Part shown: one piece after another, positions 1 through 64,000 of the stretch
Numbering within the stretch: position 1 is the first letter of the stretch
Layout: each line of letters opens with the position of its first letter
Source of the DNA: Bacteroidia bacterium
Lineage (GTDB): Bacteria; Bacteroidota; Bacteroidia; SpSt-205
Assembly (NCBI GenBank): GCA_025057135.1
Contig: JANWXY010000067.1
Span: forward strand, 12,867 to 76,866
DNA: 64,000 nt
Reading direction: 5' to 3'
The notes under the pieces: generated by a model
What the model saw: only the letters and a program-made list of their open reading frames with translations
Databases searched by the model: none
Told to the model about the DNA's origin: nothing
Position numbers and translations under genes: made by a program

Positions 1-1318
1 TGACGAGAAAAGCATCTGAGGTACCACCCAGGCTATTATCATACGCCCCTGCTGTCACAGGGAAGGATGCCGCAGATGATTGAGTATAACCTGTTACATA
101 AACTCGTCCTGAGGCGTCTACGGCTACATCGCGCGCTTCATCTATGCTATTTCCGCCAATGTATGTCCCATACAAGAGCGTCGTGCCGTTAGCGTTTAGT
201 CGCAAGATGAAGGCGTCTTTATCGCCTCCCACGGAAGGCTTGGTAGGACGATAGGAGCCAGGCGTAGTAGGGAAGTTTGTAGAAGCTGTATAGCCAGCCA
301 AGAAGAGCTCGCCCGATGGCCCAACGGCCACCGCATTCACAGCATCGCTGAACGTACCACCGATAAATGTACTATATTCCAGAGCGCCGGTATTTCTATT
401 CAGCTGAGAGAGAAAACCATCAGTCCCGTCGTGAGAGGTGTCATAAGCTCCGATAGTGGTAGGAAAAGTAGGAGAGAGAGTTTGTCCTACTACCAGCAGT
501 TTATTAGGCGCAGATAGCGCGATATTGTACGCTTCATCTGCGTTTCCACCACCCAATATATGGCTCCATACATAAGGGTCTATAATCAGAGGAAGCCGTT
601 TATCATAAGTGCCTGTAATCAAGCGAATCTCCTGTCCGGTTGTTTCCCATCGCACTGGGACAGCCCGCTTACGCCCTTCAATAAACTGATACGCCCGAAG
701 GTCGCATATTTCCACCGGGCCGAAACGCGTGGCCAAGGAGAGTTTATTACCTACTACTTGGATGCCATAAGCGCCCTCCACACGAAGCCGAATTGCCGAG
801 GGATCGGCCCCAGGTGTAATAATGTAGTCATATCTCAGTCGCCCCTCATCAAAATACCATCGCTGTGCTATGCCAGGGTAGATATTTTCCATAGTCAGTT
901 CGCTATATAAAGGCACTTCTGCTGCCCAGCGATGAGGAGCATTACCGAGGAGGTAGTTGTAATGCGCTGACAAAGGCCCCTGTCCAATAAAGCGCACACT
1001 GGCGGAAGCACCTACATGATAGACCCGCAGAACATGTCCCACACGCCTATAAGCACGACGAGAACGCCTTAACTCCGACATTTCAGAGACATTATCCGAA
1101 GCGTTCGGAATAAGCTGATAGAAGTCATACACGACCCCTTCTCTGGTAATCCAAGCGGCTAATCCCGGTTGATGATGCATGTACATGACTTCATCCGTCC
1201 ACTGACCTTTATTCTGAATGAAAAATCGGGAGGCGGTCTGAAATCCATGCCATGAATAGGCTACCACAGGAAGCAGCCCAAGCAGTCCGGGTCCCATACG
1301 AAGTATGATTTGCGGCAT
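1..1318 (-). CDS. Secreted beta-propeller repeat protein (SBBP-type repeats); partial, the C-terminus runs off the window start
   Basis: The minus-strand ORF is absent from the ORF track because it has no in-window stop. The reverse complement from the ATG at 1318 reads MPQIILRMGPGLLGLLPVVAYSW..., a signal-peptide-like N-terminus. It is followed by periodic repeats of the type GG..D.A..VAVD.SG..Y..GYT.S..FPTT.GAY, typical of the SBBP beta-propeller repeat. The plus-strand ORF at 560..910 lies inside this gene and is spurious. Confidence 0.6.
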   Translation of the reverse strand, partial: MPQIILRMGPGLLGLLPVVAYSWHGFQTASRFFIQNKGQWTDEVMYMHHQPGLAAWITREGVVYDFYQLIPNASDNVSEMSELRRSRRAYRRVGHVLRVYHVGASASVRFIGQGPLSAHYNYLLGNAPHRWAAEVPLYSELTMENIYPGIAQRWYFDEGRLRYDYIITPGADPSAIRLRVEGAYGIQVVGNKLSLATRFGPVEICDLRAYQFIEGRKRAVPVRWETTGQEIRLITGTYDKRLPLIIDPYVWSHILGGGNADEAYNIALSAPNKLLVVGQTLSPTFPTTIGAYDTSHDGTDGFLSQLNRNTGALEYSTFIGGTFSDAVNAVAVGPSGELFLAGYTASTNFPTTPGSYRPTKPSVGGDKDAFILRLNANGTTLLYGTYIGGNSIDEARDVAVDASGRVYVTGYTQSSAASFPVTAGAYDNSLGGTSDAFLV

Positions 1319-1523
1319 ACCCCTGAAAAGTTTTTGCGATAGGGCAAAAATATCATTTAGCCGCTATAATACTTGTAGCACAACTTCCCAGGATAGTGAA
1401 ACGGCATACAAGAAGGCGTCAAGACAAACTCTCAGACAGCCAGACATTTAAGCAAGGGCTCTGTGATGTTTATGAGGATGCCTGCCCCTCTATTATGGCT
1501 CGGTTACATGTATTTTTGACTAC

Positions 1524-2996
1524 ATGGCAAATCCTACATTCTGGCGGAGCTTATTCCGTACAAAACCCGTAGAGGCTTATCAAAAAGAAGCGCAACAAAC
1601 GACTCTACGACGAGCTTTGGGACGCTGGTCGCTCGTCTCCATGGGTATTGGAGCGATTATCGGAGGAGGGATATTTACTCTGACGGGGGTGGCAGCTAAG
1701 CTATATGCTGGTCCTGCTCTGGCAATCTCATTTGTCATAGCAGGCTTCGCCTGCTTACTCGCGGCGATGGCATATGCGGAGTTTGCCAGCATAGTCCCCG
1801 TAGAAGGGTCAGCATATGCCTACTCTTATGCCACAGTCGGTGAAATAGTGGCATGGTTTATCGGGTGGAATCTCGTCTTAGAGTACATGATGGGGGCAAC
1901 CACCGTCGCCGTGGCGTGGAGTGGATACTTTGATAAACTCCTTCATCTGCTTGGGGCAGAGATACCTTATTGGCTGATGAACGACCCTTTTACCGCTGCT
2001 GAAAAAGCCAAATCATTAGGGCTACCTGCCCCAGCTTTCGCTATCAACTTGCCAGGCTTCATCATATCCTGGGTCGTTACAGCCATCCTACTACGAGGCA
2101 TCAAGGAAACTGCCTCTACGAACAACCTCATTGTCTTTATCAAGGTGGGAGCGGTATTGTTTGTCATACTGGCAGGTCTATTTTTCATCAAACCTGAGAA
2201 CTGGAAACCGTTTATTCCGGCGCCTGAGGTAGACTTGGAAGGGAATGTTCATTACGGGTGGGCGGGGATATTCACAGCCGCGACGATTGTATTTTTTGCT
2301 TACATCGGCTTTGATGCCGTCTCCACTCAGGCAGGCGAGGCTATAAACCCGCGCCGCGATGTGCCTTTCGCCATAGTTGCCTCCCTGCTAATTACGACTT
2401 TACTCTACATCGGGGTGTCAATCGTACTTACGGGTATGGTACCTTACAAACTTTTAGACCCGCGAGCCCCGGTAGCTTCTGCCTTCGCAGGGGCTGGGGT
2501 GAAGTGGGCTACCTATATTATCACTTTCGCTGCGGTAGCGGGACTAATCTCAGTGATGCTCGTTATGCTGCTGGGGCAAACGCGCATATTTCTCGCCATG
2601 GCCAAAGACGGCCTCCTCCCAAACGGTATATTTGGATATGTCCATCCGAAGTACAAAACGCCTTTCCGAAGCACGCTACTTGTAGGAACCATAATCTCTC
2701 TCGTAGCCAGCTTCGTCCCCATCGTAAATGTCTCAGAACTTACAAGTCTGGGTACTCTCCTGGCTTTTACGCTTGTATCGCTTTCGGTATTTATTCTACG
2801 CATCAAGCGCCCTGATTTAGAGCGTCCATACAAGGTGCCTTTATGGCCTCTCGTATCGCTGGGAGGTGTACTCGTGAATATATTCTTGATGAGCCAAGCT
2901 CGCAAAGAGAACCTACGAGCTTTCGCCATATGGGGGATAGTGGGGGTTATTGTATATCTCCTGTACAGTCGCCATCATAGCAAGCTCCATCAGTAA
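1524..2996 (+). CDS. Amino acid permease (APC superfamily transporter)
   Basis: 490 aa with about 12 predicted TM segments. It carries the N-terminal GIGAIIGGGIFTLTG motif typical of APC/amino-acid-polyamine transporters. Confidence 0.85.
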   Translation: MANPTFWRSLFRTKPVEAYQKEAQQTTLRRALGRWSLVSMGIGAIIGGGIFTLTGVAAKLYAGPALAISFVIAGFACLLAAMAYAEFASIVPVEGSAYAYSYATVGEIVAWFIGWNLVLEYMMGATTVAVAWSGYFDKLLHLLGAEIPYWLMNDPFTAAEKAKSLGLPAPAFAINLPGFIISWVVTAILLRGIKETASTNNLIVFIKVGAVLFVILAGLFFIKPENWKPFIPAPEVDLEGNVHYGWAGIFTAATIVFFAYIGFDAVSTQAGEAINPRRDVPFAIVASLLITTLLYIGVSIVLTGMVPYKLLDPRAPVASAFAGAGVKWATYIITFAAVAGLISVMLVMLLGQTRIFLAMAKDGLLPNGIFGYVHPKYKTPFRSTLLVGTIISLVASFVPIVNVSELTSLGTLLAFTLVSLSVFILRIKRPDLERPYKVPLWPLVSLGGVLVNIFLMSQARKENLRAFAIWGIVGVIVYLLYSRHHSKLHQ

Positions 2997-3015
2997 AGCT
3001 AACTTTGCGCCCCGT

Positions 3016-5124
3016 ATGACCTCTCTCCTTTTCCTTCCTATCGGGCTAGCGGGTGTAGGGTTGTTATTTCTTTTGTGGAGAAGCCGTTGGGTTCTCTCTC
3101 AGAGCACAGGTGAAGCCCGAATGCAAGCCATTTCCAGCTACATTGCTCGGGGAGCCTTAGCCTTTCTGAAAGCTGAGTGGCGAGTATTGGCGGTGTTTGC
3201 CCTGATAGTCGCGGCCTTATTAGCATATAGTGGTACGCTTTCTGGGCATGACGGACAGGTGCGTTCTCACCCGCTCATTGGCGCTGCATTCTTGATAGGG
3301 GCTTTCACTTCTGCCTTGGCAGGATATATCGGGATGCGCATCGCTACCCGCGCTAATGTCCGAACTACCGAGGCGGCCCGTACCTCTCTGGCCCGGGCAT
3401 TTAGTATTGCTTTTCATGGTGGCTCTGTCATGGGGGTAGGCGTAGGCTCTCTGGCTGTACTTGGCATGGGCGGGCTCTTTTTGGCTTTCTACTGGCTATT
3501 TGCGGGGGGGAATCCCCTCAGCCCCGAAGTGAGTCGCGTAATAGAAGTCGTTACAGGATTTTCGCTGGGTGCTGAGAGCATTGCGCTATTTGCCCGGGTA
3601 GGTGGAGGTATATACACCAAAGCCGCCGATGTAGGTGCGGACTTAGTGGGGAAGATTGAAGCTGGAATCCCCGAAGATGACCCGCGCAATCCGGCTGTCA
3701 TCGCAGATAATGTGGGCGATAATGTCGGGGATATCGCAGGTATGGGCGCTGACCTTTTCGGTTCGTATGTCGCCACGATACTGGCTACCATGGTGCTTGG
3801 GGGCGAGATGATTCAGAGTACGGGGGATTTAGGTCCTGTGCTGCTACCGCTACTTTTAGCAGGTACGGGGCTGCTATTTTCTATCATAGCCACCTTTTTC
3901 GTCAAAGTAAAAGAAGGGGCGGGCCCCCAGCAGGTACAAAATGCCCTCAATATCGGCAATTGGGGGGCTGTGATCCTCACGGTGATAGCCTCTTATGGAC
4001 TCGTCATGTGGCTCCTGCCGAAGGGGGCAGAGCTTCGTGGTCAAGCGGTGTCCCCCACGCAGGTTTTCGGTGCGATAGGTATCGGCTTACTGGTGGGGGC
4101 GCTGATGAGCTGGATTACTGAGTATTACACAGGTATGGGGAAGCGTCCAGTACGCTCTATTGTTCAAAGGTCTCTTACAGGACACGCTACAAACATCCTC
4201 GGAGGCATAGCGGCTGGAATGGAATCTACCGCTCTGCCTGCCGTGATTATGGCTGGGGGGATTTTGGGAGCATACGCCTTAGCGGGGCTGTATGGCGTCG
4301 CTATTGCTGCGACAGGTATGATGAGTACTACGGCGATGCAGCTCACGATAGATGCTTTTGGCCCGATTGCAGACAATGCAGGCGGTATCGCTGAAATGAG
4401 CGGACTACCGGAAGATGTACGAGGACGCACCGATATCCTGGATGCAGTGGGAAATACTACCGCAGCAATGGGTAAAGGGTTCGCCATCGCTTCGGCAGCG
4501 CTTACAGCCCTTGCGCTCTTCGCTGCGTATGTCGGCGTAGCAGGCATACGAGGAATAGATATCTACAAAGCACCCGTCTTAGCAGGGCTTCTCCTTGGCT
4601 CGATGGTGCCTTTTCTTTTCTCCTCCCTCGCCATATCTGCCGTAGGAAGAGCTGCAATGGATATGGTAAAAGAAGTGCGCCGCCAGTTCCGTGAAATCGC
4701 TGGACTCATGGAGGGCAAAGCCGAACCCGAATATGAACGCTGTGTAGAAATATCTACTCAGGCTGCGCTCCGCGAGATGGTACTGCCCGGAGCTCTCGCG
4801 CTAATCATACCTGCCATTGTAGGCTTGACTCTCGGAGCGGAAGTCCTCGGCGGCTACATGGCAGGCGTTACAATGACAGGTGTCCTCTTGGGGCTTTTCC
4901 AGAGTAATGCAGGCGGAGCTTGGGACAATGCGAAAAAGTCCTTCGAGAAAGGCGTAGAAATAGACGGACAAGTGTATTACAAAAAGTCTGACCCTCACAA
5001 GGCAGCCGTCACAGGCGACACTGTGGGTGATCCCCTGAAGGACACTTCTGGCCCCTCTATGAATATCCTCGTCAAGCTCACAGGGATTGTGGCGTTGGTG
5101 CTGGCGCCTTATTTGGCTGCCTGA
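3016..5124 (+). CDS. hppA: Membrane-bound proton-translocating (V-type) pyrophosphatase
   Basis: It carries the diagnostic H+-PPase motifs [50 protein letters not shown] and [10 protein letters not shown]. The whole protein is multi-TM. The track ORF begins at 2950 inside the upstream permease. The internal ATG at 3016 ([13 protein letters not shown]...) is the more likely start. Confidence 0.9.
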
Positions 5125-6871
5125 AATACTTCGGGCACAAAATGCAGATACAACGGGGGGTAAGGTTCATGCCTTATCCCCCGTATTGATTGAAGCAGAG
5201 TATTCGGTTCGTATAAAACGCTGGCAAATAGACTCTACGGGCTGGGTAGCGATAGGGCCGCATCTTTCACACCTTCTGAACCAGATAGAAGGCGTGCATT
5301 TACGAGATTACGGCGGGCAAGGGGGGTTGAAAACCTTGTCTATACGTGGCATGGGGGCTCCACTTACAGGCGTTACCTTTCAGGGACTGCCGCTACGAGC
5401 GCCGACCTTAGGCCTGGTCAATTTGGCTCCTTTCTTTTTGCCCGCCCTACGGGAAGTAAGTTTCACCCCAGGAAGCGACCTAAGTGCCTCCCCAGGTGCA
5501 GTAGGTATCCTCTCTCTGTCATGGCATCCAAGGTACAGGCAATATCATGTCGGATGGCGTATCGCCGAGTATGGCGAAGCGCTGGTCTATGGGGCTTTTG
5601 AAACGCCCAGGGGGCTCGTCCAAGCCTCAGCGCTCACAGCGATGAATAGATATCCTTTTACTGAACCGGCTAAGGGCATCCGAGAAAGCGCCGACTATCG
5701 CTACATCCAAGGAGCGTGGGCCTATCGGCATAAAGGTGTCCAGATTACAGGATGGGGCTTTGGAAGCTGGCAATTTATCCCCCCGCCAGTTTTACTTGGG
5801 ACGGCTGGTGGCCCTTTGGAGCAGTTAGCCCAGCGTTTTCTGGCACACACCATAGAGTCTCATACGCCACTTGGAGAGCTGCGAGTCCAGCACCTTACAG
5901 AGATGGTGAGCCATACAGATGCCTTTGGTCAGATGGGTTGGAGTCGCCTCCATACCATGCAAGGACAGCTCCAAAGGCGCTGGCAGTATAAGACCATAAT
6001 AGGGGCATTCACGCTATACGGCGCTGCCGATAAAGTGCGCAGTAACCGAATGGCACGAGGTTTTGAGCTGCTCCCTGCCATCGCCCAGTACGAAGGCGCC
6101 CTTACCAACTTTCTCTTTTGGTCTAAAAGTACCTTTTATGCCCGAGGCGAAGCGAGACTCACTTTTATGAGCCGGTTTCCGCCTCAGCTTTCGCTACTCA
6201 TGCGGGCTGGCTGGCGCACTTTGGGTATAGAAATGATGCGCGGCGTGCGTTTCCCCAGTTTATGGGAAAGGTACTGGGTAGGCTATGGCAATCCCGCTTT
6301 ATCCCCAGAACAGTCTGGCCAAATACAAGTCTTCGCAGAAAAGTCATGGCGAGCGTACCGGGTATATGTAGCGGCATTCATGGCACAGACGCAAAACCGC
6401 ATAGTTACCATACCGCTTTCGCCTGTACGATGGCAAGCATACAGCTTAGGCTATGTAGAAAGTCTGGGAGGCGAGGGACGCATAGAATACTGCCAGCGGA
6501 AGATACGCTTATGGCTAAGCGCTACCTTCCTAAGCGCCAAGGAATACTCCTTTTCTACCGGAGGCATACTACCTTATACACCACCCTATCTCCTCAACTG
6601 GGGCGCTCAGTATCGTACGCTACGCTGGCAAGTGCGCTATCAAGCTCACTACACAAGCTGGCGTACCAGCAGCTTAGCCCCGAGTAGATATACCATCCTA
6701 CCCCCGTATTCCCTGCATGCTGTGTCATGGATGTACATCAGAGACTATTGGCAGATAGAGATAGGCAGCGAAAATCTATTTAGCACCCCTTATGAGGTAA
6801 TCAAAGGCTATCCGATGCCGCCTAGACAGATTTACCTGCACTGGAGCGCGACACTAAGGGGAAAGGATTAG
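5087..6871 (+). CDS. TonB-dependent outer-membrane receptor (plug + barrel; BtuB-sized)
   Basis: A TonB-box-like stretch ([18 protein letters not shown]) is followed by a plug domain ([28 protein letters not shown]...APTLGLVNL). A long beta-rich C-terminal region follows. The N-terminus ([10 protein letters not shown]...) is not a typical signal peptide and overlaps the hppA 3' end, so the start is uncertain. Confidence 0.7.
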
Positions 6872-6883
6872 CTTCAAGCCGTA

Positions 6884-8629
6884 ATGCATCTATCAAAATC
6901 AGTGAATCCATATTACATTTGTCGCATGGCTTCATTTCTGGACTGGGCTCGCAGAATGATGACGAGCAATGCCTCCGATGTTGAAGTTCTACAATCACCC
7001 ATGCCTGTTTCCTTGATGAACATAATGGCGAACATGTATCCCGAGCCCGTAGCTGTACTTAATCGGGCTACGGATACCATAGTCTGGGGCAGTCCAGGGC
7101 TTATGATGCTTTCAGGCAGAGCTGGTGAAGAGCTTGTCAAAATGAAGCCGGAGGATTTTATACGAGCCCACTTTGCCTCCCCAGATGAGGTCATCGCGCT
7201 TTATGCTGAAAAGATAGCGGACGCCCAAATCAATAGCCGGTTTATTTCCCCCGAGGGAGAAAAATATGTACAAGCGCTCTGGATGCGTCTCCCCGAAGTT
7301 GAGAAAGGCGCAGACTATTTTCTACTCATGCTGCGCGACATCACCGAGATAGAGCTCATGAGGCAAGAGCTCCTGCAGTACAACGAAGAGCTTCAGCAGC
7401 AGATAGACATAGCAGACAGGCTATACCAGGAGCGGGAAAAGATGTACTTAGAGCTTCAGGAAAAGTCCGAATGGCTTCGTTTGATTAGTACCGCTACGGC
7501 ATATTCAAATACTATGAAGTTTATTTTGACACCCGAGGGTACGATTGTCTGGGTGAATCGGTTCTTTGAGCGAGCCTCTGGGTGGTCCGCCGCAGAACTC
7601 ATCGGTAAAAATGTACGCGATATCGGCGGAACATTCGCTCATCTACTTCCTTCACCACAAGCGGCGCCATCCGAAGATACGCTGATTATCAATCATTTTC
7701 ATAGAGCGCCATTTACCGAAGAGATTTTCGCCTATGACCGAAATGGCAATGGCTACTGGATGCTAATAACCTTAGCTCCGATACCAGATGAAGCCGGTAA
7801 CATCACCCACTACATAGGTGCTCTTATCAATATCCACCGTAAGAAGCAGCGAGAAGAAGAGCTCCGACTTTTCCGTCAGGAGATACAAGAATCCCTCAGC
7901 TATGCTGCGCGCATACAGCGTCGCTTTCTGTCTTCTCCGGAGATTTTGAAAGGGTATTTCTCGGATTATGCTGTGTGGCATAAACCCATGATAGATATCG
8001 GCGGAGACTTTTATTACTATGAAACGATAGAAGATGGCGCGGTGATAGCCATGGGAGATTGCACAGGACATGGGATACCCGCAGCTTTACTTAGTATTTA
8101 TGCCACCACATCTCTGCGCTTTGCACTGCAGCACTATGGTACCGACTTAGAGTCTGTATATCATCGACTCAAACAGGATATCAGAGAGGTATTTGCAAGA
8201 GATGGAAATATGGCTTATGAAGGCTTTGAAGTAGGCATACTCTACTATCAACCAAAGTCGGGAAAAGCCAAGTTTATAGGCGCGGGACGACCTTTATGGG
8301 TACTGCGGGGGGGGACACTCGTTCCTATGATGAGCGGGAAAGGTGACATCAGCGTAAGCCTTCCTGACGCCCCTACTCAGCATGAAGCTATCCTAATGAT
8401 ATTCTCTCTGAACAAAGGAGACCGCCTCTACCTTTTCTCTGATGGTATAACTGACCAGCTGAATAAAGAAAGTAAGAGATTTTCTACCAGTCGCTTACAA
8501 AAGCTTGTACGAGATAGCCATCCTCTGCCATTACAAACGCAGGTAGAGTTTCTGAAAAATTCCATCCAAGAATGGGCAAATGGCGCAGAGCAGACAGATG
8601 ACTTTCTCCTCATCGCCTTAGAGGTTTAG
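6884..8629 (+). CDS. PAS-domain sensor fused to a SpoIIE/RsbU-type PP2C serine phosphatase
   Basis: The N-terminal half has PAS-like segments separated by a coiled coil (ELMRQELLQYNEELQQQIDIADRLYQEREKMYLELQEK). The C-terminal domain carries PP2C/SpoIIE signatures (DIGGDFYYY...GDCTGHGIPAALLS...FSDGITDQ...TDDFLLIALEV). Confidence 0.8.
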   Translation: MHLSKSVNPYYICRMASFLDWARRMMTSNASDVEVLQSPMPVSLMNIMANMYPEPVAVLNRATDTIVWGSPGLMMLSGRAGEELVKMKPEDFIRAHFASPDEVIALYAEKIADAQINSRFISPEGEKYVQALWMRLPEVEKGADYFLLMLRDITEIELMRQELLQYNEELQQQIDIADRLYQEREKMYLELQEKSEWLRLISTATAYSNTMKFILTPEGTIVWVNRFFERASGWSAAELIGKNVRDIGGTFAHLLPSPQAAPSEDTLIINHFHRAPFTEEIFAYDRNGNGYWMLITLAPIPDEAGNITHYIGALINIHRKKQREEELRLFRQEIQESLSYAARIQRRFLSSPEILKGYFSDYAVWHKPMIDIGGDFYYYETIEDGAVIAMGDCTGHGIPAALLSIYATTSLRFALQHYGTDLESVYHRLKQDIREVFARDGNMAYEGFEVGILYYQPKSGKAKFIGAGRPLWVLRGGTLVPMMSGKGDISVSLPDAPTQHEAILMIFSLNKGDRLYLFSDGITDQLNKESKRFSTSRLQKLVRDSHPLPLQTQVEFLKNSIQEWANGAEQTDDFLLIALEV

Positions 8630-8644
8630 GAAAGCGTCTTAGAA

Positions 8645-9517
8645 CTACATCATCAGAGGGCTGAGTTCAGCGACGATAGCCATCATACCGAAAAAGACCG
8701 AAGCAAGGCCATTGTAGGTGAAAAAAGCTCTATTAATCTTGGACTTGTCTTGACTAACGAGGTGCTGATATAAAATAAACCCTGAAAATCCTCCCCAGCC
8801 TATCCAATAAAAAGCACTTGCAACCTTCCAGCCGTAGCGAGAGAATCCCACATATAGTAGAAGTATAATCGCCATAAAGTGACTAACCAAAGAGAGCCTA
8901 CGAGCCGTTTTTTCACCGAAAGTGGCTGGAATACTATACAAACCATTTTCTCTATCAAACTCCTCATCCTGCAGGGCATACAAAATATCAAATCCTCCCA
9001 CCCATAGGGCGACGGCAACCCCGACGAGCCAGATTATAGGGCTAAACTCTCCTTTCCCAGCCAAATAAGCCCCTACGGGCGCCAAGCCGAGCGCAATACC
9101 GAGCACATAGTGTGCCATGTATGTAAAGCGTTTCGTATAGGAATAGCCCAGCAGAATAAAAAGAGCCACGGGAGCTAAAATCGCACAGAGCGGGCTAAGG
9201 AGCCATGCCGCACCTATGAATATCCCCCCACTCCCTATCACCAAAAAGAGCGCCGCACGAGGGGCTATTTCTCCGCGAGGAATCTCTCGTTGAGCTGTGC
9301 GGGGATTACGAGCATCTATCGCCCTATCAACGTAGCGGTTGAAAGCCATCGCTGCCGTACGAGCACTTACGACAGCTACGACGACAAGCAGGAGCTTTAT
9401 GCCCCAGTTGGCAAAAGAGGTCTCCGTCACCGCCAGAGTGAAACCCCATAGAGCAAAAGGCAGCGCGAATACCGAGTGAGAGAGGACGACGAGGTTAGCG
9501 TACTTTTTGAGCGACAT
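8645..9517 (-). CDS. UbiA-superfamily aromatic prenyltransferase
   Basis: 290 aa and multi-TM. It carries the Asp-rich NRYVDRAIDARN motif (NxxxDxxxD) characteristic of UbiA/MenA prenyltransferases. Confidence 0.75.
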   Translation of the reverse strand: MSLKKYANLVVLSHSVFALPFALWGFTLAVTETSFANWGIKLLLVVVAVVSARTAAMAFNRYVDRAIDARNPRTAQREIPRGEIAPRAALFLVIGSGGIFIGAAWLLSPLCAILAPVALFILLGYSYTKRFTYMAHYVLGIALGLAPVGAYLAGKGEFSPIIWLVGVAVALWVGGFDILYALQDEEFDRENGLYSIPATFGEKTARRLSLVSHFMAIILLLYVGFSRYGWKVASAFYWIGWGGFSGFILYQHLVSQDKSKINRAFFTYNGLASVFFGMMAIVAELSPLMM

Positions 9518-9592
9518 GAAGCTGATTCTTATGGATGATAGCTGCCGCTGAGGACCGCCCCTGCCTCTGCGGGCTTAGGCAGCCTGCTGGGA

Positions 9593-10255
9593 TTAGTCAT
9601 CCCGCCAGTAATCGTAAATTTTCTCACGCTTGACCTGAGCTTTTTCCGATAAATAGCGCACAAGCCTATAAACAGCGATTGGGTCCAGTACCGGATAGGT
9701 AGGACGCAGAGTCCTTTCATAGTATAAGTCACGGTAGCGCTGCTGGGCTATCTTGATGCGCTCCTGTGGATCAGCGGGGAGGTTTTGCATGAAATAGGCG
9801 ATTAGCTCAGGACTTACATTGTCTCGAGCCGACTGCGTCTGCGTCTCTAAGGGAATATTGAGAAGGGCTGTACGCAGCTCTTCGGGCGTGCGGATGCTAT
9901 TGATGCGTACGGTAGGGAGCTCTATCGTATCCTCCACGAGGTAATGCACCGCATAAATCAATCCTTGGGTGGTATCGCCTGCGTAGGAGTTTAGATAAGC
10001 GCTCACGGCAAATCGCGCTCGTTTATATCCCAAAGCAGAAAATATCAGCGTATCGCCCCTAATCACAGGTAAGCTATAAAACCCGTCAGCGTTAGATATA
10101 CTGCCTCGGCGAGTTTTCCCCACTCGGATAGAAACATAGGGAATGGGCTCTCCAGTCGTAGCGCTCAGGATCATCCCAGAGAGCTGGTAGACAGTAGGCT
10201 CTGACTGGGCTAATAGCACGATAGGAATAAAAGTGAGCCAAAATGCTGGCTTCAT
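9593..10255 (-). CDS. Hypothetical secreted protein (carboxypeptidase-regulatory-like beta-sandwich region)
   Basis: It has an N-terminal signal peptide (MKPAFWLTFIPIVLLAQS). The segment YQLSGMILSATTGEPIPYVSIRVGKTRRGSISNADGFYSLPV resembles CarboxypepD_reg-like domains. Its start overlaps the stop of the upstream TPR-PP2C gene by 4 nt. Confidence 0.45.
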   Translation of the reverse strand: MKPAFWLTFIPIVLLAQSEPTVYQLSGMILSATTGEPIPYVSIRVGKTRRGSISNADGFYSLPVIRGDTLIFSALGYKRARFAVSAYLNSYAGDTTQGLIYAVHYLVEDTIELPTVRINSIRTPEELRTALLNIPLETQTQSARDNVSPELIAYFMQNLPADPQERIKIAQQRYRDLYYERTLRPTYPVLDPIAVYRLVRYLSEKAQVKREKIYDYWRDD

Positions 10256-12099
10256 ACCCGAACTGCCGCCAGCAGAACATCATCCGTAGGCGCTGCGCCC
10301 TCACGCCAGTTGTCAAACTCCTGCTGAATAGTAAATAGCCATTCAGAAAGGTCCTGAGGGGGATGTTTAGCTAAAAAGTCCCGAACAGCACTGCGTCCGT
10401 AACGCTTACCATCAGACGCACGAACCTGTCGCTCCCATCCATCCGTCATAAAAAGAAGCACCCAGCGCTTTTCTATAGGAATAATCGTACTCGTGTAGAG
10501 GCGTGGAGATTTTTCCCCTTCTATTTTTTGACCAATAAGGCGCTTATCAGGCATAAGCTGCTCCCAGCCAAGGAGTGGATTATATACCCAGAGCGGTATT
10601 TGGGCACCGGCATAATGTACCTCTCCGACATTTGGAAGCACTGTGCACACGCCTATCTGTAAGCCCTCCGATTGGATGGCTTCTATTTCAGCAGAGCTGG
10701 CTTTGGTGGGAGAATAAAGTAAATCCAGCAAGCCCTTGTGAAGTTGGCTGAGCACTTTTCCAGGGTCTGTAACCCCTCGCATCGTGATAATCTCGTAAAG
10801 AAGCGTATGTGCCACCGCAGACAACATCGCAGCGGAGACGCCCGCCCCTGACGCATCCGCTACTATAAATACGAGAGCCCCGTCTTTTCCTCTACTCGCC
10901 CAAAGAAAGTCTCCACTCACTAAGCTGCGTGGTAAAAGCCAATATATACTTTCTGGAAATACCTGCTTGAGCTCCATGCTCCCATGAAGGAGCGCCTCCT
11001 GAATACGACTGGCAACAACAATATCCGCCTGAGCCTCCTTCTGCATGCCGATAATATCCTCCCTGACTACTCTATCTATGGCCACAAGGGTATTCTTGGT
11101 AACTACACGCTGTAAAGCTATGTACCTCTTCGTGTATTCTTTGTGATACTTGTATGCATTTTCATAGTCCCCCACAAGCTCCGATAACTTAGCCCAGAGC
11201 TGCGGTAGAATATAATCCAAAGCTCCCTGCTTCACATAATCAATCAAGCTGTTGATTTTTTCTAAGTTTTCCCGGGCTTTATCCACTAAGTTTAGCTTCA
11301 GCTGGCAATCTGCCATAGCTACATAGATATTGGCTAAAAGGTGAGGGTTTTGGACGTTTGAGGCTAACTTTTCTGCGTTTTCTAAGGTTTGTATAGCTTG
11401 GTCTATAAGCTCGCGTTCTTTCAAAAGCTCTGCCTGTCCTGCGAGCACGCGTACGACGAGGTCTTCCTCCCCCAGGTCGGTAGCAATATCAAATGCTCGC
11501 TGGAGATGTGTTTCGGATTTCTCGTAGTCCTTGGTAGCTAAAAACAACTGCGCCAAAGTAATCATAGAAAAAAACTCCCCACGGATATTGCCACCCTGAC
11601 GATGAATCTCTAAGGCGCGCTGGTGATATTCCAGAGCTAAATCATATTGCTCGAGCTCGCCCATGAGCGAACCCAAGTTGGCCAGCGCCTGAGCATAATG
11701 CGCAGATAAGTCAGGAATGAACTGCAAGTAGCGTATAGAGCGTCCGTAATATTCTATGGAACGGTCAAGTTTGCCTATCTGGTGGTAAGCGGTGGCGAGA
11801 TTTGAGAGGACGAGCCCTAACCCCCGCATATCATCTAAACGCTCAAATAAAGCCAGAGCCTCCTGTAAATAAGCCTCTGCGGCATCAGGACGCCCAGAGA
11901 TAGCATAAGCAATCCCAATATTCCGAAGAGCCCAGGCTTTTCCGGAGTGGTATTTTATGGCTCGGGCTTTCTCAAAAGCATCCAGCGCTAAGCGCAGCGT
12001 GAGCTCGGTATTATTGTAGCGTTCATCATACGCTTGGGCATTCATCTGATTGATGACTTCACGCTGCCGCTCTATATCGGCTGTAAGAAACTCACTCAT
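10252..12099 (-). CDS. TPR-repeat protein fused to a SpoIIE/PP2C phosphatase domain
   Basis: The N-terminal roughly 330 aa consists of TPR-like repeats (e.g. ALRNIGIAYAISGRPDAAEAYLQEALALF). The C-terminal domain carries the PP2C/SpoIIE motifs SGDFLWAS...FIVADASGAGVSAAMLS...FMTDGW...TDDVLLAAVRV. Confidence 0.8.
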   Translation of the reverse strand: MSEFLTADIERQREVINQMNAQAYDERYNNTELTLRLALDAFEKARAIKYHSGKAWALRNIGIAYAISGRPDAAEAYLQEALALFERLDDMRGLGLVLSNLATAYHQIGKLDRSIEYYGRSIRYLQFIPDLSAHYAQALANLGSLMGELEQYDLALEYHQRALEIHRQGGNIRGEFFSMITLAQLFLATKDYEKSETHLQRAFDIATDLGEEDLVVRVLAGQAELLKERELIDQAIQTLENAEKLASNVQNPHLLANIYVAMADCQLKLNLVDKARENLEKINSLIDYVKQGALDYILPQLWAKLSELVGDYENAYKYHKEYTKRYIALQRVVTKNTLVAIDRVVREDIIGMQKEAQADIVVASRIQEALLHGSMELKQVFPESIYWLLPRSLVSGDFLWASRGKDGALVFIVADASGAGVSAAMLSAVAHTLLYEIITMRGVTDPGKVLSQLHKGLLDLLYSPTKASSAEIEAIQSEGLQIGVCTVLPNVGEVHYAGAQIPLWVYNPLLGWEQLMPDKRLIGQKIEGEKSPRLYTSTIIPIEKRWVLLFMTDGWERQVRASDGKRYGRSAVRDFLAKHPPQDLSEWLFTIQQEFDNWREGAAPTDDVLLAAVRV

Positions 12100-13346
12100 A
12101 GGGCGGTTTCAAGAGAAACATAATACCCGCGGCGCAATCTCTCAGCGATCAGACTGAATGTTTCTATGGTACGATCCACGTCCGCTTCTGTATGGGCTGC
12201 TGTGGGGATGAGACGAAGGATGATTTTCCCTCGCTCAATCACTGGATAGGTGACGACTGAACAGAATATGCCGAAGTTCTCCCGCAAGTCACGGACCAGG
12301 GCTATGGCTTCTCGCTCATTTCCAGAGAGATACACAGGAGTGACGGGCGACTCCGTAGGACCGATGTCCAATCCGGCTTTCCGCAGTCCTGACTGGAGGC
12401 GATGCGTGATTTGCCAGAGCTTCTGAAGGCGCTCTGGCTGAGAACGAATAAGCTGGAGCCGCTTACGGGCCCCTATGACGAGGGCTATCGGGAGAGATTT
12501 CGCATATATCTGGCTGCGTAGGTGATATCTCAGATATTGAACTATATCCTTTTCCCCTGCCACAAAAGCCCCTATTAGGGCCATACTTTTAGCGAAAGTA
12601 GCCAACCATACATCCACTGCCGCTTCAACACCGAAGTGCTCAGGCACTCCCCGCCCCGTGCGTCCCATGACACCGAAGCCATGCGCATCATCCACTAAGA
12701 GACGGAAGGGATACTTGGCTTTGAGGTCAGCTATTTTATCCAAAGCGCCCATATCGCCTCGCATACCAAAAACGCCCTCTGTAACTACCAAGATACCTCC
12801 GCCGGTTTTCTCTATATGCGCTACCGCCCGCTGGAGTCTTTCTTCCAGATGAGAAATGTCATTATGACGAAAGCTGAGGCGCAGCGCAGGAGTGAGCCGC
12901 ACCCCGTCAATCAAGCAGGCATGCGCAAGTTGGTCATAAATAACCACATCGTGCCTATCCAGAAGAGCATCTATGACCGACATGAATCCTTGGTAGCCGT
13001 AGTTGAGGAGAAAGACATCGGGCTTTCCTATGAAATCGGCAAGCTCTCGTTCTAAAGCCTCATGCTCATCAGTATTCCCCGTAAGCATGCGAGAGCCCAT
13101 AGGATAAGCGAATCCATACTCTGCGGCAGCCTGGGCATCTGCCTGACGCACCTCCGGATCATTTGCCAGGCCTAAATAATCGTTCAGCGACCAGACCAGC
13201 ACGGGACGACCTTGAAACTCCATGTGAGGCCCTATCGGACCTGTGAGTTTAGGAAATGCAAGATAATGGTGACCAATATCAGCATATTTACCTAAATCCT
13301 CGCCCATGCGGACGCGAACCTTTTCAAATAAATCCATACGCAGCAA
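12096..13346 (-). CDS. PLP-dependent alpha-oxoamine synthase family (BioF / Kbl / serine-palmitoyltransferase-like)
   Basis: 416 aa with class-II aminotransferase features. It carries the motifs LVDDAHGFGVMGRTGRG and the PLP-lysine region TFAKSMA. GSRMLTGNTDEHEALEREL resembles the GSRMLNG segment of bacterial serine palmitoyltransferases. The 3' end overlaps the start of the TPR-PP2C gene by ATGA-type coupling. Confidence 0.8.
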   Translation of the reverse strand: MLRMDLFEKVRVRMGEDLGKYADIGHHYLAFPKLTGPIGPHMEFQGRPVLVWSLNDYLGLANDPEVRQADAQAAAEYGFAYPMGSRMLTGNTDEHEALERELADFIGKPDVFLLNYGYQGFMSVIDALLDRHDVVIYDQLAHACLIDGVRLTPALRLSFRHNDISHLEERLQRAVAHIEKTGGGILVVTEGVFGMRGDMGALDKIADLKAKYPFRLLVDDAHGFGVMGRTGRGVPEHFGVEAAVDVWLATFAKSMALIGAFVAGEKDIVQYLRYHLRSQIYAKSLPIALVIGARKRLQLIRSQPERLQKLWQITHRLQSGLRKAGLDIGPTESPVTPVYLSGNEREAIALVRDLRENFGIFCSVVTYPVIERGKIILRLIPTAAHTEADVDRTIETFSLIAERLRRGYYVSLETAL

Positions 13347-13348
13347 AG

Positions 13349-13663
13349 TTAGTCAGGCAGAGGCGTAATCTCTAAGGCAATCAGACGCAGAACATGTTTA
13401 GGCGCACCCTGCGGAGGGTGCCAAAGCCGTCCCTCCAGAGCAAAGCGCACCCGTACCTTCGTACGAAGGGGAAGCTGCTGGCACTTCTCAAGCAAAGAGC
13501 CATGCACCTCTATCGGAATCATTTGAGGGGAAGGCGTGTCGGTGAGGACAATAAGCTGCTGCTTGATGCGGGAAAGTCCATATTTGACGGGCGCTGACAC
13601 AGAGTGAAGCAGACCAGTGAGTTCGTACTCAGGAGCGCCGCTGATGCCGCTCTCGTAGGACAT
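13349..13663 (-). CDS. Hypothetical small protein (104 aa)
   Basis: The ORF sits tightly between hisIE and the alpha-oxoamine synthase gene (3-nt gap) on the same strand. No recognisable motif was found. Its 5' end overlaps the hisIE 3' end by about 35 nt. Confidence 0.35.
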   Translation of the reverse strand: MSYESGISGAPEYELTGLLHSVSAPVKYGLSRIKQQLIVLTDTPSPQMIPIEVHGSLLEKCQQLPLRTKVRVRFALEGRLWHPPQGAPKHVLRLIALEITPLPD

Positions 13664-14222
13664 CTTTCACTATTTCAGGGGAAATCCCCGCTGCATATAA
13701 AAGCACCCACAGATGGTACAATAGGTCTGCAGCTTCTTGGGCGAGGCGGTCTGGTTGAGAGAGTGAGGCAATCGCTGTTTCCACCGCTTCTTCCGCAACC
13801 TTTTGAGCAAGCCGAGGTATCCCCTCCGAAAGGAGGCGGGCTGTGTAGCTCCGCTCAGAGGAGAGCTGCGCCCTTTCTTGTATGATACGCCATAAATGTC
13901 CGAGAAAATCACCGCTAAGCTCCCCCTCCTCCGAAAAGCAAGTGTACGTGCCGCGATGGCAAGTCGGCCCCTGCGGTAGCGCCCGAATCAAAATTGCGTC
14001 TCTATCACAGTCTAATCGTATTTCTACCACTCGGAGATAGTGTCCAGAGGTTTCACCTTTCACCCAGAGCGAGCGTCGGCTCCGGCTGTAAAAAGTCACT
14101 AAGCCAGTCGCCTGCGTCCGCTGAAACGCTTCATGATCCATATATCCCAGCATAAGCACCGCATAAGTCTCGGCATCTTGAACTATCACAGGAAGGAGAC
14201 CTTTGGAAAAATCTGGACTCAT
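13629..14222 (-). CDS. hisI: Bifunctional phosphoribosyl-AMP cyclohydrolase / phosphoribosyl-ATP pyrophosphatase
   Basis: The HisI region reads TFYSRSRRSLWVKGETSGHYLRVVEIRLDCDRDAILIRALPQGPTCHRGTYTCF. The C-terminal half is HisE-like (PRLAQKVAEEAVETAIA...AADLLYHLWVLL). Confidence 0.85.
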   Translation of the reverse strand: MSPDFSKGLLPVIVQDAETYAVLMLGYMDHEAFQRTQATGLVTFYSRSRRSLWVKGETSGHYLRVVEIRLDCDRDAILIRALPQGPTCHRGTYTCFSEEGELSGDFLGHLWRIIQERAQLSSERSYTARLLSEGIPRLAQKVAEEAVETAIASLSQPDRLAQEAADLLYHLWVLLYAAGISPEIVKDVLRERHQRRS

Positions 14223-14974
14223 AAGCGTACCGCAATCCCTCTGTCTTTCAAAAATAGCTTGACCTGCTGAGGTGTAAGCGTCCCTTCATGAAAGAGTCCA
14301 GCAGCCAAAGCTGCATCTGCTTTCCCCTCAGTGAATACCTCTAAAAAGTGTTCCAATCTGCCCGCGCCCCCCGAAGCGATGACAGGCACATTCACAGCTT
14401 CCACTACCTTCTTTGTGAGATAAATATCAAAGCCCTGACGAGTGCCATCCCGACCTATAGCTGTAAGCAAAATCTCGCCAGCCCCGAGAACCTCGCCCGC
14501 CCGACACCAAGAGAAAGCCTCAAGCTCGGTTTTTTCCCTGCCTCCTCGGATATATACACGATATCCATCTCGCTCCGCAAGGGCATCTACTGCGAGCACT
14601 ACGCACTGCCGACCAAAGAGAGCCGCGCCCTCCGACAGAAGAGCTGGCTGAAGAACCGCAGCGGTATTGAGTGAAACTTTATCGGCTCCAGCTTCTAAAA
14701 GTCGCCGAATATCCTCAACAGTACTCACCCCTCCCCCCACAGTGAAGGGTATCCGCAGCCGACTCGCGATGCGCTCCACAGCCCGGGTAAAGGTTCGTCG
14801 CCCTTCTACACTAGCTGATATATCCAGATAAACCAGCTCATCTGCTCCGAGTGCTTCATAAATGAGCCCCAGTTCTACTGGATCGCCCATGTCCCGAAGA
14901 TTGACAAACTGAACGCCCTTTACTACCCGCCCCTCATGAACATCTAAGCAAGGAATAATCCGCCGAGTGAGCAT
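14219..14974 (-). CDS. hisF: Imidazole glycerol phosphate synthase cyclase subunit
   Basis: The N-terminus RIIPCLDVHEGRVVKGVQFVNLRDMGDPVELG is canonical HisF. The TIM-barrel motifs IASGGAG and VDALA are also present. Confidence 0.9.
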   Translation of the reverse strand: MLTRRIIPCLDVHEGRVVKGVQFVNLRDMGDPVELGLIYEALGADELVYLDISASVEGRRTFTRAVERIASRLRIPFTVGGGVSTVEDIRRLLEAGADKVSLNTAAVLQPALLSEGAALFGRQCVVLAVDALAERDGYRVYIRGGREKTELEAFSWCRAGEVLGAGEILLTAIGRDGTRQGFDIYLTKKVVEAVNVPVIASGGAGRLEHFLEVFTEGKADAALAAGLFHEGTLTPQQVKLFLKDRGIAVRL

Positions 14975-14983
14975 GTTCTGTAA

Positions 14984-15700
14984 TCAAGAAGAAAAATACC
15001 CCCTCCAAGCTGTGGGGTTTGCATAGAGCGCCTTACCGACGACAGCAGCCGAGATACCTACTTTGGCGAGCGCATCCAAATCTTCTGGATGACGAATGCC
15101 TCCAGAAGCAATGATACGAGCAGACCGGGCTGTATTTTGAATGCTCTGATAAAAGCTAATGTCCGGCCCACCAAGCATTCCATCCCGGTCAATGTGGGTA
15201 CAAAGAAAAGTAGTCACCCCCTTCTGCTGCCACTGCTGAATAAAATCTTCTACGGACAGAGGGGTTACGGCCTGCCATCCGCGATATGCTACATATCCAC
15301 CTCTCACATCAGCCGCTAAAATGAATCGTTCCGCTCCATAAGTCTGTATGAGCTCTTCCAGGATTCCAGGCGCCTCGATGGCGAGGCTGCCAATGACCAG
15401 AAAGTCAAATCCCGCCTTTATTCCCCAATCAATATCATCTATGGAACGGAGCCCCCCACCGAGATTCATTTTGACTTCGGGAAAAGCTCGTCTAAGCTCC
15501 GATAAAAAGTCTCTCTGTATCAAGCCTCCCGCCTTCGCCCCAGACAAATCTACTATATGCCACCAGCGCATGCCCCATTCCTTTAGCTGCTGAGCGGCAT
15601 GCAGAGGGGAATCAGCCACCTTCTCTATGGCACTGAACTCTCCCCGGCGCAGACGCACTACTTGCCCCTCCCATAAGTCTATCGCTGCTATGACTTGCAT
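14984..15700 (-). CDS. hisA: 1-(5-phosphoribosyl)-5-[(5-phosphoribosylamino)methylideneamino]imidazole-4-carboxamide isomerase
   Basis: MQVIAAIDLWEGQVVRLRRGEF is a HisA N-terminal signature. IASGGIRHPEDL is also present. Confidence 0.9.
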   Translation of the reverse strand: MQVIAAIDLWEGQVVRLRRGEFSAIEKVADSPLHAAQQLKEWGMRWWHIVDLSGAKAGGLIQRDFLSELRRAFPEVKMNLGGGLRSIDDIDWGIKAGFDFLVIGSLAIEAPGILEELIQTYGAERFILAADVRGGYVAYRGWQAVTPLSVEDFIQQWQQKGVTTFLCTHIDRDGMLGGPDISFYQSIQNTARSARIIASGGIRHPEDLDALAKVGISAAVVGKALYANPTAWRGYFSS

Positions 15701-16281
15701 AGTTTGAGAAAGTTTCGTAAAAGCTGCATGCCCTCATTTCCACTTTTCTCTGGGTGAAACTGAGTACCCCAAAATAATCCATTACGCACTACCGAAGAGA
15801 AAGCTTCTCCATACTCCGACATGCCTATGGTGTATTCCCCTATTTCGGCTCTATAACTATGAACGAAATAGGCGTAAAAACTCTCTGGAAGCCCTTCTTG
15901 CAGAGGGTCTTTTTGGGTCCAGCGCACCAGATTCCAGCCGATGTGCGGTAATCGTACTGCTGCCCTAAATAGCTGAATATGAAAAGGGAAAATACCTAAT
16001 CCAGGCGCTGGTCCCTCCTCAGTCTCCCGACCCAAGAGCTGCATACCTAAGCATATGCCTAAAAAAGGACGATCCCACTGAGGCAGCCAGTCCCAAATGC
16101 CGCGGCTCCGGAGATCATGAACTGCTGGCAGCGCTGCTCCTACCCCCGGAAACACCAAGCCGGCACATTCCCTGAGCATCCGGAGCTGGTCAGAATAAAC
16201 CACCTCCGCCCCCAGCTCCTCCAGAGCGCTCCGAATGGACCGCACATTTCCCCCCGTGTAAGCGATGACCCCAACTTTCAT
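15688..16281 (-). CDS. hisH: Imidazole glycerol phosphate synthase glutamine amidotransferase subunit
   Basis: It is a class-I glutamine amidotransferase with catalytic Cys in GICLGMQLL and His/Glu in FHPEKSG. It sits between hisA and hisB. Confidence 0.85.
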   Translation of the reverse strand: MKVGVIAYTGGNVRSIRSALEELGAEVVYSDQLRMLRECAGLVFPGVGAALPAVHDLRSRGIWDWLPQWDRPFLGICLGMQLLGRETEEGPAPGLGIFPFHIQLFRAAVRLPHIGWNLVRWTQKDPLQEGLPESFYAYFVHSYRAEIGEYTIGMSEYGEAFSSVVRNGLFWGTQFHPEKSGNEGMQLLRNFLKLCKS

Positions 16282-17399
16282 AAAGCCCCCTTGGTAGAAG
16301 GGACTGCGTTCGCCTCTTCGCTGCGATGAAGAGCCTCTCTAAGGGCACGCCCTACTCCCTTAAACGCTGCTTCTATGAGATGATGTGCATCTTCTCCATA
16401 CCCTTGAATATGAAGCGTAAATGCCCCCTCTCGAGCTAATGTCTCAAAAAAATGCTTCCATAAGCTGGGAGCAATCCCCCCTAAACTTTCAGCAAGAGGT
16501 AGTCGCCATGTCAATAGTCCCCTGCCACTCATATCAATCGCAACAACGCTGAGCGCCTCGTCCATCGGTAGCCAACGCAGCGAAGAGGCAGCCTGCCCAT
16601 ACCGATGAATACCTCGCTTGTCTTTCAATAGCCGATACAAAGCTTGCCCCAAGGTGATCGCCACATCCTCCACTGTGTGATGAACATCTACATGAAGGTC
16701 ACCCTCCGCTTTTAGTACCAAATCCCATCCAGCATGAAAAGCTAAAAGTGTCAGCATATGGTCAAAAAACCCTATGCCTGTATGGACAGTAACGCGCCCC
16801 TCACCATATAGGGAGAGTGAGAGATGCACAGAGGTCTCTTTCGTCTCGCGATGAAGTTGGATGGAAAAAACGCTGCGCTTGAGTATCGCTTGGACCTCTT
16901 CCCAGCCTTTCACAATATGAGCAAATGGAAGGTGCTCCTGTGGATGGATAGGATTGGTTATCCATATCCCGCTCAGCCCCAGCCGCTGCGCTAAGCGCAT
17001 ATCGGTGTATCTGTCCCCTATGACGAAACTGTGCGCCTTATCTATGCCGCTCTCCATGTATGGCAGAAGCAAAAGCGGAGAAGGTTTTCGATAAAAGGAA
17101 GGCGACTCCTCTCGGCTACGGTCTATATGAATGCCATACCAAGTAATCCCCTCTGATGAAAAAATATCCATCAGAAGGCGCTGAATCATCCAGAATCGCT
17201 CCTCAGGAAAACTCTCACTCCCCAAGCCATCCTGATTGGTAATCATCACGAGTCGGTACCCCCCCACCTGCTGAGCCCACCGCAGAACCGATAGGGTACG
17301 CGGTAGGAGTCTCAGACGCTCACAGCTATCTATTTGCTGGGTATCTGGCGGCTCTACTATCAGGGTACCATCCCTATCTATGAAAAGGTATCGCTGCAC
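16278..17399 (-). CDS. hisB: Bifunctional histidinol-phosphatase (HAD) / imidazoleglycerol-phosphate dehydratase
   Basis: The N-terminal HAD-type motif is FIDRDGTLI. The C-terminal IGPD domain carries HLSLSLYGEG, HHTVEDVAITLGQAL, RGLLTWRLPL and HHLIEAAFKGVGRALREA. Confidence 0.85.
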   Translation of the reverse strand: MQRYLFIDRDGTLIVEPPDTQQIDSCERLRLLPRTLSVLRWAQQVGGYRLVMITNQDGLGSESFPEERFWMIQRLLMDIFSSEGITWYGIHIDRSREESPSFYRKPSPLLLLPYMESGIDKAHSFVIGDRYTDMRLAQRLGLSGIWITNPIHPQEHLPFAHIVKGWEEVQAILKRSVFSIQLHRETKETSVHLSLSLYGEGRVTVHTGIGFFDHMLTLLAFHAGWDLVLKAEGDLHVDVHHTVEDVAITLGQALYRLLKDKRGIHRYGQAASSLRWLPMDEALSVVAIDMSGRGLLTWRLPLAESLGGIAPSLWKHFFETLAREGAFTLHIQGYGEDAHHLIEAAFKGVGRALREALHRSEEANAVPSTKGAL

Positions 17400-17503
17400 A
17401 GGTGTAGCAAAGGTAATGTCCTCTTAAGGGAAAGATGGAGGTGAAAACGACATACACACCCAGCTGAATAAACTTCAAATCCAAGTACGCCCAAAAAGGA
17501 AAA

Positions 17504-20314
17504 TTGATATTTGTACTACCCATGCGAACTTCAATCTTCTTGATTAGCATTCTAATCGCCCAGACAAAAATTGACTACGCTGATAGCCTGCGTGAAAACG
17601 GCGATTATGAAGCGGCTTTCGCCATCTACGATTCTCTGAGGCGACAGACTAATATCCCGGATACCACCCTACTCTACCTATATCTCACAGGCGCAGAATG
17701 CCTGGCTAACCTTGAAAACCACCAGGAGGGGGAGAAGTGGATAGATGCAGGTATAAAAGTAGCCCAGCGTCTAAGAGATACTTTGGGATGGAGCACATTA
17801 CTATACTACCTCGCATGGATAAGAGATAGTCAGGGCAGGTTTATAGAGGCGGAAAGTCTTTACACACTCATCAAAGAATGGCAGGAAAACTTGGAAGGAG
17901 TTAGGAAAAACGCACTTTATACTCAGACTCTAAATAACTTAGGGCTCATAAAATCAACACTCGGTGATTACCGTGCAGCCGAAAATCTTTACCAGCAAGC
18001 CATCAGCATTCAGAAAGATATAGCAGGACCGGCAGATAGCGAATACCTAACAATGCTGGCAAACCTTGCCGTACTTTACTCTCAACAGGGACGCTATGGA
18101 ACCGCAGAAGCCATTTACAAGGAAATCATCCAAAGCATTGAGACACATTTCCATGCCAAGGGGAGAAAACATCCTGACTATCCAAAATTCCTGAGTAGCT
18201 TGGGAGAAGTCTATACTAATCAAGGAAGATATGCAGAGGCAGAGTCTCTCCTAAATCAGTCCGCGAGAATAAAAGCTCAACTATTCGGCACAGCCAATCT
18301 ATCTTATCTAATAACGCTGAACAACTTGGCTTCGCTATACTCTTTGCAAAATCGGTACCAAGAGGCCCTCACACTTTTCAAGGAAATAGCACAAATCATG
18401 TCGCAGATGGTAGGAGAAAGTGCTCCTTCTTATCTCGTCACACTCAATAATCTTACGATAGTTTATCAGAAGCTGAAACAGTACGAGGAAGCAGAAAAGC
18501 TCTATAAAATCACGCTGAGAAAGCTCGAGGAACGATTTGGCAAAAACCATTCAACTTATGCTATCAACTTAGGAGGTCTTGGCTCCTTGTACGAGGAGCA
18601 GGGACGCTATGATGAAGCAGAGCAAATCCTTACAGAATCTGCCCGGCTGATATCCGCCACTTTAGGCGAAAAGAACCAGTATTATGCCTTTACGCTTCAT
18701 CGCCTAGCGAGTGTATGGGGAAAAATGAAAAAATACGAGCAGGCAGACTCTTTGTGGAAGGCAGCCCTCAGGATTTTTTTCCAGTACTTACGCCAAGAGC
18801 TGAGTACTCTTCCAGCAGCTTACCAAGAACGCTTTTTGGAGACAAATCTCACAGGCAGGTTCAGAGATTTTCAGCAATATGTGGCGCTAAGAAGCAAACC
18901 GCCATCATCGCTTATTCTTCTCGGCTACCGTGTGGGGCGTAGTACTAAAGGGCTGATACTTACAGCCAGTGAAGGCCTACGCCATCTTGCCGAGTCCAGT
19001 CCTGATAGTAGCATACGCAGACTCTTTTTGCGCTGGCGAGAGCTCATGGCTCAGTATGCAGCGCTTGCTATGCAGGAGAGACACTCGGAGGCGGACTCAA
19101 TCCAGCGGCTTACTACCGAAGTAGAGCAGAGTCTACTATATCGTTTGCCTGAGATAAAAGCGTATTTCCCTGACCCCTTCTCTGAACCAGAACCCGAGTT
19201 GAGAAAAGACGAAGCTCTGATAGAAGTTATTCAGACTAAGGGGCAAAACAGCGTGCTTTACAACTTTTACCTCTTCTTACCTGAAAAGCGACGACATCGG
19301 TTACACTTGTATGTCCTCAGAGTAGATTCTGCATGGGAAAAGCGCGCGCAAAATGTTTATGAAATCTTGCGCTCACCAGAAGCGCAGCTTACCGCCTTGG
19401 CTTATCGTCTTCTTTGGAACTTCATAGATAGCCTCCTACCGAAAAGCGTGAAAAGAGTATATTTTTCGCCCGACGGTATTTATTATCGCATAAATGTAGG
19501 GACTCTTTACGATGGAAAAACATTTGTTGCGGATCGCTATGATGTTCGGCACGTGGCAAGTTCCCGACGATTAGTGCTCAAGCAGAGACAATTCCCATCT
19601 CAACCACCAGTAGTGATAGGTAATCCTGCTTTTGGTATTGCCCCGAGTGTCGGAGCTGGAACGGGAATGAGGGTTTACAGACTATTCCAAAGCGCCATAC
19701 CTCCCCTACCTGAGGCAGAGGCAGAAGCAGCCGTTGTGGCAAGGCTTTTAGGGGTTGAGCCTTTGATTGGCGAAGCAGCCACCGAAGAAAGAGTAAAGCT
19801 CCTCCGCAGCCCCAAAGTGCTACACATTGCGACCCACGGATACTTTCAGGAGGGTAGAGGCTCTCCGCTACTGAGAGCTGGACTTCTTCTCGCAGGTGCA
19901 GCAGTGTGGGATAGTCTATACCCTCCACTGGGTATAGAGGATGGACTCCTCACAGCTCGGGAAGTATCCAGCATGAACCTTTTAGGAACCGAGCTGGTAA
20001 CACTCTCTGCATGTGAGACGGGATTGGGAGACATCACCGGAGAGGGGCTATATGGACTGCAAAGAGCCTTTTTAGAGGCAGGAGCCAAGCGAGTGATCGC
20101 TACCTTATGGCCAATAGACGATGCAGCTACACGCGAAATCATGACTTCTTTTTATCAAAAATGGACCACGGCCCTAAAAAGCAATTCGTCTCCCACGAAG
20201 TACTCAGATAAGGGGGAAGAGATTATAGATCAAGCCTTTGCCGATGCTCTCAGAGATTTTCGTCGGCGATATAAATCACCCTATTATTGGGGAGCATTTA
20301 TTCTGATGCGATAA
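17504..20314 (+). CDS. TPR-repeat protein with C-terminal CHAT (caspase-like) protease domain
   Basis: 936 aa. It has a signal-peptide-like N-terminus (MRTSIFLISILIAQ) and about 10 TPR-like repeats (LNNLGLIKSTLGDYRAAENLYQQAISI..., repeated). The C-terminal domain carries the CHAT His (VLHIATHGYF) and Cys (LVTLSACETGLG) dyad. GC content is visibly lower than in flanking genes. Confidence 0.8.
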   Translation: MIFVLPMRTSIFLISILIAQTKIDYADSLRENGDYEAAFAIYDSLRRQTNIPDTTLLYLYLTGAECLANLENHQEGEKWIDAGIKVAQRLRDTLGWSTLLYYLAWIRDSQGRFIEAESLYTLIKEWQENLEGVRKNALYTQTLNNLGLIKSTLGDYRAAENLYQQAISIQKDIAGPADSEYLTMLANLAVLYSQQGRYGTAEAIYKEIIQSIETHFHAKGRKHPDYPKFLSSLGEVYTNQGRYAEAESLLNQSARIKAQLFGTANLSYLITLNNLASLYSLQNRYQEALTLFKEIAQIMSQMVGESAPSYLVTLNNLTIVYQKLKQYEEAEKLYKITLRKLEERFGKNHSTYAINLGGLGSLYEEQGRYDEAEQILTESARLISATLGEKNQYYAFTLHRLASVWGKMKKYEQADSLWKAALRIFFQYLRQELSTLPAAYQERFLETNLTGRFRDFQQYVALRSKPPSSLILLGYRVGRSTKGLILTASEGLRHLAESSPDSSIRRLFLRWRELMAQYAALAMQERHSEADSIQRLTTEVEQSLLYRLPEIKAYFPDPFSEPEPELRKDEALIEVIQTKGQNSVLYNFYLFLPEKRRHRLHLYVLRVDSAWEKRAQNVYEILRSPEAQLTALAYRLLWNFIDSLLPKSVKRVYFSPDGIYYRINVGTLYDGKTFVADRYDVRHVASSRRLVLKQRQFPSQPPVVIGNPAFGIAPSVGAGTGMRVYRLFQSAIPPLPEAEAEAAVVARLLGVEPLIGEAATEERVKLLRSPKVLHIATHGYFQEGRGSPLLRAGLLLAGAAVWDSLYPPLGIEDGLLTAREVSSMNLLGTELVTLSACETGLGDITGEGLYGLQRAFLEAGAKRVIATLWPIDDAATREIMTSFYQKWTTALKSNSSPTKYSDKGEEIIDQAFADALRDFRRRYKSPYYWGAFILMR

Positions 20315-20451
20315 AGAAGTGCAGGATACCGCGCTATCCCGACACATTACCTCTAATAAAGCTATACCCCCCTCTACCTGCGCTGAAAGCGGCTTCCGCC
20401 TTTTTCCCTGGCCGGCGACTTTACCTCGTTATTCAAACTACCTTTGCAAAT

Positions 20452-21888
20452 ATGCGGAAGGTTCTACCGCTCGTAGCGATAGGAATAATCTCGGGAATAG
20501 TAGCCGCTTCGGTAACAGTTGCCTTTTTTTACTCAAAGCGCTCTACCTCTTCAGATTCTCTCATGACAGCTCCCACTGTTATTGTTCCCATTCGGCCGCT
20601 CCGAATGGAAAGTGGCCCAGGAGACGCCAGCTTTGTACAAGCCGCTCAGAGAGCCACGCCTTCTGTGGTATTCATTCGAGCCTACGGGGAAAGGACTGCG
20701 GGAGATGATTTTTGGAGCTACTGGGGACTTTGGATGCCTCGCACCCACCAAGTCTATAGCGCGGGCTCAGGCGTCGTTTGGAGTGCAGATGGGTATATCG
20801 TAACCAATTACCACGTCGTAAGAGATGCCAATCGTATTCTCGTAACCTTTTCAGACAAACGCACACTGGAAGCCCAACTGGTCGGTGCAGATGCAGGCGT
20901 AGATATTGCTGTACTGAAAGTCAAAGCCTCTGCCCTCACCCCTCTACCATTAGCGAACTCCGACTCAATCCAAATAGGCGAATGGGTACTCGCCATAGGT
21001 AATCCCTACAATCTTACTTACACGGTCACAGCAGGGATCATCAGCGCACGCGGACGCAATCTCAATCTCCTGCAGGGGCCTTTACCCTTAGAGTCCTTTT
21101 TACAGACCGATGCAGCTATCAATCCAGGTAATAGTGGCGGCGCCTTAGTCAATCTCCGCGGTGAACTCGTAGGAATCAATACAGCCATCGCTTCTCGTAC
21201 AGGCTCATATGTAGGTTATGGCTTTGCAATCCCTATCAATATCGTTCGTAAGGCTGTTGAAGACCTAAAAGGACATGGCATCGTACAACGAGCTTTTCTG
21301 GATGCAGAGATAGTAGATTTAGCAGAGGACCGCATTGGTGATATTTCCCCAGAAGCTTTACAGGGGTTGTATATCGGACGAGTATATCCGGGCGGTGCAG
21401 CAGAGAAAGCTGGCTTGCGTTCAGGGGATATACTGATTGCCATAGATGGGGTAAATGTTCATACCCAAGCCGAATTCTTAGAGCGTCTCGCTCAGAAACG
21501 CCCCGGAGACAGAGTCAAAATCTTCTATCGCCGCAATGGCAAGCAGTACGAAACCACGGCCATTCTGACAAACGAAGACGGAGAGCCTACCCTTCTAAAG
21601 CGAGAAATATATCGGTCTGAAGCTCTGGGAGCGGACATTTCCCCTTTGAGCACAAGGGAATCACAACGCCTCGGTATCAGTCAGGGCTATCGCATTCAAA
21701 ACTTACGCAGTGGAATTTTCAGCCAAATGGGACTACCAGAAGGTTTTATTTTACTGAAAATCAACGGCTACACTCCCCAGTCGCCCAGAGAAGTAGAGGA
21801 GATACTTCAAAAAATACGCGGACGACTGACCATAGAAGGCATAGATGCGCAGGGGCGTCGGTTATATCTGAATTTTAGCATGCGGTGA
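20452..21888 (+). CDS. HtrA/DegP-family periplasmic serine protease with two PDZ domains
   Basis: It has a trypsin-like catalytic triad (His in TNYHVV, Asp in DIAVLK, Ser in GNSGGALVN), an N-terminal TM anchor (VLPLVAIGIISGIVAASVTVAFF) and two PDZ-like regions. The track ORF starts at 20287 inside the CHAT gene. The ATG at 20452 (MRKVLPL...) is more plausible. Confidence 0.85.
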   Translation: MRKVLPLVAIGIISGIVAASVTVAFFYSKRSTSSDSLMTAPTVIVPIRPLRMESGPGDASFVQAAQRATPSVVFIRAYGERTAGDDFWSYWGLWMPRTHQVYSAGSGVVWSADGYIVTNYHVVRDANRILVTFSDKRTLEAQLVGADAGVDIAVLKVKASALTPLPLANSDSIQIGEWVLAIGNPYNLTYTVTAGIISARGRNLNLLQGPLPLESFLQTDAAINPGNSGGALVNLRGELVGINTAIASRTGSYVGYGFAIPINIVRKAVEDLKGHGIVQRAFLDAEIVDLAEDRIGDISPEALQGLYIGRVYPGGAAEKAGLRSGDILIAIDGVNVHTQAEFLERLAQKRPGDRVKIFYRRNGKQYETTAILTNEDGEPTLLKREIYRSEALGADISPLSTRESQRLGISQGYRIQNLRSGIFSQMGLPEGFILLKINGYTPQSPREVEEILQKIRGRLTIEGIDAQGRRLYLNFSMR

Positions 21889-23168
21889 TATTGCCCGAAG
21901 CTTTTGTTGTGCGGATGCGCGCTCGGCTTCAAGAGGAAGCGGAGCCTTTCTTTCATGCGCTTCAAGCCCCTCCAAATGTGACCATTCGCCTCAATCCCTA
22001 TAAAGGGAAAAATCTATTCCCAGAAGCGCGGTGCGTGCCCTGGCATCCCCTCGGCCGAGTACTCCATCAGCGCCCAGATTTTGAGCATTCCCCCCTTTGG
22101 CATGCGGGCGCTTACTATGTCCAAGAAGCCTCCGGTATGAGCTTGAGAAACTTCCTGCCCGAGCGTCGCCCTCTGCGAGTGCTTGACCTGAGCGCAGCAC
22201 CAGGCGGGAAATCCACCCTCATCCTGGGAGAACTCGGCCTTGAAGGCGGTTTGCTCATCGCCAATGACCCTGACCCTAAGCGGCGAGCAGCCCTGCGCGA
22301 AAACTTGGAGCGGTGGGGCATTCCCTCCTACTTCATCACGGGACGCCACCCCCAGTATTGGGCTCAGCGTTATCCAGAAGCATTTGATGTGGTAGTTTTA
22401 GATGCTCCCTGTTCAGGAGAAGGGCTATGGCGTAAGGATGACCGGGCAATTTGTCAGTGGAGCCCCCAAGGAGTGAAGCGTATGCAGCGTTTCCAACGAA
22501 GTTTGCTATTCGCAGCAAAAGCCCTTGTGGCCCCTGGGGGAAGGCTGATTTACTCTACCTGCACTTTCGCCCCCGAAGAGAACGAGGACAATCTCGCCTT
22601 CGCCTTCGCCAATGATGCCTCATGGCATCCCGTATTTTGGGAAACTGCCCCTCCTGAGGTTATCCGCGTGCGATATGCTGGGGAAGGCATTGGCTACTAT
22701 TTCTACCCGCATCGCTGTATAGGGGAGGGGTTTTTTATTTCTGCTTGGGGAAAAGAAGGTCGTCCAGCTCTGTACTCTAAACCCTACAAAACTGTCAGCT
22801 CCCCTTTTCTTCTACCCAAAAACATCCGAGCCATCAAAAGGGGAGAACAGTTCTACGCTTTGACGGAAAGTGCGATAGCCTGCTCCCTTCCAGATTGGGA
22901 TAAAGAGATTTGGGAGGCCTTTCCTATATGGGAGCATGCCCGTCCTACCCATGCAGCTGCACTTCTGGCAGCCGTAGAATATCCCAACTTTCCCGAACGG
23001 CCGCTATCTACCGAAGAGTTTATGCATTATCTCGCTGGGCGCCATTTCAATCCACAGGCTGCGCTTGAGTGGGTTACTGTATCAGGATTAGGAGTTGGCT
23101 GGCTGTATAAAGGGCGACCCTCTCTACCTTTCACTTGGCGGCGATTCCTCCGCCACTATCAGCCCTGA
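21885..23168 (+). CDS. NOL1/NOP2/Sun-family RNA cytosine-C5 methyltransferase (RsmB/RsmF-like)
   Basis: The SAM-binding motif is VLDLSAAPGGKST. The catalytic region is DAPCSGEG...YSTCT. The start overlaps the DegP stop (ATGA-type). Confidence 0.75.
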   Translation: MILPEAFVVRMRARLQEEAEPFFHALQAPPNVTIRLNPYKGKNLFPEARCVPWHPLGRVLHQRPDFEHSPLWHAGAYYVQEASGMSLRNFLPERRPLRVLDLSAAPGGKSTLILGELGLEGGLLIANDPDPKRRAALRENLERWGIPSYFITGRHPQYWAQRYPEAFDVVVLDAPCSGEGLWRKDDRAICQWSPQGVKRMQRFQRSLLFAAKALVAPGGRLIYSTCTFAPEENEDNLAFAFANDASWHPVFWETAPPEVIRVRYAGEGIGYYFYPHRCIGEGFFISAWGKEGRPALYSKPYKTVSSPFLLPKNIRAIKRGEQFYALTESAIACSLPDWDKEIWEAFPIWEHARPTHAAALLAAVEYPNFPERPLSTEEFMHYLAGRHFNPQAALEWVTVSGLGVGWLYKGRPSLPFTWRRFLRHYQP

Positions 23169-23579
23169 GTAGTAGTCGTGCCTATATTCTATCCGTTCAA
23201 ATCCTGCCTCCCGCAGCGCATCAACTATGTATTTCAGGTCATCCATCTCCTCTTCTTCCCCCAGATAAATCACAATCTGCATTTGAGGAACCCGCTCTAT
23301 CAGCGCCCAAAGCAGCTCATACAGCTCACGCTGAGCGGAAGAGTTGATATAGGACAGCTCAATATGAACCTCCATCTCATCTCGGAGCAGCTCTGAATTC
23401 TGCCGAACAAAAGAGCGCAGAGGCTGGAAAAAAACCGAGCTATTCTCTGGAAAGCAGGCACCTTTCAAAAATATAATGCACTTATCGAGGTCTGCTCCAA
23501 CTTCAGGTGTATATTGGCTCGCTGGAATATGCAGCTTCACTTCAGACAAAAATACTAACTCCTCCGTACAAACGCTCAT
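23124..23579 (-). CDS. DUF1987 / SiaC-like partner-switch phosphoprotein (orphan)
   Basis: 151 aa. The segments LHIPASQYTPEV...FLKGACFPENSSVFFQPL and IELSYINSSAQRELYELL line up with conserved positions of Pseudomonas SiaC (LHIPGTQSTPAI...GDSYPENSYELFGQV; LRLLYLNTSSIKAMMDIL). It is convergent with, and overlaps, the rsmB-like 3' end. Confidence 0.6.
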   Translation of the reverse strand: MSVCTEELVFLSEVKLHIPASQYTPEVGADLDKCIIFLKGACFPENSSVFFQPLRSFVRQNSELLRDEMEVHIELSYINSSAQRELYELLWALIERVPQMQIVIYLGEEEEMDDLKYIVDALREAGFERIEYRHDYYSGLIVAEESPPSER

Positions 23580-23620
23580 GGTTCCACGCCAGCAGCGCAG
23601 GGAATTTTGTTTTTCTTTGA

Positions 23621-24166
23621 TTGGGTATGGCGATCATATTAGGCCTTCCAGAGCATCGGCTTAGACCTCTCATTTGGGGGGTATCCGTAGCTATCCCACT
23701 CGTAGTAATCGTACTGCTGAGCTTGCCTCGGGTGAATATCGGTATAGATACCAGCTTTATCCCCCGTCTGAATGCTCTTATCAACACCTCTGTATCTATT
23801 CTACTGATTGTGGGCTACTTTCTGATCCGCCGGAAGCAAATAGCCCTCCACAGAAAGGTTATGCTTACAGCGCTTGGACTGAGCGTTGTATTTCTGATTT
23901 CTTATGTAATATACCACTTGACCCATGAAGAAGTACGCTTCGGTGGTACGGGCTGGATAAAAGCAATGTATCTGTTTATCTTGATCTCCCATGTTGGACT
24001 AAGTGTCTTTGTCGTACCACTGGCTTTATTTACTATCTATCCTGCGCTCCTTCACCGGTATGGCGACCATAGGAAGCTCGCCCGCTGGACGTTTCCGATT
24101 TGGCTATATGTATCAGTCACGGGCGTGCTAGTATATGTATTTTTGTCCCCGTACTATCCGACATGA
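23621..24166 (+). CDS. DUF420 (CtaM/YozB-like) family integral membrane protein
   Basis: 181 aa with 4-5 TM helices. It shows the DUF420-like arrangement, including conserved His in the helices HRKVML and ISHVG. Confidence 0.5.
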   Translation: MGMAIILGLPEHRLRPLIWGVSVAIPLVVIVLLSLPRVNIGIDTSFIPRLNALINTSVSILLIVGYFLIRRKQIALHRKVMLTALGLSVVFLISYVIYHLTHEEVRFGGTGWIKAMYLFILISHVGLSVFVVPLALFTIYPALLHRYGDHRKLARWTFPIWLYVSVTGVLVYVFLSPYYPT

Positions 24167-24426
24167 TGATGAAGCGTTGGCTGATAGCATGCCTTCTTCT
24201 GCCTCTGCTGAGCTGGGCACAATGTGCAATGTGCAGAAAAAACGCCGAAAACTCCTCTCCTGGTTTAGCCAAGGGGTTACGGGTTGGGATTATTTTTCTT
24301 TTCGCCGTACCGTACGTCGTAGCTGGAACGGTTGGCTGGTTGTGGTACAAACGCATGCGTGAGAGTGGACGGCTGGGGTCTGGTAGTAGAGACAGCGAGC
24401 GCGAGCCTTCAACTGGGGCTGCTTAA
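24162..24426 (+). CDS. Hypothetical small membrane-anchored protein with CxxC motif
   Basis: The MMMKRW start overlaps the DUF420 stop (ATGA). It has a signal peptide (LIACLLLPLLSWAQ), then CAMC, then a TM helix (LRVGIIFLFAVPYVVAGTVGWLWY). It overlaps the probable tsaB start, so it may be spurious. Confidence 0.3.
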
Positions 24427-24997
24427 GGATAAAGTGCCTTTTATAGGAGTGCGCTGGGATGCAGACTATCAGCATGGCGAAAAGCTCGTCGTCCTCACCC
24501 AGCAGCTTATTCATGAAGCGGGAATCGAGTGGAGAGATATCCAGTATGTCGTATATCATCAGGGACCTGGCTCTCATACAGGACTCCGCATCGGTCTAAC
24601 TGCGGTGAAAGCGTGGAGTCTGTCATTAGGTTGGCACTTATATTGTGTGCCTCTAATGTATGCCTTATACCAGTGGGCGGCAAAAGTCCTCCCGCACAGA
24701 GACAGGGTATTTACATTCTGGGAAACCAAAAAAGCCCTCTGGTATGGTCAGCTCTGGAATGAAGGTATCGCAGAAACCACCCCCATGCTCCTATCAGCTC
24801 AGGAGTGGGCAGAAAAAGCACACGATGCTCTCTGGGTCGGAAATCATCCCGAAGCGCGGTTATACCTTGAAGAGATAAGCTGGAAGCTGATCGCCGACGC
24901 TGCGCACACGCTCAACCCACGCACGACCCCCACAGAAATTGCAGAAGCAGTTCCTTTATATTTCCGCGAGTTTATTCCTACACAGCGTAAAGCGTGA
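24332..24997 (+). CDS. tsaB: tRNA threonylcarbamoyladenosine biosynthesis protein TsaB (YeaZ; inactive Kae1 paralog)
   Basis: GPGSHTGLRIGLTAVKAWSLSLGWHLYCVPLMYAL matches the TsaB/YeaZ core. The true start is probably an in-frame GTG at 24359/24365 (VDGWGLVVETAS...) rather than the ATG at 24332. Confidence 0.75.
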   Translation: MAGCGTNACVRVDGWGLVVETASASLQLGLLKDKVPFIGVRWDADYQHGEKLVVLTQQLIHEAGIEWRDIQYVVYHQGPGSHTGLRIGLTAVKAWSLSLGWHLYCVPLMYALYQWAAKVLPHRDRVFTFWETKKALWYGQLWNEGIAETTPMLLSAQEWAEKAHDALWVGNHPEARLYLEEISWKLIADAAHTLNPRTTPTEIAEAVPLYFREFIPTQRKA

Positions 24998-25416
24998 AGA
25001 AACTAAGTATCCGCCCTCTACATGGTCAGGAACTTGCGCTATTATCCCAAGTAGAGCTGGGGGACTCTCAGCGAAACTTTTTACCCAGTTACCTCTCAGA
25101 CATGCCGACTTCGCAGATTTGGGGGTTGTGGTCAGGCGAAACTCTGGTAGGTTTCTTAGAGGTAGTAGGTCAGCCCCCCTTACTGTGGATAGCTCGCATT
25201 GGTATAGATCAACGCTATCAGAGCTTAGGGTATGGGGGTTATCTTCTGTCCGAGGTAATAGATAGATTGCGCCGACGCGCCCGTATTCGGGAGCTGCGAG
25301 CCGCCGTACATGTTCAAAATCTCCCTGCTCAGCATCTCTTCGCCAAAGCAGGATTCATGCAGCTTCCCTTCATTGAAGGGGAAGAGGAGCTGGTATTCGC
25401 ACTTTCACTCAGATGA
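24994..25416 (+). CDS. GNAT-family N-acetyltransferase (RimI-like)
   Basis: 140 aa with the GNAT acetyl-CoA binding region (RIGIDQRYQSLGYGGYLLSEVIDRLRRRA). It follows tsaB with an ATGA overlap. A tsaB-rimI arrangement is common. Confidence 0.7.
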   Translation: MKKLSIRPLHGQELALLSQVELGDSQRNFLPSYLSDMPTSQIWGLWSGETLVGFLEVVGQPPLLWIARIGIDQRYQSLGYGGYLLSEVIDRLRRRARIRELRAAVHVQNLPAQHLFAKAGFMQLPFIEGEEELVFALSLR

Positions 25417-26272
25417 GCTTATAGTTACGAAACTCCCCTGGTCGCCAGCCAGTTTTATCTTCTATCCACTGTAAAAGCTGCTCACGTGGAGTTAGGCGAG
25501 CATTTTCCGGGGCATAAGAAAAATCCCATGCCAAGGGCGTATGTATTCTACTCATCATGACTTGGGGATGGGTGCCTTCATACCGCCGCAAACGATCAGA
25601 AGTAGAATAGACAAACCGCTCAGGCTTGTGCCGTTGTATCCACTCGTCATTGTGCCAGAATCTATTCATCTCTACAAACTTGATGAGCTGAGCTTCGGGA
25701 GGACGAACCCACCCATAATGAAATACTCGCCCACCGCTATACTTCACTCTAAGCTTGCGTCCGCTACGACGAAAGCCTTGGGCATCCTTGTAGGCACGAA
25801 TATCAGGGTAGGGTCTGATTATTCGGACTTCTCGTCTGTACCACCGCCTAGAAGCCCCGACCCATTCATAACTCCCATAGAAATGTAGATAATCAAAAAG
25901 TAGGCCCTCTACTCGCTCATCATCTTTCCATTGCAACATAGCCTCTCGGATACTTGAATAGTCCTCTTCATGAAGCACTTCATCCGCCTGCAAGATAAGC
26001 ACCCAGTCGGCTTTGGGCAGCATATCTAAGAGTTTGTTTGTCTCTTGAGCTAAAACCGCCCCGCCTTGACGGAGATTGAGGTCCCAAACCGACTCTATGG
26101 GAAGTATTCTGGGGTCTCCTATGGCTGCCACCGCTTCCCGAGTACCATCATCGCTTTGACCGACACTTACATAAAAAACCTCACATAACGGGAGCGCTGA
26201 AAGAATGGCCTCACGAAAAGGATAGTCCATCTTGACTCCATTACGAAGGATCATTCCACCCACCACGCGCAT
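25409..26272 (-). CDS. Putative GT-A-fold glycosyltransferase (family-2-like)
   Basis: 287 aa. The N-terminal YVSVGQSDDGTREA and an acidic ILQADEVL (DxD-like) are consistent with a GT2-like nucleotide-sugar transferase. No signal peptide. Assignment rests on weak motif similarity only. Confidence 0.45.
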   Translation of the reverse strand: MRVVGGMILRNGVKMDYPFREAILSALPLCEVFYVSVGQSDDGTREAVAAIGDPRILPIESVWDLNLRQGGAVLAQETNKLLDMLPKADWVLILQADEVLHEEDYSSIREAMLQWKDDERVEGLLFDYLHFYGSYEWVGASRRWYRREVRIIRPYPDIRAYKDAQGFRRSGRKLRVKYSGGRVFHYGWVRPPEAQLIKFVEMNRFWHNDEWIQRHKPERFVYSTSDRLRRYEGTHPQVMMSRIHTPLAWDFSYAPENARLTPREQLLQWIEDKTGWRPGEFRNYKLI

Positions 26273-26412
26273 GAGCCGAAGTAAGGAGAAATTTTGCAGC
26301 TCTTAGATTAGGGACCGTTCTCGCTTCTCGCACAGGCTCTGAAGGCCCAGGCTACGAATTGCTTTTTTAGTCGGCTCGTATCATGAGGGCGTTATGCATA
26401 AAGGCATATACT

Positions 26413-27441
26413 TCACAAACGCCCCCCCCCAGAAGTAGGGAATCTCTGTGCGATTATGGTTTCTACAAGCTCTATTACCTGGGTAGGTCGTATCCGTGCC
26501 AGACAGTGGCAGTTGGCAAACTCACACTTAGCGCACATGACATTCTGGCTAAGTACGCTTGTCAGAGGGCTCAAAGGGCGCCAGCGCCAAGGCCCCATCG
26601 CTGCTGTAGCTGGATACAGCCCGATGGCAGGGGTACTTACCGCCGCTGCTATATGCAAGGGGCCCGTACTACCTGCTATCACCAGAGCTGCGCGCGCTAT
26701 GAGACTAATCAGCTCATCCAGAGATAGCTTGCCCGCTGTATCTATATAGGAATCTCTCGAAACGCCCCTGACCACCCCTTCTATAAGGGACTTTTCTCTA
26801 TCATTACCTGTAAAAATAAGCACTGCTCTGGGGAAGCGCTCTATAAGTAGCTGAGCCAAGGATTGCCAGTGAGGCCACAAAGGAGCGCCCCCCCCTGAGC
26901 CAATATGCAAAACCACGCTGGGCCTGTCCGAAGACGCTAAATGCGTAAGGAAAGAAGGGAATAACGCAGCAGTCCTAAGTCGCGCTCTATAAGGCAGTAG
27001 CTGCTCCCAGCTCATATCTAAAACCGCAGAACGAAGCTCCGCCGGAAGAAGCGGGGCTAAAAGAGCAAGGTTGAGTGCGGCTTCATGCCTACCACTGAAT
27101 CGCCGACTTATGGATGGTCTATGCGTGCACGTGAGCCAGTGGTACCAGCGCCTACGCGTACCGACTCTCACGGGAATGCCTGCACGCAGCGCCGCCCATG
27201 CGATACTGCTCCTGGGAAAGGCATGTATGATAGCATCATACCCTTTTAGCGAGACACCTTTTGACCACACAATATACTGAAAAGGCGGATCATGTCGAGC
27301 TACCAGAGGGGCTGCATAAGAACTGACCAGAAAAATCGGCTCTATTTCAGGTAAGTGTTTTTGTATAAAGTTTCCCATTGGCAGCGTAAGGAGTAGATCG
27401 CCTAATCTATCCGTTCGGCTTATCAACCAGTGCAGCTTCAC
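26413..27441 (-). CDS. Glycosyltransferase family 9 (ADP-heptose:LPS heptosyltransferase-like)
   Basis: The N-terminal GT9 motif is WLISRTDRLGDLLLTLP. The C-terminal GT9 motifs are LHIGSGGGAPLWP and AGSTGPLHIAAAVSTPAIGLY. The track ORF extends to 27720 and would overlap coaD. A GTG at 27441 (or the ATG at 27528) is the likelier start. A G9 homopolymer sits 5 codons before the stop. Confidence 0.75.
   Translation of the reverse strand: MKLHWLISRTDRLGDLLLTLPMGNFIQKHLPEIEPIFLVSSYAAPLVARHDPPFQYIVWSKGVSLKGYDAIIHAFPRSSIAWAALRAGIPVRVGTRRRWYHWLTCTHRPSISRRFSGRHEAALNLALLAPLLPAELRSAVLDMSWEQLLPYRARLRTAALFPSFLTHLASSDRPSVVLHIGSGGGAPLWPHWQSLAQLLIERFPRAVLIFTGNDREKSLIEGVVRGVSRDSYIDTAGKLSLDELISLIARAALVIAGSTGPLHIAAAVSTPAIGLYPATAAMGPWRWRPLSPLTSVLSQNVMCAKCEFANCHCLARIRPTQVIELVETIIAQRFPTSGGGRL
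26422..26430. repeat. Homopolymeric C9 (G9 on coding strand) tract inside the 3' end of the GT9 gene
   Basis: Nine consecutive C on the plus strand (gCCCCCCCCCa). On the minus strand they encode the GGG in ...FPTSGGGRL*, 5 codons before the stop. Confidence 0.9.
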
Positions 27442-27477
27442 CCTGTGAAGGTAGCGGAATTGACCTACCTTCGTCCT

Positions 27478-27978
27478 GTGAAGCGTGCCTTGTTCCCTGG
27501 AAGTTTTGACCCGATTACGAATGGACATATAGAGATCATTCGGCGGGGACTCACTCTTTTTGACGAAATCGTCGTAGGTATCGGGCTCAATACCAGCAAA
27601 CAGCCCATGTTTCCCCCAGCCCAGCGCTTGAAATGGATACAAGAAGTCTTCCAAAACGAACCGCGCGTCCAGGTGACTACCTACACAGGACTGACGGTAC
27701 GCTTTGCACGGGAGATTCAAGCAAGATTTATCCTACGTGGGCTTCGCTCCGCTCCAGATTATGAATATGAGCGAAATATTGACTTGCTCAACAAGTATCT
27801 GGACGAAAGCATAGAGACTTTCTATCTATTGAGTAGTCCTGAAACTTCGTTCGTGTCGTCCACGCTGGTTCGGGAGGTGATAAAGTTTCACGGACACTTA
27901 GAGGGGCTACTCCCGCCCCACATCATCGCCGATATTTATGCAACCTATCCTGAAAGCAGACCAGTAGGTAGTAAATAA
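27478..27978 (+). CDS. coaD: Phosphopantetheine adenylyltransferase
   Basis: ALFPGSFDPITNGHIEIIRRG is the canonical CoaD N-terminus (T/HxGH nucleotidyltransferase motif). The likely start is the GTG at 27478, since the upstream ATG at 27430 adds a non-conserved extension. As in E. coli (waaA-coaD), it is associated with LPS core genes. Confidence 0.85.
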   Translation: MKRALFPGSFDPITNGHIEIIRRGLTLFDEIVVGIGLNTSKQPMFPPAQRLKWIQEVFQNEPRVQVTTYTGLTVRFAREIQARFILRGLRSAPDYEYERNIDLLNKYLDESIETFYLLSSPETSFVSSTLVREVIKFHGHLEGLLPPHIIADIYATYPESRPVGSK

Positions 27979-27980
27979 TC

Positions 27981-28733
27981 ATGCCTCGGCTTTCTATCAT
28001 TACTGTAACCTATCAGGCCGCTCAAGTATTGCCCATCACCCTGAGGAGCGTAAAAATCCAAAGCTGGCGCGATTGGGAGCACATTTTCGTGGATGGAAAC
28101 TCCACAGATGAAACCTTGACGCTAATCAGAGAATATGAGCGTACGGTCCCCCTCGTGCGCTGGATAAGTGAGAAGGACCGCGGAATCTATGATGCCATGA
28201 ATAAGGGCCTCAGACTCGCGACAGGGGAATATGTAACCTTTCTCAACGCTGGCGATGCATTCTGGGAAAGCGACACCTTAGAAAAACTTTTTGAGAATGC
28301 CCCCACAGGCGCCCAAGTACTTTACGGTGATCACAGGTATGTCGATCTCCATGGTCAGCTTCTCCCCCGTCGCCGTCCCAGGCCTTACCCCAGCGGAGAG
28401 CTGAAACTGGCACACTTTCGCACAGGAATGGCCATAGCTCATCAAGGACTCTTTGTGAAAAGAGAAATAGCCCCTGAATATGACCTAAGCTATCCGCTGG
28501 CCGCGGACTTAGACTGGGCTATTCGCCTCATGAAACGCAAGCCTTCTACCTATGACAGCGGTCAAATCTTGATTCGTTATTTAGAGGGCGGGGTATCCGC
28601 TCGCCGTCTGCGACGATACATTCAAGAGCGAACGCGCATTCTGTATAAGCACTTTGGCTGGAGTGCAGTCCTGGAAAGCTTTTATGCCATGATGCGGCAT
28701 AAACTGCGCGGAGGCTACCCCTTCGTAGAATGA
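27981..28733 (+). CDS. Glycosyltransferase family 2
   Basis: The N-terminus LSIITVTYQAAQVLPITLRSVKIQSWRDWEHIFVDGNSTDET is a GT2 signature. A DxD-like motif lies in FLNAGDAF. Confidence 0.8.
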   Translation: MPRLSIITVTYQAAQVLPITLRSVKIQSWRDWEHIFVDGNSTDETLTLIREYERTVPLVRWISEKDRGIYDAMNKGLRLATGEYVTFLNAGDAFWESDTLEKLFENAPTGAQVLYGDHRYVDLHGQLLPRRRPRPYPSGELKLAHFRTGMAIAHQGLFVKREIAPEYDLSYPLAADLDWAIRLMKRKPSTYDSGQILIRYLEGGVSARRLRRYIQERTRILYKHFGWSAVLESFYAMMRHKLRGGYPFVE

Positions 28734-30142
28734 AGCCTTTTCAGCGAGATTTAGGCATAGTCCTTTTAGCCAACCTGATTTCTAAACCCCTTTGGCTGAT
28801 CGTTGATAACTTGGCTCAGAATCAAATCGGTCATGAAGCGTACGGGCTAATCGGGGCTCTGCTGGGCATCGGGCAGTGGGCCATCGCCATCGCAGACTGG
28901 GGACTATATGCTATGGTTACGCGAGAAATGGCTCGTGGTATAGAGCATTATCCCCGACTAAGCGGCATAACCTTCATACTCAAGCTCATACTGACGATAA
29001 TAGCTGGCATTTTTTTCATCGGGCTGGGCTGGATATTAGGGTATAGGGAAAAGGCTTTCCTATGGCTGATAGCACTCATATTGTACCAGTTAGCGCTGAG
29101 CTATCTCCAGTATTTCAGAGCCTATCTCCAGGGAGCTCAGCGGTTCCGGGTAGATGCGTTTTTTTCCGCAGCGGAAAAGGTTTTTGTCCTCCTGCTTTTG
29201 GGGGCAAGCTGGAACATACTTAGCGGAGACTTATATGTAGGGATTTTAGTTATTGCCGGGGGTGTAACTGCTGTACTTTCCGGCCTAGTAATCTGGCGAG
29301 AATACGGTCTGCCTACTTTCGTCTCCGACCGTTCTGACTTATGGAAAGCCTTTAGACAAATGACCCCTTTTGCCCTCATGGGATATGCCACCGCCTTCAA
29401 TGAACGGCTCAATCAAATCCTTTTGGAGCGATGGGTGAGCCCTTATGCAAATGGATTATACTGGGGGGCATATCGGTGGTTTTCGGCGGCGATGATGTAT
29501 CTGTGGATAGTTTTACCTTTATTTTTTGCCCGTTTCGCTAAGCTCGGACGCCAACGCAGCCCCGAGCTTTGGAAAACTTTTGTATGGGGACAGTTGGTAA
29601 GCAGCTTACCTATCATAGGTATAGCTGGGGTATTCCTTGGCGCCCCCAAGGTATTTCTCTGGCTTTTTACCCATAGCAGTCCCAGCGAGATCACCCAAAT
29701 GAGCCATATTCTACAGGCGCTGGCTTTTGCTCTCATCCTAAACGGACTAACAGCAATTTACAGCACTTACCTCACAGCGGTTGGGTACGAGTGGGTGGCT
29801 TTCTGGCTTATGGTAGGCGCCAGCACCATAAACTTCATCGCATGTCTATTTCTAATACCCACCGGGGCTGGCGTGGGGGCAGGGATCGGATTGGGGATTA
29901 GTTATCTATTTTATGGAGCTGGATTCATATGGACTTTCAAAAAGGTCGCTCCTATACCTACGCCATTATCGGTTCTTGTGCGTCTGGTACTACTTTCAAT
30001 CTTGTATGGAGCTACGCTTTTCATGATTGGACAGTTCAGCGAAGAGGTAATAACCCTCCTCTCTGCGGGCATCAGCCTGATATTTTGGAGCTGGGTTTTA
30101 GGCATCTTCAAGCAGTGGAAATATGCGAGTCGCCATAGATAG
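28730..30142 (+). CDS. Polysaccharide biosynthesis protein / Wzx-like oligosaccharide flippase (MOP superfamily)
   Basis: 470 aa with about 12-14 TM helices. Its position between GT genes and the ATGA overlap with the upstream GT2 also fit this call. Confidence 0.7.
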   Translation: MKPFQRDLGIVLLANLISKPLWLIVDNLAQNQIGHEAYGLIGALLGIGQWAIAIADWGLYAMVTREMARGIEHYPRLSGITFILKLILTIIAGIFFIGLGWILGYREKAFLWLIALILYQLALSYLQYFRAYLQGAQRFRVDAFFSAAEKVFVLLLLGASWNILSGDLYVGILVIAGGVTAVLSGLVIWREYGLPTFVSDRSDLWKAFRQMTPFALMGYATAFNERLNQILLERWVSPYANGLYWGAYRWFSAAMMYLWIVLPLFFARFAKLGRQRSPELWKTFVWGQLVSSLPIIGIAGVFLGAPKVFLWLFTHSSPSEITQMSHILQALAFALILNGLTAIYSTYLTAVGYEWVAFWLMVGASTINFIACLFLIPTGAGVGAGIGLGISYLFYGAGFIWTFKKVAPIPTPLSVLVRLVLLSILYGATLFMIGQFSEEVITLLSAGISLIFWSWVLGIFKQWKYASRHR

Positions 30143-31259
30143 CCGCTTTCTACTGCCGCATTTAGAAGGCTTTGGACGCTTCACTCGCGAAATAGCCTCT
30201 CGGCTCATCCAGCAGTACCCCGAGGTCTCTTGGGAGCTTCTTTTTGATAGGCCCCCCCTGCCTAAATATACTTTTGGACCTACACAGCGAAACGTAGTCA
30301 TTCCTCCACAAACACGACACTGGACTTTATACGAAATATGGTGGCACCTTTCGGTACCTTTTTTCTATCTGAGGAAAGGCGCGCCTTCTGCGCTCTTCGC
30401 TACATACGGCATAGTCTCCAAAAAAGTCGCAGAGAAGGTCCCGACCGTTGCCTTCATACATGATGTGGCTTTTGCGCGCCATCCAGAGTTTCTCCCGAGA
30501 GATTGGCAGGCATACTATATGAGAGCCACTCGGCTATCGACTCGCTTTGCTCAACGCCTCATCACTAATAGCCTCTCTGTACAGCACGATTTGGTAGAAC
30601 TTTTTGGTGTCAACCCCGAAAAAATTCAGGTAAGCTACAGCGGATGTGATACAGAGTTCTTTCACCCCATGCCCAACCTGGATAGGGAAGCTATTCGCCG
30701 CGCTCATGCTCAGGGCTATCCCTATATTCTATATGTCGGAAGCATACACCCTCGTAAGAATCCCGAAAGGCTATTGCTGGCATACGACAAACTGCGAGAA
30801 AAGTACGATGCCCCCCTCCGTCTCCTGATGGTGGGGCGATTTATGTTCAAAGAGCGGACGGCGCTTAGCTCCCTTGCCAGGATGAGACATCGTGAGGAGG
30901 TTATTTTTCATCCACCTGTTTCAGATGAAGTTCTTCTACGGATGTACAACGCTGCTGAAGCTGTCGTGTATCCCTCGCTATATGAAGGATTCGGTTCGCC
31001 AGTAGCAGAAGGGCTGGCTTGCGGCGTTCCCGTGGTGACCAGTAGGGTGAGTTCTCTGCCTGAGACTGGCGGAGAGGCGGCATTTTATGCTGATCCTTAT
31101 GACCCTGTGTCTATTGCAGAAGCGATTTATCAGGCTCTCACTCAATCAGCTGACGAAAGGCGCCGCCGTGCCCTCCTTGGACTTGAACATGTGAAGCGCT
31201 TCTCCTGGAACGCCACAGTCCAGACCATATGGGAAAATCTCAAAGCCATTGCTGTCTAA
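30123..31259 (+). CDS. Glycosyltransferase family 1 (GT4-type retaining glycosyltransferase)
   Basis: The C-terminal EX7E motif region is YPSLYEGFGSPVAEGLACGVPVVTS. Confidence 0.8.
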   Translation: MRVAIDSRFLLPHLEGFGRFTREIASRLIQQYPEVSWELLFDRPPLPKYTFGPTQRNVVIPPQTRHWTLYEIWWHLSVPFFYLRKGAPSALFATYGIVSKKVAEKVPTVAFIHDVAFARHPEFLPRDWQAYYMRATRLSTRFAQRLITNSLSVQHDLVELFGVNPEKIQVSYSGCDTEFFHPMPNLDREAIRRAHAQGYPYILYVGSIHPRKNPERLLLAYDKLREKYDAPLRLLMVGRFMFKERTALSSLARMRHREEVIFHPPVSDEVLLRMYNAAEAVVYPSLYEGFGSPVAEGLACGVPVVTSRVSSLPETGGEAAFYADPYDPVSIAEAIYQALTQSADERRRRALLGLEHVKRFSWNATVQTIWENLKAIAV

Positions 31260-32463
31260 CTTTGAAGTAGTGAACTGGCAGGAGACATATGAACGCTATA
31301 CGGCGGCTTTACGTGCAGTGCCCCGCCCTTTAGCGCTGGTAGATGAAGAAGCCCTATACGAAAACGCTCAACGCGTTCTTGCTTATGCTGGGAAGCTACC
31401 AGTTCGTATAGCTACAAAATCTATCCGATGCGGCTCTATTCTTCGGCGGCTTTTTTCGTACAGTGAGCGCTTTCAAGGCATGCTCTGCATGAGCGCTCGG
31501 GAGGGCTTGTACTTAGCCCGAGAAGGGTTTGATGACCTATTGATTGGCTACCCTTTCTATCAGCAAGCGGAGTTGAGCGCTTTTCGTTCTTTGTTGGAGG
31601 CAGGGAAAAAAGCCATAGCCATCGTGGACAGTCCAGCTCATGTAGAAGCCTTACAGAAAGCTCTGGAGGGCACGCCCATACGCGCCCAAGTGTGTTTAGA
31701 TGTGGATGTTTCATCGGATTGGAAAGTTCTGTACTTCGGCGTGAGACGCTCTCCTATCAACACTCCCGAGAAAGCCCTGGAGTTGGCTCGGTTTATTCAG
31801 AAGCAGTCTCATTTAGAACTGGTAGGGCTCATGGCTTATGAGGCACAGATTGCGGGCGTCGGCGAACATAAAATGGGCTGGAAAGGACCGATTCTGCGGT
31901 TCTTGAAAGCCCAGTCCTGGAAAGAGGTACAGCGTCGGCGACAGGAGACGATAGAAGCTCTGAAAGCAGCGAACTTTTCTCTCCGCTTAGTAAATGGAGG
32001 GGGCACAGGTAGCCTTAGGGAGACGAGCACGGACCCCTCCGTAACAGAAGTAACGGCAGGTTCGGCTTTTTTTGCGCCAGCTCTATTTGATCATTATGAA
32101 AAAGTTCAGTTTGCTGCGGCGGCAGGCTTCAGTCTGGAGATTGTACGACAGCCTGCAAGAGACATATTCACCTGCCACGGAGGCGGATATATCGCTTCAG
32201 GAGCGGTGGGCTTAGAAAAGCTGCCCCGCCCTTGGCTCCCCCCGTCGGCGCAGTTTCTCCCACACGAAGGCGCAGGGGAAATACAGACCCCCGTACATAT
32301 TCCAGACCCTCCCCCTTTTCTGCGCATAGGAGCGCCATTGTATTTTCGCCACGCCAAAGCTGGGGAGCTGACCCAGAGATTTCCTCAACTTCACATCATC
32401 CGAGGCGAAAAACTCGTGGAACAAGCTTCTACCTACGCCAGCCTTCCCGAGGTCTGGGTATGA
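31249..32463 (+). CDS. Alanine-racemase-fold PLP enzyme (DSD1 / D-serine dehydratase-like / D-threonine-aldolase-like family)
   Basis: The N-terminal TIM-barrel shows a PLP-lysine-like motif (VRIATKSIRCGSILRRL) resembling the Ala racemase N-domain of DSD1-family proteins. 404 aa. It is translationally coupled between GT1 and the LptF/G-like gene. Confidence 0.55.
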   Translation: MLSNFEVVNWQETYERYTAALRAVPRPLALVDEEALYENAQRVLAYAGKLPVRIATKSIRCGSILRRLFSYSERFQGMLCMSAREGLYLAREGFDDLLIGYPFYQQAELSAFRSLLEAGKKAIAIVDSPAHVEALQKALEGTPIRAQVCLDVDVSSDWKVLYFGVRRSPINTPEKALELARFIQKQSHLELVGLMAYEAQIAGVGEHKMGWKGPILRFLKAQSWKEVQRRRQETIEALKAANFSLRLVNGGGTGSLRETSTDPSVTEVTAGSAFFAPALFDHYEKVQFAAAAGFSLEIVRQPARDIFTCHGGGYIASGAVGLEKLPRPWLPPSAQFLPHEGAGEIQTPVHIPDPPPFLRIGAPLYFRHAKAGELTQRFPQLHIIRGEKLVEQASTYASLPEVWV

Positions 32464-33812
32464 AGCGTTTAGATAAGTATGTGCTCCTAAGCTTCTTAGG
32501 TCCCTTCGCTGCGAGCTTTAGTACCACTCTGGTCGTACTCGTGATACAGTTTCTTTCCCGCTATCAGGAAGACATTTTAGGGAAAGGATTTCCCACACTG
32601 GTTCTAATAGAGCTTTTCGGATATGCTTCAGCGTCTCTTGTACTTCTCGCTCTGCCTATGGGGCTGCTCATGGCAGGACTGATGACGATGGGCAACTTTG
32701 GAGAGCGTTTAGAACTGACCGCTTTTCTGAGCGCAGGTGTCCCTTTCGTGCGAGTATTATCTCCATTGCTTCTTGCAGGGGGGGGCGCGCTTTTCTTTTC
32801 GGGCTGGTTATCGTGGTATCTCATTCCTCAGGCGAACTTGAAACTCTACACCCTCCTGTATGACATGGAGCACGCCAAGCCTGCTTTAGCCCTCAAACCC
32901 GGCTTTTTCAATCGCTGGATAGATGGATATGCTATCCGAGTAGGACGGGTAGACAAAGAGCGTGAGCTCTCTGATGTTCTCATTTATGAATATGCCCCCG
33001 ATGGGAGCGTCCAACGAACGATCGCTGCCGGCTCAGGGCAATTTATCATGGATGAGGAATGGCAGCTTTTACGCTTCACGCTTTACAAAGGATGCCAGTA
33101 CGAGACCAATCTGCGCTCCCAACGGCCCCCAGCATGGAGCCGAAGCTGCTTTGATACGCTGGAACTGAGGCTGGATATTTCGGGCTTGGGACTTCACCGC
33201 TCAGATGAGAAGCTATTCGCTGGTCATCAGTATATGTTAGAGATTGGTCAGCTTAGAAAAGCCGTGGATAGCTTAGACAAGCTTTGTCACAGTTTGTCAG
33301 ATGAGATTCACCACTCTCTAAAAAACACCTTTCCTGTGCCAAAGCCGGGGGATTCCCTCCTCCCACCCCAGCTACGAGCCTCATCTTATGCAGAAACCGA
33401 CAATCTCCTCAGGCGTGACAGAAACTTAGCGGAATATTACACTCAGCGCTTTCGGCAGGTGCATGAAAGCTATTGGCGCTATGAGTTAGAGTGGTGGTAT
33501 AAGTTTGCCTATCCTACGGCCACGGTGGTATTTCTGGTTTTAGGGGCTACTTTGGGTGGGGTCATCCGCAAAGGCGGCCTGGGGATGCCCTTGGTCGTAT
33601 CCACTGCTTTATTTATTCTGTTTTACATACTGAATGCTCAGGGGAAAAAACTTGCCAGAGAAGGGGTTTTAGACCCGTGGGTTGGTGCTTTTTTGCCTCT
33701 AATCGTCATAGGTCCTGTGGCGTTATACCTGCTTTTATTAGTTACGACAGAGGCGGAGTGGTTGTATTTAGATTTTTGGCGCAAAAAGTATCGTAGATGG
33801 CGCGCTTCCTAG
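32460..33812 (+). CDS. LptF/LptG-family (YjgP/YjgQ) permease
   Basis: MKRLDKYVLLSFLGPFAASFSTTLVVLVIQFL is the characteristic LptF/G N-terminus. It has 6 TM segments with a large periplasmic loop. The track ORF (32232) extends upstream in another gene's 3' region. The ATG at 32460 overlaps the upstream stop (ATGA). Confidence 0.7.
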   Translation: MKRLDKYVLLSFLGPFAASFSTTLVVLVIQFLSRYQEDILGKGFPTLVLIELFGYASASLVLLALPMGLLMAGLMTMGNFGERLELTAFLSAGVPFVRVLSPLLLAGGGALFFSGWLSWYLIPQANLKLYTLLYDMEHAKPALALKPGFFNRWIDGYAIRVGRVDKERELSDVLIYEYAPDGSVQRTIAAGSGQFIMDEEWQLLRFTLYKGCQYETNLRSQRPPAWSRSCFDTLELRLDISGLGLHRSDEKLFAGHQYMLEIGQLRKAVDSLDKLCHSLSDEIHHSLKNTFPVPKPGDSLLPPQLRASSYAETDNLLRRDRNLAEYYTQRFRQVHESYWRYELEWWYKFAYPTATVVFLVLGATLGGVIRKGGLGMPLVVSTALFILFYILNAQGKKLAREGVLDPWVGAFLPLIVIGPVALYLLLLVTTEAEWLYLDFWRKKYRRWRAS

Positions 33813-34750
33813 TGATACAAACCGCTTTTTTAGGAGATGCAGTACTCACCTTACCCCTCGTGGGCCGATTGCGAATGGCATTTCCCGAAGCGGAGATCCA
33901 CTGGGTTATTCGTAAAGGCATAGAAGAACTGTTTGAGGCTCACCCTTGGAACTTCAAACTCTGGTTATGGGACAAAAGTTGGCGCGGCTGGTGGCAGCTC
34001 TATCGCACTCTCGGCTCTGAGACTTGGGACGCAGTGCTTGTGGTGCAGCGATTTTTCCGTATGGGGTTATTAGGATTGAGCCTCCCAGCCAGGGTTCGTA
34101 TCACTTACGATAAAAATCCCCTTAGTGTATTTTACACTCATCGCATACCTCACACGTTCGGGGCAGGGATTCACGAAGTGAGCAGGGTCTTATCTCTCCT
34201 GAGACCTCTGGGAGTTTCTTTGGATATGCCTTCGCCTCCTTGGCTCTTTCCGCCTGATTCAACGATGTTGAACGAAACATACATTATAGTGTCCCCGACT
34301 TCTCGCTGGCAGACAAAAGAAGCTCCCTTTGAGTACTGGGCAAACTTTCTAAAAACTGTGCCATCCTCTGTAAAGGTTTATCTTACGGGGTTAGAACAAG
34401 ACAGGGCGCGCCTGGACTCTTTAATCGCCTATCACCCCCGAGTAGAAAACTTAGCCGGGCTTCTTTCTCTGAGAGAGCTTTCTTCCTTAGTAAAAGGGGC
34501 TCGGCAGGTTTATGCTGTTGATAGTGCCCTTACGCATATCGCTTCGGCTTTGGGCGTACCGACCACGACGGTATTCTGCTCTACGGTGCCGGAGTTTGGC
34601 TTCGGTCCTTTATCCCCCAATAGTCATATCGTACAGGCTGAGGAGGAGCTACCCTGCCGACCCTGTGGCATACATGGAAAATCGGCCTGTCCGAAAGGTC
34701 ACTTCAGATGTGGCCGAGAACTACCTACGCTGCTTTTCGCAGGGGCATAA
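33797..34750 (+). CDS. Glycosyltransferase family 9 (heptosyltransferase, WaaF/WaaC-like)
   Basis: The N-terminus is MARFLVIQTAFLGDAVLTLPL. The C-terminal motif is VYAVDSALTHIASALGVPTTTVF. Confidence 0.75.
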   Translation: MARFLVIQTAFLGDAVLTLPLVGRLRMAFPEAEIHWVIRKGIEELFEAHPWNFKLWLWDKSWRGWWQLYRTLGSETWDAVLVVQRFFRMGLLGLSLPARVRITYDKNPLSVFYTHRIPHTFGAGIHEVSRVLSLLRPLGVSLDMPSPPWLFPPDSTMLNETYIIVSPTSRWQTKEAPFEYWANFLKTVPSSVKVYLTGLEQDRARLDSLIAYHPRVENLAGLLSLRELSSLVKGARQVYAVDSALTHIASALGVPTTTVFCSTVPEFGFGPLSPNSHIVQAEEELPCRPCGIHGKSACPKGHFRCGRELPTLLFAGA

Positions 34751-34769
34751 ATTTCTTGGCAGAAGGCTT

Positions 34770-36260
34770 CTATTCCACATCCACCTCAGAAGGAAACTCA
34801 GAAGAGGGATCATGCGCCGAAAGCAGCAGCTCTGCCCGCTGCTCCTCCGCAAGAGCTTCTTCTACCATAGGGGGAGGTAAGGTTTTCTCAACTCGCACGC
34901 CTCGAGAGATAAGTTTATTCGCTGTGGCTATGACATTCTCTTTGCCAGATATAAGATATCCCCTCGCGGCATCGTAACTTTCTTTTGCTTTTTCCAGGCT
35001 TTTGCCAACTTTTTCCAACTCTTCTATGAATCGTCGCAGCTTATCCAGCATCTTTTCTGCCAGTTTGGCGATGTCTTCTGCGTATCTATTCCGCTTCTCA
35101 ATCTGCCAAAGCTGGTCAATAATACTTATGAACCCCGTCAGAACAAATGGTCCCACTAAGATGACGCGGGCTTTGCGCGCTTCCTCGAGTAAGTCAGTTC
35201 GCGTTTGCAGTGCCAGCTGGAGGGCCCCCTCTACGGGACAGAATAATATCGTCCAGCCGATGTGCGGAATGCGTGCCTTCTGATATTTCGCCAGTCCCCG
35301 GACATGAGAGATCACAGAGTTGGCATGATCTTCCTGAGCTTTTCTCTGCTCCTCTGGAGTCTTGGCGCTAAAGTATCTATCGTATGCTGTGAGAGAGACT
35401 TTAGCGTCTATGAGAATATAGCGATTGTCAGGCAGTTTGAATACTAAATCAGGGCGAAGCTGCTCCTTATCTGCGCCCTGTATGGATACCTGCATGCGAA
35501 ACTGCTCGCCTTCCTTGAAACCAGCTAGCTCCATGAGTTCGCGGAGACGCTCCTCGCCCCAGCGCCCCTGTACCTGAATATTCCCCCGTAGAGCACGAGT
35601 GAGATTTTCTGTTTGCTCACTGAGTTTATAGCTATCTTGTAGAACTTTATCTATAAATCCTTGCAGTTTAGCGATATTTTCTTGCTGCTTTCCTCCATAG
35701 TCAATCATTTCCTTCTGCATTTTTTCCAACTGCTCCCGAAAAGGCAGTAGGAGGCTACTCAGACTTTCCTGACTGCGTGCGTGCAAGAACTGGGTGCCCT
35801 CCTGAACAATCTTTTGCATGAGGTTCTCAAAAAGCGTTTCCATCTGCTTAGACTGGGCTTCGCGCCATTCTAGGTTTTTCTGAGCCAGTTCTATCTGCTC
35901 CCTTAGTCCAGAGAGCTGCGAAATAGCCTCATCATATTCTTTGCGCAGAAGTCGCAGGTCCTCATCTGATTTTTGAAGGAGTAGGTTCTTATCGTTGATT
36001 TGTGCATGAAGTCCCCGAATCTCACCTTCCATACGCGCTTTATCCTCGGCGAGACGGCGCACATCAAACTGGAGCTGTTCAAGGGTCTGTTCAAGCTGTC
36101 GTTTCTCCGAGCGGAGCTGAGAGCTTTCATTCTCAAACCGTTGAGCGAGCGTCCTCTGCTGATAGAGCTGCATACGAGTTTTACTCAGCCATATCCAGAA
36201 TCCCAGTCCCGATGAAAACACTCCCAACAGAAAAGCCACGATTAGGGCGGAAGTATCCAT
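34770..36260 (-). CDS. rmuC: DNA recombination protein RmuC
   Basis: 496 aa. It has an N-terminal TM helix, a long coiled-coil region, and a C-terminal RmuC nuclease-like domain (ILIDAKVSLTAY...). Confidence 0.8.
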   Translation of the reverse strand: MDTSALIVAFLLGVFSSGLGFWIWLSKTRMQLYQQRTLAQRFENESSQLRSEKRQLEQTLEQLQFDVRRLAEDKARMEGEIRGLHAQINDKNLLLQKSDEDLRLLRKEYDEAISQLSGLREQIELAQKNLEWREAQSKQMETLFENLMQKIVQEGTQFLHARSQESLSSLLLPFREQLEKMQKEMIDYGGKQQENIAKLQGFIDKVLQDSYKLSEQTENLTRALRGNIQVQGRWGEERLRELMELAGFKEGEQFRMQVSIQGADKEQLRPDLVFKLPDNRYILIDAKVSLTAYDRYFSAKTPEEQRKAQEDHANSVISHVRGLAKYQKARIPHIGWTILFCPVEGALQLALQTRTDLLEEARKARVILVGPFVLTGFISIIDQLWQIEKRNRYAEDIAKLAEKMLDKLRRFIEELEKVGKSLEKAKESYDAARGYLISGKENVIATANKLISRGVRVEKTLPPPMVEEALAEEQRAELLLSAHDPSSEFPSEVDVE

Positions 36261-36396
36261 ACCTGCAAAGGTAGCTGCGGGATTTAGTACTGAAAGCTAA
36301 ACTCCAGTCCCCCCAAACATACTTAGCGGAGGAATGCAAGATTCCATCTCGTAACCCGCACATCCGGAAGTCGTGTGGCCTTGACTTTCTGAGCAC

Positions 36397-36425
36397 TTGC
36401 AGATGTGGGATTATTTGTACATTTG
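36397..36425 (+). promoter_or_regulatory. Candidate Bacteroidota-type sigma-A promoter for tRNA-Gln
   Basis: TTG at 36397-36399 is followed after 18 nt by TAcaTTTG (36418-36425). The latter matches the TAnnTTTG -7 consensus. It ends 8 nt upstream of the tRNA 5' end. Confidence 0.3.
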
Positions 36426-36433
36426 TAGTCGCC

Positions 36434-36504
36434 TGCCCGGTCGTCTAACGGTAGGACAGCAGATTTTGGGTCTGCGTGTGGGGGTTCGAATCCTCCCCGG
36501 GCAA
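36434..36504 (+). tRNA. tRNA-Gln (anticodon TTG)
   Basis: The acceptor stem tgcccgg/ccgggca pairs. The anticodon stem gcaga/tctgc encloses the loop ttTTGgg. The T-arm is ggggTTCGAATCctcc. Length 71 nt, no encoded CCA. Confidence 0.8.
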
Positions 36505-36508
36505 CAGC

Positions 36509-37447
36509 GTGTCTGCTGACACACCGGTTAAGATTTTCGCAGGCTCCTCTTCCCGTGCCTTCGCAGAGAAAGTTGCTCAGTTCTACGGACAGCCTTTGGG
36601 GGCGCTCACACTCAATCGCTTTTCTGACGGTGAGATGCAGCCGAAGTACGAAGAGTCCATTAGAGGCGCTCATGTTTGCTTGATTCAGTCTACAAATGCC
36701 CCTGCTGACAACCTGCTTGAGCTTCTCCTCCTAATAGATGCAGCCAAGCGAGCCTCAGCTGAAACCATTACGGCGGTGATTCCTTACTTTGGGTATGCCC
36801 GTCAAGACCGTAAAGAAGAGGGGCGCGTCTCTATCGGAGCCAAACTAATCGCCAATCTCCTTCAAGCAGCGGGGGCTTCTCGCATCGTCACGATGGACCT
36901 TCATGCAGGACAGATACAGGGGTTTTTTGATATTCCTCTTGACAATCTGGAAGCCTCTGCCGTCCATATACCCTATGTGCAATCTCTGAATCTTCAGCCT
37001 CTTGTTATAGTTTCGCCTGATGCTGGCGGAACCGCCCGAGCCCGAAAATATACCCGTCACCTTCACGCTGAGCTTGCTTTGGTAGACAAATACCGCGCCC
37101 AGGCTAATCGAGTCCACTCCATGCGGCTAATTGGTGACGTCCGAGATAAACATGCACTTATAGTGGATGATCTTGTAGATACAGCTGGAACGCTTGTACA
37201 CGCCGCCGAACTCCTCCTGCAAGAAGGCGCTCTATCGGTTCGGGCTTGTGTCACGCATCCTGTGCTTTCTGGTGCCGCTTACGAAAGAATTGCTCATTCT
37301 CCTTTATCAGAGCTAATCGTCGCAGACACCTTGCCCCTCCGTAAAGAGCTTGACAAGATAACAGTACTTTCAGTAGCTCCCATCTTCGCCCAAGCTCTAC
37401 GAAACATTCATCAACATGAGTCTGTCAGTGCCTTGTTCTATTCCTAA
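36509..37447 (+). CDS. prs: Ribose-phosphate pyrophosphokinase (PRPP synthetase)
   Basis: VKIFAGSSSRAFAEKVA..., the PRPP-binding loop DLHAGQIQGFFDIPLDNL and VDDLVDTAGTL match Prs. The track ORF (36476) begins inside the tRNA. The in-frame GTG at 36509 is the more plausible start. Confidence 0.85.
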   Translation: MSADTPVKIFAGSSSRAFAEKVAQFYGQPLGALTLNRFSDGEMQPKYEESIRGAHVCLIQSTNAPADNLLELLLLIDAAKRASAETITAVIPYFGYARQDRKEEGRVSIGAKLIANLLQAAGASRIVTMDLHAGQIQGFFDIPLDNLEASAVHIPYVQSLNLQPLVIVSPDAGGTARARKYTRHLHAELALVDKYRAQANRVHSMRLIGDVRDKHALIVDDLVDTAGTLVHAAELLLQEGALSVRACVTHPVLSGAAYERIAHSPLSELIVADTLPLRKELDKITVLSVAPIFAQALRNIHQHESVSALFYS

Positions 37448-37486
37448 ATTTCCGAAGCAGCCGCAATAGGCGGAAACCAAATAAAT

Positions 37487-38386
37487 ATGATAACTCTGTT
37501 CGCTTGTCCCAAACCATTTACCGAACCTCGTATAGCCGAAGTTCAAAGAAAAGCCATCCAGAGTTGGCTTCTTCTGAAAAAAGTATCGGAAATAATCCTT
37601 ATCGGGGACGATGAGTTAGTCGCAGAGGTCGCAGCGGAATATAATCTCAAACATATACCGTATTTAGAAAAAACTGCACACGGAAGCCCCATGGTTAGTG
37701 ATCTATTTTACAAAGCGAAAAATGCCGCAATAAGCGACATTCTAATGTATGTCAACTCAGACATACTCCTCACGAATAAGGTTATTGATGCAGTAGATAT
37801 AGTCAAGCAAGCCTTCAACAAATACCTCATTATTATATCTCCTTACCTGACTGATATAAATGGTCTGACCATTCAAGAGGGATATGAAAACAGAGCTTTT
37901 GAGCACATCGTCAATCAACCTATACCGACAGGCGCAGATGTATTTATTTTTCCCAAGACCATTTACGATGAAATTCCTCCTTTCGGCTTAGGAAGGTGTT
38001 TCTGGGATTTTTGGCTCATTTCAGACCCTCTTCTGAAAGGAATACCGGTCATAGATGCCACTGACTTCGCACCCACCTTCCATCCTGTGGATGAAAGTAG
38101 TACCCACTATGTAGAATACACTCAAAGAGAGGCCCCAGTACTTGCCGAAAAGTCTATCTCCGCACGATCTCAGGCATTTAATATGCAAATGAATATAAAC
38201 TTTACACTGACAGACTCCGCGCACCTCCTTCGTCGGCACGATGTCCCCTACAAGCTCTCATCAGAAGGACAAATCATACAACAAAAATCCATGTGGCGTA
38301 TACGGATGAAACAAAAGATAGGGCTTTGGATGGATAAAACCGCCCCTATACGCAGAAGAATCGGATTATATCGCTGGTGGAAATGA
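37487..38386 (+). CDS. Uncharacterised protein, paralog A of a tandem pair (possible GT-A-like transferase)
   Basis: 299 aa with no TM or signal peptide. About 40% of positions are identical to the downstream ORF. Shared motifs are FTEPR[IF]A[ED][VI]Q.KAI[QK]SW, YVN[SA]DI, GAD[VI]F, WD.W and KGIP.IDAT[DE][FY]A.T[FL]HP[VI]DE[ST]STH. GC is about 40-45%. Confidence 0.6.
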   Translation: MITLFACPKPFTEPRIAEVQRKAIQSWLLLKKVSEIILIGDDELVAEVAAEYNLKHIPYLEKTAHGSPMVSDLFYKAKNAAISDILMYVNSDILLTNKVIDAVDIVKQAFNKYLIIISPYLTDINGLTIQEGYENRAFEHIVNQPIPTGADVFIFPKTIYDEIPPFGLGRCFWDFWLISDPLLKGIPVIDATDFAPTFHPVDESSTHYVEYTQREAPVLAEKSISARSQAFNMQMNINFTLTDSAHLLRRHDVPYKLSSEGQIIQQKSMWRIRMKQKIGLWMDKTAPIRRRIGLYRWWK

Positions 38387-38387
38387 T

Positions 38388-39329
38388 ATGATAACGATAG
38401 CCTCTTGGCCGAAGAGATTCACGGAGCCCCGCTTTGCGGACATCCAAACTAAAGCCATCAAGAGCTGGCAAATGCTTTCGCCTGATGTAGAAATCATTTT
38501 AGTGGGTAAAGATGAAGGTGTCGCCGAAGTCTGCGCTCAAATGGGGCTGAAGCACCTACCAAACGTAAGAGCAAATGAAAGAGGAACGATATATCTGGAC
38601 GATCTCCTCTATCAAATTTCACTGCATGCAAGGCATAACATCGTGGCGTATGTAAATGCGGATATTATTGTATTGCCAGCCCTTGCTCGTGCTGTATCGG
38701 AGGTTTCCAAAAAGTGGAAGCGTTTCCTCCTCGTTTCAGCCCCTCATATAGCAGATTTTACTGCTATTCAGGTAGAGCCTGGCTTTGAGAAAAATGCCCT
38801 CAAACATATTGTCCAACAGCCGACCCCATACGGAGCTGATATTTTTGTCCATACAAAAGGATTGTATAAAAAGGTAAAGCCTTTTCTGGTTGGTCGACAG
38901 ATATGGGACTCATGGATGATGGCTTACCCTGCGGGAAAGGGGATACCCTGTATAGATGCCACAGAATATGCCATAACCCTTCATCCAATAGATGAAACCA
39001 GTACCCATGCATATGTACATTTACAAGAGGGAAAGAAACGGGAAGAAAGCTGGCGCAAGGCTAATGATCCTCTCAAGGTTCAAGAATATGAATACAATGA
39101 GAGCATGGTAACCTCATGGTGGTTCATGCACCTACATAGAACGAAGTTACCTTATGAGATTAAGCCTGATGGAAATATCTCAGAAAGAAACTTATCTGAC
39201 AAAGACATTGATATTATAAGAAAGATAAGGTCAGAAGATAGGAAATCATTTATAAAAAGCCTGCTAAAACGAGTCGGATTATACAATAAAGTGTACGATC
39301 TATACAGAATTATCAAACGGAACTACTGA
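38388..39329 (+). CDS. Uncharacterised protein, paralog B of a tandem pair (possible GT-A-like transferase)
   Basis: 313 aa. It starts 2 nt after the paralog A stop. It shares the same conserved motifs as paralog A. The C-terminal tail is Lys/Arg-rich. GC is low. Confidence 0.6.
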   Translation: MITIASWPKRFTEPRFADIQTKAIKSWQMLSPDVEIILVGKDEGVAEVCAQMGLKHLPNVRANERGTIYLDDLLYQISLHARHNIVAYVNADIIVLPALARAVSEVSKKWKRFLLVSAPHIADFTAIQVEPGFEKNALKHIVQQPTPYGADIFVHTKGLYKKVKPFLVGRQIWDSWMMAYPAGKGIPCIDATEYAITLHPIDETSTHAYVHLQEGKKREESWRKANDPLKVQEYEYNESMVTSWWFMHLHRTKLPYEIKPDGNISERNLSDKDIDIIRKIRSEDRKSFIKSLLKRVGLYNKVYDLYRIIKRNY

Positions 39330-39410
39330 GAATCTATCTTCACAATCGCTAAGGGCACCCAAGATGTAACTACATACAAAAGAGCCATTCATGCTTCGTA
39401 TATTTGCCCC

Positions 39411-40775
39411 ATGGAGAAACTGAGTCGGGTGTCCATAGTTGGACTTGGCAAGTTAGGGGCTCCTATGGCAGCAGCCATCGCATCCAAAGGAATACAGGTG
39501 ATTGGAGTGGATTTGGACGATAATAAGGTCGCTGCTATCAATCGTCTTGCTGCTCCTGTGTATGAGCCTGGGCTATCAGAGCTACTACAAAAAAGCGCTG
39601 GTTACGTATCTGCTACGACGGATCTATATCAAGCCGTACTTGACTCTCAGGCAACTTTTATCGTTGTAGCTACACCGAGTCAGCCCGATGGACACTTCTC
39701 CTTAGAATACGTCCTAAAGGCGTGTCAAGTAATCGGTGAGGCTCTCAAGAAAAAAGATGCATGGCACACCGTCGTTGTAACAAGCACGGTATCGCCTTTA
39801 TCTATGGATAGACATATACGCCCTACACTGGAAAGCATTAGCGGCAAAACGGCTGGAAAAGATTTTGGCTTAGCTTACAATCCAGAGTTTATAGCTTTGG
39901 GTACTGTAATCCGGGATTTCCTAAACCCTGACCTTATACTCATTGGAGAGTCCGACAAGACAACGGGCGACCTGCTGCAGGACCTCTATGAGAGAGTTTT
40001 AGATAAGAAGCCGTATTATGCTCGAATGAACTTCGTCAATGCGGAGCTGACAAAGCTTGCCATCAATACATTTGTCACTACAAAAATCAGCTTCGCTAAT
40101 ATGATAGCTCGCATCTGTGAGCGGCTGCCAGAAGCCGACGCAGATACAGTCACAACTGCTTTAGGGATGGACTCACGAATAGGTTCCAAGTACCTTCGTG
40201 GAGCGATAAGCTATGGCGGGCCTTGCTTTCCCCGAGATAATCTTGCGCTGATAGCTCTCGCTCGTCAAGTGGGCATCACGGCAGACATCGCAGAAACGAC
40301 TGATAGCTTCAACCGCTGGCAAAATCAGTGGCTGGCAGAGTTTATTTACCAACATCTCACCCTTGGTCAAAAAGTCGGCATACTCGGTATAGCCTATAAG
40401 ACAGGGTCAGATGTCATCACAGAGTCGCCAGCTATATACGTGATGGAGCACCTTCTCCAAAAAGGTATCTCCATAATAGCTTATGATCCTGCTGCCCATA
40501 CAAATGCTAGAAGCATTTTTGGGGAAAATATCATATGGGCAGACTCCGCAGCTGAATGCATCGCTCAAGCAGAGGTAATAGTTATTCTAACGACTTGGCC
40601 AGAATTTAAAAATCTCCCATCTAACGCCTGGAGCCCCGATGGTGTAATACGAAAAGTAATAGACTGCTGGCGATTCTTACCTGAAATAGCTGACCATCCT
40701 AAGGTGGATTATATCCCTCTCGGCAAATCCGTTCAAGCCCCTGTAACGCAAACTTCCGTAGAAACTTCGGCATAA
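39411..40775 (+). CDS. Nucleotide-sugar 6-dehydrogenase (UDP-glucose/GDP-mannose dehydrogenase family)
   Basis: The N-terminal Rossmann motif is VSIVGLGKLGAPMAAAIASKG. The catalytic Cys context is YGGPCFPRD (compare GGSCFxKD). 454 aa. Confidence 0.85.
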   Translation: MEKLSRVSIVGLGKLGAPMAAAIASKGIQVIGVDLDDNKVAAINRLAAPVYEPGLSELLQKSAGYVSATTDLYQAVLDSQATFIVVATPSQPDGHFSLEYVLKACQVIGEALKKKDAWHTVVVTSTVSPLSMDRHIRPTLESISGKTAGKDFGLAYNPEFIALGTVIRDFLNPDLILIGESDKTTGDLLQDLYERVLDKKPYYARMNFVNAELTKLAINTFVTTKISFANMIARICERLPEADADTVTTALGMDSRIGSKYLRGAISYGGPCFPRDNLALIALARQVGITADIAETTDSFNRWQNQWLAEFIYQHLTLGQKVGILGIAYKTGSDVITESPAIYVMEHLLQKGISIIAYDPAAHTNARSIFGENIIWADSAAECIAQAEVIVILTTWPEFKNLPSNAWSPDGVIRKVIDCWRFLPEIADHPKVDYIPLGKSVQAPVTQTSVETSA

Positions 40776-40867
40776 AAAGCTCTTAGGCGTCTGCAGCAAA
40801 TCTAATCTATTTTATACTTATGGGGAAAAAACGCTCCGTGAGATACGCACTCAACCTCCCCCCATGC

Positions 40868-41803
40868 TTATCTGCTTAGACTATTTTCTTTGTGAAGCTG
40901 AACTATCTGAGAAAGCTTCTTAGGATGGGCTCGCCTGAGTGCGCTGCGGTGCTGGTGCTTTCTGATTTGGGCTTGGGATAGGGTCGTCCACTGCTCATGA
41001 GAAAAAAAAGCCGCCTTTTTGGGACGAAAGGCTAACTCTCCTTGAGGACGAGCAAATCTATTCCAAGGACACACCTGCTGGCAAATATCACATCCAAAAA
41101 TCCATCCATGGAGGTCGGGCATACCTTCATCTAAATCGGGAGCTTCTATCGTCCAGTATGCGATACAGCGCCGTGCGTCTATCACATATGGCTCCAAAGC
41201 CCGCGTTGGACATGCTTCTACACAGCGATTACATGTCCCGCATAAATCCTCCGTAAATGGTTCATCTGGCAAAAGAGCTGCCGAGGTAAGAACACCTCCA
41301 ATGAATGTGTAGCTGCCCAAACGGCGATGGAGTACCAGCGTATTTTTTCCTATCCAGCCTAAACCAGCCATCACAGCCCAAGCCTTTTCCAAAATCGGAG
41401 CTGTATCTACGAATAGACGAGCATCGTATCCATGGCGGATAAGGTAGTCCGCTATGATTTGGAGACGGCGCCGAAGGTGAATGTGATAATCTTCTCCCCA
41501 GGCATACTGGGCGATAGGTGATACGGGACGCTTAGTGTGAAAATAGCTCTGGAGTACAAGTAGCATGCTTCGTGCTCCTGGAAGAACTGATGAAGGGTCT
41601 GCACGCAGCAATGCCCCTTTATCCAGGTAGGACATACCTGCATGCTTACCTGCCGCAAGCCACGAGAGAAACCGCCTATATGCCTGAGATAAAAGAGGAG
41701 GCGCATCTGAGGCATCCATTCGTACGACAGAGGCAATCCCGCAAGCGTCGAATCCAAGCCCCTCTGCGAGAGATTTGACCGCCTGAGTAAGAGATAAGCT
41801 CAT
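40868..41803 (-). CDS. queG: Epoxyqueuosine reductase
   Basis: It has two 4Fe-4S ferredoxin-type motifs (CGTCNRCVEACP, CDICQQVCP) and a QueG-like N-terminal domain. The C-terminal tail is HEAT-like. Confidence 0.8.
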   Translation of the reverse strand: MSLSLTQAVKSLAEGLGFDACGIASVVRMDASDAPPLLSQAYRRFLSWLAAGKHAGMSYLDKGALLRADPSSVLPGARSMLLVLQSYFHTKRPVSPIAQYAWGEDYHIHLRRRLQIIADYLIRHGYDARLFVDTAPILEKAWAVMAGLGWIGKNTLVLHRRLGSYTFIGGVLTSAALLPDEPFTEDLCGTCNRCVEACPTRALEPYVIDARRCIAYWTIEAPDLDEGMPDLHGWIFGCDICQQVCPWNRFARPQGELAFRPKKAAFFSHEQWTTLSQAQIRKHQHRSALRRAHPKKLSQIVQLHKENSLSR

Positions 41804-42792
41804 CCGAAAAGCGTCGGAGGGCCACCTTTTATTGCACGCCCGAAGTGTTCATAAGCGCGCTCCAATGCTCGGCGCCCCCGCAAGGTTCGCTCCATGAACC
41901 CCTCCATAATGAGATAAGGCTCATACACCTCCTCTATGGTCTCAGCTTCTTCTCCAATAGCCACAGCAAGCGTCTGTATGCCCGTAGGACCGCCACCGAA
42001 GCGATCTATGAGCGCAAGCAGAAGCTTCTTATCTATCTCTTCTAACCCCGCAGGGTCTATGCGAAGGGCAGTAAGAGCTTCCTCGGCAAAAGTCCCATCT
42101 ATTTTATCTACCCTGCTCACCTGGGCAAAGTCACGTAACCGACGCAATAAACGATTAGCCGTACGAGGCGTCCCACGGCTACGACGAGCTATCAGTTCAG
42201 CCGCTACCTCTGCGATAGATATGCCTAGCAGTTGTGCTGAACGCAGTACAATCTGGGTAAGTTCAGCTTTGGTGTAATACTCTACATGAATGGTGATTCC
42301 AAATCTTGCCACAAGGGGGGCTGTAAGCAGCCCAAGTCGGGTAGTAGCCCCTACGAGGGTGAAAGGTTTGAGGCGCAGCTGCAGAGTTCGGGCATGAGGC
42401 CCGCTATCTATGACTATGTCCAGCCGATAATCCTCCATAGCACTGTACAAATACTCCTCTATGGAGGGATGCAGCCGATGAATCTCATCTATAAAAAGAA
42501 CATCCCCGGCCTCCAACTGCGTGAGCAATCCAGCTAAATCAGCCGGCCTTTGAAGCGCAGGACCACTGGTAGTAAAGAGACGAGTACCCATCTCATGAGC
42601 TATGATATGGGCCAAAGTAGTCTTACCTAGTCCTGGCGGACCGTAAAATAACGTGTGATCCAGAGGCTCTCCGCGTTCTCGAGCTGCGGCGATGAAGATA
42701 TGCAGATTCCGAATAAAGGGCCGCTCGCCGATAAATTCGGACAAGCTTTTAGGTCGTAGAGCCCGCTCTTCGGAGTCAAGAACCGCCTTCAT
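41800..42792 (-). CDS. ruvB: Holliday junction branch migration ATPase RuvB
   Basis: Walker A is FYGPPGLGKTTLAHIIAHEMG. Walker B is VLFIDEIHRL. There is a C-terminal winged helix. 330 aa. Confidence 0.9.
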   Translation of the reverse strand: MKAVLDSEERALRPKSLSEFIGERPFIRNLHIFIAAARERGEPLDHTLFYGPPGLGKTTLAHIIAHEMGTRLFTTSGPALQRPADLAGLLTQLEAGDVLFIDEIHRLHPSIEEYLYSAMEDYRLDIVIDSGPHARTLQLRLKPFTLVGATTRLGLLTAPLVARFGITIHVEYYTKAELTQIVLRSAQLLGISIAEVAAELIARRSRGTPRTANRLLRRLRDFAQVSRVDKIDGTFAEEALTALRIDPAGLEEIDKKLLLALIDRFGGGPTGIQTLAVAIGEEAETIEEVYEPYLIMEGFMERTLRGRRALERAYEHFGRAIKGGPPTLFG

Positions 42793-43207
42793 GCGGAAGC
42801 TGCTTCACCATGTGATAAACAGAGCTGCCGCCTTTGCACTTTCGGACATCTATCCTGTCTATAAGCCGACGAATGAGATATATCCCGAAGCCCCCGGGTC
42901 TATTTGTTCCGGCTCGGAGTAGAGTCGGCTCTGAAGGATACGCATGTAAGTCATATGGTGGCGCAGGGTCATACAGATAGATGTGGAGAGTATGCTTCTG
43001 CACATGCAGTTCTAATCGGAGCTCTTTCTGAGGATTTTCGGCATTTCCGTGGAGAATAGAGTTTGCGCAGAGCTCCTCCACAGCGACAGTGATCTGATTA
43101 AGCAACACCGAAGAGGGCACTTTCGCGCGCAGATGCGTCTGTACGAAATGGCGAATTATGGGTAGATTCTCGGTAGAAGCCCCAAAGGACAAACTCGCCT
43201 TAGACAT
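42776..43207 (-). CDS. Anti-sigma regulatory factor-type serine kinase (RsbW/SpoIIAB-like GHKL ATPase)
   Basis: 143 aa with an HATPase_c fold. It carries the N-box EELCANSILHG and the G-box GGFGIYLIRRLIDRIDV. It overlaps the ruvB start by 17 nt. Confidence 0.75.
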   Translation of the reverse strand: MSKASLSFGASTENLPIIRHFVQTHLRAKVPSSVLLNQITVAVEELCANSILHGNAENPQKELRLELHVQKHTLHIYLYDPAPPYDLHAYPSEPTLLRAGTNRPGGFGIYLIRRLIDRIDVRKCKGGSSVYHMVKQLPHEGGS

Positions 43208-43537
43208 GATTAACAGGCATGAGCTTCGTCAGCCCTAAAAGATCCAGGATGTTGTATACCTCAGGGGTTACATCTTTTAGCTCCAGAGAAATGCCTTTCG
43301 GAGCGAGATTATCAATAGACATGAGCAGGATGCCAGCGCCAGCACTTGAAAGGTAAGTTAGACCGCGGCAGTTTAGGATGATTTTACGGGTATTAGGATG
43401 TTCCTGAAGTAGGCGATTTAGATTTTCGTAAAGCTTAGGAGCAGTGAGAGCATCTAACTCGCCCGTGAGAGCTACTTGAAGGTTAGTATCCGTAGTACCC
43501 GAAAGGACTTCTACCTGCATGTAGCAAAGATACGAGC

Positions 43538-43541
<4 letters not shown>
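43200..43541 (-). CDS. STAS-domain anti-sigma-factor antagonist (RsbV/SpoIIAA-like)
   Basis: 113 aa. The phosphorylatable-serine context is LNCRGLTYLSSAGAGILL. It is translationally coupled to both neighbours. Confidence 0.8.
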
Positions 43542-47496
<3,955 letters not shown>

Positions 47497-47910
47497 TCGG
47501 AAAACCGTTGCGGGAGGACTTAGTGGGGCTTTTATTGTCTTGCTTGGGTTAGGGCTGTGGTATGGGTGGCGCAGTGCCACATACCTCTGGGCCCTTCAAT
47601 GGACGATATATGCAGCTGGTATTCTGCTAATCTGGGCTTGGCTCGCTCTGGATAATCCCCTCCTGCAATATCCTAAACGCTTGCAACTCCCTTCTGCTAT
47701 ACTCGTTTTAGCCTTCCTCCTCTGGGGCACTTCTGAGACGATAGTTGAATATCCCAGAATCCTAAGAGTACCCACTATTTTGCCTGCGCTGAGTGATATT
47801 GGCATCCGCCTCGCTCACGAGTGGGCAGTAATTTTTGTTTGGGTCTCTGTAACTCTGTCCGCAGTATGGCTTCTGCTTCTCCTTTCATGGAAAAGAGTCA
47901 GCCCCCGAGC

Positions 47911-48345
47911 ATGAGCCCAAGTGCTCCGAAAGTGTATGTAAGTCGTAAGTTTCACTTTTCGGCTTCACACCGAGTATATAATCCCTCGTGGTCAGACGAA
48001 AAAAACGCAGAGGTTTTTGGCCCGTGTAGCAATCCTACTGGGCACGGACATAACTATGAACTGGAAGTCATAGTCGCCGGTACACCTCACCCAGAGACGG
48101 GATATGTGATAGACATCGCCTACTTACGCCGACTGATAGAAGAGCGCATCATAAGCCAGTTAGACCACCGTCACCTCAATACCGATGTGGCTTTTTTAGC
48201 AGGGCGTATCCCTTCGTCTGAAAACTTGATTGTCGCTATATGGGAGCAGATACAACCGCTCTTGCCAGAAGGCGTCACTCTGGTAGAACTGCGTCTCTGG
48301 GAAACTCCGAGAAATTGTTTCATATACCATGGACAGAAAGCCTGA
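47911..48345 (+). CDS. queD: 6-carboxy-5,6,7,8-tetrahydropterin synthase / 6-pyruvoyl-tetrahydropterin synthase family
   Basis: RKFHFSASHRVYNPSWSDEKNAEVFGPCSNPTGHGHNYELEV carries the Cys...HGH zinc/catalytic motif of QueD/PTPS. The ATG at 47911 (MSPSAPKVYV...) overlaps the upstream stop (ATGA). The track's earlier ATG at 47821 lies inside the upstream gene. Confidence 0.8.
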   Translation: MSPSAPKVYVSRKFHFSASHRVYNPSWSDEKNAEVFGPCSNPTGHGHNYELEVIVAGTPHPETGYVIDIAYLRRLIEERIISQLDHRHLNTDVAFLAGRIPSSENLIVAIWEQIQPLLPEGVTLVELRLWETPRNCFIYHGQKA

Positions 48346-48982
48346 ATACGCAAACGGACATGATACACCGCATAGCTGCGGTAGTTGCCTCTCAACAGAG
48401 ATAGAAGCTACGCTCTCCCAAGACGAACGAGAAGCTCAAATAGCTTATCACTTTGCTGAAATAATGCGAATCTTAGGACTGGACCTGAGCGACCCCAGTT
48501 TGCGGGAGACCCCTAAGCGGGTGTCAAAAATGTACCTTCGCGAGCTATTCATCGGACTTAACCCGGCGTATGTCCCTAACGTGCGCCTTTTCCCCAATAC
48601 ATATAGTTACAATCGCATGGTGGTGGAAAAAGACATTCGCGTACGCTCAGTCTGCGAGCATCATTTTGTGCCGATCATTGGTGTGGCGCATGTTGCTTAC
48701 ATCCCGCGAGACTATGTAGTGGGCTTATCTAAGCTGAACCGAATCGTAGATTACTTCGCTCGTCGCCCGCAGGTACAGGAACGGATGACTCAGCAAATAG
48801 CTGACTTCTTGGAGACTAACTTAGACACACCTGATGTAGCCGTCATTATAGATGCAAAGCACTATTGCGTCTCCATGCGTGGTATTCAAGATGAAGCCAG
48901 CCGCACCTTGACTTACGCACTCAGAGGTAAGTTTGAGGAAGAGGACACTAAGGATACTTTTCTAAGGCTGGTAGGGCTATAA
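48329..48982 (+). CDS. folE: GTP cyclohydrolase I
   Basis: CEHHFVPIIGVAHVAYIP and the rest of the FolE core are present. 217 aa. It overlaps the queD 3' end. Confidence 0.9.
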   Translation: MDRKPEYANGHDTPHSCGSCLSTEIEATLSQDEREAQIAYHFAEIMRILGLDLSDPSLRETPKRVSKMYLRELFIGLNPAYVPNVRLFPNTYSYNRMVVEKDIRVRSVCEHHFVPIIGVAHVAYIPRDYVVGLSKLNRIVDYFARRPQVQERMTQQIADFLETNLDTPDVAVIIDAKHYCVSMRGIQDEASRTLTYALRGKFEEEDTKDTFLRLVGL

Positions 48983-49104
48983 CTAAACTCCCCACAAAAG
49001 CTGATAAGGCGGCCTTGAGAACGAGGAGGGGCATCTCTATGGGTCTGGTCAGCCCAAATCGCCCATCCACAAACAATCCCGAGTTTTGTCCTAAATAAAT
49101 AACG

Positions 49105-49713
49105 ATGCCCGCCTATACTTACGAAGAACTCCTGCAAGCTCAGCGTACATGGCGAATCAACTTCATCAACTGCCTGATAGGAGCGAAAAACCTCCACCTT
49201 TTGGTCACTCGCAATACCAATCAGACCTATAATGCAGCGATACTTAACTCAGGCATTCACATTGGGTCCTCGCCCCCATATGTGGGCTTTCTACTCCGAC
49301 CGACGACAGTACCCCGCCATACTTATGAGAATCTTAGGTTGTATCCTTTCGCCACAATGAATGCCGTATCCTCAGATTTTTATGAACGAGCTCATGCCAC
49401 CCATGGCAAGTTTCCTTACGGCGAAAGTGAGATAGAGCGGTGTGGTCTTTCTCTCCGATGGGAGGAAGGCGAAGATATGCCTTATGTCGCTGAAAGTCCT
49501 TTGCGTGTGAGAGTGCGTTTTGTAGAGGAGCATCTTTTGGCGGTAAATCAGACCCGCCTACTTGTTTTCGCCATAGAAAAAGTACATATTGACAAAGAAC
49601 CTGAGCCAGATGGTTTTTTCCGATTGGACGAGCTCGGACTTGTCGGTGGCTCTGGGTGCGATGCCTACTGGGAGCTAAGGTACTTGGGGCGCCGGCCCCT
49701 CCAGCGCAGATAA
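49105..49713 (+). CDS. Flavin-reductase-like (FMN-binding split-barrel) domain protein
   Basis: LVTRNTNQTYNAAILNSGIHIGSSPPYVGFLLRP resembles the flavin reductase-like domain core (..N.MTASW...S.DPP...). 202 aa. Confidence 0.5.
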   Translation: MPAYTYEELLQAQRTWRINFINCLIGAKNLHLLVTRNTNQTYNAAILNSGIHIGSSPPYVGFLLRPTTVPRHTYENLRLYPFATMNAVSSDFYERAHATHGKFPYGESEIERCGLSLRWEEGEDMPYVAESPLRVRVRFVEEHLLAVNQTRLLVFAIEKVHIDKEPEPDGFFRLDELGLVGGSGCDAYWELRYLGRRPLQRR

Positions 49714-49717
49714 TCTC

Positions 49718-51409
49718 ATGGCGGCTCTAATACGCTTGCTTTTTCCCTTCTATAAGCGATACTGGGGGCTATTCCTCTTAGGCGTTGGTATAGTCGCCGC
49801 TGTAAATGCCCTAGCCCTGCTACCCGGATGGGCGACGGGAAAGATTATAGATTTACTCCTGCATACCTCTGCCTACCCATCACTTTCTGCTATCCTTTTA
49901 TCAATCGGAGGGTATTTAGCTGGTCTATGGGGGCTCTCATTAGCTCGTGCCCTCCTGACAGTGGCGATGCGTCTCACCCTTGTCGTTGTGAGTCGCCGCG
50001 TAGAACGTGACCATCGCGCTTTGCTGACCGAGAAGCTTCTAAGCTGGGACCTCCACACCCTGCACACTTACCCTGTCGGTGAGCTCATGACCTACTTCAC
50101 AGAAGACCTTAATCGCCTTCGAAACTTCACAGGTCCTGTAATCTTGTACGGTCTGCAGGTTCTTTTTCTGACGCTATTCACCGCAGGGTTTATGATAGCT
50201 ACGCATCCGAAGTTAGCTTTTCTCAGCATAGCTCCTCTGATACTGCTTTTGCCTCTGAGTTATTTCCTTCGGCAGAAAGCTCTGCGCTTAGGGCATAAAC
50301 AGCAAGCAGCATTCGCCCGGCTCAGTGCCTTCCTCCAACAGATATACCCTTACCTACGTCCTTTACGAGCGATTTCTAAGCCCCTTGCCCTTACCAGAGA
50401 GTGGGAGAGGCGCATAAATCACCATACAGAGACTAGCCTCGCTGTAGCCAGTGTAGAGGGGTATATCCAGCCTCTGACGACCCTTTTTGTGAGCTTGAGC
50501 TTGACTGCGGTAATGATCTACGGTGGCTTAGCGGTCATAAGGGGGGAGCTAACCTTAGGCACAGTTAGCGCTTTTAGCATGTACTTATTGCAGCTTATGT
50601 TTCCCTTGGGGGCTTTGGGTTGGCTAATTAGCCTGATTCAGCAAGCTCGCGCCAGTGCCGAACGGCTCCTTACCCTGCAAAGCATACAACCCCGTTTGCA
50701 TTTTCCCCAGGTCTCCAGAGCCAAGCCTGCAGATGCAGGATGGAGATGGGAAAACCTTGGTTATGCGCATGAACAGAGCTTTTGGCTCTTCAGACAGCTA
50801 CACGGCACTATCCCTTCCGGGAAAAAGGTGGCCCTTTCAATGCCGATGGGCACAGGAAAAACCACCTTGGCTCGTCTCTTAGCTAGGCACATAGACCCCC
50901 ATGAAGGACAGATATACTTCGGAAGCGTCCCCTTAGTAGCGCTGACTCGGACCGAGCTACGACAAAATATCGTCTATATCCCCCAGCAGCCTCTGCTGCT
51001 GAGTGGTAGCCTCGTAGAAAATCTCAGATTAGTCAAACCCGATGCTACCTTCCGGGAGTTGTGGCAGGTATTAGAGTGGTCAGGACTTGCCGAAGAGATA
51101 AGTGCCCTGCCAAAAGGTCTTTGGACTGATATAGGCATTTGGGGACAGCAGGTATCCGGCGGCCAGAGACAGCGATTAGCCTTAGCCATGGGGCTTCTAC
51201 GCCGCCCCCAAGCCCTGATCCTGGATGAGACCTTCGCTCCTCTGGATTCTGAAAAGATAAACGAAATCCTCATAAATCTACGGCGCCACTATGACCATGC
51301 AACATGGCTAATCATAACGCACCGGCAAGAAGTGCGCTCGTTTGTGGATGACTGGCTTGTAAGCTTTCAAGAGTTTTCGCCCAAAGGCAACGAAATAGGA
51401 GCCCGATGA
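49718..51409 (+). CDS. ABC transporter, fused permease/ATP-binding protein (MsbA/exporter type)
   Basis: It has an N-terminal 6-TM domain. The C-terminal NBD carries the P-loop MPMGTGKTTL, the signature LSGGQRQRLALAMGL, and Walker B ALILDE. Confidence 0.8.
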   Translation: MAALIRLLFPFYKRYWGLFLLGVGIVAAVNALALLPGWATGKIIDLLLHTSAYPSLSAILLSIGGYLAGLWGLSLARALLTVAMRLTLVVVSRRVERDHRALLTEKLLSWDLHTLHTYPVGELMTYFTEDLNRLRNFTGPVILYGLQVLFLTLFTAGFMIATHPKLAFLSIAPLILLLPLSYFLRQKALRLGHKQQAAFARLSAFLQQIYPYLRPLRAISKPLALTREWERRINHHTETSLAVASVEGYIQPLTTLFVSLSLTAVMIYGGLAVIRGELTLGTVSAFSMYLLQLMFPLGALGWLISLIQQARASAERLLTLQSIQPRLHFPQVSRAKPADAGWRWENLGYAHEQSFWLFRQLHGTIPSGKKVALSMPMGTGKTTLARLLARHIDPHEGQIYFGSVPLVALTRTELRQNIVYIPQQPLLLSGSLVENLRLVKPDATFRELWQVLEWSGLAEEISALPKGLWTDIGIWGQQVSGGQRQRLALAMGLLRRPQALILDETFAPLDSEKINEILINLRRHYDHATWLIITHRQEVRSFVDDWLVSFQEFSPKGNEIGAR

Positions 51410-52722
51410 AGCTCCAATCGTCCCTCAGGGAGAATATGAAGTACTACCAGACCCTGTTGGGAGAGTTCGTCCGAGAGACGGTAGCGGTGACAGCGATGGG
51501 GTTCGCCTTCGGCACACAAAAGGGCGATATGCTGATATCCAGACAGCACGCGTGCTAATGTGAAGTTCAGGCGTTTAGGGTTAGGCTGCCACTCATAGGC
51601 AATACCTGCTTCATGAAGGGCTTTCTGCATGAGCGCCTGAGAGAAATGGGGCGAGTATTTAGAGTAAGGCTGTTTGCGAATATCTACAAGCACCTCTACC
51701 TCGTACCGCCTAAGCAGAGCCAGAAAATCCGCCCAAGAATGATTGCTATGACCGATAGTGAAAATAGCCCGCACACTGGCACGGCGCAATCGGTCATGTA
51801 GCGCTTCTCTTAGACCTTCTAAGGAGGACACACGCTGCACCAAGATATATTCTGTAGGCTCCAAGTCTGCTTGATGGAGGGCAGCATATAGCCGATGGGC
51901 GGCCTCCTGAGGCGACCCTGTCGGAGAAAGAATATGTAGGTAGGGATGAGAAAGCGACTCCTCGGTAGTGTGAAGGATAATAGAAGCTTTCGGCTCGAGC
52001 GGTGGCATGCGCCAGCCATAAAGAAGAGGTTTACGCGGAGAATAGTGCCTCAAGAACTGTCCTGGTGCATGAATAGCCGTGGGCGAAGAGGCATTTGATT
52101 TGGGAAGGAGTTTATGTCCCAGTGCCTCCTCAAGGGCCTCGCTGGGAATAGCACCAGGGCGATACAAAATGAACCGTCCATTCTCCTCGCCGATAATTGT
52201 TGATTCTATACCTACTGAACAAGGGCCTCCATCTAAGACGAGCGGGATATGCCCCTGAAAATACGCAAGCACATGAGCTGCCGTGGTCGGACTGGTATGA
52301 CCAAAGGGATTAGCACTAGGGGCGGCCAGAGGAAAAGGCACAGCTTGAAGAAGCGCTCTCATAAGAGGATGCGCTGGAGCCCGTAATGCCACTCGTGGCA
52401 AACCCGCCGTAACGATATCCGGAATGATTTTACTTTTCGGAAGGAGAATAGTCAAAGGGCCAGGCCAGAAAAGACGCATAAGCCTTTCAGCCCAAAGAGG
52501 AGGAGCTATGCCAAGTGATTCAAGGGCATCTATGCCAGATATATGCACGATAAGAGGATCGGCTTTCGGGCGATTCTTGAGTAGGAAAATTTTCTCAACA
52601 GCAACCGGATCAAGGGCATTAGCTGCGAGACCATAGACTGTCTCAGTAGGTATAGCGACCACTGCTCCCTGAGCAAGGAGCTCCGCAGCTTTCTCTACTG
52701 TCTGGGTTAGAACGGTTTCCAT
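51367..52722 (-). CDS. L-threonylcarbamoyladenylate synthase (Sua5/TsaC, YrdC + Sua5 domains) with extra C-terminal DUF488-like domain
   Basis: The N-terminal YrdC-like fold is GAVVAIPTETVYGLAANALDPVAVEKIFLLKNRP, followed by a Sua5 C-domain. The last roughly 120 aa (AIFTIGHSNHSW...LLCAEGEPHRCHRYRL) resemble the TIGHS...CAE..CHR pattern of DUF488-type proteins. 451 aa against a typical length of about 320. Confidence 0.7.
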   Translation of the reverse strand: METVLTQTVEKAAELLAQGAVVAIPTETVYGLAANALDPVAVEKIFLLKNRPKADPLIVHISGIDALESLGIAPPLWAERLMRLFWPGPLTILLPKSKIIPDIVTAGLPRVALRAPAHPLMRALLQAVPFPLAAPSANPFGHTSPTTAAHVLAYFQGHIPLVLDGGPCSVGIESTIIGEENGRFILYRPGAIPSEALEEALGHKLLPKSNASSPTAIHAPGQFLRHYSPRKPLLYGWRMPPLEPKASIILHTTEESLSHPYLHILSPTGSPQEAAHRLYAALHQADLEPTEYILVQRVSSLEGLREALHDRLRRASVRAIFTIGHSNHSWADFLALLRRYEVEVLVDIRKQPYSKYSPHFSQALMQKALHEAGIAYEWQPNPKRLNFTLARVLSGYQHIALLCAEGEPHRCHRYRLSDELSQQGLVVLHILPEGRLELHRAPISLPLGENS

Positions 52723-53195
52723 ACAAAGGGAAATGGCAAAAGGGTTTCAGCTTTGATGAAACGAAAAACGAGGTTAGAGTTTCCTGCAAAAAAGAACTGC
52801 CAAGGAGCCCTACTTCGCTGTTCATATTCATATATGACTTGACGGCAAGCTCCACATGGCATAATCGGCTGCGTAGAACGGGGAGCACAAACGGCTAAGG
52901 CTTCTACCTCAGGAATGAGCGATTGCCCGCCCAAATAAAACAGTAGCACCCGCTCCGCACAAAGCCCACTGGGATAAGCCGCATTCTCTTGATTATTTCC
53001 TGTCAGTATGCGCCCATCCCTTAGACGCGCAGCTGCGCCCACAGGGAAGCCTGAGTATGGGGCATAAGCTGTCTCAGCAGCTGCTTTCGCAGAAAGAATC
53101 AAGCTTCTCTCGGCTTCTCCGAGCTCTTCAAGCCAAAACTCCTCATATTCAAGTATGCGCTGCCTACGCATAACTACCTCCAATCTACCCCTCAA
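52707..53195 (-). CDS. cdd: Cytidine/deoxycytidylate deaminase family (Cdd-like)
   Basis: It has the zinc-binding CAERVLL (H/CAE) and PCGACRQ motifs. There is an N-terminal extension of about 25 aa, so an internal start is possible. Confidence 0.7.
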   Translation of the reverse strand: MRGRLEVVMRRQRILEYEEFWLEELGEAERSLILSAKAAAETAYAPYSGFPVGAAARLRDGRILTGNNQENAAYPSGLCAERVLLFYLGGQSLIPEVEALAVCAPRSTQPIMPCGACRQVIYEYEQRSRAPWQFFFAGNSNLVFRFIKAETLLPFPFVWKPF

Positions 53196-53204
53196 ATTTA
53201 GCTT

Positions 53205-53918
53205 TTATTCACTCAATAGCTTGAGAGCAGCGCGGGCAGCAGCCTGCTCGGCTTCTTTTTTACGCAGTCCTGTACCTGTACTGATTTCCTTGCCATTCAA
53301 TCGTAAGCGCACAAGGAAAATTTCACCCCGAGAGGTTCGGCGCCGTTCATGAACTACAAACTCTACCTGCCCCAGCTGCCGCTGCTGAACAAGTTCTAAG
53401 AATTTGCCCTTGTAGTTGAATTCCGTCGCCTCTAAGCGTCCCCAGTTGATAAATGGGAAAATCCGCCTGCGGATAAACTGATGCGCGGCTGAATAGCCTA
53501 AATCCATATACACTGCCCCGATGAGCGCCTCCATCATATCTGCTAAATAATCCTGACGTTTCGGCAAGAGGGAGGCATCTGTACGAATGAGCTCAGACAG
53601 CATAAGCCGTTGGGCAATCTCCACGAGAGAATCGGTATTTACCACTTTGGCGCGCAGTTCGGTCATTTCTCCCTCATCAAAGTGCGGATAGTGCCGGAAT
53701 ATATAGTCTGTGACTACGAGTTGCAGTACAGCATCTCCCAAAAATTCAAGCCGCTCGTAGGAATACAGTAGGTAAGCTTCACGCGACTGCGGCGGAGCAG
53801 GGAAGGTAAAAGCCGCTCTATACCATGTCAAATCGCGTGGCCACCTTCCTATCAGAACACGATACCGAGCATATTCTCGGCGATTCGGTCCCAGAAGCCG
53901 TCTCCACCACAACTTCAT
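53205..53918 (-). CDS. rnc: Ribonuclease III
   Basis: The RNase III signature is ERLEFLGDAVLQLVVTDYIF. The C-terminal dsRBD is GTGLRKKEAEQAAARAALKLL. Confidence 0.9.
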   Translation of the reverse strand: MKLWWRRLLGPNRREYARYRVLIGRWPRDLTWYRAAFTFPAPPQSREAYLLYSYERLEFLGDAVLQLVVTDYIFRHYPHFDEGEMTELRAKVVNTDSLVEIAQRLMLSELIRTDASLLPKRQDYLADMMEALIGAVYMDLGYSAAHQFIRRRIFPFINWGRLEATEFNYKGKFLELVQQRQLGQVEFVVHERRRTSRGEIFLVRLRLNGKEISTGTGLRKKEAEQAAARAALKLLSE

Positions 53919-55147
53919 TCTTCATAACGCTTGAAAACTATCGATGCATTATGTCCGCCGAAGCCAAAGCTATTACTGATAGCGTAGCGTACACTCCGCT
54001 GCACTGGCTGATGGAAGGTATAGTTCAAATCACACTCAGGATCATCCGTAAAATGATTGATAGTAGGATGAATGGTCTGATGATAGACCGAAAGAACAGT
54101 CGCTACGGCTTCTACGGCACCCGCCGCTCCGAGGAGATGTCCTATCATGGATTTAGTAGAGCTGATATTGAGCTTGTAGGCATGATCTCCGAAGACAGCT
54201 TTTATAGCTTCGGTTTCTGAAATGTCGCCCAGAGGCGTAGAGGTACCATGAACATTTATATAATCCACCTCTTCTGGGGTAATGCGAGCCGAAGCCAGCG
54301 CTCTGCGCATAACAAGGGCTGCTCCTTTTGAGCAGGGGGCTGTAATATGATGAGCATCTCCCGCCAAACCGATACCAGCCACCTCTGCATAGATGCGAGC
54401 CCCCCGTCGCAAAGCGTGCTCCAAAGACTCTAACACTAGCGCAGCGGCACCTTCGCCAAGAACGAATCCATCCCTATCCTTGTCAAATGGGCGACTGGCT
54501 GTTTTAGGGTCATCGTTTCGCTCGGATAAAGCCCGCATCGCATTAAAACCCCCTACCCCTGCTTCATTAATCGCAGCTTCGCTCCCCCCTACCACCATAA
54601 TCTCAGCCAAACCTGCCTGGATGAGTAGGAAGCCGTCGGCTATGGCATTAGAGGAAGAGGCACAAGCAGAGACCGTGGCATAGTTGGGCCCACGATAACC
54701 GTACTTTATGGAGATATGCCCCGCTGCGATATCAATGATCATCTTCGGTATGAAGAAGGGATTGAACCTCGGCGCACTTCCCACGGTATATCCTCGCATC
54801 TCCTCTATGAAGGTATAAAGCCCTCCTATCCCTGAGGAAAAGATCACCCCCACATTATCCTTATCAATAGAGGCTTTATCAAGCCCAGCATCCCGAATAG
54901 CCTCATCAGCCGCCACAATGGCATAATGAGTGAAGGCATCCATCTTTCGGGCTTCTCGACGGTCAATATACTGCGCTACATCGAAGCCCTTCAGCTCACA
55001 GGCAAAGCGAGTACGAAACTTCTCTGCGTCAAACTTTGAAATATAGTCAGCCCCACTCGTGCCTTTGAGAAGATTTTCCCAATACGTAGGCACATCAAGC
55101 CCTATGGGGGTGAGAGCCCCCAAGCCTGTAACTACAACGCGCCGCAT
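53915..55147 (-). CDS. fabF: 3-oxoacyl-ACP synthase II
   Basis: The active-site Cys is in ATVSACASS. The His-His pair is in NVHGTSTP and GHLLGAAG. 410 aa. Confidence 0.9.
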   Translation of the reverse strand: MRRVVVTGLGALTPIGLDVPTYWENLLKGTSGADYISKFDAEKFRTRFACELKGFDVAQYIDRREARKMDAFTHYAIVAADEAIRDAGLDKASIDKDNVGVIFSSGIGGLYTFIEEMRGYTVGSAPRFNPFFIPKMIIDIAAGHISIKYGYRGPNYATVSACASSSNAIADGFLLIQAGLAEIMVVGGSEAAINEAGVGGFNAMRALSERNDDPKTASRPFDKDRDGFVLGEGAAALVLESLEHALRRGARIYAEVAGIGLAGDAHHITAPCSKGAALVMRRALASARITPEEVDYINVHGTSTPLGDISETEAIKAVFGDHAYKLNISSTKSMIGHLLGAAGAVEAVATVLSVYHQTIHPTINHFTDDPECDLNYTFHQPVQRSVRYAISNSFGFGGHNASIVFKRYEE

Positions 55148-55386
55148 TAGGCGCTGGCATGTTCTTCTATATACTTGATGGCATCTCCCACCGTTTCTAT
55201 TTTTTCTGCAACTTCATCGGGGATAGATATCCCAAACTCCTTCTCAAACTCCATAATCAGTTCTACGGTGTCCAGGGAGTCTGCCCCAAGGTCGTTCGTA
55301 AATGTGGCTTCACGCGTAACTTTTTCAGCTTCTACGCCCAGCTTGCTAACGATGATATTCTTGACGCGTTCCTCAATGTTTGCCAT
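55147..55386 (-). CDS. acpP: Acyl carrier protein
   Basis: The 4'-phosphopantetheine attachment motif is [16 protein letters not shown]. 79 aa. Confidence 0.9.
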
Positions 55387-55425
55387 ATGTGTATATGTTT
55401 GGACGCAAAGGTACAGAGTTCTGAG

Positions 55426-56241
55426 TTATTGCAAGGGGGTAAGAAAAGCGCGCCCCAAAGCAGAGAAGAGCTCTTTTTCTGAAGAAACATAGGCAAGCCT
55501 AAGCCTGCTTACAGCTGGTACAGGCAAGCTATCTTCCCTGCGATGAATGGCTACTTCGCCTGTTTCCACATCCTTGACTGGAAGGTAGCCCCACGCTGGC
55601 GTGTATGCCTCCTGCAGCGTACGGACACCCACTATTAAGGTAAAGTGTTGATGCGCCATGGCATTAAGAAGTGTCCAGCCTGTTTGATCGTGGAAAAATA
55701 AATCAGAAACTATTATGAGGAGTATCCGCCGTCTATGCACGGAAGCCACCCAGTGGAGCATAGGGGATAAGTAAGAGCGCTCAGCCCTGGAAGTTTGATT
55801 CCACAGACGGGAGAGTGCCCCCCAGGTAAATTTTTCCCCTTTTCGGGCGGGAGAAAAATACTCTACCTGCTCCCCAAAACTTAGCCACTGCACCCGGTCA
55901 CTATTGAGCAGGGCAGAAAGGGCTAGGGATACCGCTACTGTGAGCGTGAGATTTTGCTTTTCTGAGGAGATTCGCATGGAAGGACTGCGGTCTATGGCTA
56001 TCAGACAGGTAAGCTCTCGCTCTTCTTGTCCAAGCCGAAGATATGGCTGATTTTTACGAGCTGTCAGACTCCAGTGGAGACGGCGCCAGTCATCACCAAT
56101 CTCATACGGACGCGCATCAGCAAACTCTATCCCTTCTCCCCGAAAAGCAGATCGATAAGGTCCTACTAATAAACTCTGCACAGGCTTGGCAAGGCGCCAG
56201 CGCAAACGCATAACCTTATCCAGAACCTCCGCAAACTCCAC
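55426..56241 (-). CDS. DUF58-family protein (vWA-like, usually MoxR/BatA-associated)
   Basis: YEIGDDWRRLHWSLTARKNQPYLRLGQEERE matches the DUF58 core. 271 aa. Confidence 0.65.
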   Translation of the reverse strand: MEFAEVLDKVMRLRWRLAKPVQSLLVGPYRSAFRGEGIEFADARPYEIGDDWRRLHWSLTARKNQPYLRLGQEERELTCLIAIDRSPSMRISSEKQNLTLTVAVSLALSALLNSDRVQWLSFGEQVEYFSPARKGEKFTWGALSRLWNQTSRAERSYLSPMLHWVASVHRRRILLIIVSDLFFHDQTGWTLLNAMAHQHFTLIVGVRTLQEAYTPAWGYLPVKDVETGEVAIHRREDSLPVPAVSRLRLAYVSSEKELFSALGRAFLTPLQ

Positions 56242-56269
56242 CCTACAAATATGGATAACTTTGACGGCG

Positions 56270-58912
56270 ATGCAGAAAGAAACCTTTACTAAAACCCTCC
56301 TCCCAATAGCGATTATCGCTCTGTTCAGCGTCCTCTACTTTTTACCCCTGTATCAGGGATACCGATTCAGAGCCTCTGATCAGACCCAGCTGGAGTACAT
56401 GAACTACCCGCTCACCAAACTATATCAGGAAACAGGGAAACTTGCTTTTTGGGCTCCACACCTTTTCGGGGGAATGCCCGCTTATCTTATATACCATGTG
56501 CCAGAGGGTATATATTTTCTCGCTCCGATGAATATCGCTGGACAGCTCTTTCGTGAATACGGACCTTCTGCATTCTTTGTGGGAGGCTTGGGGTTTTTCA
56601 TCCTTCTACGGCTCATAGGCATACGGTGGGCTTGGGCTTTGGGGGGAGCACTTGGGTTTATCCTCACGAGCTATTATTCCAATATGATCATTGCCACCCA
56701 TTGGGGTAAAAGCAATGTGATCTTTTCAGTACCATATGTCTTATCGGGCATGATGCTCCTACGGCGCAATTCGTGGGCCTGGGGCATACTCTTGTCTCTT
56801 TTGGGTTGGGCGGGGATGGCTGGTGGAAATCATCCTCAAATGATGTATTATGCACTCAGCGTTATTGGGGGGGTGGGGGTTTTATGGTTGTGGGAAACAT
56901 GGCAGACGCGCAGCTGGTGGGCTTTCGGAAAAGGGGTCGCCATCTTCGCTTTATGTGCTGGCATAGGCGCGGCATCTCAGATTAGTTCCTTGCTCCCGTT
57001 TTATGAATACGGGCGCTACTCCATCCGAGGAGGTAGTGAGTTAGAACGGGACACAGAAAAAGACCCCTCTCTTCGCTCAGGCTTAGATAAAGAGTATGCT
57101 CAAAATTATTCCGCAAGCCGAGCGGAGATATGGACGATGATCATTCCTGATTTTGTAGGGGGCACATCCCAGGAGGACCTTTGGGGACGCTTGGGACGCA
57201 GCTCTGCCCTGGCAGAAGCTCTTCAATCTCATGGCATAGGTGATATAAATATTCTCCGCTCCGCACCGACGTATTGGGGGGGCTCTCCTTTTTCGGCGGG
57301 TTCATTTTACATCAGTGCCATTGCTCTCTTCTTGATGATCTTAGGATGGACCTACGGCATGCAGCCGATAGACTGGATACTTGCTTATGTAGGATGGATA
57401 GTTATACAGCTCTCGCTGGGTTTGTACGGCTATGCACTGTGGGCTACAGCGGTATTATTACTTCTGCCGGTGGCGGCTCATTATGCAGCCCGCTTTCCCA
57501 AAAAGCTCTGGATGAAGGCTTCTGCTGCTACCATGACCTTTCTAATAGGTTGGGGGCTGATTAGCCTCATAGATGATAGCCCTGAGACTACCTATAAGCT
57601 GACCGACTGGGCATTAGACTACCTACCCTTATACAATAAATTCCGAGCGCCCTCCACATGGCTGGTGATTATGGGTATTTTACTACCATGGCTCGGCATG
57701 CGTGGTATCCAGCGCTTTTTAGAAGCGCCTCAGCGAGAAAACCTTTTCTCCGCTCTGAGTGTGAGCGTAGGGATTTTGCTTCTCATAGGCATCGGCGGAG
57801 CTTTGGGCTTTAGCTTTGAAGGAGCATATGACGCTTCGCTAAAAACCCAGGCCCAACTGCCTGACTGGTTTATGGAGGCTTTACGAGAAGACCGTATCTC
57901 TCTGGCGCAACGCTCCGCCATGCGCAGCATCCTCTGGGTAATGCTGGCTGGGGGCGTTTTACTTTTACTTTCCCTACGGCAAATATCTGAAAGCTTAGCA
58001 GGTGGGATAGTTGCCGCACTCATTGCTTTAGATGGGTGGCTTCTGAACAGTTCCTACTTTCCCAAGCGAGAAACCTATGTAGAGTCTCGTAAAATACAGA
58101 TTCCGCCTCCACTGGCCCCTCATGAGACTATCCTTCGGGCGGATACGAGTGCCTATCGCATCCTCCCGCTTCATACCAACCCTTTTACAGATGCTCGTCC
58201 CGGCGTCTATTTTGAGAATGCAGGTGGCTACCATCCCGCTAAACTCAAGAGGTATCAGCAGTTTATAGAAGCTCACTTAAGCCGATTAGAACCCGAAGCG
58301 CTCAAAATGATGAGCGTCAAATACATCACCGCCCGCCCTGGAACTCCCGTCCCGCCCACTTACGATAGTCTGACTAAAGCCTCCGACGATGTGGTCATTT
58401 TTAGAGCCAAAGATACCTTACCTATGGCATGGCTGGTAGAAACTGTGAGAGTTTTCCCACGGGTGGATCAAACCTTAGACAGTATCGGTAAATACCCCGT
58501 CCATCAAGTCGCCATAGTTGCCGAGAAAGACTGGCAGCGTATCACTCCCCAGCCTTCCTCTAACCGCTTGGATAGCGCTGAAACTGTCGTTTGCGTAAAA
58601 CGAAACGCCTATGAGCTAGAGTACAAGGTTCGCACCCGTCAGCCTCGCCTTTTAGTCATGAGCGAAGTGTACTATCCGAAAGACTGGAGCGCAGCAGTGA
58701 ATAGTCAGACCGTCCCCATCATACCTGTGAATTTCATCCTCAGAGGAGTAGTAGTGCCTGCTGGAGAAAGCACCGTGCGACTGACTTGTGAAAGTGCTAT
58801 TCACAATCAAGGACGACGGATTTCCCTTATTGGGTCTGTGTTAGCCTGGGGAATGATTGCTGTAAGTATGGGGTGGATGGTGGTGAAGCGGCGAAAAGTA
58901 ATCCCCACATAA
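56270..58912 (+). CDS. YfhO-like large polytopic membrane protein (putative glycosyl/lipid transferase)
   Basis: About 880 aa. The N-terminal roughly 560 aa has more than 12 TM helices. There is a large C-terminal extracytoplasmic domain and a final TM helix. This is the YfhO family architecture. The ATG at 56270 (MQKETFTKTLLPIAIIALF...) is preferred over the track start at 56186, which overlaps the divergent DUF58 gene. Confidence 0.55.
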   Translation: MQKETFTKTLLPIAIIALFSVLYFLPLYQGYRFRASDQTQLEYMNYPLTKLYQETGKLAFWAPHLFGGMPAYLIYHVPEGIYFLAPMNIAGQLFREYGPSAFFVGGLGFFILLRLIGIRWAWALGGALGFILTSYYSNMIIATHWGKSNVIFSVPYVLSGMMLLRRNSWAWGILLSLLGWAGMAGGNHPQMMYYALSVIGGVGVLWLWETWQTRSWWAFGKGVAIFALCAGIGAASQISSLLPFYEYGRYSIRGGSELERDTEKDPSLRSGLDKEYAQNYSASRAEIWTMIIPDFVGGTSQEDLWGRLGRSSALAEALQSHGIGDINILRSAPTYWGGSPFSAGSFYISAIALFLMILGWTYGMQPIDWILAYVGWIVIQLSLGLYGYALWATAVLLLLPVAAHYAARFPKKLWMKASAATMTFLIGWGLISLIDDSPETTYKLTDWALDYLPLYNKFRAPSTWLVIMGILLPWLGMRGIQRFLEAPQRENLFSALSVSVGILLLIGIGGALGFSFEGAYDASLKTQAQLPDWFMEALREDRISLAQRSAMRSILWVMLAGGVLLLLSLRQISESLAGGIVAALIALDGWLLNSSYFPKRETYVESRKIQIPPPLAPHETILRADTSAYRILPLHTNPFTDARPGVYFENAGGYHPAKLKRYQQFIEAHLSRLEPEALKMMSVKYITARPGTPVPPTYDSLTKASDDVVIFRAKDTLPMAWLVETVRVFPRVDQTLDSIGKYPVHQVAIVAEKDWQRITPQPSSNRLDSAETVVCVKRNAYELEYKVRTRQPRLLVMSEVYYPKDWSAAVNSQTVPIIPVNFILRGVVVPAGESTVRLTCESAIHNQGRRISLIGSVLAWGMIAVSMGWMVVKRRKVIPT

Positions 58913-58970
58913 ATCATCCCAATAGTAAAGCTGCGATACCATTCGTATAGTACTCTACGCTTCGTTTCAG

Positions 58971-60056
58971 TTACTGATTATGCACTGTGCCTGAGCGGGC
59001 GATGAGCGCAAAATCCGCCAGCACTATGGCTGTCATGGCTTCTACCACAGGTACAGCCCTGGGAATGGCGCTGGGGTCATGCCGCCCCTTAGCCGTAAAG
59101 GTAACCTCCTCGCCAGTCCGAGTAACCGTGCGCTGAGGACGCCTGAGAGTAGCTATGGGTTTGAATGCCACTCGGAAGTATAGAGGCTCACCTGTAGATA
59201 TTCCACCCAAAACCCCTCCGGCATAATTTGTTAGCGGACGCACCTCGCCTGAGCTTCCGATGGTGAAGGCATCATTGTGTTCGGACCCGCGCATAAAGGC
59301 ACTGGTGAAGCCCATGCCTATCTCAAATCCCTTGGCGGCGTTGATACTAAGCATGGCGTAAGCAAGCCGAGCGTGTAGCTTATCATAAATCGGTTCGCCC
59401 CATCCACCCGGCAGCCCTTCCACCTGCGTAGATATTATACCGCCGGCGGTATCCCCTTCTTCAATCAGCTGTGCTAAATAAGCCGTGATTTGGGCGCTGA
59501 CTTCTGCGTCTGGACACCGAATCGGAGACCCCTCTATTTCATCGGCAGTAGTCGGTATGTAATTAGTCTCAAAAGGGCCAATGCGAGAGGTCCATGAGAG
59601 GATTTTTATTGACGGATGCAGAAACCTAAGTAACTGCAGAGCGACAGCCCCTGCAGCCACCCGAGCTGCTGTTTCTCGGGCAGAGCTTCGTCCGCCCCCC
59701 CTGGGGTCTGTGTGTCTGTACTTAAGCGCATAAGTAAAGTCTGCATGAGATGGACGAAAAACCTGGGCTATTTCCGCATAATCTGTCGGGCGAGCATCCG
59801 TATTAGGTATCCAAAGGGTGAGAGGGGAGCCCAAGGTCCGCCCCTCGTATAATCCACTGAGGACTTGTACCGCATCCGGTTCATTTCTGGGAGAAGTATA
59901 AGCAGATTGACCAGGACGGCGGCGGCGCAGCGCAGATTGGATTTCCTCCACGCTTATTGGAACATCCCCGGGCATACCATCTATAACTACACCTATGCCT
60001 GCTCCATGAGACTCTCCAAAAGTCGTAATCCGAAATAGCCTACCGAATGTATTCAT
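58971..60056 (-). CDS. aroC: Chorismate synthase
   Basis: MNTFGRLFRITTFGESHGAGIGVVIDGMP is the canonical AroC N-terminus. The internal start at 60056 is preferred over the track start at 60083. Confidence 0.9.
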   Translation of the reverse strand: MNTFGRLFRITTFGESHGAGIGVVIDGMPGDVPISVEEIQSALRRRRPGQSAYTSPRNEPDAVQVLSGLYEGRTLGSPLTLWIPNTDARPTDYAEIAQVFRPSHADFTYALKYRHTDPRGGGRSSARETAARVAAGAVALQLLRFLHPSIKILSWTSRIGPFETNYIPTTADEIEGSPIRCPDAEVSAQITAYLAQLIEEGDTAGGIISTQVEGLPGGWGEPIYDKLHARLAYAMLSINAAKGFEIGMGFTSAFMRGSEHNDAFTIGSSGEVRPLTNYAGGVLGGISTGEPLYFRVAFKPIATLRRPQRTVTRTGEEVTFTAKGRHDPSAIPRAVPVVEAMTAIVLADFALIARSGTVHNQ

Positions 60057-61473
60057 ACACACCAATATCAGGATGCTGGTCACGAAGTCTGCCAGCTAAG
60101 TCTCTCGTAGGAGACCACGCGGCATCGTATCTACCCGCATCAATCAGAGGACTATTCGCCTGGATAGGATAGCGCTTCGCAGCCTCTCCTAAACCGAGTT
60201 TTTCGGGATAAATATTCCCGCTCCCTGGTAGGGTTTCCTTCTGACGAAGGGCACAATGATCATATATCTGCTGGGGATTGGCACTGCGTAGCTCGGCAGA
60301 AACGGCATCCTCTTTGGAACTCCAGATTACTGAGTTGAGCGCCATGAAGTCTATGGGATAGGTCTGTATTTGATCGGAAAGGCGTAAAAAGTCTGTAAGT
60401 AAAAGGCTCGTCAATCCCCGTCTGATATCGCCTTGATCATATAATAGACTGCAGTGAATAAGCCGATGCTTCCCTCCCCCTATGATAGCCATACAAGCCT
60501 GCCCACAACGATACATGAGGGTATTCACCGCATGCAAAATAGGCTGGGAGGGAAGGCTTGGGCAAAAGCCCTGAGCAACTACGCCATAGTTTGCTGCATC
60601 AGAGATTATACAGCTCTCCATATAAACTTTCGCGGCGGTGGCATCACCTGCAGAATCTATACGCACACCAATGCTACTTTGAAGAATTTCTGTGTGAAGG
60701 AGTTTATTCTGTCGGCTGGTAGGAAAAAACCATAAGCCTTGCCACTGCCCCGCCGCACTCGCATAGTAGGGCTCTAAACGCCAACCCTGCATGCGCACAG
60801 GCGAGTCAGAAGTTCCAAGCACCTCTAAGCTGCCTGCGACATACATACCTGATTTCAGCTCACCTTGGAGCGGACCTGACTCCCATCGCCGCCCTGAGAA
60901 ATACAAACGAGTCCCTGGAAGAATCCGCAAATGTGCATTAGGTCCCACGTAGAAAAAGCCGTCTATCACTATCGGTTTATCCGAAGGGAGAGAGACCACA
61001 GCGCTATCAAAGCCAAAATCTTGATAGACATACGCTGCAAGCAGCACAGTGCGTAAAACGACTGACTGCACGCCACTTTCTGTATCAAAAAGGAGTCTGT
61101 CATAGCGTTCGGCGTCAGAAAACGTCGTGTCTCGCAGGCGAATAAATACTTGGGCGCTATCTTTGGCAGCCAAGATATAATCCATACGCAGTGGGCCCAC
61201 TCGCCCATCAAAGATGAAGCTATATGGGCTTTGTTCGCCTTTTTCCAGCCATATTTGCTTTATCCGAACAGGATGCGGGTGGGGATTATATACCCAGAGG
61301 CGTTGGGTGGGAGAGAGGAGGGTAGAAAAAAGAGAGTCAAACCGTACCGTATCCCGAGAAAAACGCAGCTCGCCGGGCCGAGGAGCTAAAATCTCCCTCC
61401 GGCAACTATTCACAAATAAAAGCAGGAGCCCAAACCATATTAGAAGGCGCCGTTCCATCTCTGACAGTTTCAA
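60040..61473 (-). CDS. Hypothetical lipoprotein / secreted protein (probable beta-helix fold)
   Basis: It has a signal peptide with lipobox-like FVNSC. It is 477 aa with no recognisable catalytic motif. It lies between gpmI and aroC on the same strand, with its stop overlapping the aroC start. Confidence 0.5.
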   Translation of the reverse strand: MKLSEMERRLLIWFGLLLLFVNSCRREILAPRPGELRFSRDTVRFDSLFSTLLSPTQRLWVYNPHPHPVRIKQIWLEKGEQSPYSFIFDGRVGPLRMDYILAAKDSAQVFIRLRDTTFSDAERYDRLLFDTESGVQSVVLRTVLLAAYVYQDFGFDSAVVSLPSDKPIVIDGFFYVGPNAHLRILPGTRLYFSGRRWESGPLQGELKSGMYVAGSLEVLGTSDSPVRMQGWRLEPYYASAAGQWQGLWFFPTSRQNKLLHTEILQSSIGVRIDSAGDATAAKVYMESCIISDAANYGVVAQGFCPSLPSQPILHAVNTLMYRCGQACMAIIGGGKHRLIHCSLLYDQGDIRRGLTSLLLTDFLRLSDQIQTYPIDFMALNSVIWSSKEDAVSAELRSANPQQIYDHCALRQKETLPGSGNIYPEKLGLGEAAKRYPIQANSPLIDAGRYDAAWSPTRDLAGRLRDQHPDIGVYEYIR

Positions 61474-61516
61474 AACACTGATGGGGGCGTTTGTGAATAT
61501 ATCCTTTCCAAAGAGA

Positions 61517-63091
61517 TCATACCATGCTCCTTCGTCTGAGAAGGCTTGGCAGCATTTGATCTGGAATGGGAAGTCTTAGCAGTTCTAAGATTGTAGGAGC
61601 CACTTGGGGCAAAATCCCCTCTTCTAAGCGATATGGCAGGGGGGAGGAACTGATAAGCGCACATGGCACCCGAGCTAAGGTGTGCGCCGTATGAGGCGAA
61701 CCGTCAGCGTTTCTCATCTGATCGGCATTTCCATGGTCGGCAATCAAAAGTACCACATACCCCGCCCTCAGAGCTACTTCTACGAGCTGAGCGGAACATT
61801 CATCTACGACTTCGCAGGCTCGGACGGCGGCATCCCAGACTCCCGTATGCCCCACCATATCGGGATTAGCGAAGTTGAGGCATACAAAATCTGTCTTCCC
61901 TTCTCTGAGTATAGGTAAAAGGGCATCCCGAAGTTCGTAAGCACTCATCTCAGGCTTGAGGTCATATGTGGCGACCTTAGGAGAAGGGATTAAGAGGCGA
62001 TTTTCTCCGGGAAAAGGGTCTTCTCGTCCGCCGTTCAAAAAGTAAGTTACATGCGGATATTTTTCGGTTTCGGCTGCACGCAACTGAGAGCGTCCTGCCT
62101 CAGCAATAACCGCTCCCAATGGCTTTTCCACGACCGATTTCCCGAAAAAGAATCGTACCCCACGCTCAGTGAAAAGCGGATCATACTCTGTCATGGTGAT
62201 GAAAAATAAGGGAAGCGGAGATAAGTCCGCAGGCATGGGCACAGGAGCTCTTCCAGTATTGGCATCTGGCACTTCACCAGTATATAGCGCTTGAACCAGC
62301 TGCCTGGGACGATCGTTCCGAAAGTTAAAAAATAGCACTATGTCATGCGGACGAATCGGAGCGGCCTCACCAATGACCATAGGAGGAAAAAATTCATCTG
62401 TAATCCCCCGATTGTAGCTTGCCTCAACGGCTGCTTCCACAGTCGGAAAAGTTTCCCCTTTGCCATGAACTAAAAGTTCATATGCTACTCGAGTGCGCTC
62501 CCATCGTCTATCCCTATCCATTGCGTAGTATCGCCCTATGATGGAAGCTATCCGTCCATGGATAAGTGATTTGAGAGCCGCCTCTGCTTCTTTGAGATAA
62601 GCGAGAGCACTCTGCGGCGGCGTATCCCGCCCATCTGTAAAAGCGTGTAGATAAACAGGTGTGCCCACATCTATTCGCCGATAGATTTCCAGAAAACCTA
62701 CGAGATGCTTCAAACTGCTATGCACGCCGCCCTCCGATACCAGCCCGAGCAGATGTATAGGACACCGCTTCTCAATCAAATACTGAAGAAAGTCTCGGAA
62801 GGTCTTTTCCCAAACTATCGTGTAATCTTCTATCGCCCGCTGAATACGCGGAAGGTCTTGCCAGACGACCTGGCCAGCCCCGATGTGTAAATGCCCCACT
62901 TCGGAGTTTCCCATTTGACCAGGAGGGAGACCTACGGCTTCCTCAGAAGCTTTCAGGGTCGTGAAGGGATACTCCCGGCGTACTCTATCGTAAAAGGGGG
63001 TATTTGCTGCATCTATGGCGCTCCATTCTGGCCTCTCCGCTATACCCCAGCCGTCCCAGATAAGTAAGAAGACTTTATTTGACGAGTCCAT
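61517..63091 (-). CDS. gpmI: 2,3-bisphosphoglycerate-independent phosphoglycerate mutase
   Basis: The N-terminus is VFLLIWDGWG. The metal-binding motifs (ADHGNADQM, TAHT) are present. 524 aa. Confidence 0.9.
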   Translation of the reverse strand: MDSSNKVFLLIWDGWGIAERPEWSAIDAANTPFYDRVRREYPFTTLKASEEAVGLPPGQMGNSEVGHLHIGAGQVVWQDLPRIQRAIEDYTIVWEKTFRDFLQYLIEKRCPIHLLGLVSEGGVHSSLKHLVGFLEIYRRIDVGTPVYLHAFTDGRDTPPQSALAYLKEAEAALKSLIHGRIASIIGRYYAMDRDRRWERTRVAYELLVHGKGETFPTVEAAVEASYNRGITDEFFPPMVIGEAAPIRPHDIVLFFNFRNDRPRQLVQALYTGEVPDANTGRAPVPMPADLSPLPLFFITMTEYDPLFTERGVRFFFGKSVVEKPLGAVIAEAGRSQLRAAETEKYPHVTYFLNGGREDPFPGENRLLIPSPKVATYDLKPEMSAYELRDALLPILREGKTDFVCLNFANPDMVGHTGVWDAAVRACEVVDECSAQLVEVALRAGYVVLLIADHGNADQMRNADGSPHTAHTLARVPCALISSSPLPYRLEEGILPQVAPTILELLRLPIPDQMLPSLLRRRSMV

Positions 63092-63174
63092 GCAGAGTAT
63101 ATTACCTCTACAAAATAACGCAATCGTAGCTTCATACGCGCACAGCGGAAAAAGGAGCTTTATCTTTGCAGAGT

Positions 63175-64000
63175 ATGTTTGAAGCGATTGCAGAACGGCT
63201 ATCGGAAACCTTTCGCAGCTTGGCCGGACGAGCTCGCATCACCGAAGCTAATGTCTCAGACGCGGTCAAAGATGTGCGACGAGCTCTTTTAGAAGCCGAT
63301 GTGAACTACAAAATAGTCAAAGACTTCACCGAAAGAGTCAAACAAGAAGCCATCGGTCAGGAAGTCATCAAGTCGGTTACCCCCGCCCAGCTTTTTGTGA
63401 AAATTATATATGACGAACTGGTCAAACTCTTGGGAGAAAAGCAAGAGCCGCTGCGATTTAGTGCAATTCCTCCCACGATTTACATGATAGTCGGGTTAAA
63501 TGGGGCTGGAAAAACGACTTTTACCGCCAAGCTGGCTCTTTACCTCAAAAGTCAAGGTCGCGCACCATTTTTGATTGCGGCGGACATCTACCGACCGGCG
63601 GCGGCTGAACAGCTGGCTGTTCTCGCAGATAAAATAGGCATTCCCTACTACCGTGAGGACGGAGCCGACGACGCCATTGCTCTGGTACAACGCGGCTTAG
63701 CTGCCGCCAAATCCCAAGCCAGAGAAGTGGTAATCATAGATACTGCTGGACGCCAAACCCCCGACTCCGACCTCATGGCAGAGCTCAAGAAGATGGCAGA
63801 GGTACTAAATCCAACCGAAGTTCTCCTCGTATTAGATGCTATGACGGGTCAAGATGCTGTAACCACAGCCCAAGCATTCCGCGAAACAGTACCCGTCTCA
63901 GGATTTATTCTCTCCAAGATGGACGGGGACGCCCGAGGTGGTGCAGCCCTATCTCTCCGAGCAGCTACCGGATTGCCTATCAAATTTATCGGTACAGGCG
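63175..64000 (+). CDS. ffh: Signal recognition particle protein Ffh (partial, 3' end beyond window)
   Basis: The N-domain is MFEAIAERLSETFRSLAGRARITEANVSDAVKDVRRALLEADV. The G-domain P-loop is GLNGAGKTTFTAKLA. DTAGRQ is also present. It runs off the window end. Confidence 0.9.
   Translation, partial: MFEAIAERLSETFRSLAGRARITEANVSDAVKDVRRALLEADVNYKIVKDFTERVKQEAIGQEVIKSVTPAQLFVKIIYDELVKLLGEKQEPLRFSAIPPTIYMIVGLNGAGKTTFTAKLALYLKSQGRAPFLIAADIYRPAAAEQLAVLADKIGIPYYREDGADDAIALVQRGLAAAKSQAREVVIIDTAGRQTPDSDLMAELKKMAEVLNPTEVLLVLDAMTGQDAVTTAQAFRETVPVSGFILSKMDGDARGGAALSLRAATGLPIKFIGTG

Follow-up and report, generated by a model that had tools for sequence, protein, structure and literature searches.

A Membrane PP2C Phosphatase, a STAS Antagonist and an RsbW-Class Kinase Form the Only Linked Module among Six Signaling Genes in a 64 kb Stretch of an Uncultured Bacteroidia Genome

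Introduction

Do three SpoIIE-type PP2C phosphatases, one STAS-domain antagonist, one RsbW-class kinase and one SiaC-like protein, all encoded within a single stretch of Bacteroidia DNA, constitute one signaling network or several separate parts? The original prediction favored a multi-input partner-switching network with non-sigma outputs, a theme that it regarded as poorly described outside Firmicutes and Pseudomonas. The latter view is overstated, as Chlamydia is covered in the literature (PMC4552016) and the non-sigma STAS switches of Vibrio, Bordetella, Rhodobacter and Nostoc have been reviewed (PMC8256260). Partner switches that lack a sigma-B-type factor are already documented in Chlamydia, Bordetella, Vibrio, Pseudomonas and cyanobacteria.

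Results and Discussion

The window, meaning the whole 64 kb stretch analyzed, lies within a 235 kb contig of a multi-megabase uncultured Bacteroidia genome, and the domains, residues, gene order and gene-order conservation reported here rest on direct analysis. Its 57 open reading frames (ORFs) account for 96% of the window, the only uncovered stretches of more than 150 bp being 1-559, 911-1523, 24167-24331, 36261-36475, 55148-55425 and 63092-64000. ORF calls and Pfam matches, all of which exceed the gathering cut-offs for the six signaling ORFs, place the six predicted genes where they were expected and with the expected domains, and Pfam confirms one STAS gene and one kinase gene within the 64 kb. 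Among the approximately 50 other ORFs of the window there are no extra STAS, HATPase_c_2, SpoIIE, SiaC or GGDEF domains, and sigma70 region domains were found neither in these nor in the six signaling ORFs. The absence of a sigma-factor gene, also predicted, holds true for all 57 ORFs and for the flanks of the module described below in 14 related loci. A local HMM scan of 420 kb, comprising the window and related loci, yielded no further STAS, kinase or PP2C, a result that is only weakly informative on paralog density because the profiles were narrow and the flanks mostly redundant.

By genetic linkage, the membrane PP2C, the STAS antagonist and the kinase are the sole module among the signaling genes of the window. 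They lie on the minus strand in a chain that begins with guaB (IMP dehydrogenase; 45532-46995), which overlaps the start of the PP2C gene (43538-45535) by 4 nt, continues with the STAS (43200-43520) and kinase (42776-43207) genes, and extends downstream into ruvB (41800-42792) and queG (40868-41803), all on the same strand. The kinase gene shares 8 nt with the end of the STAS gene and 17 nt with the start of ruvB, such that the spacing along the chain consists of 4-, 8- and 17-nt overlaps and one 18-nt spacer, and no terminator-like signal above chance was found between guaB and queG. We infer that these genes are probably co-transcribed and translationally coupled. The order guaB, PP2C, STAS, kinase, ruvB, queG is kept in 14 of 16 related Bacteroidia MAG loci, down to a PP2C identity of ~44%, although the linkage of the membrane PP2C to the STAS/kinase pair is not absolute, because in two loci (L012 and L015) STAS and kinase do not follow it.

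The STAS-domain antagonist (Pfam STAS, 5e-16) has 106 aa when read from the ATG at 43520, most likely its start according to the gene caller and ortholog alignment, while the mechanical ORF extends to a TTG at 43541. It scores 69 bits against the NCBIfam anti-sigma-factor-antagonist superfamily TIGR00377 (cut-off 53.45) and its top PDB match is SpoIIAA (1th8_B). The motif Y(L/I)SSAGAGILL is invariant in all 15 orthologs, and the phospho-Ser site of SpoIIAA/RsbV aligns with S66 (113-aa ORF numbering). The adjacent RsbW/SpoIIAB-class GHKL serine kinase (Pfam HATPase_c_2, 4e-22) retains the N-box, the G1 Asp and the G2 box, with E44/E45, N49, H53, D80 and G105/G106/G108 invariant among orthologs. 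Its family profile matches RsbW (6m36, 1e-8) and SpoIIAB (2e-7), which are its only PDB relatives, and did not match SiaB in the PDB search. The best NCBIfam matches of the kinase are RsbW, RsbA and SpoIIAB, at 35 bits versus equivalog cut-offs of 135-145.

The third component was predicted to be a 7TM-PP2C protein, of which the PP2C part stands and the 7TM part probably does not, since structural models give eight helices and hydropathy alone gives 7-8. This membrane sensor phosphatase consists of an 8-helix membrane domain (residues 2-250), an alpha/beta module (257-385) that may be GAF-like judging from predicted secondary structure, a long linker helix (386-431) and a SpoIIE-type PP2C domain (443-663; Pfam SpoIIE, residues 473-663, 2.5e-34). 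The full-length AF2 model has a pLDDT of 85.6, and the model of the isolated N-terminal membrane domain, also with eight helices, has a pLDDT of 91.5 and a pTM of 0.88. The Foldseek top match is SiaA-PP2C (6k4e, TMt 0.81), and the PP2C fold is nearest to SiaA, SpoIIE, RssB, RsbX and Rv1364c. The membrane domain has neither a Pfam match nor a PDB fold match, and this unclassified 8-helix sensor domain is the most unusual feature of the window.

By homology to RsbU/RsbV/RsbW and SpoIIE/SpoIIAA/SpoIIAB, from which both the enzymatic activities and the direction of signaling are predicted, the kinase would phosphorylate the STAS serine and, as long as STAS stays phosphorylated, would be able to hold its target. 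Activated by a signal from the membrane or envelope, the PP2C would dephosphorylate STAS, and unphosphorylated STAS would then capture the kinase and release the target. This target, which is not encoded beside the module, would be a non-sigma protein or a sigma factor whose gene lies elsewhere. A tentative reading, to which we give somewhat less than an even chance, is that the RsbW-like kinase sequesters a sigma factor from another part of the genome, whether an alternative one or the primary one, as proposed for the Chlamydia RsbW/sigma-66 pair. Both PDB relatives of the kinase are anti-sigma factors, its best NCBIfam matches point the same way, and the STAS protein clears the anti-sigma-factor-antagonist cut-off, but no sigma gene lies beside the module in the window or the 14 related loci and the kinase falls far below the equivalog cut-offs. 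Moreover, sigma-B/sigma-F-type group 3 sigma factors are not known from Bacteroidota. Chlamydia provides a precedent for an anti-sigma output without sigma-B (PMC4552016), but non-sigma outputs are common for STAS/kinase switches (PMC8256260, PMC8457831).

The Chlamydia trachomatis Rsb network (RsbU, CT589, CT259/RsbV1, RsbV2/RsbW) has three PP2C-like proteins, two RsbV and one RsbW, with no sigma-B and with sigma-66 as the target (PMC4552016). The window resembles it in having a membrane-spanning SpoIIE-type PP2C alongside other PP2C-like proteins, with only one RsbW-type kinase and a STAS antagonist, in lacking a sigma-B-type factor, and in that the output gene is not beside the module. In contrast, the sensor domain of Chlamydia RsbU is periplasmic and comes with a HAMP linker, where the protein described here has eight intramembrane helices, very short loops on the outer side and the putative GAF-like module; and the two RsbV paralogs and one pseudo-phosphatase of Chlamydia compare with one STAS protein and three PP2Cs with intact Asp motifs in the window. 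With the Bacillus subtilis switches RsbU/RsbP-RsbV-RsbW and SpoIIE-SpoIIAA-SpoIIAB, the module shares all three protein families and an identical phospho-Ser position, and SpoIIE, too, is a polytopic PP2C located in the membrane, but here the operon lacks a sigma-factor gene, guaB and ruvB flank the module, its sensor domain is of an unrelated type, and the kinase is far under the RsbW/SpoIIAB equivalog cut-offs. As in Vibrio SypE/SypA, Bordetella BtrU/V/W, Rhodobacter RbaV/W, Nostoc HmpU/V/W and Anabaena HenR, no linked sigma factor serves as the output (PMC8256260, PMC13555669); the genes around those non-sigma switches suggest what the output is (syp, T3SS, hmp, hep), whereas the neighbors here are housekeeping genes that give no such clue.

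The other three signaling genes have contexts of their own. The PAS-PP2C gene (6884-8629, plus strand) stands alone and encodes a cytoplasmic phosphatase with PAS_9 (residues 213-317, 5e-15) and SpoIIE (385-581, 6e-25) domains and, from a reading of the sequence, a probable coiled coil; the PAS domain is LOV-like without the adduct Cys. The sole ortholog found (L025, 58% identical) has different neighbors. The cytoplasmic TPR-PP2C (10252-12099, minus strand; multiple TPR matches, TPR_12 etc., and SpoIIE, 406-615, 3e-15) is the middle gene of a separate conserved, operon-like three-gene chain, overlapping by 4 nt on each side. Upstream is an alpha-oxoamine-synthase family aminotransferase (SPT/BioF/Kbl-like; 12096-13346, minus strand; Pfam Aminotran_1_2) whose best NCBIfam matches, SPT (308 bits) and BioF (302 bits), are both below cut-off, and downstream is a CarboxypepD_reg-like protein (9593-10255, minus strand; Pfam CarbopepD_reg_2). 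This chain recurs, at 51-60% identity, in three other genomes. The SiaC/DUF1987-like gene (23124-23579, minus strand; Pfam SiaC, 3e-14; called as 138 aa) is solitary and conserved, flanked by DUF420 and rsmF in a context kept at 49-63% identity. Neither the conserved TPR-PP2C neighborhood nor that of the SiaC-like gene contains a kinase or STAS gene.

Both PAS-PP2C and TPR-PP2C appear to be separate cytoplasmic sensor phosphatases and are predicted to be catalytically competent. It is highly improbable that any of the three PP2C domains is a pseudo-phosphatase serving only as a scaffold, like Chlamydia CT589. The His of the second-motif GHG is replaced in TPR-PP2C (GAG) and in the membrane PP2C (GSG), but this position is variable among active SpoIIE/RsbU-type enzymes, and each of the three domains retains its four metal-binding Asp motifs: GGD375FY, GD392CTGHG, SD520G and TD572D573 in PAS-PP2C, with D397, D415, D553, D606 and D607 invariant across 18 TPR-PP2C orthologs and D459, D478, D602, D654 and D655 across 17 orthologs of the membrane PP2C. 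In both of these ortholog families the PP2C region is the best-conserved portion.

A SiaABC-like branch, in which PAS-PP2C and/or TPR-PP2C would dephosphorylate the SiaC-like protein, the RsbW-like or an unlinked SiaB-like kinase would phosphorylate it, and the unphosphorylated form would activate an unlinked effector, is doubtful. In comparison with Pseudomonas aeruginosa SiaABCD (PMC8457831; 10.1101/674879), the PP2C domains are nearest to SiaA PP2C (6k4e) in sequence and fold, with PAS-PP2C and TPR-PP2C scoring 72 and 51 bits against SiaA-PP2C and 91 and 81 against NCBIfam SiaA, versus only 32 and 25 for the membrane PP2C; this proximity is weak evidence because the PDB has no other close SpoIIE-type PP2C from that subfamily. 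The SiaC-like protein matches PDB SiaC (6kko) at 4e-5 and, as with the STAS protein, its phospho-acceptor position is retained in the alignment: the conserved N-(T/S)-S motif of SiaC, N67/T68/S69, aligns with N79/S80/S81, within a YINSSAQRE stretch invariant across five orthologs, and the DUF1987 fold is STAS-like (PMC8457831). Against this branch, there is no siaABCD operon, a SiaB-family kinase, a GGDEF cyclase (SiaD) and PP2C adjacency are all absent from the window and relatives, and the scores are far under the SiaA and SiaC equivalog cut-offs.

It is likewise quite improbable that the PAS, TPR and membrane phosphatases all converge on the one STAS/kinase pair, with the SiaC-like protein as a possible further point of convergence. 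Consistent with such convergence, each of the three PP2C domains seems capable of catalysis, the window has just one STAS and one kinase, and all three phosphatase families turned up in uncultured Bacteroidia MAGs, as did the SiaC-like family wherever it was visible to the word search. Many-to-one phosphatase input has a precedent in B. subtilis RsbU/RsbP. Another is Chlamydia (PMC4552016), but PP2C-STAS specificity is normally tight (PMC11418112) and the premise of a single pair rests on 64 kb. The prediction that three phosphatases feed one pair is unsupported, as only the membrane PP2C is linked to it, the TPR-PP2C, SiaC-like and PAS-PP2C genes have separate contexts, and co-location is lost in relatives: the TPR-PP2C and membrane PP2C genes are ~756 kb apart in KatS3mg025 (BPGV01000001.1, a 2.27 Mb contig) and on different contigs in KatS3mg026. 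In the closest relative, GCA_039630325.1, the TPR-PP2C gene, the SiaC-like gene and the module share one 92 kb contig, and the grouping is therefore shared within the genus at least. We consider it likely that the window holds one real three-component module and three unrelated "orphan" signaling genes, their co-occurrence within 64 kb being a genus-level accident of gene order rather than a functional cluster. Since two phosphatases and the SiaC-like gene are unlinked and nearby only in this genus, this is a known kind of signaling system rather than a new network.

It is the norm for a genome to encode several SpoIIE-type phosphatases, most of them without a linked kinase (PMC2887360, PMC11418112). 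Were the STAS/kinase pair the only one in the genome, the orphan phosphatases might target it nonetheless.

Signaling Genes in the Window

The best-supported reading of the window is that it encodes one ordinary three-component partner switch together with three unlinked signaling genes. The six genes named in the original prediction are borne out in coordinates and domains by ORF calls and Pfam, and all six domain assignments exceed the Pfam gathering thresholds. They encode a PAS-PP2C phosphatase (6884-8629, + strand; PAS_9 at residues 213-317 and SpoIIE at residues 385-581), a TPR-PP2C phosphatase (10252-12099, - strand; several TPR families and SpoIIE at residues 406-615), a SiaC-like protein (23124-23579, - strand; SiaC/DUF1987), a kinase (42776-43207, - strand; HATPase_c_2), a STAS antagonist (43200-43541, - strand; STAS) and a membrane PP2C phosphatase (43538-45535, - strand; SpoIIE at residues 473-663). 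Among the approximately 50 further window ORFs of at least 100 residues, Pfam detects neither a sigma-70-family region nor any extra STAS, HATPase_c_2, SpoIIE, SiaC or GGDEF domain. Together, 57 ORFs span 96% of the window, and the scattered gaps are either too small to accommodate a sigma gene or located at its two extremities, so that this inventory holds for the window. The window matches a 235 kb contig of the MAG GCA_033583795.1, labeled 'Bacteroidia bacterium'. The proposal of a single STAS/kinase pair without a sigma gene therefore stands as a statement on 64 kb of a multi-megabase genome, and the pair and sigma counts refer to that small part. A local HMM scan of 420 kb, comprising the window and related loci, also gave no STAS, kinase or PP2C beyond the targeted genes, and as the flanks are largely redundant this does not translate into a genome-wide density.

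The Partner-Switch Module and Its Conservation

The membrane PP2C, STAS and kinase genes lie head-to-tail on the minus strand within a six-gene chain, guaB>PP2C>STAS>kinase>ruvB>queG, in which the spacing is near zero. The end of guaB and the PP2C start share 4 nt, an 18-nt spacer separates the PP2C stop from the probable STAS start codon (ATG at 43520), the STAS and kinase genes overlap by 8 nt, and the kinase/ruvB and ruvB/queG overlaps measure 17 and 4 nt, respectively. Hairpins resembling terminators stay, within the chain, at the level expected from shuffled sequence, and hence co-transcription of all six genes is plausible. The spacer between PP2C and STAS (43521-43537, - strand) is open in the STAS frame and a (Y/S)LC(Y/F/S/H) motif is kept there in most orthologs, which suggests conservation of the junction at the nucleotide level, possibly reflecting translational coupling, or else an alternative start upstream.

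Full-length orthologs of the membrane PP2C number about 34 (43-100% identity) and all come from uncultured Bacteroidia MAGs, the next matches being unrelated HAMP-SpoIIE proteins that correspond in the PP2C domain only. When one genome per species was scanned, 16 membrane PP2C loci were obtained, and both the complete guaB>PP2C>STAS>kinase>ruvB>queG order and the STAS-kinase adjacency are unchanged in 14 of them; ruvB is the gene 3' of the kinase in the window and in 14 related loci. The loci L012 and L015 (from MAGs SKYB87 and DT_Bin_56; around 9900-13200) keep the Fer4/guaB > membrane PP2C arrangement, the phosphatase gene being followed by an oppositely oriented ORF of 426 aa, with no STAS, kinase, ruvB or queG gene within 10 kb of it. 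A rearrangement breakpoint therefore lies directly 3' of the phosphatase gene in these loci.

The STAS protein is well supported as a member of its family (PF01740, 58.9 bits versus a cut-off of 22.6) and passes the anti-sigma-factor-antagonist superfamily model TIGR00377 (69 bits versus 53.45), while it is below the SpoIIAA equivalog (45.7 versus 114.75). Its residue S66, in the numbering of the 113-aa ORF (106 residues from the ATG at 43520), aligns with the phosphorylated Ser of the solved antagonists (SpoIIAA S58 / RsbV S56) in 1th8_B, 1auz_A and 6m36_B, and is invariant in 15 of 15 orthologs, as is the surrounding motif Y(L/I)SSAGAGILL. The kinase is similarly clear at the family level (HATPase_c_2, PF13581; 78.9 bits versus 27.4), and its N-box EELCANSILHGN, the G1 Asp D80 and the G2 box PGGFGIYL are all invariant across orthologs. 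Its G1 box, DPAPPYD, was considered as an oddity and dismissed, as many of the 40 nearest relatives share the A-P-P-(F/Y)-D form, and the single Gly in the G1 region of B. subtilis RsbW also counts against it. The kinase has rather few close sequence relatives: a single-sequence search of 1.84 billion representatives gave 1642 matches at E<=1e-3, of which just 23 reached E<=1e-10, the best one being 40% identical.

By homology to the RsbU/RsbV/RsbW and SpoIIE/SpoIIAA/SpoIIAB systems, the kinase would phosphorylate S66 of the STAS protein, and the membrane PP2C, upon activation of its intramembrane or GAF-like sensor, would strip this phosphate. The unphosphorylated STAS would then bind the kinase, and the captive target of the kinase would be set free. 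That target may be a sigma factor encoded elsewhere in the genome, a possibility that draws on the fact that the only solved structures related to the kinase are of the anti-sigma factors RsbW and SpoIIAB. However, the kinase scores far under the equivalog cut-offs for both (35.4 versus 145 for RsbW and 34.8 versus 135 for SpoIIAB; NCBIfam family models TIGR01925 and NF003144), none of the 15 module-bearing loci has a linked sigma gene, and on balance we consider a sigma target somewhat doubtful. Bacteroidota are not known to have sigma-B/F-type factors, and their promoters differ from the sigma-70-type consensus.

The Membrane Sensor Domain

The AlphaFold2 model of the whole membrane PP2C (mean pLDDT 85.6) begins with helices (residues 2-250), continues with an alpha/beta module (257-385) that, from secondary structure only, we would call GAF-like, and a single long helix (386-431), and ends with the PP2C domain. 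Modeled alone, residues 1-256 (44768-45535, - strand) form an 8-helix bundle (pLDDT 91.5, pTM 0.88) in which the loops are very short on one side (1-5 residues) and rich in Arg and Lys on the opposite side. This loop pattern is consistent with eight transmembrane segments and with a cytoplasmic location of the PP2C domain and of both termini. The protein, originally described as 7TM-PP2C, is thus better read as 8 TM; hydropathy alone gives 7-8. The bundle has no match to a Pfam family and no significant fold match in the PDB (best E 0.23, TM about 0.21), and the most fitting description of the N-terminal domain is that of an intramembrane sensor outside any established class.

Three Phosphatase Domains and a SiaC-Like Protein

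All three PP2C domains exceed the PF07228 cut-off of 25 bits (PAS-PP2C 88.7, TPR-PP2C 57.2, membrane PP2C 119.3). The loss of the metal-binding Asp residues had been named beforehand as a sign of pseudo-phosphatases, and alignment with the SiaA PP2C domain (PDB 6k4e) shows the Asp of all four motifs (GDxY/F, DxxGxG, (S/T)DG and DD) to be kept in the membrane PP2C (D459/D478/D602/D654-655), the PAS-PP2C (D375/D392/D520/D572-573) and the TPR-PP2C (D397/D415/D553/D606-607), and the pseudo-phosphatase reading was rejected on these grounds. These residues are also unchanged in 17 membrane PP2C orthologs and 18 TPR-PP2C orthologs. In a fold search of the PDB, carried out with the model of the membrane PP2C only, the matches were to SiaA-PP2C (TMt 0.81), RsbX (0.81), 3pu9 (0.77) and also SpoIIE, and the best structural matches of its PP2C domain include SiaA-PP2C, SpoIIE, RssB, RsbX and Rv1364c. 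The PAS- and TPR-PP2C domains are nearer to SiaA than is that of the membrane PP2C, as judged both by comparison with 6k4e (72, 51 and 32 bits for the PAS, TPR and membrane proteins, respectively) and by the NCBIfam SiaA model NF038263, which has a cut-off of 700 (91, 81 and 25 bits). The PAS- and TPR-PP2Cs are predicted to be cytoplasmic sensor phosphatases, and their nearness to SiaA makes the solitary SiaC-like protein a weak candidate for their substrate.

The SiaC-like protein belongs to PF09345 (53.2 bits versus 24.5), matches the PDB structure of SiaC (6kko, 4e-5) and is under the SiaC equivalog NF038265 (44 bits versus 150); indeed, none of the proteins discussed here reaches the NCBIfam equivalog cut-off for SiaA, SiaC, RsbW, SpoIIAB or SpoIIAA. 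The N67/T68/S69 motif of P. aeruginosa SiaC, which is the site of phosphorylation and of SiaD binding (PMC8457831), aligns with N79/S80/S81, such that Thr is replaced by Ser at the phospho-acceptor position, and the segment YINSSAQRE is invariant in five orthologs. In SiaABCD the DUF1987 protein is coupled to a diguanylate cyclase (PMC8457831), and the operon contains the SiaA phosphatase, the SiaB kinase and the SiaD GGDEF cyclase, whereas the SiaC-like gene here sits between DUF420 and rsmF. It has few detectable relatives, found in the same DUF420-rsmF slot at 49-63% identity. There is no kinase or phosphatase gene near it in the window or in these relatives, and the window has no GGDEF domain and no SiaB-family match (Pfam, NCBIfam).

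The TPR-PP2C likewise has a context of its own. Its orthologs (about 35, 51-100% identity) are accompanied in three further genomes (loci L023, L024 and L028, 51-60% identity) by the same overlapping genes as in the window, where an alpha-oxoamine-synthase aminotransferase, the TPR-PP2C and a CarboxypepD_reg-like protein form a chain (9593-13346, - strand) that is usually downstream of hisF-hisIE-DUF3127. The aminotransferase is SPT/BioF/Kbl-like and under every equivalog cut-off, and the arrangement suggests a possible link of the TPR-PP2C with an envelope function or with a pathway of the acyl-amino-acid or sphingolipid-like kind. For the PAS-PP2C, the only ortholog found (58% identity) has other neighbors. 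The best PDB matches of its PAS domain (7520-7834, + strand; residues 213-317) are LOV domains (YtvA, phototropin and LOV histidine kinases). A photoactive LOV input was rejected, as the adduct motif GxNCRFLQ reads GKNVRDIGG and the Cys is gone; a flavin-Cys photocycle is therefore unlikely and the domain is LOV-like without the photoactive Cys.

The grouping of these genes is not maintained in more distant relatives. The TPR-PP2C and membrane PP2C genes are roughly 756 kb apart on the 2.27 Mb contig BPGV01000001.1 (at ~1.577 and ~0.821 Mb, respectively) and on separate contigs in KatS3mg026, and they share one contig, of 92 kb, only in the closest relative, GCA_039630325.1. Hence the grouping seen in the window represents genus-level gene order and not a conserved cluster. 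The multi-input network that was originally envisaged, with three phosphatases converging on one STAS/kinase pair, is thus sustained in its parts, which are real and have intact Asp motifs, and not in their association, given the genus-level grouping, the separate contexts of the TPR-PP2C and SiaC-like genes and the location of the PAS-PP2C ortholog elsewhere. A more elaborate scheme would combine all of these elements: a thermophile-associated Bacteroidia lineage would have an unclassified 8-helix-sensor switch hard-wired in a guaB-ruvB-queG housekeeping operon, and its lone RsbW-class kinase would govern either the primary sigma factor or some target that is not a sigma factor, while being shared with the SiaC-like protein, itself dephosphorylated by the SiaA-like PAS- and TPR-PP2Cs, to give two antagonist branches, one kinase and three inputs. 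We regard this scheme as highly improbable.

Relation to Known Systems

In overall logic the nearest described system is the Rsb network of Chlamydia, in which a membrane RsbU, two more PP2C-like proteins (one a pseudo-phosphatase), two RsbV and one RsbW occur without sigma-B, and for which the reported target is sigma-66 (PMC4552016). STAS switches with non-sigma outputs have been reviewed for Vibrio, Bordetella, Rhodobacter and Nostoc (PMC8256260) and one was recently described in Anabaena (PMC13555669), while SpoIIE-like phosphatases commonly number 3 to 46 per genome, few of them linked to kinase genes (PMC2887360). The pattern flagged here is therefore already well documented outside Firmicutes and Pseudomonas, and the view that it is poorly described there is overstated. 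The requirement that SpoIIE-type phosphatases tell related substrates apart is under active study (PMC11418112). Our literature search found nothing specific on partner switching in Bacteroidota.

If the reading as one partner switch plus three unlinked genes is correct, the window adds one more PP2C/STAS/kinase switch, a Bacteroidia example, and the co-occurrence of domains in one window should not be taken for a network. Of possible specialist interest are the 8-helix sensor, which is confidently modeled, has no Pfam or PDB-fold match and is confined to about 34 orthologs, and the constant location of the module, which in 14 of 16 relatives lies between guaB and ruvB/queG and has no output gene close by. 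Neither of these alters the current understanding of partner switching. With a module fixed in place and no nearby output gene, the lineage may nevertheless offer a setting in which to ask about the targets of RsbW-class kinases, the phylum not being known for sigma-B-type factors.

Other Observations

Elsewhere in the window, the regions 56186-58912 (+), 60040-61473 (-), 37487-39329 (+) and 47426-47914 (+) contain ORFs of 908, 477, 299, 313 and 162 aa that have no Pfam match at E<=1e-3, and the 162-aa ORF has no NCBIfam match either. A 936-aa TPR-CHAT (caspase-like) protein is encoded at 17504-21888 (+), followed in the same region by an overlapping gene for an HtrA-like trypsin-PDZ protease, and in the close relative L021 the CHAT gene at this position is shorter. 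At 51367-52722 (-) lies a Sua5/TsaC threonylcarbamoyl-AMP synthase (Sua5_yciO_yrdC + Sua5_C), also called as 451 aa by the gene caller, in which a C-terminal stretch matches the first 50 positions of DUF488.

Follow-up and report, generated by a model that had tools for sequence, protein, structure and literature searches.

Inverting GT-A glycosyltransferases of the GT2 type (PF00535), exemplified by SpsA (1h7l), WrtF (9omh), AvpGT (9jma) and PcManGT (6yv7), carry a 'P(T/V)YN' motif in their N-terminal loop. Multidomain O-antigen and glycan synthases of the WbdA/WbdD/WbbB type belong to ABC-transporter-dependent pathways. Both the E. coli K4 chondroitin polymerase (K4CP; 2z86/2z87) and the Pasteurella heparosan synthase PmHS2 (8viw) combine a GlcA-transferring GT-A module, for which UDP-GlcA is the donor, with a second GT-A module. 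The common core of GT-A enzymes, for which K4CP is the prototype, comprises the DxD motif, the glycine of the G-loop, an acid at the start of alphaF and a C-terminal His (Taujale et al. 2020, PMC7185993). The Asp of the xED motif at the alphaF start is the catalytic base of inverting GT-A enzymes, and in GT24 an Asp is reported to replace the C-terminal His (PMC7185993).

Here we analyse two adjacent genes, ORF-A and ORF-B, in a 64-kb stretch of DNA from a Bacteroidia bacterium MAG (hereafter the window), and compare their products with these systems. The evidence set out below indicates that both proteins are very probably GT-A glycosyltransferases and, with only slightly less confidence, that they act in surface-glycan synthesis.

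Results

A tandem pair of paralogs outside the family libraries

A first-pass annotation of the window had reported two same-strand ORFs, and both are present with the lengths that it gave (Table 1), although the spacer between them is 1 nt (TGA-T-ATG) rather than 2 nt. The start codons of both are backed by the family N-terminal consensus M-I-T-L-F. The proteins are indeed paralogous, with 37% identity and 59% positives over 304 columns of a BLASTP alignment (E=1e-67) and about 43% identity in the catalytic core, and because this alignment is ungapped to about residue 215 they share residue numbering up to that point. ORF-A is made up of a catalytic core (residues ~1-205) and of C-terminal helices that end in a basic, aromatic tail.

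Table 1. Positions in the window of the tandem genes, their conserved motifs and the adjoining dehydrogenase gene
Feature	Position	Strand	Description
ORF-A	37487..38386	+	299 aa; GenBank MCS6895796.1, 'hypothetical protein', Bacteroidia bacterium MAG
ORF-A N90-S91-D92	37754..37762	+	NxD variant of GT-A DxD (predicted), right after strand beta4 (residues 85-89)
ORF-A G169-R170-C-F-W173-D174	37991..38008	+	G-loop glycine and acid at the alphaF N-terminus (helix 173-183)
ORF-A H199-P-V-D202	38081..38092	+	C-terminal His region, candidate metal ligand
ORF-B	38388..39329	+	313 aa; GenBank MCS6895797.1, 'hypothetical protein'; paralog of ORF-A
ORF-B N90-A91-D92	38655..38663	+	NxD motif; numbering from the BLASTP alignment and residue table
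ORF-B G169-R170-Q-I-W173-D174	38892..38909	+	G-loop and candidate catalytic Asp
ORF-B H199-P-I-D202	38982..38993	+	C-terminal His region
NDP-sugar 6-dehydrogenase (Ugd-like)	39411..40775	+	454 aa; 81 nt downstream of ORF-B, same strand

The earlier statement that the pair matches no nameable family holds, in that Pfam, NCBIfam, PHROGs and PADLOC name neither protein. Searches of Pfam and NCBIfam with hmmscan gave no match at E<=1 for ORF-A or ORF-B beyond a single line, to COOH-NH2_lig (E=0.16), that we regard as noise. PF00535 (Glycos_transf_2, for which membership requires a gathering score of 23.3 bits), PF13641 and PF10111 were without a match to either protein at E<=1 in Pfam, and neither Pfam nor NCBIfam returned a match to the NTP_transf models. 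At the level of family models, then, ORF-A and ORF-B appear from their sequences to be remote relatives of GT2 rather than members of PF00535. The PHROGs and PADLOC searches returned zero families at E<=0.01, and hence neither a phage nor an anti-phage defence match. Searches of PDB sequences with each protein and with a 25-sequence family profile found nothing credible (E>1 for the profile); a line to KdsC phosphatase for ORF-B (E=0.03) is attributed to chance, the fold being unrelated. All family members that we have seen, including those in RefSeq, are labelled 'hypothetical', and a literature search for a described family with these features yielded nothing specific.

An exhaustive profile search places 5,965 clusters at 50% identity in the family, and the 24 matches of a word-indexed search, which had made the family look rare, were an artefact of sensitivity. 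Carriers include at least 552 species of bacteria and archaea, among them Acidobacteriota, Chloroflexota, cyanobacteria, CPR bacteria and methanogenic archaea. The domain often forms part of multidomain proteins of 1000-2800 aa, in which its fusion partners are GT2, Glyco_trans_1_2 (GT1-like), FkbM/SAM methyltransferase and TPR domains. Weak Pfam matches to NTP_transf_3 in two fusions (P0026 and P0030) were set aside as a clue to chemistry, the matches lying outside the family domains. Natural self-fusions of two copies also exist, and of six such proteins that were checked, five keep the catalytic residues in both halves; in the sixth (P0032), the C-terminal copy is degenerate, having lost N90, D92, D151, G169 and D174. 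Moreover, tandem pairs recur independently, in the window and in three other loci (L089, L039 and L075).

Predicted fold and conserved residues

The suggestion of a GT-A-like fold is upheld by structure prediction, both proteins giving confident AF2 models (pLDDT 89.9 for ORF-A and 90.3 for ORF-B, the latter with pTM 0.85) for which the best structural matches are nucleotide-sugar glycosyltransferases. The order of secondary-structure elements is the same in the two models, each of which is predicted to form a Rossmann-like alpha/beta/alpha sandwich with the GT-A strand order that can be superimposed on known GT-A enzymes. Foldseek searches of the PDB with ORF-B retrieve WrtF, K4CP, AvpGT and PcManGT at a probability of 1.00, the same set as is obtained for ORF-A; identity to the solved glycosyltransferases in these structural matches is just 9-15%. 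CHSY3-CHPF and EXT1-EXT2 are also among the structural neighbours, and GT-A glycosyltransferases are the sole matches in a viral structure library. In addition, comparison of the family profile with GT2 domains using HHalign gives a probability of 95.6% (E=1.3e-8), with the family segment 'EIILIG-DE' set on the 'EIIVVDDGS' strand of GT2.

All of the shared motifs quoted in the first-pass annotation occur in both ORF-A and ORF-B. Conservation was counted over 93 further family domains, which together with ORF-A and ORF-B make 95 sequences, and Q20, W27, N90, D92, I93, D151, G169, R170, D174, W176, D190 and H199 are invariant or nearly so across the family within these motifs. Both proteins retain every family-invariant residue, and the order of these residues matches that of the GT-A common core. 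The acidic 'xDI' motif that had been pointed out near position 90 proves to be well placed, N90 (92/93) and D92 (93/93) aligning in HHalign with the two Asp residues of the GT2 DxD; we predict that NxD is a variant of this metal- and diphosphate-binding motif. G169 (93/93), in the loop preceding helix 173-183, is followed by R170 (91/93), and D174 (92/93) is the second residue of the helix and the sole invariant acid at its N-terminus. D174 is put forward tentatively as the candidate catalytic base. In the HHalign register, the ED-Asp of GT2 lands on position 172, where family members never have an acid, and D174 lies two residues later, so that the catalytic base, and hence an inverting mechanism, can only be tentative.

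H199 is present in 93/93 domains, and position 202 is His in 92/93 (HQNH) but Asp in ORF-A and ORF-B; it is with position 202 that the conserved His of GT2 aligns in HHalign. The region sits at the place of the GT-A C-terminal metal-binding His and may, as had been suggested, supply the third metal ligand, the residue concerned (H199 or position 202) being ambiguous. The N-terminus of the family has a conserved F-x-x-P-K-P-F segment and is without a conserved glycine-rich loop.

Genomic context and the Ugd-like partner

As described in the first-pass annotation, the pair lies between prs (~36.5-37.4 kb) and a gene of the UDP-glucose/GDP-mannose dehydrogenase family. Its placement inside a glycan locus is roughly right, since an LPS/glycan cluster encoding GT9, GT2, Wzx-like, GT4, LptF/G and GT9 proteins is found at 26.4-34.75 kb, but this cluster is set apart from the pair by rmuC on the opposite strand, tRNA-Gln (36434-36505) and prs. 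The next genes past ugd are queG and ruvB on the opposite strand, and neither an SDR nor a GT2 gene adjoins ORF-A, ORF-B or ugd. Homologs of Wzm/Wzt were not detected anywhere in the 64-kb window, for which the tRNA-Gln is the sole Rfam match. Scans for sigma-70 promoters and intrinsic terminators gave counts equal to those in shuffled sequence and were uninformative, the sigma-70 consensus not being the Bacteroidota promoter type.

The dehydrogenase has the N-terminal, central and C-terminal UDPG_MGDP_dh domains of Pfam (E=4e-46, 9e-27 and 3e-21, respectively) and scores 359.7 bits against TIGR03026 in NCBIfam, where the best equivalog-type match, to AglM UDP-glucose 6-dehydrogenase, is below the cut-off. 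The closest PDB entries are a UDP-Glc dehydrogenase (3vtf, 1e-70) and a GDP-Man dehydrogenase (1mfz, 5e-68) with near-equal scores, and the substrate, uncertain on sequence grounds, may be UDP-Glc or GDP-Man. The enzyme is the probable source of a uronic-acid donor.

Co-occurrence with UDP-glucose dehydrogenase, which had been proposed as a check, is seen in several phyla. In 15/86 family loci the immediate neighbour is a Ugd-like gene; these 15, out of the 23 Ugd-like genes in the loci, abut the family gene on the same strand, with gaps ranging from a 34-nt overlap to 159 nt. The adjacency is found in Acidobacteriota, Chloroflexota, Fervidibacter, Thermodesulfobacteriota, Planctomycetota and this Bacteroidia MAG. 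Within 6 kb of the family gene in the 86 loci, the neighbours are GT2 (64), SDR epimerase/dehydratase (51), GT4 (39), ABC ATPase (32), ABC-2 permease (24) and Ugd-like (24), several clusters from the all-vs-all ORF clustering that were artefacts of antisense ORFs in high-GC genomes having been left out. At least one glycan-class neighbour is present in 45 of the 49 long loci. The homolog loci first examined were glycan or nonulosonic-acid clusters in four cases out of five, and a link to nonulosonic acids (NeuB/CMP-synthase), hinted at by two loci (L005 and L008), was discarded when such genes were found in just 1-3 of 80 further loci. The idea that prs is functionally linked to the pair was likewise rejected, since it is near the family gene in 0/80 loci.

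Discussion

The reading that we favour, and consider likely when taken as a whole, is that both genes encode active GT-A transferases that serve a surface glycan, and that uronic acid (GlcA) is probably the sugar transferred by one or both of them. Each protein would bind a nucleotide-sugar in its N-terminal Rossmann-like half, the NxD motif (N90 and D92) and the C-terminal His/Asp region (H199 and D202) holding the diphosphate and a divalent metal. The acceptor, a glycan or a lipid-linked molecule, would then receive the sugar, D174 at the alphaF start being the likely general base. Such a role for D174 would entail an inverting mechanism, as in GT2, a point on which we regard the balance as even. 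To judge from their spacing, ORF-A and ORF-B are probably co-transcribed in one operon with the downstream NDP-sugar 6-dehydrogenase, and at least one copy would transfer the hexuronic acid that this enzyme makes, most probably from UDP-GlcA and possibly from GDP-ManA. Taken by itself, the assignment of at least one copy as a uronic-acid transferase, which is based on the gene association with Ugd, falls somewhat short of an even call. The paralogs may catalyse consecutive steps in the assembly of a single surface glycan (LPS, O-chain or capsule-like). We infer the metal dependence, the uronic-acid donor and the acceptor, and peripheral membrane association may take place via the basic, aromatic C-terminal helices.

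It is also conceivable, if unlikely, that both proteins are GT-A transferases of which neither uses the product of the dehydrogenase, Ugd merely feeding the same pathway. Another transferase, such as a neighbouring GT2, might then add the uronic acid, an SDR might turn UDP-GlcA into UDP-Xyl or UDP-GalA, or ORF-A and ORF-B might use an acceptor that contains uronic acid. A GT2 gene lies on the far side of Ugd in at least four Ugd-adjacent loci (L016, L011, L040 and L049), and close to it in several others, and the uronic acid could therefore in fact be used by that GT2; SDR genes, frequent among the neighbours counted above, abut Ugd in three loci (L047, L017 and L018). Moreover, there is no adjacent Ugd in 83% of the family loci, which means that not all members can share one donor, and the donor specificity of GT-A enzymes is unreadable from homology (PMC7185993). 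In the window, however, SDR and GT2 genes do not adjoin the three-gene segment, and the constant neighbour of Ugd across architectures is the family gene, whereas the gene on its far side varies (GT2, SDR, Wzm and unknowns). A further alternative is that the pair forms an obligate heterodimer with a single catalytic paralog, its partner being a pseudo-glycosyltransferase with a structural or regulatory role, much like the eukaryotic CHSY/CHPF and EXT1/EXT2 polymerase complexes. Such a heterodimer would fit the independent recurrence of tandem pairs, the natural two-copy fusions, the degenerate copy in P0032 and the presence of those very complexes among the structural neighbours. Both ORF-A and ORF-B nevertheless have all of the invariant residues, as do both halves of 5/6 fusions, and we judge this arrangement very unlikely. 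The GxGxR glycine-rich loop is the usual signature of MobA/IspD/CofC-type nucleotidyltransferases, and the corresponding P-K-P-F loop of the family is without glycines. The N-terminal half of the GT-A fold also occurs in nucleotidyltransferases (MobA/CofC/IspD-like or sugar-1-phosphate nucleotidylyltransferases), and ORF-A and ORF-B might on that basis activate a sugar or acid; but the structural matches to such enzymes span ~150-170 residues, compared to 196-226 for glycosyltransferases, with lower scores, and the invariant NxD, G-loop, alphaF acid and C-terminal His fit the glycosyltransferase core, leaving this assignment barely credible.

As to the origin of the pair, the low GC content reported earlier is genuine, at 42.3% against a window mean of 50.0% (SD 2.0, equal-length windows), and no other such segment of the 64 kb is lower; the neighbouring genes are at 47-53% rather than the 50-60% claimed. 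Gene by gene, GC (z=-3.2) and GC3 (0.415, z=-2.2) put ORF-A and ORF-B at ranks 1 and 2, the lowest, of the 52 genes in the window. This composition is consistent with the horizontal acquisition that the first-pass annotation had proposed, and a cassette made up of the pair, with or without ugd, would account for several further features. The nearest homolog beyond this species is only ~40% identical, copy number varies among close relatives, a tRNA-Gln is located 1 kb upstream, and the context of the subclade differs by MAG, being prs and ugd here, AAA and Fe-S biosynthesis genes in L001, and holA and a TonB-dependent receptor in L089 and L090. On the other hand, an integrase or transposase gene is absent nearby, the flanking direct and inverted repeats are only short, imperfect two-copy matches at chance level, prs lies at normal GC between the tRNA and the pair, the adjacent ugd and queG also have low GC3 (0.43), and the pair is kept in three MAGs of this species. 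The same deficit, of 5-8 points, is seen in the family genes of three other Bacteroidia loci from sister MAGs, perhaps implying that low GC is a long-standing property of these genes that is typical of surface-glycan genes. A recently acquired cassette is therefore doubtful in our view, and the data point only weakly to recent horizontal transfer.

A broader interpretation, which we offer as distinctly improbable when all of its parts are taken jointly, is that the family represents unrecognised, cosmopolitan glycosyltransferases that were ancestrally dedicated to uronic-acid transfer as partners of a Ugd-type dehydrogenase in ABC-transporter-dependent glycan pathways. The tandem and self-fused forms would then make up a new line of alternating co-polymerases, analogous in bacteria and archaea to the glycosaminoglycan synthases, Asp would replace the usual second His for metal in the HPxDE subclade, and the family would merit its own CAZy/Pfam entry. 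About six thousand 50%-identity clusters are labelled 'hypothetical protein' even though they are situated within surface-polysaccharide gene clusters. Recognition of the GT-A domain, together with the candidate donor suggested by Ugd, would close this annotation gap for the reconstruction of O-antigen, capsule and S-layer glycan pathways, and CAZy/Pfam curators would gain a well-defined seed with invariant residues. Understanding of glycan synthesis would be unchanged, the fold, chemistry and genomic logic being conventional; it is an annotation gap that is at issue and not a new kind of biology.

Of the known systems, the GT2-type inverting GT-A enzymes resemble the family in their profile-profile homology (95.6%), their beta1-loop-alpha1 N-terminus, acidic end of beta2, motif at the DxD position after beta4 and, more tentatively, acid at the alphaF start and C-terminal His region, and in their habitat of polysaccharide gene clusters. 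Unlike GT2, the family has NxD rather than DxD, sequence identity of 9-15%, a conserved acid two residues downstream of the ED-Asp and 'PKPF' in the N-terminal loop. Its own signature is HQNHDY (HP[VI]DE in ORF-A and ORF-B), Q20 and W27 are invariant, and ~90 further residues extend the C-terminus as helices. Large proteins in which the family domain accompanies GT2, GT1-like, FkbM-SAM methyltransferase and TPR domains may be likened to the WbdA/WbdD/WbbB-type synthases, and the ABC ATPase (32/86) and ABC-2 permease (24/86) genes, often in the order Wzm-Wzt-GT2-Ugd-FAM-GT2, recall ABC-dependent pathways; the pair in the window, in contrast, is stand-alone, and the nearest glycan cluster there has a Wzx-like flippase. 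K4CP and PmHS2 are matched by the tandem genes and two-copy fusions with intact active sites, beside a Ugd-like gene. The modules in the window are, however, separate 300-aa paralogs, whereas the two K4CP domains are dissimilar, and the family has no sequence-level similarity to these polymerases (E>1 for the PDB profile search).

Paralogous genes adjoining a dehydrogenase gene

The two adjacent same-strand ORFs for which the first-pass annotation had claimed paralogy, ORF-A and ORF-B, are present at the lengths given there (299 and 313 residues) and contain every one of the motifs it quoted, although the spacer is 1 nt (TGA-T-ATG) rather than the 2 nt reported. BLASTP alignment of the two proteins gives 37% identity and 59% positives (E=1e-67), with ~43% identity in the catalytic core, and on the strength of these alignments we regard them as true paralogs. 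Their N-termini (MITLF and MITIA, respectively) agree with the consensus start of their homologs, hereafter the family, and both genes are kept in three MAGs of the source Bacteroidia species. The reported dip in GC content is also reproduced by a sliding-window calculation, in which the pair (42.3%, compared to a mean of 50.0% and SD of 2.0 for windows of equal length) is the minimum segment of the 64 kb. Among the 52 genes of the window, ORF-A and ORF-B rank lowest in both GC (z=-3.2) and GC3 (0.415; z=-2.2). Overall, the initial observation is confirmed.

The pair had been placed inside the glycan locus. It does lie near the main LPS/glycan cluster but outside it, because rmuC (on the opposite strand), tRNA-Gln and prs intervene. 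ORF-A, ORF-B and the gene for an NDP-sugar 6-dehydrogenase (ugd) form a compact same-strand unit, with prs 39 nt upstream, and ugd is followed by queG and ruvB on the opposite strand. In PDB comparisons the dehydrogenase matches UDP-glucose 6-dehydrogenase (3vtf, 1e-70) and, nearly equally, GDP-mannose 6-dehydrogenase (1mfz, 5e-68), while NCBIfam leans to UDP-glucose dehydrogenase types. Other features of the window are included in the table. The 286-aa ORF that borders the LPS cluster does not belong to the ORF-A/ORF-B family. Of the two SpoIIE phosphatases that lie apart from the partner-switching module, one is PAS-fused and the other TPR-fused. CHAT proteins are caspase-like proteases, frequently found in conflict or signalling systems.

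Features of the window, with positions in nt unless stated
Feature	Position	Strand	Remarks
SpoIIE phosphatase	6884-8626	+	
SpoIIE phosphatase	10255-12099	-	
TPR + CHAT-domain protein and protease	17522-21885	+	930-aa TPR + CHAT protein, then directly an HtrA-like Trypsin_2-PDZ protease
286-aa ORF	25409-26272	-	beside GT9; no Pfam match at E<=1e-5
LPS/glycan cluster	26.4-34.75 kb		upstream of the pair; GT9, GT2, Wzx-like Polysacc_synt, GT4, LptF/G, second GT9
ORF with weak Ala_racemase_N match	31249-32463	+	between GT4 and LptF/G genes; PLP-barrel, E=3e-8
tRNA-Gln	36434-36505		upstream of the pair
ORF-A	37487-38386	+	299 aa; GenBank MCS6895796.1, 'hypothetical protein'
ORF-B	38388-39329	+	313 aa; GenBank MCS6895797.1, 'hypothetical protein'
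NDP-sugar 6-dehydrogenase	39411-40775	+	UDPG_MGDP_dh family; begins 81 nt past the end of ORF-B
Partner-switching module	42776-45535	-	three parts, next rows
HATPase_c_2 kinase	42776-43207		anti-sigma type
Putative STAS-type anti-anti-sigma factor	43200-43541		assigned by inspection
SpoIIE/PP2C phosphatase	43538-45535		membrane protein
880-aa ORF	56270-58909	+	no Pfam match at E<=1e-5
472-aa ORF	60043-61458	-	no Pfam match at E<=1e-5

A remote relationship to GT2 glycosyltransferases

Neither protein has a match in Pfam or NCBIfam at E<=1, searches of PHROGs and PADLOC returned nothing, and PDB sequence searches with each protein and with a 25-sequence profile gave nothing credible, in agreement with the earlier statement that no family could be named. 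HHalign comparison of the family profile with a profile of the GT2 genes flanking family members, however, gives a probability of 95.6% (E=1.3e-8). This match, when set against the silence of Pfam, leads us to infer that the family is a remote GT2 relative missed by the Pfam GT2 models.

Taujale et al. 2020 (PMC7185993) describe the common core of GT-A enzymes in terms of a DxD motif, a glycine in the G-loop, the Asp of xED, which opens helix alphaF and serves inverting enzymes as catalytic base, and a C-terminal metal-binding His. In the family, Q20, W27, D92, D151, G169, and H199 are 100% invariant and conservation is 98% or higher at N90, R170, D174, and W176 (ORF-A/ORF-B numbering), and these residues run in the order expected for the GT-A core. 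N90-x-D92 directly follows strand 85-89 and aligns with the GT2 DxD, G169 is located in the loop preceding helix 173-183, whose second residue is D174, and H199 lies in a C-terminal loop. In the HHalign register, the canonical GT2 ED-Asp falls at position 172, where no family member has an acidic residue, and D174 is paired with the later Asp of the GT2 motif 'EDxDLW'. The conserved GT2 His falls at position 202, where 99% of the family carries His (HQNHDY) and ORF-A and ORF-B carry Asp (HP[VI]DE), a replacement of the C-terminal His with precedent in GT24 (PMC7185993). The residues assigned as catalytic base and third metal ligand are candidates only. Both paralogs are probably active because each keeps the full set of conserved residues. 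The HHalign match, the position of the NxD motif, and the order of the conserved residues support the first-pass interpretation of ORF-A and ORF-B as GT-A-fold glycosyltransferases, belonging to a widespread GT2-related family absent from Pfam, NCBIfam, PHROGs, and PADLOC.

Distribution and genomic context of the family

The family is large rather than rare. Just 24 relatives were returned by a word-indexed search; an exhaustive profile search finds 5,965 clusters (50% identity, E<=1e-3), including 2,403 at 1e-30, and two short peptide patterns alone match 552 species genomes. Hosts are found in the Acidobacteriota, Chloroflexota, Planctomycetota, Verrucomicrobiota, Thermodesulfobacteriota, cyanobacteria (including the cultured Leptothermofonsia sp. 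ETS-13), Patescibacteria, and methanogenic archaea. Every named member, including RefSeq WP_421658639.1, carries the label 'hypothetical protein'. Many members are domains within proteins of 500-2800 aa, fused to GT2, Glyco_trans_1_2, FkbM/SAM methyltransferase, or TPR modules. Self-fusions of two family copies also occur, and catalytic residues are kept in both halves of five of the six that were checked. In one two-copy fusion (P0032, 502 aa), the C-terminal copy (residues 257-473) lacks N90, D92, D151, G169, and D174, making it a candidate pseudo-glycosyltransferase domain.

Among the homolog loci, four of the five inspected first belong to glycan or nonulosonic-acid clusters. We clustered all ORFs within 6 kb of a family gene at 86 loci, with no preselection of classes. 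The GT2 (64 loci), GT4 (39), ABC-transporter ATPase (32), and ABC-2 permease (24) classes have Pfam-checked labels, the SDR epimerase/dehydratase class (51) was labelled via Pfam-labelled seed proteins, and the Ugd-like dehydrogenase cluster (24) contains the window's own Pfam-annotated enzyme. In a separate count, one or more neighbours of a glycan class occur at 45 of 49 long loci. Moreover, Ugd-like genes directly abut the family gene on the same strand in 15 of 23 cases (overlapping by up to 34 nt or separated by up to 159 nt), compared to ~10% expected for random placement in a 20-gene locus, although the loci are not phylogenetically independent. This adjacency is seen in differing architectures and in at least six phyla; the link to the dehydrogenase is specific, bearing out, for Ugd-like enzymes, the anticipated co-occurrence with UDP-glucose dehydrogenase. 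The gene order Wzm-Wzt-GT2-Ugd-family gene-GT2 recurs in Acidobacteriota, Fervidibacter, and Chloroflexota, and Ugd has a GT2 gene on its far side at four or more of the loci where it adjoins a family gene. There is no adjacent Ugd in 83% of family loci, and prs is near the family gene in none of 80 loci.

A polytopic membrane protein of ~500 aa with no Pfam match (L064 3649-5262 and homologs) is encoded at 15 of the 86 loci and may be an unannotated membrane component of the glycan pathway; in L016, L040, and L074, among others, its gene lies just ahead of Wzm/Wzt. In three metagenomic glycan clusters (L002, L005, and L008), the family gene has a B12-binding radical-SAM enzyme as its neighbour, but we rejected this link as a general pattern because it is seen in only 2 of 80 reference-genome loci.

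Origin of the pair

Low GC had been described as consistent with horizontal acquisition, which holds, and mobility of family genes would also fit their composition, patchy phylogeny, variable context, and variable copy number. Nevertheless, recent acquisition of this pair seems rather unlikely to us, given that the site has neither flanking repeats nor mobility genes, prs, between tRNA-Gln and the pair, has normal GC, and the neighbours ugd and queG are also low in GC3. In addition, the same GC deficit of 5-8 points recurs for family members at three further Bacteroidia loci. The low GC seems to be a lasting property of these glycan genes and does not prove that the pair arrived recently.

ORF-A and ORF-B form a separate subclade with three Bacteroidia-type proteins (P0002-P0004), marked by HPxDE and 'ISPY/SAPH' as opposed to HQNH and 'GxRWDLD' elsewhere in the family. 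The duplication is old because ORF-A and ORF-B are as distant from one another as from the other subclade members. An independent tandem pair is present in a different Bacteroidia MAG (L089), its upstream copy being nearest to P0003 and P0004, not to ORF-A/ORF-B; at this same position, a close relative (L090) carries only one copy. P0004 (224 aa; L089 5420-6300) looks frameshifted, with the remainder of the family's C-terminal region (…YWVEASKKILPYFMDSTGKIH…) in another frame just past the stop codon, which could reflect either an error in sequencing or the decay of one copy in a tandem pair. In the main clade, at least two copies occur within 10 kb in 10 of 89 sources (88 loci and the window), with directly adjacent pairs in L039 and L075. 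Repeated independent duplication, together with the natural self-fusions, suggests that two family modules often work together.

Functional implications

ORF-A, ORF-B, and the adjacent NDP-sugar 6-dehydrogenase may act jointly to attach a uronic acid and one further sugar to a surface glycan, the uronic acid most likely being beta-GlcA if the mechanism is inverting. Relative to the libraries searched (Pfam, NCBIfam, PHROGs, and PADLOC), the family is a newcomer within a thoroughly familiar class of enzymes. It offers no mechanistic surprise, and its value lies in annotation and in a testable donor hypothesis. Paired family modules could carry out two successive transfers or could constitute a two-site enzyme by analogy with E. 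coli K4 chondroitin polymerase (K4CP) and Pasteurella heparosan synthase (PmHS), each of which has two GT-A domains.
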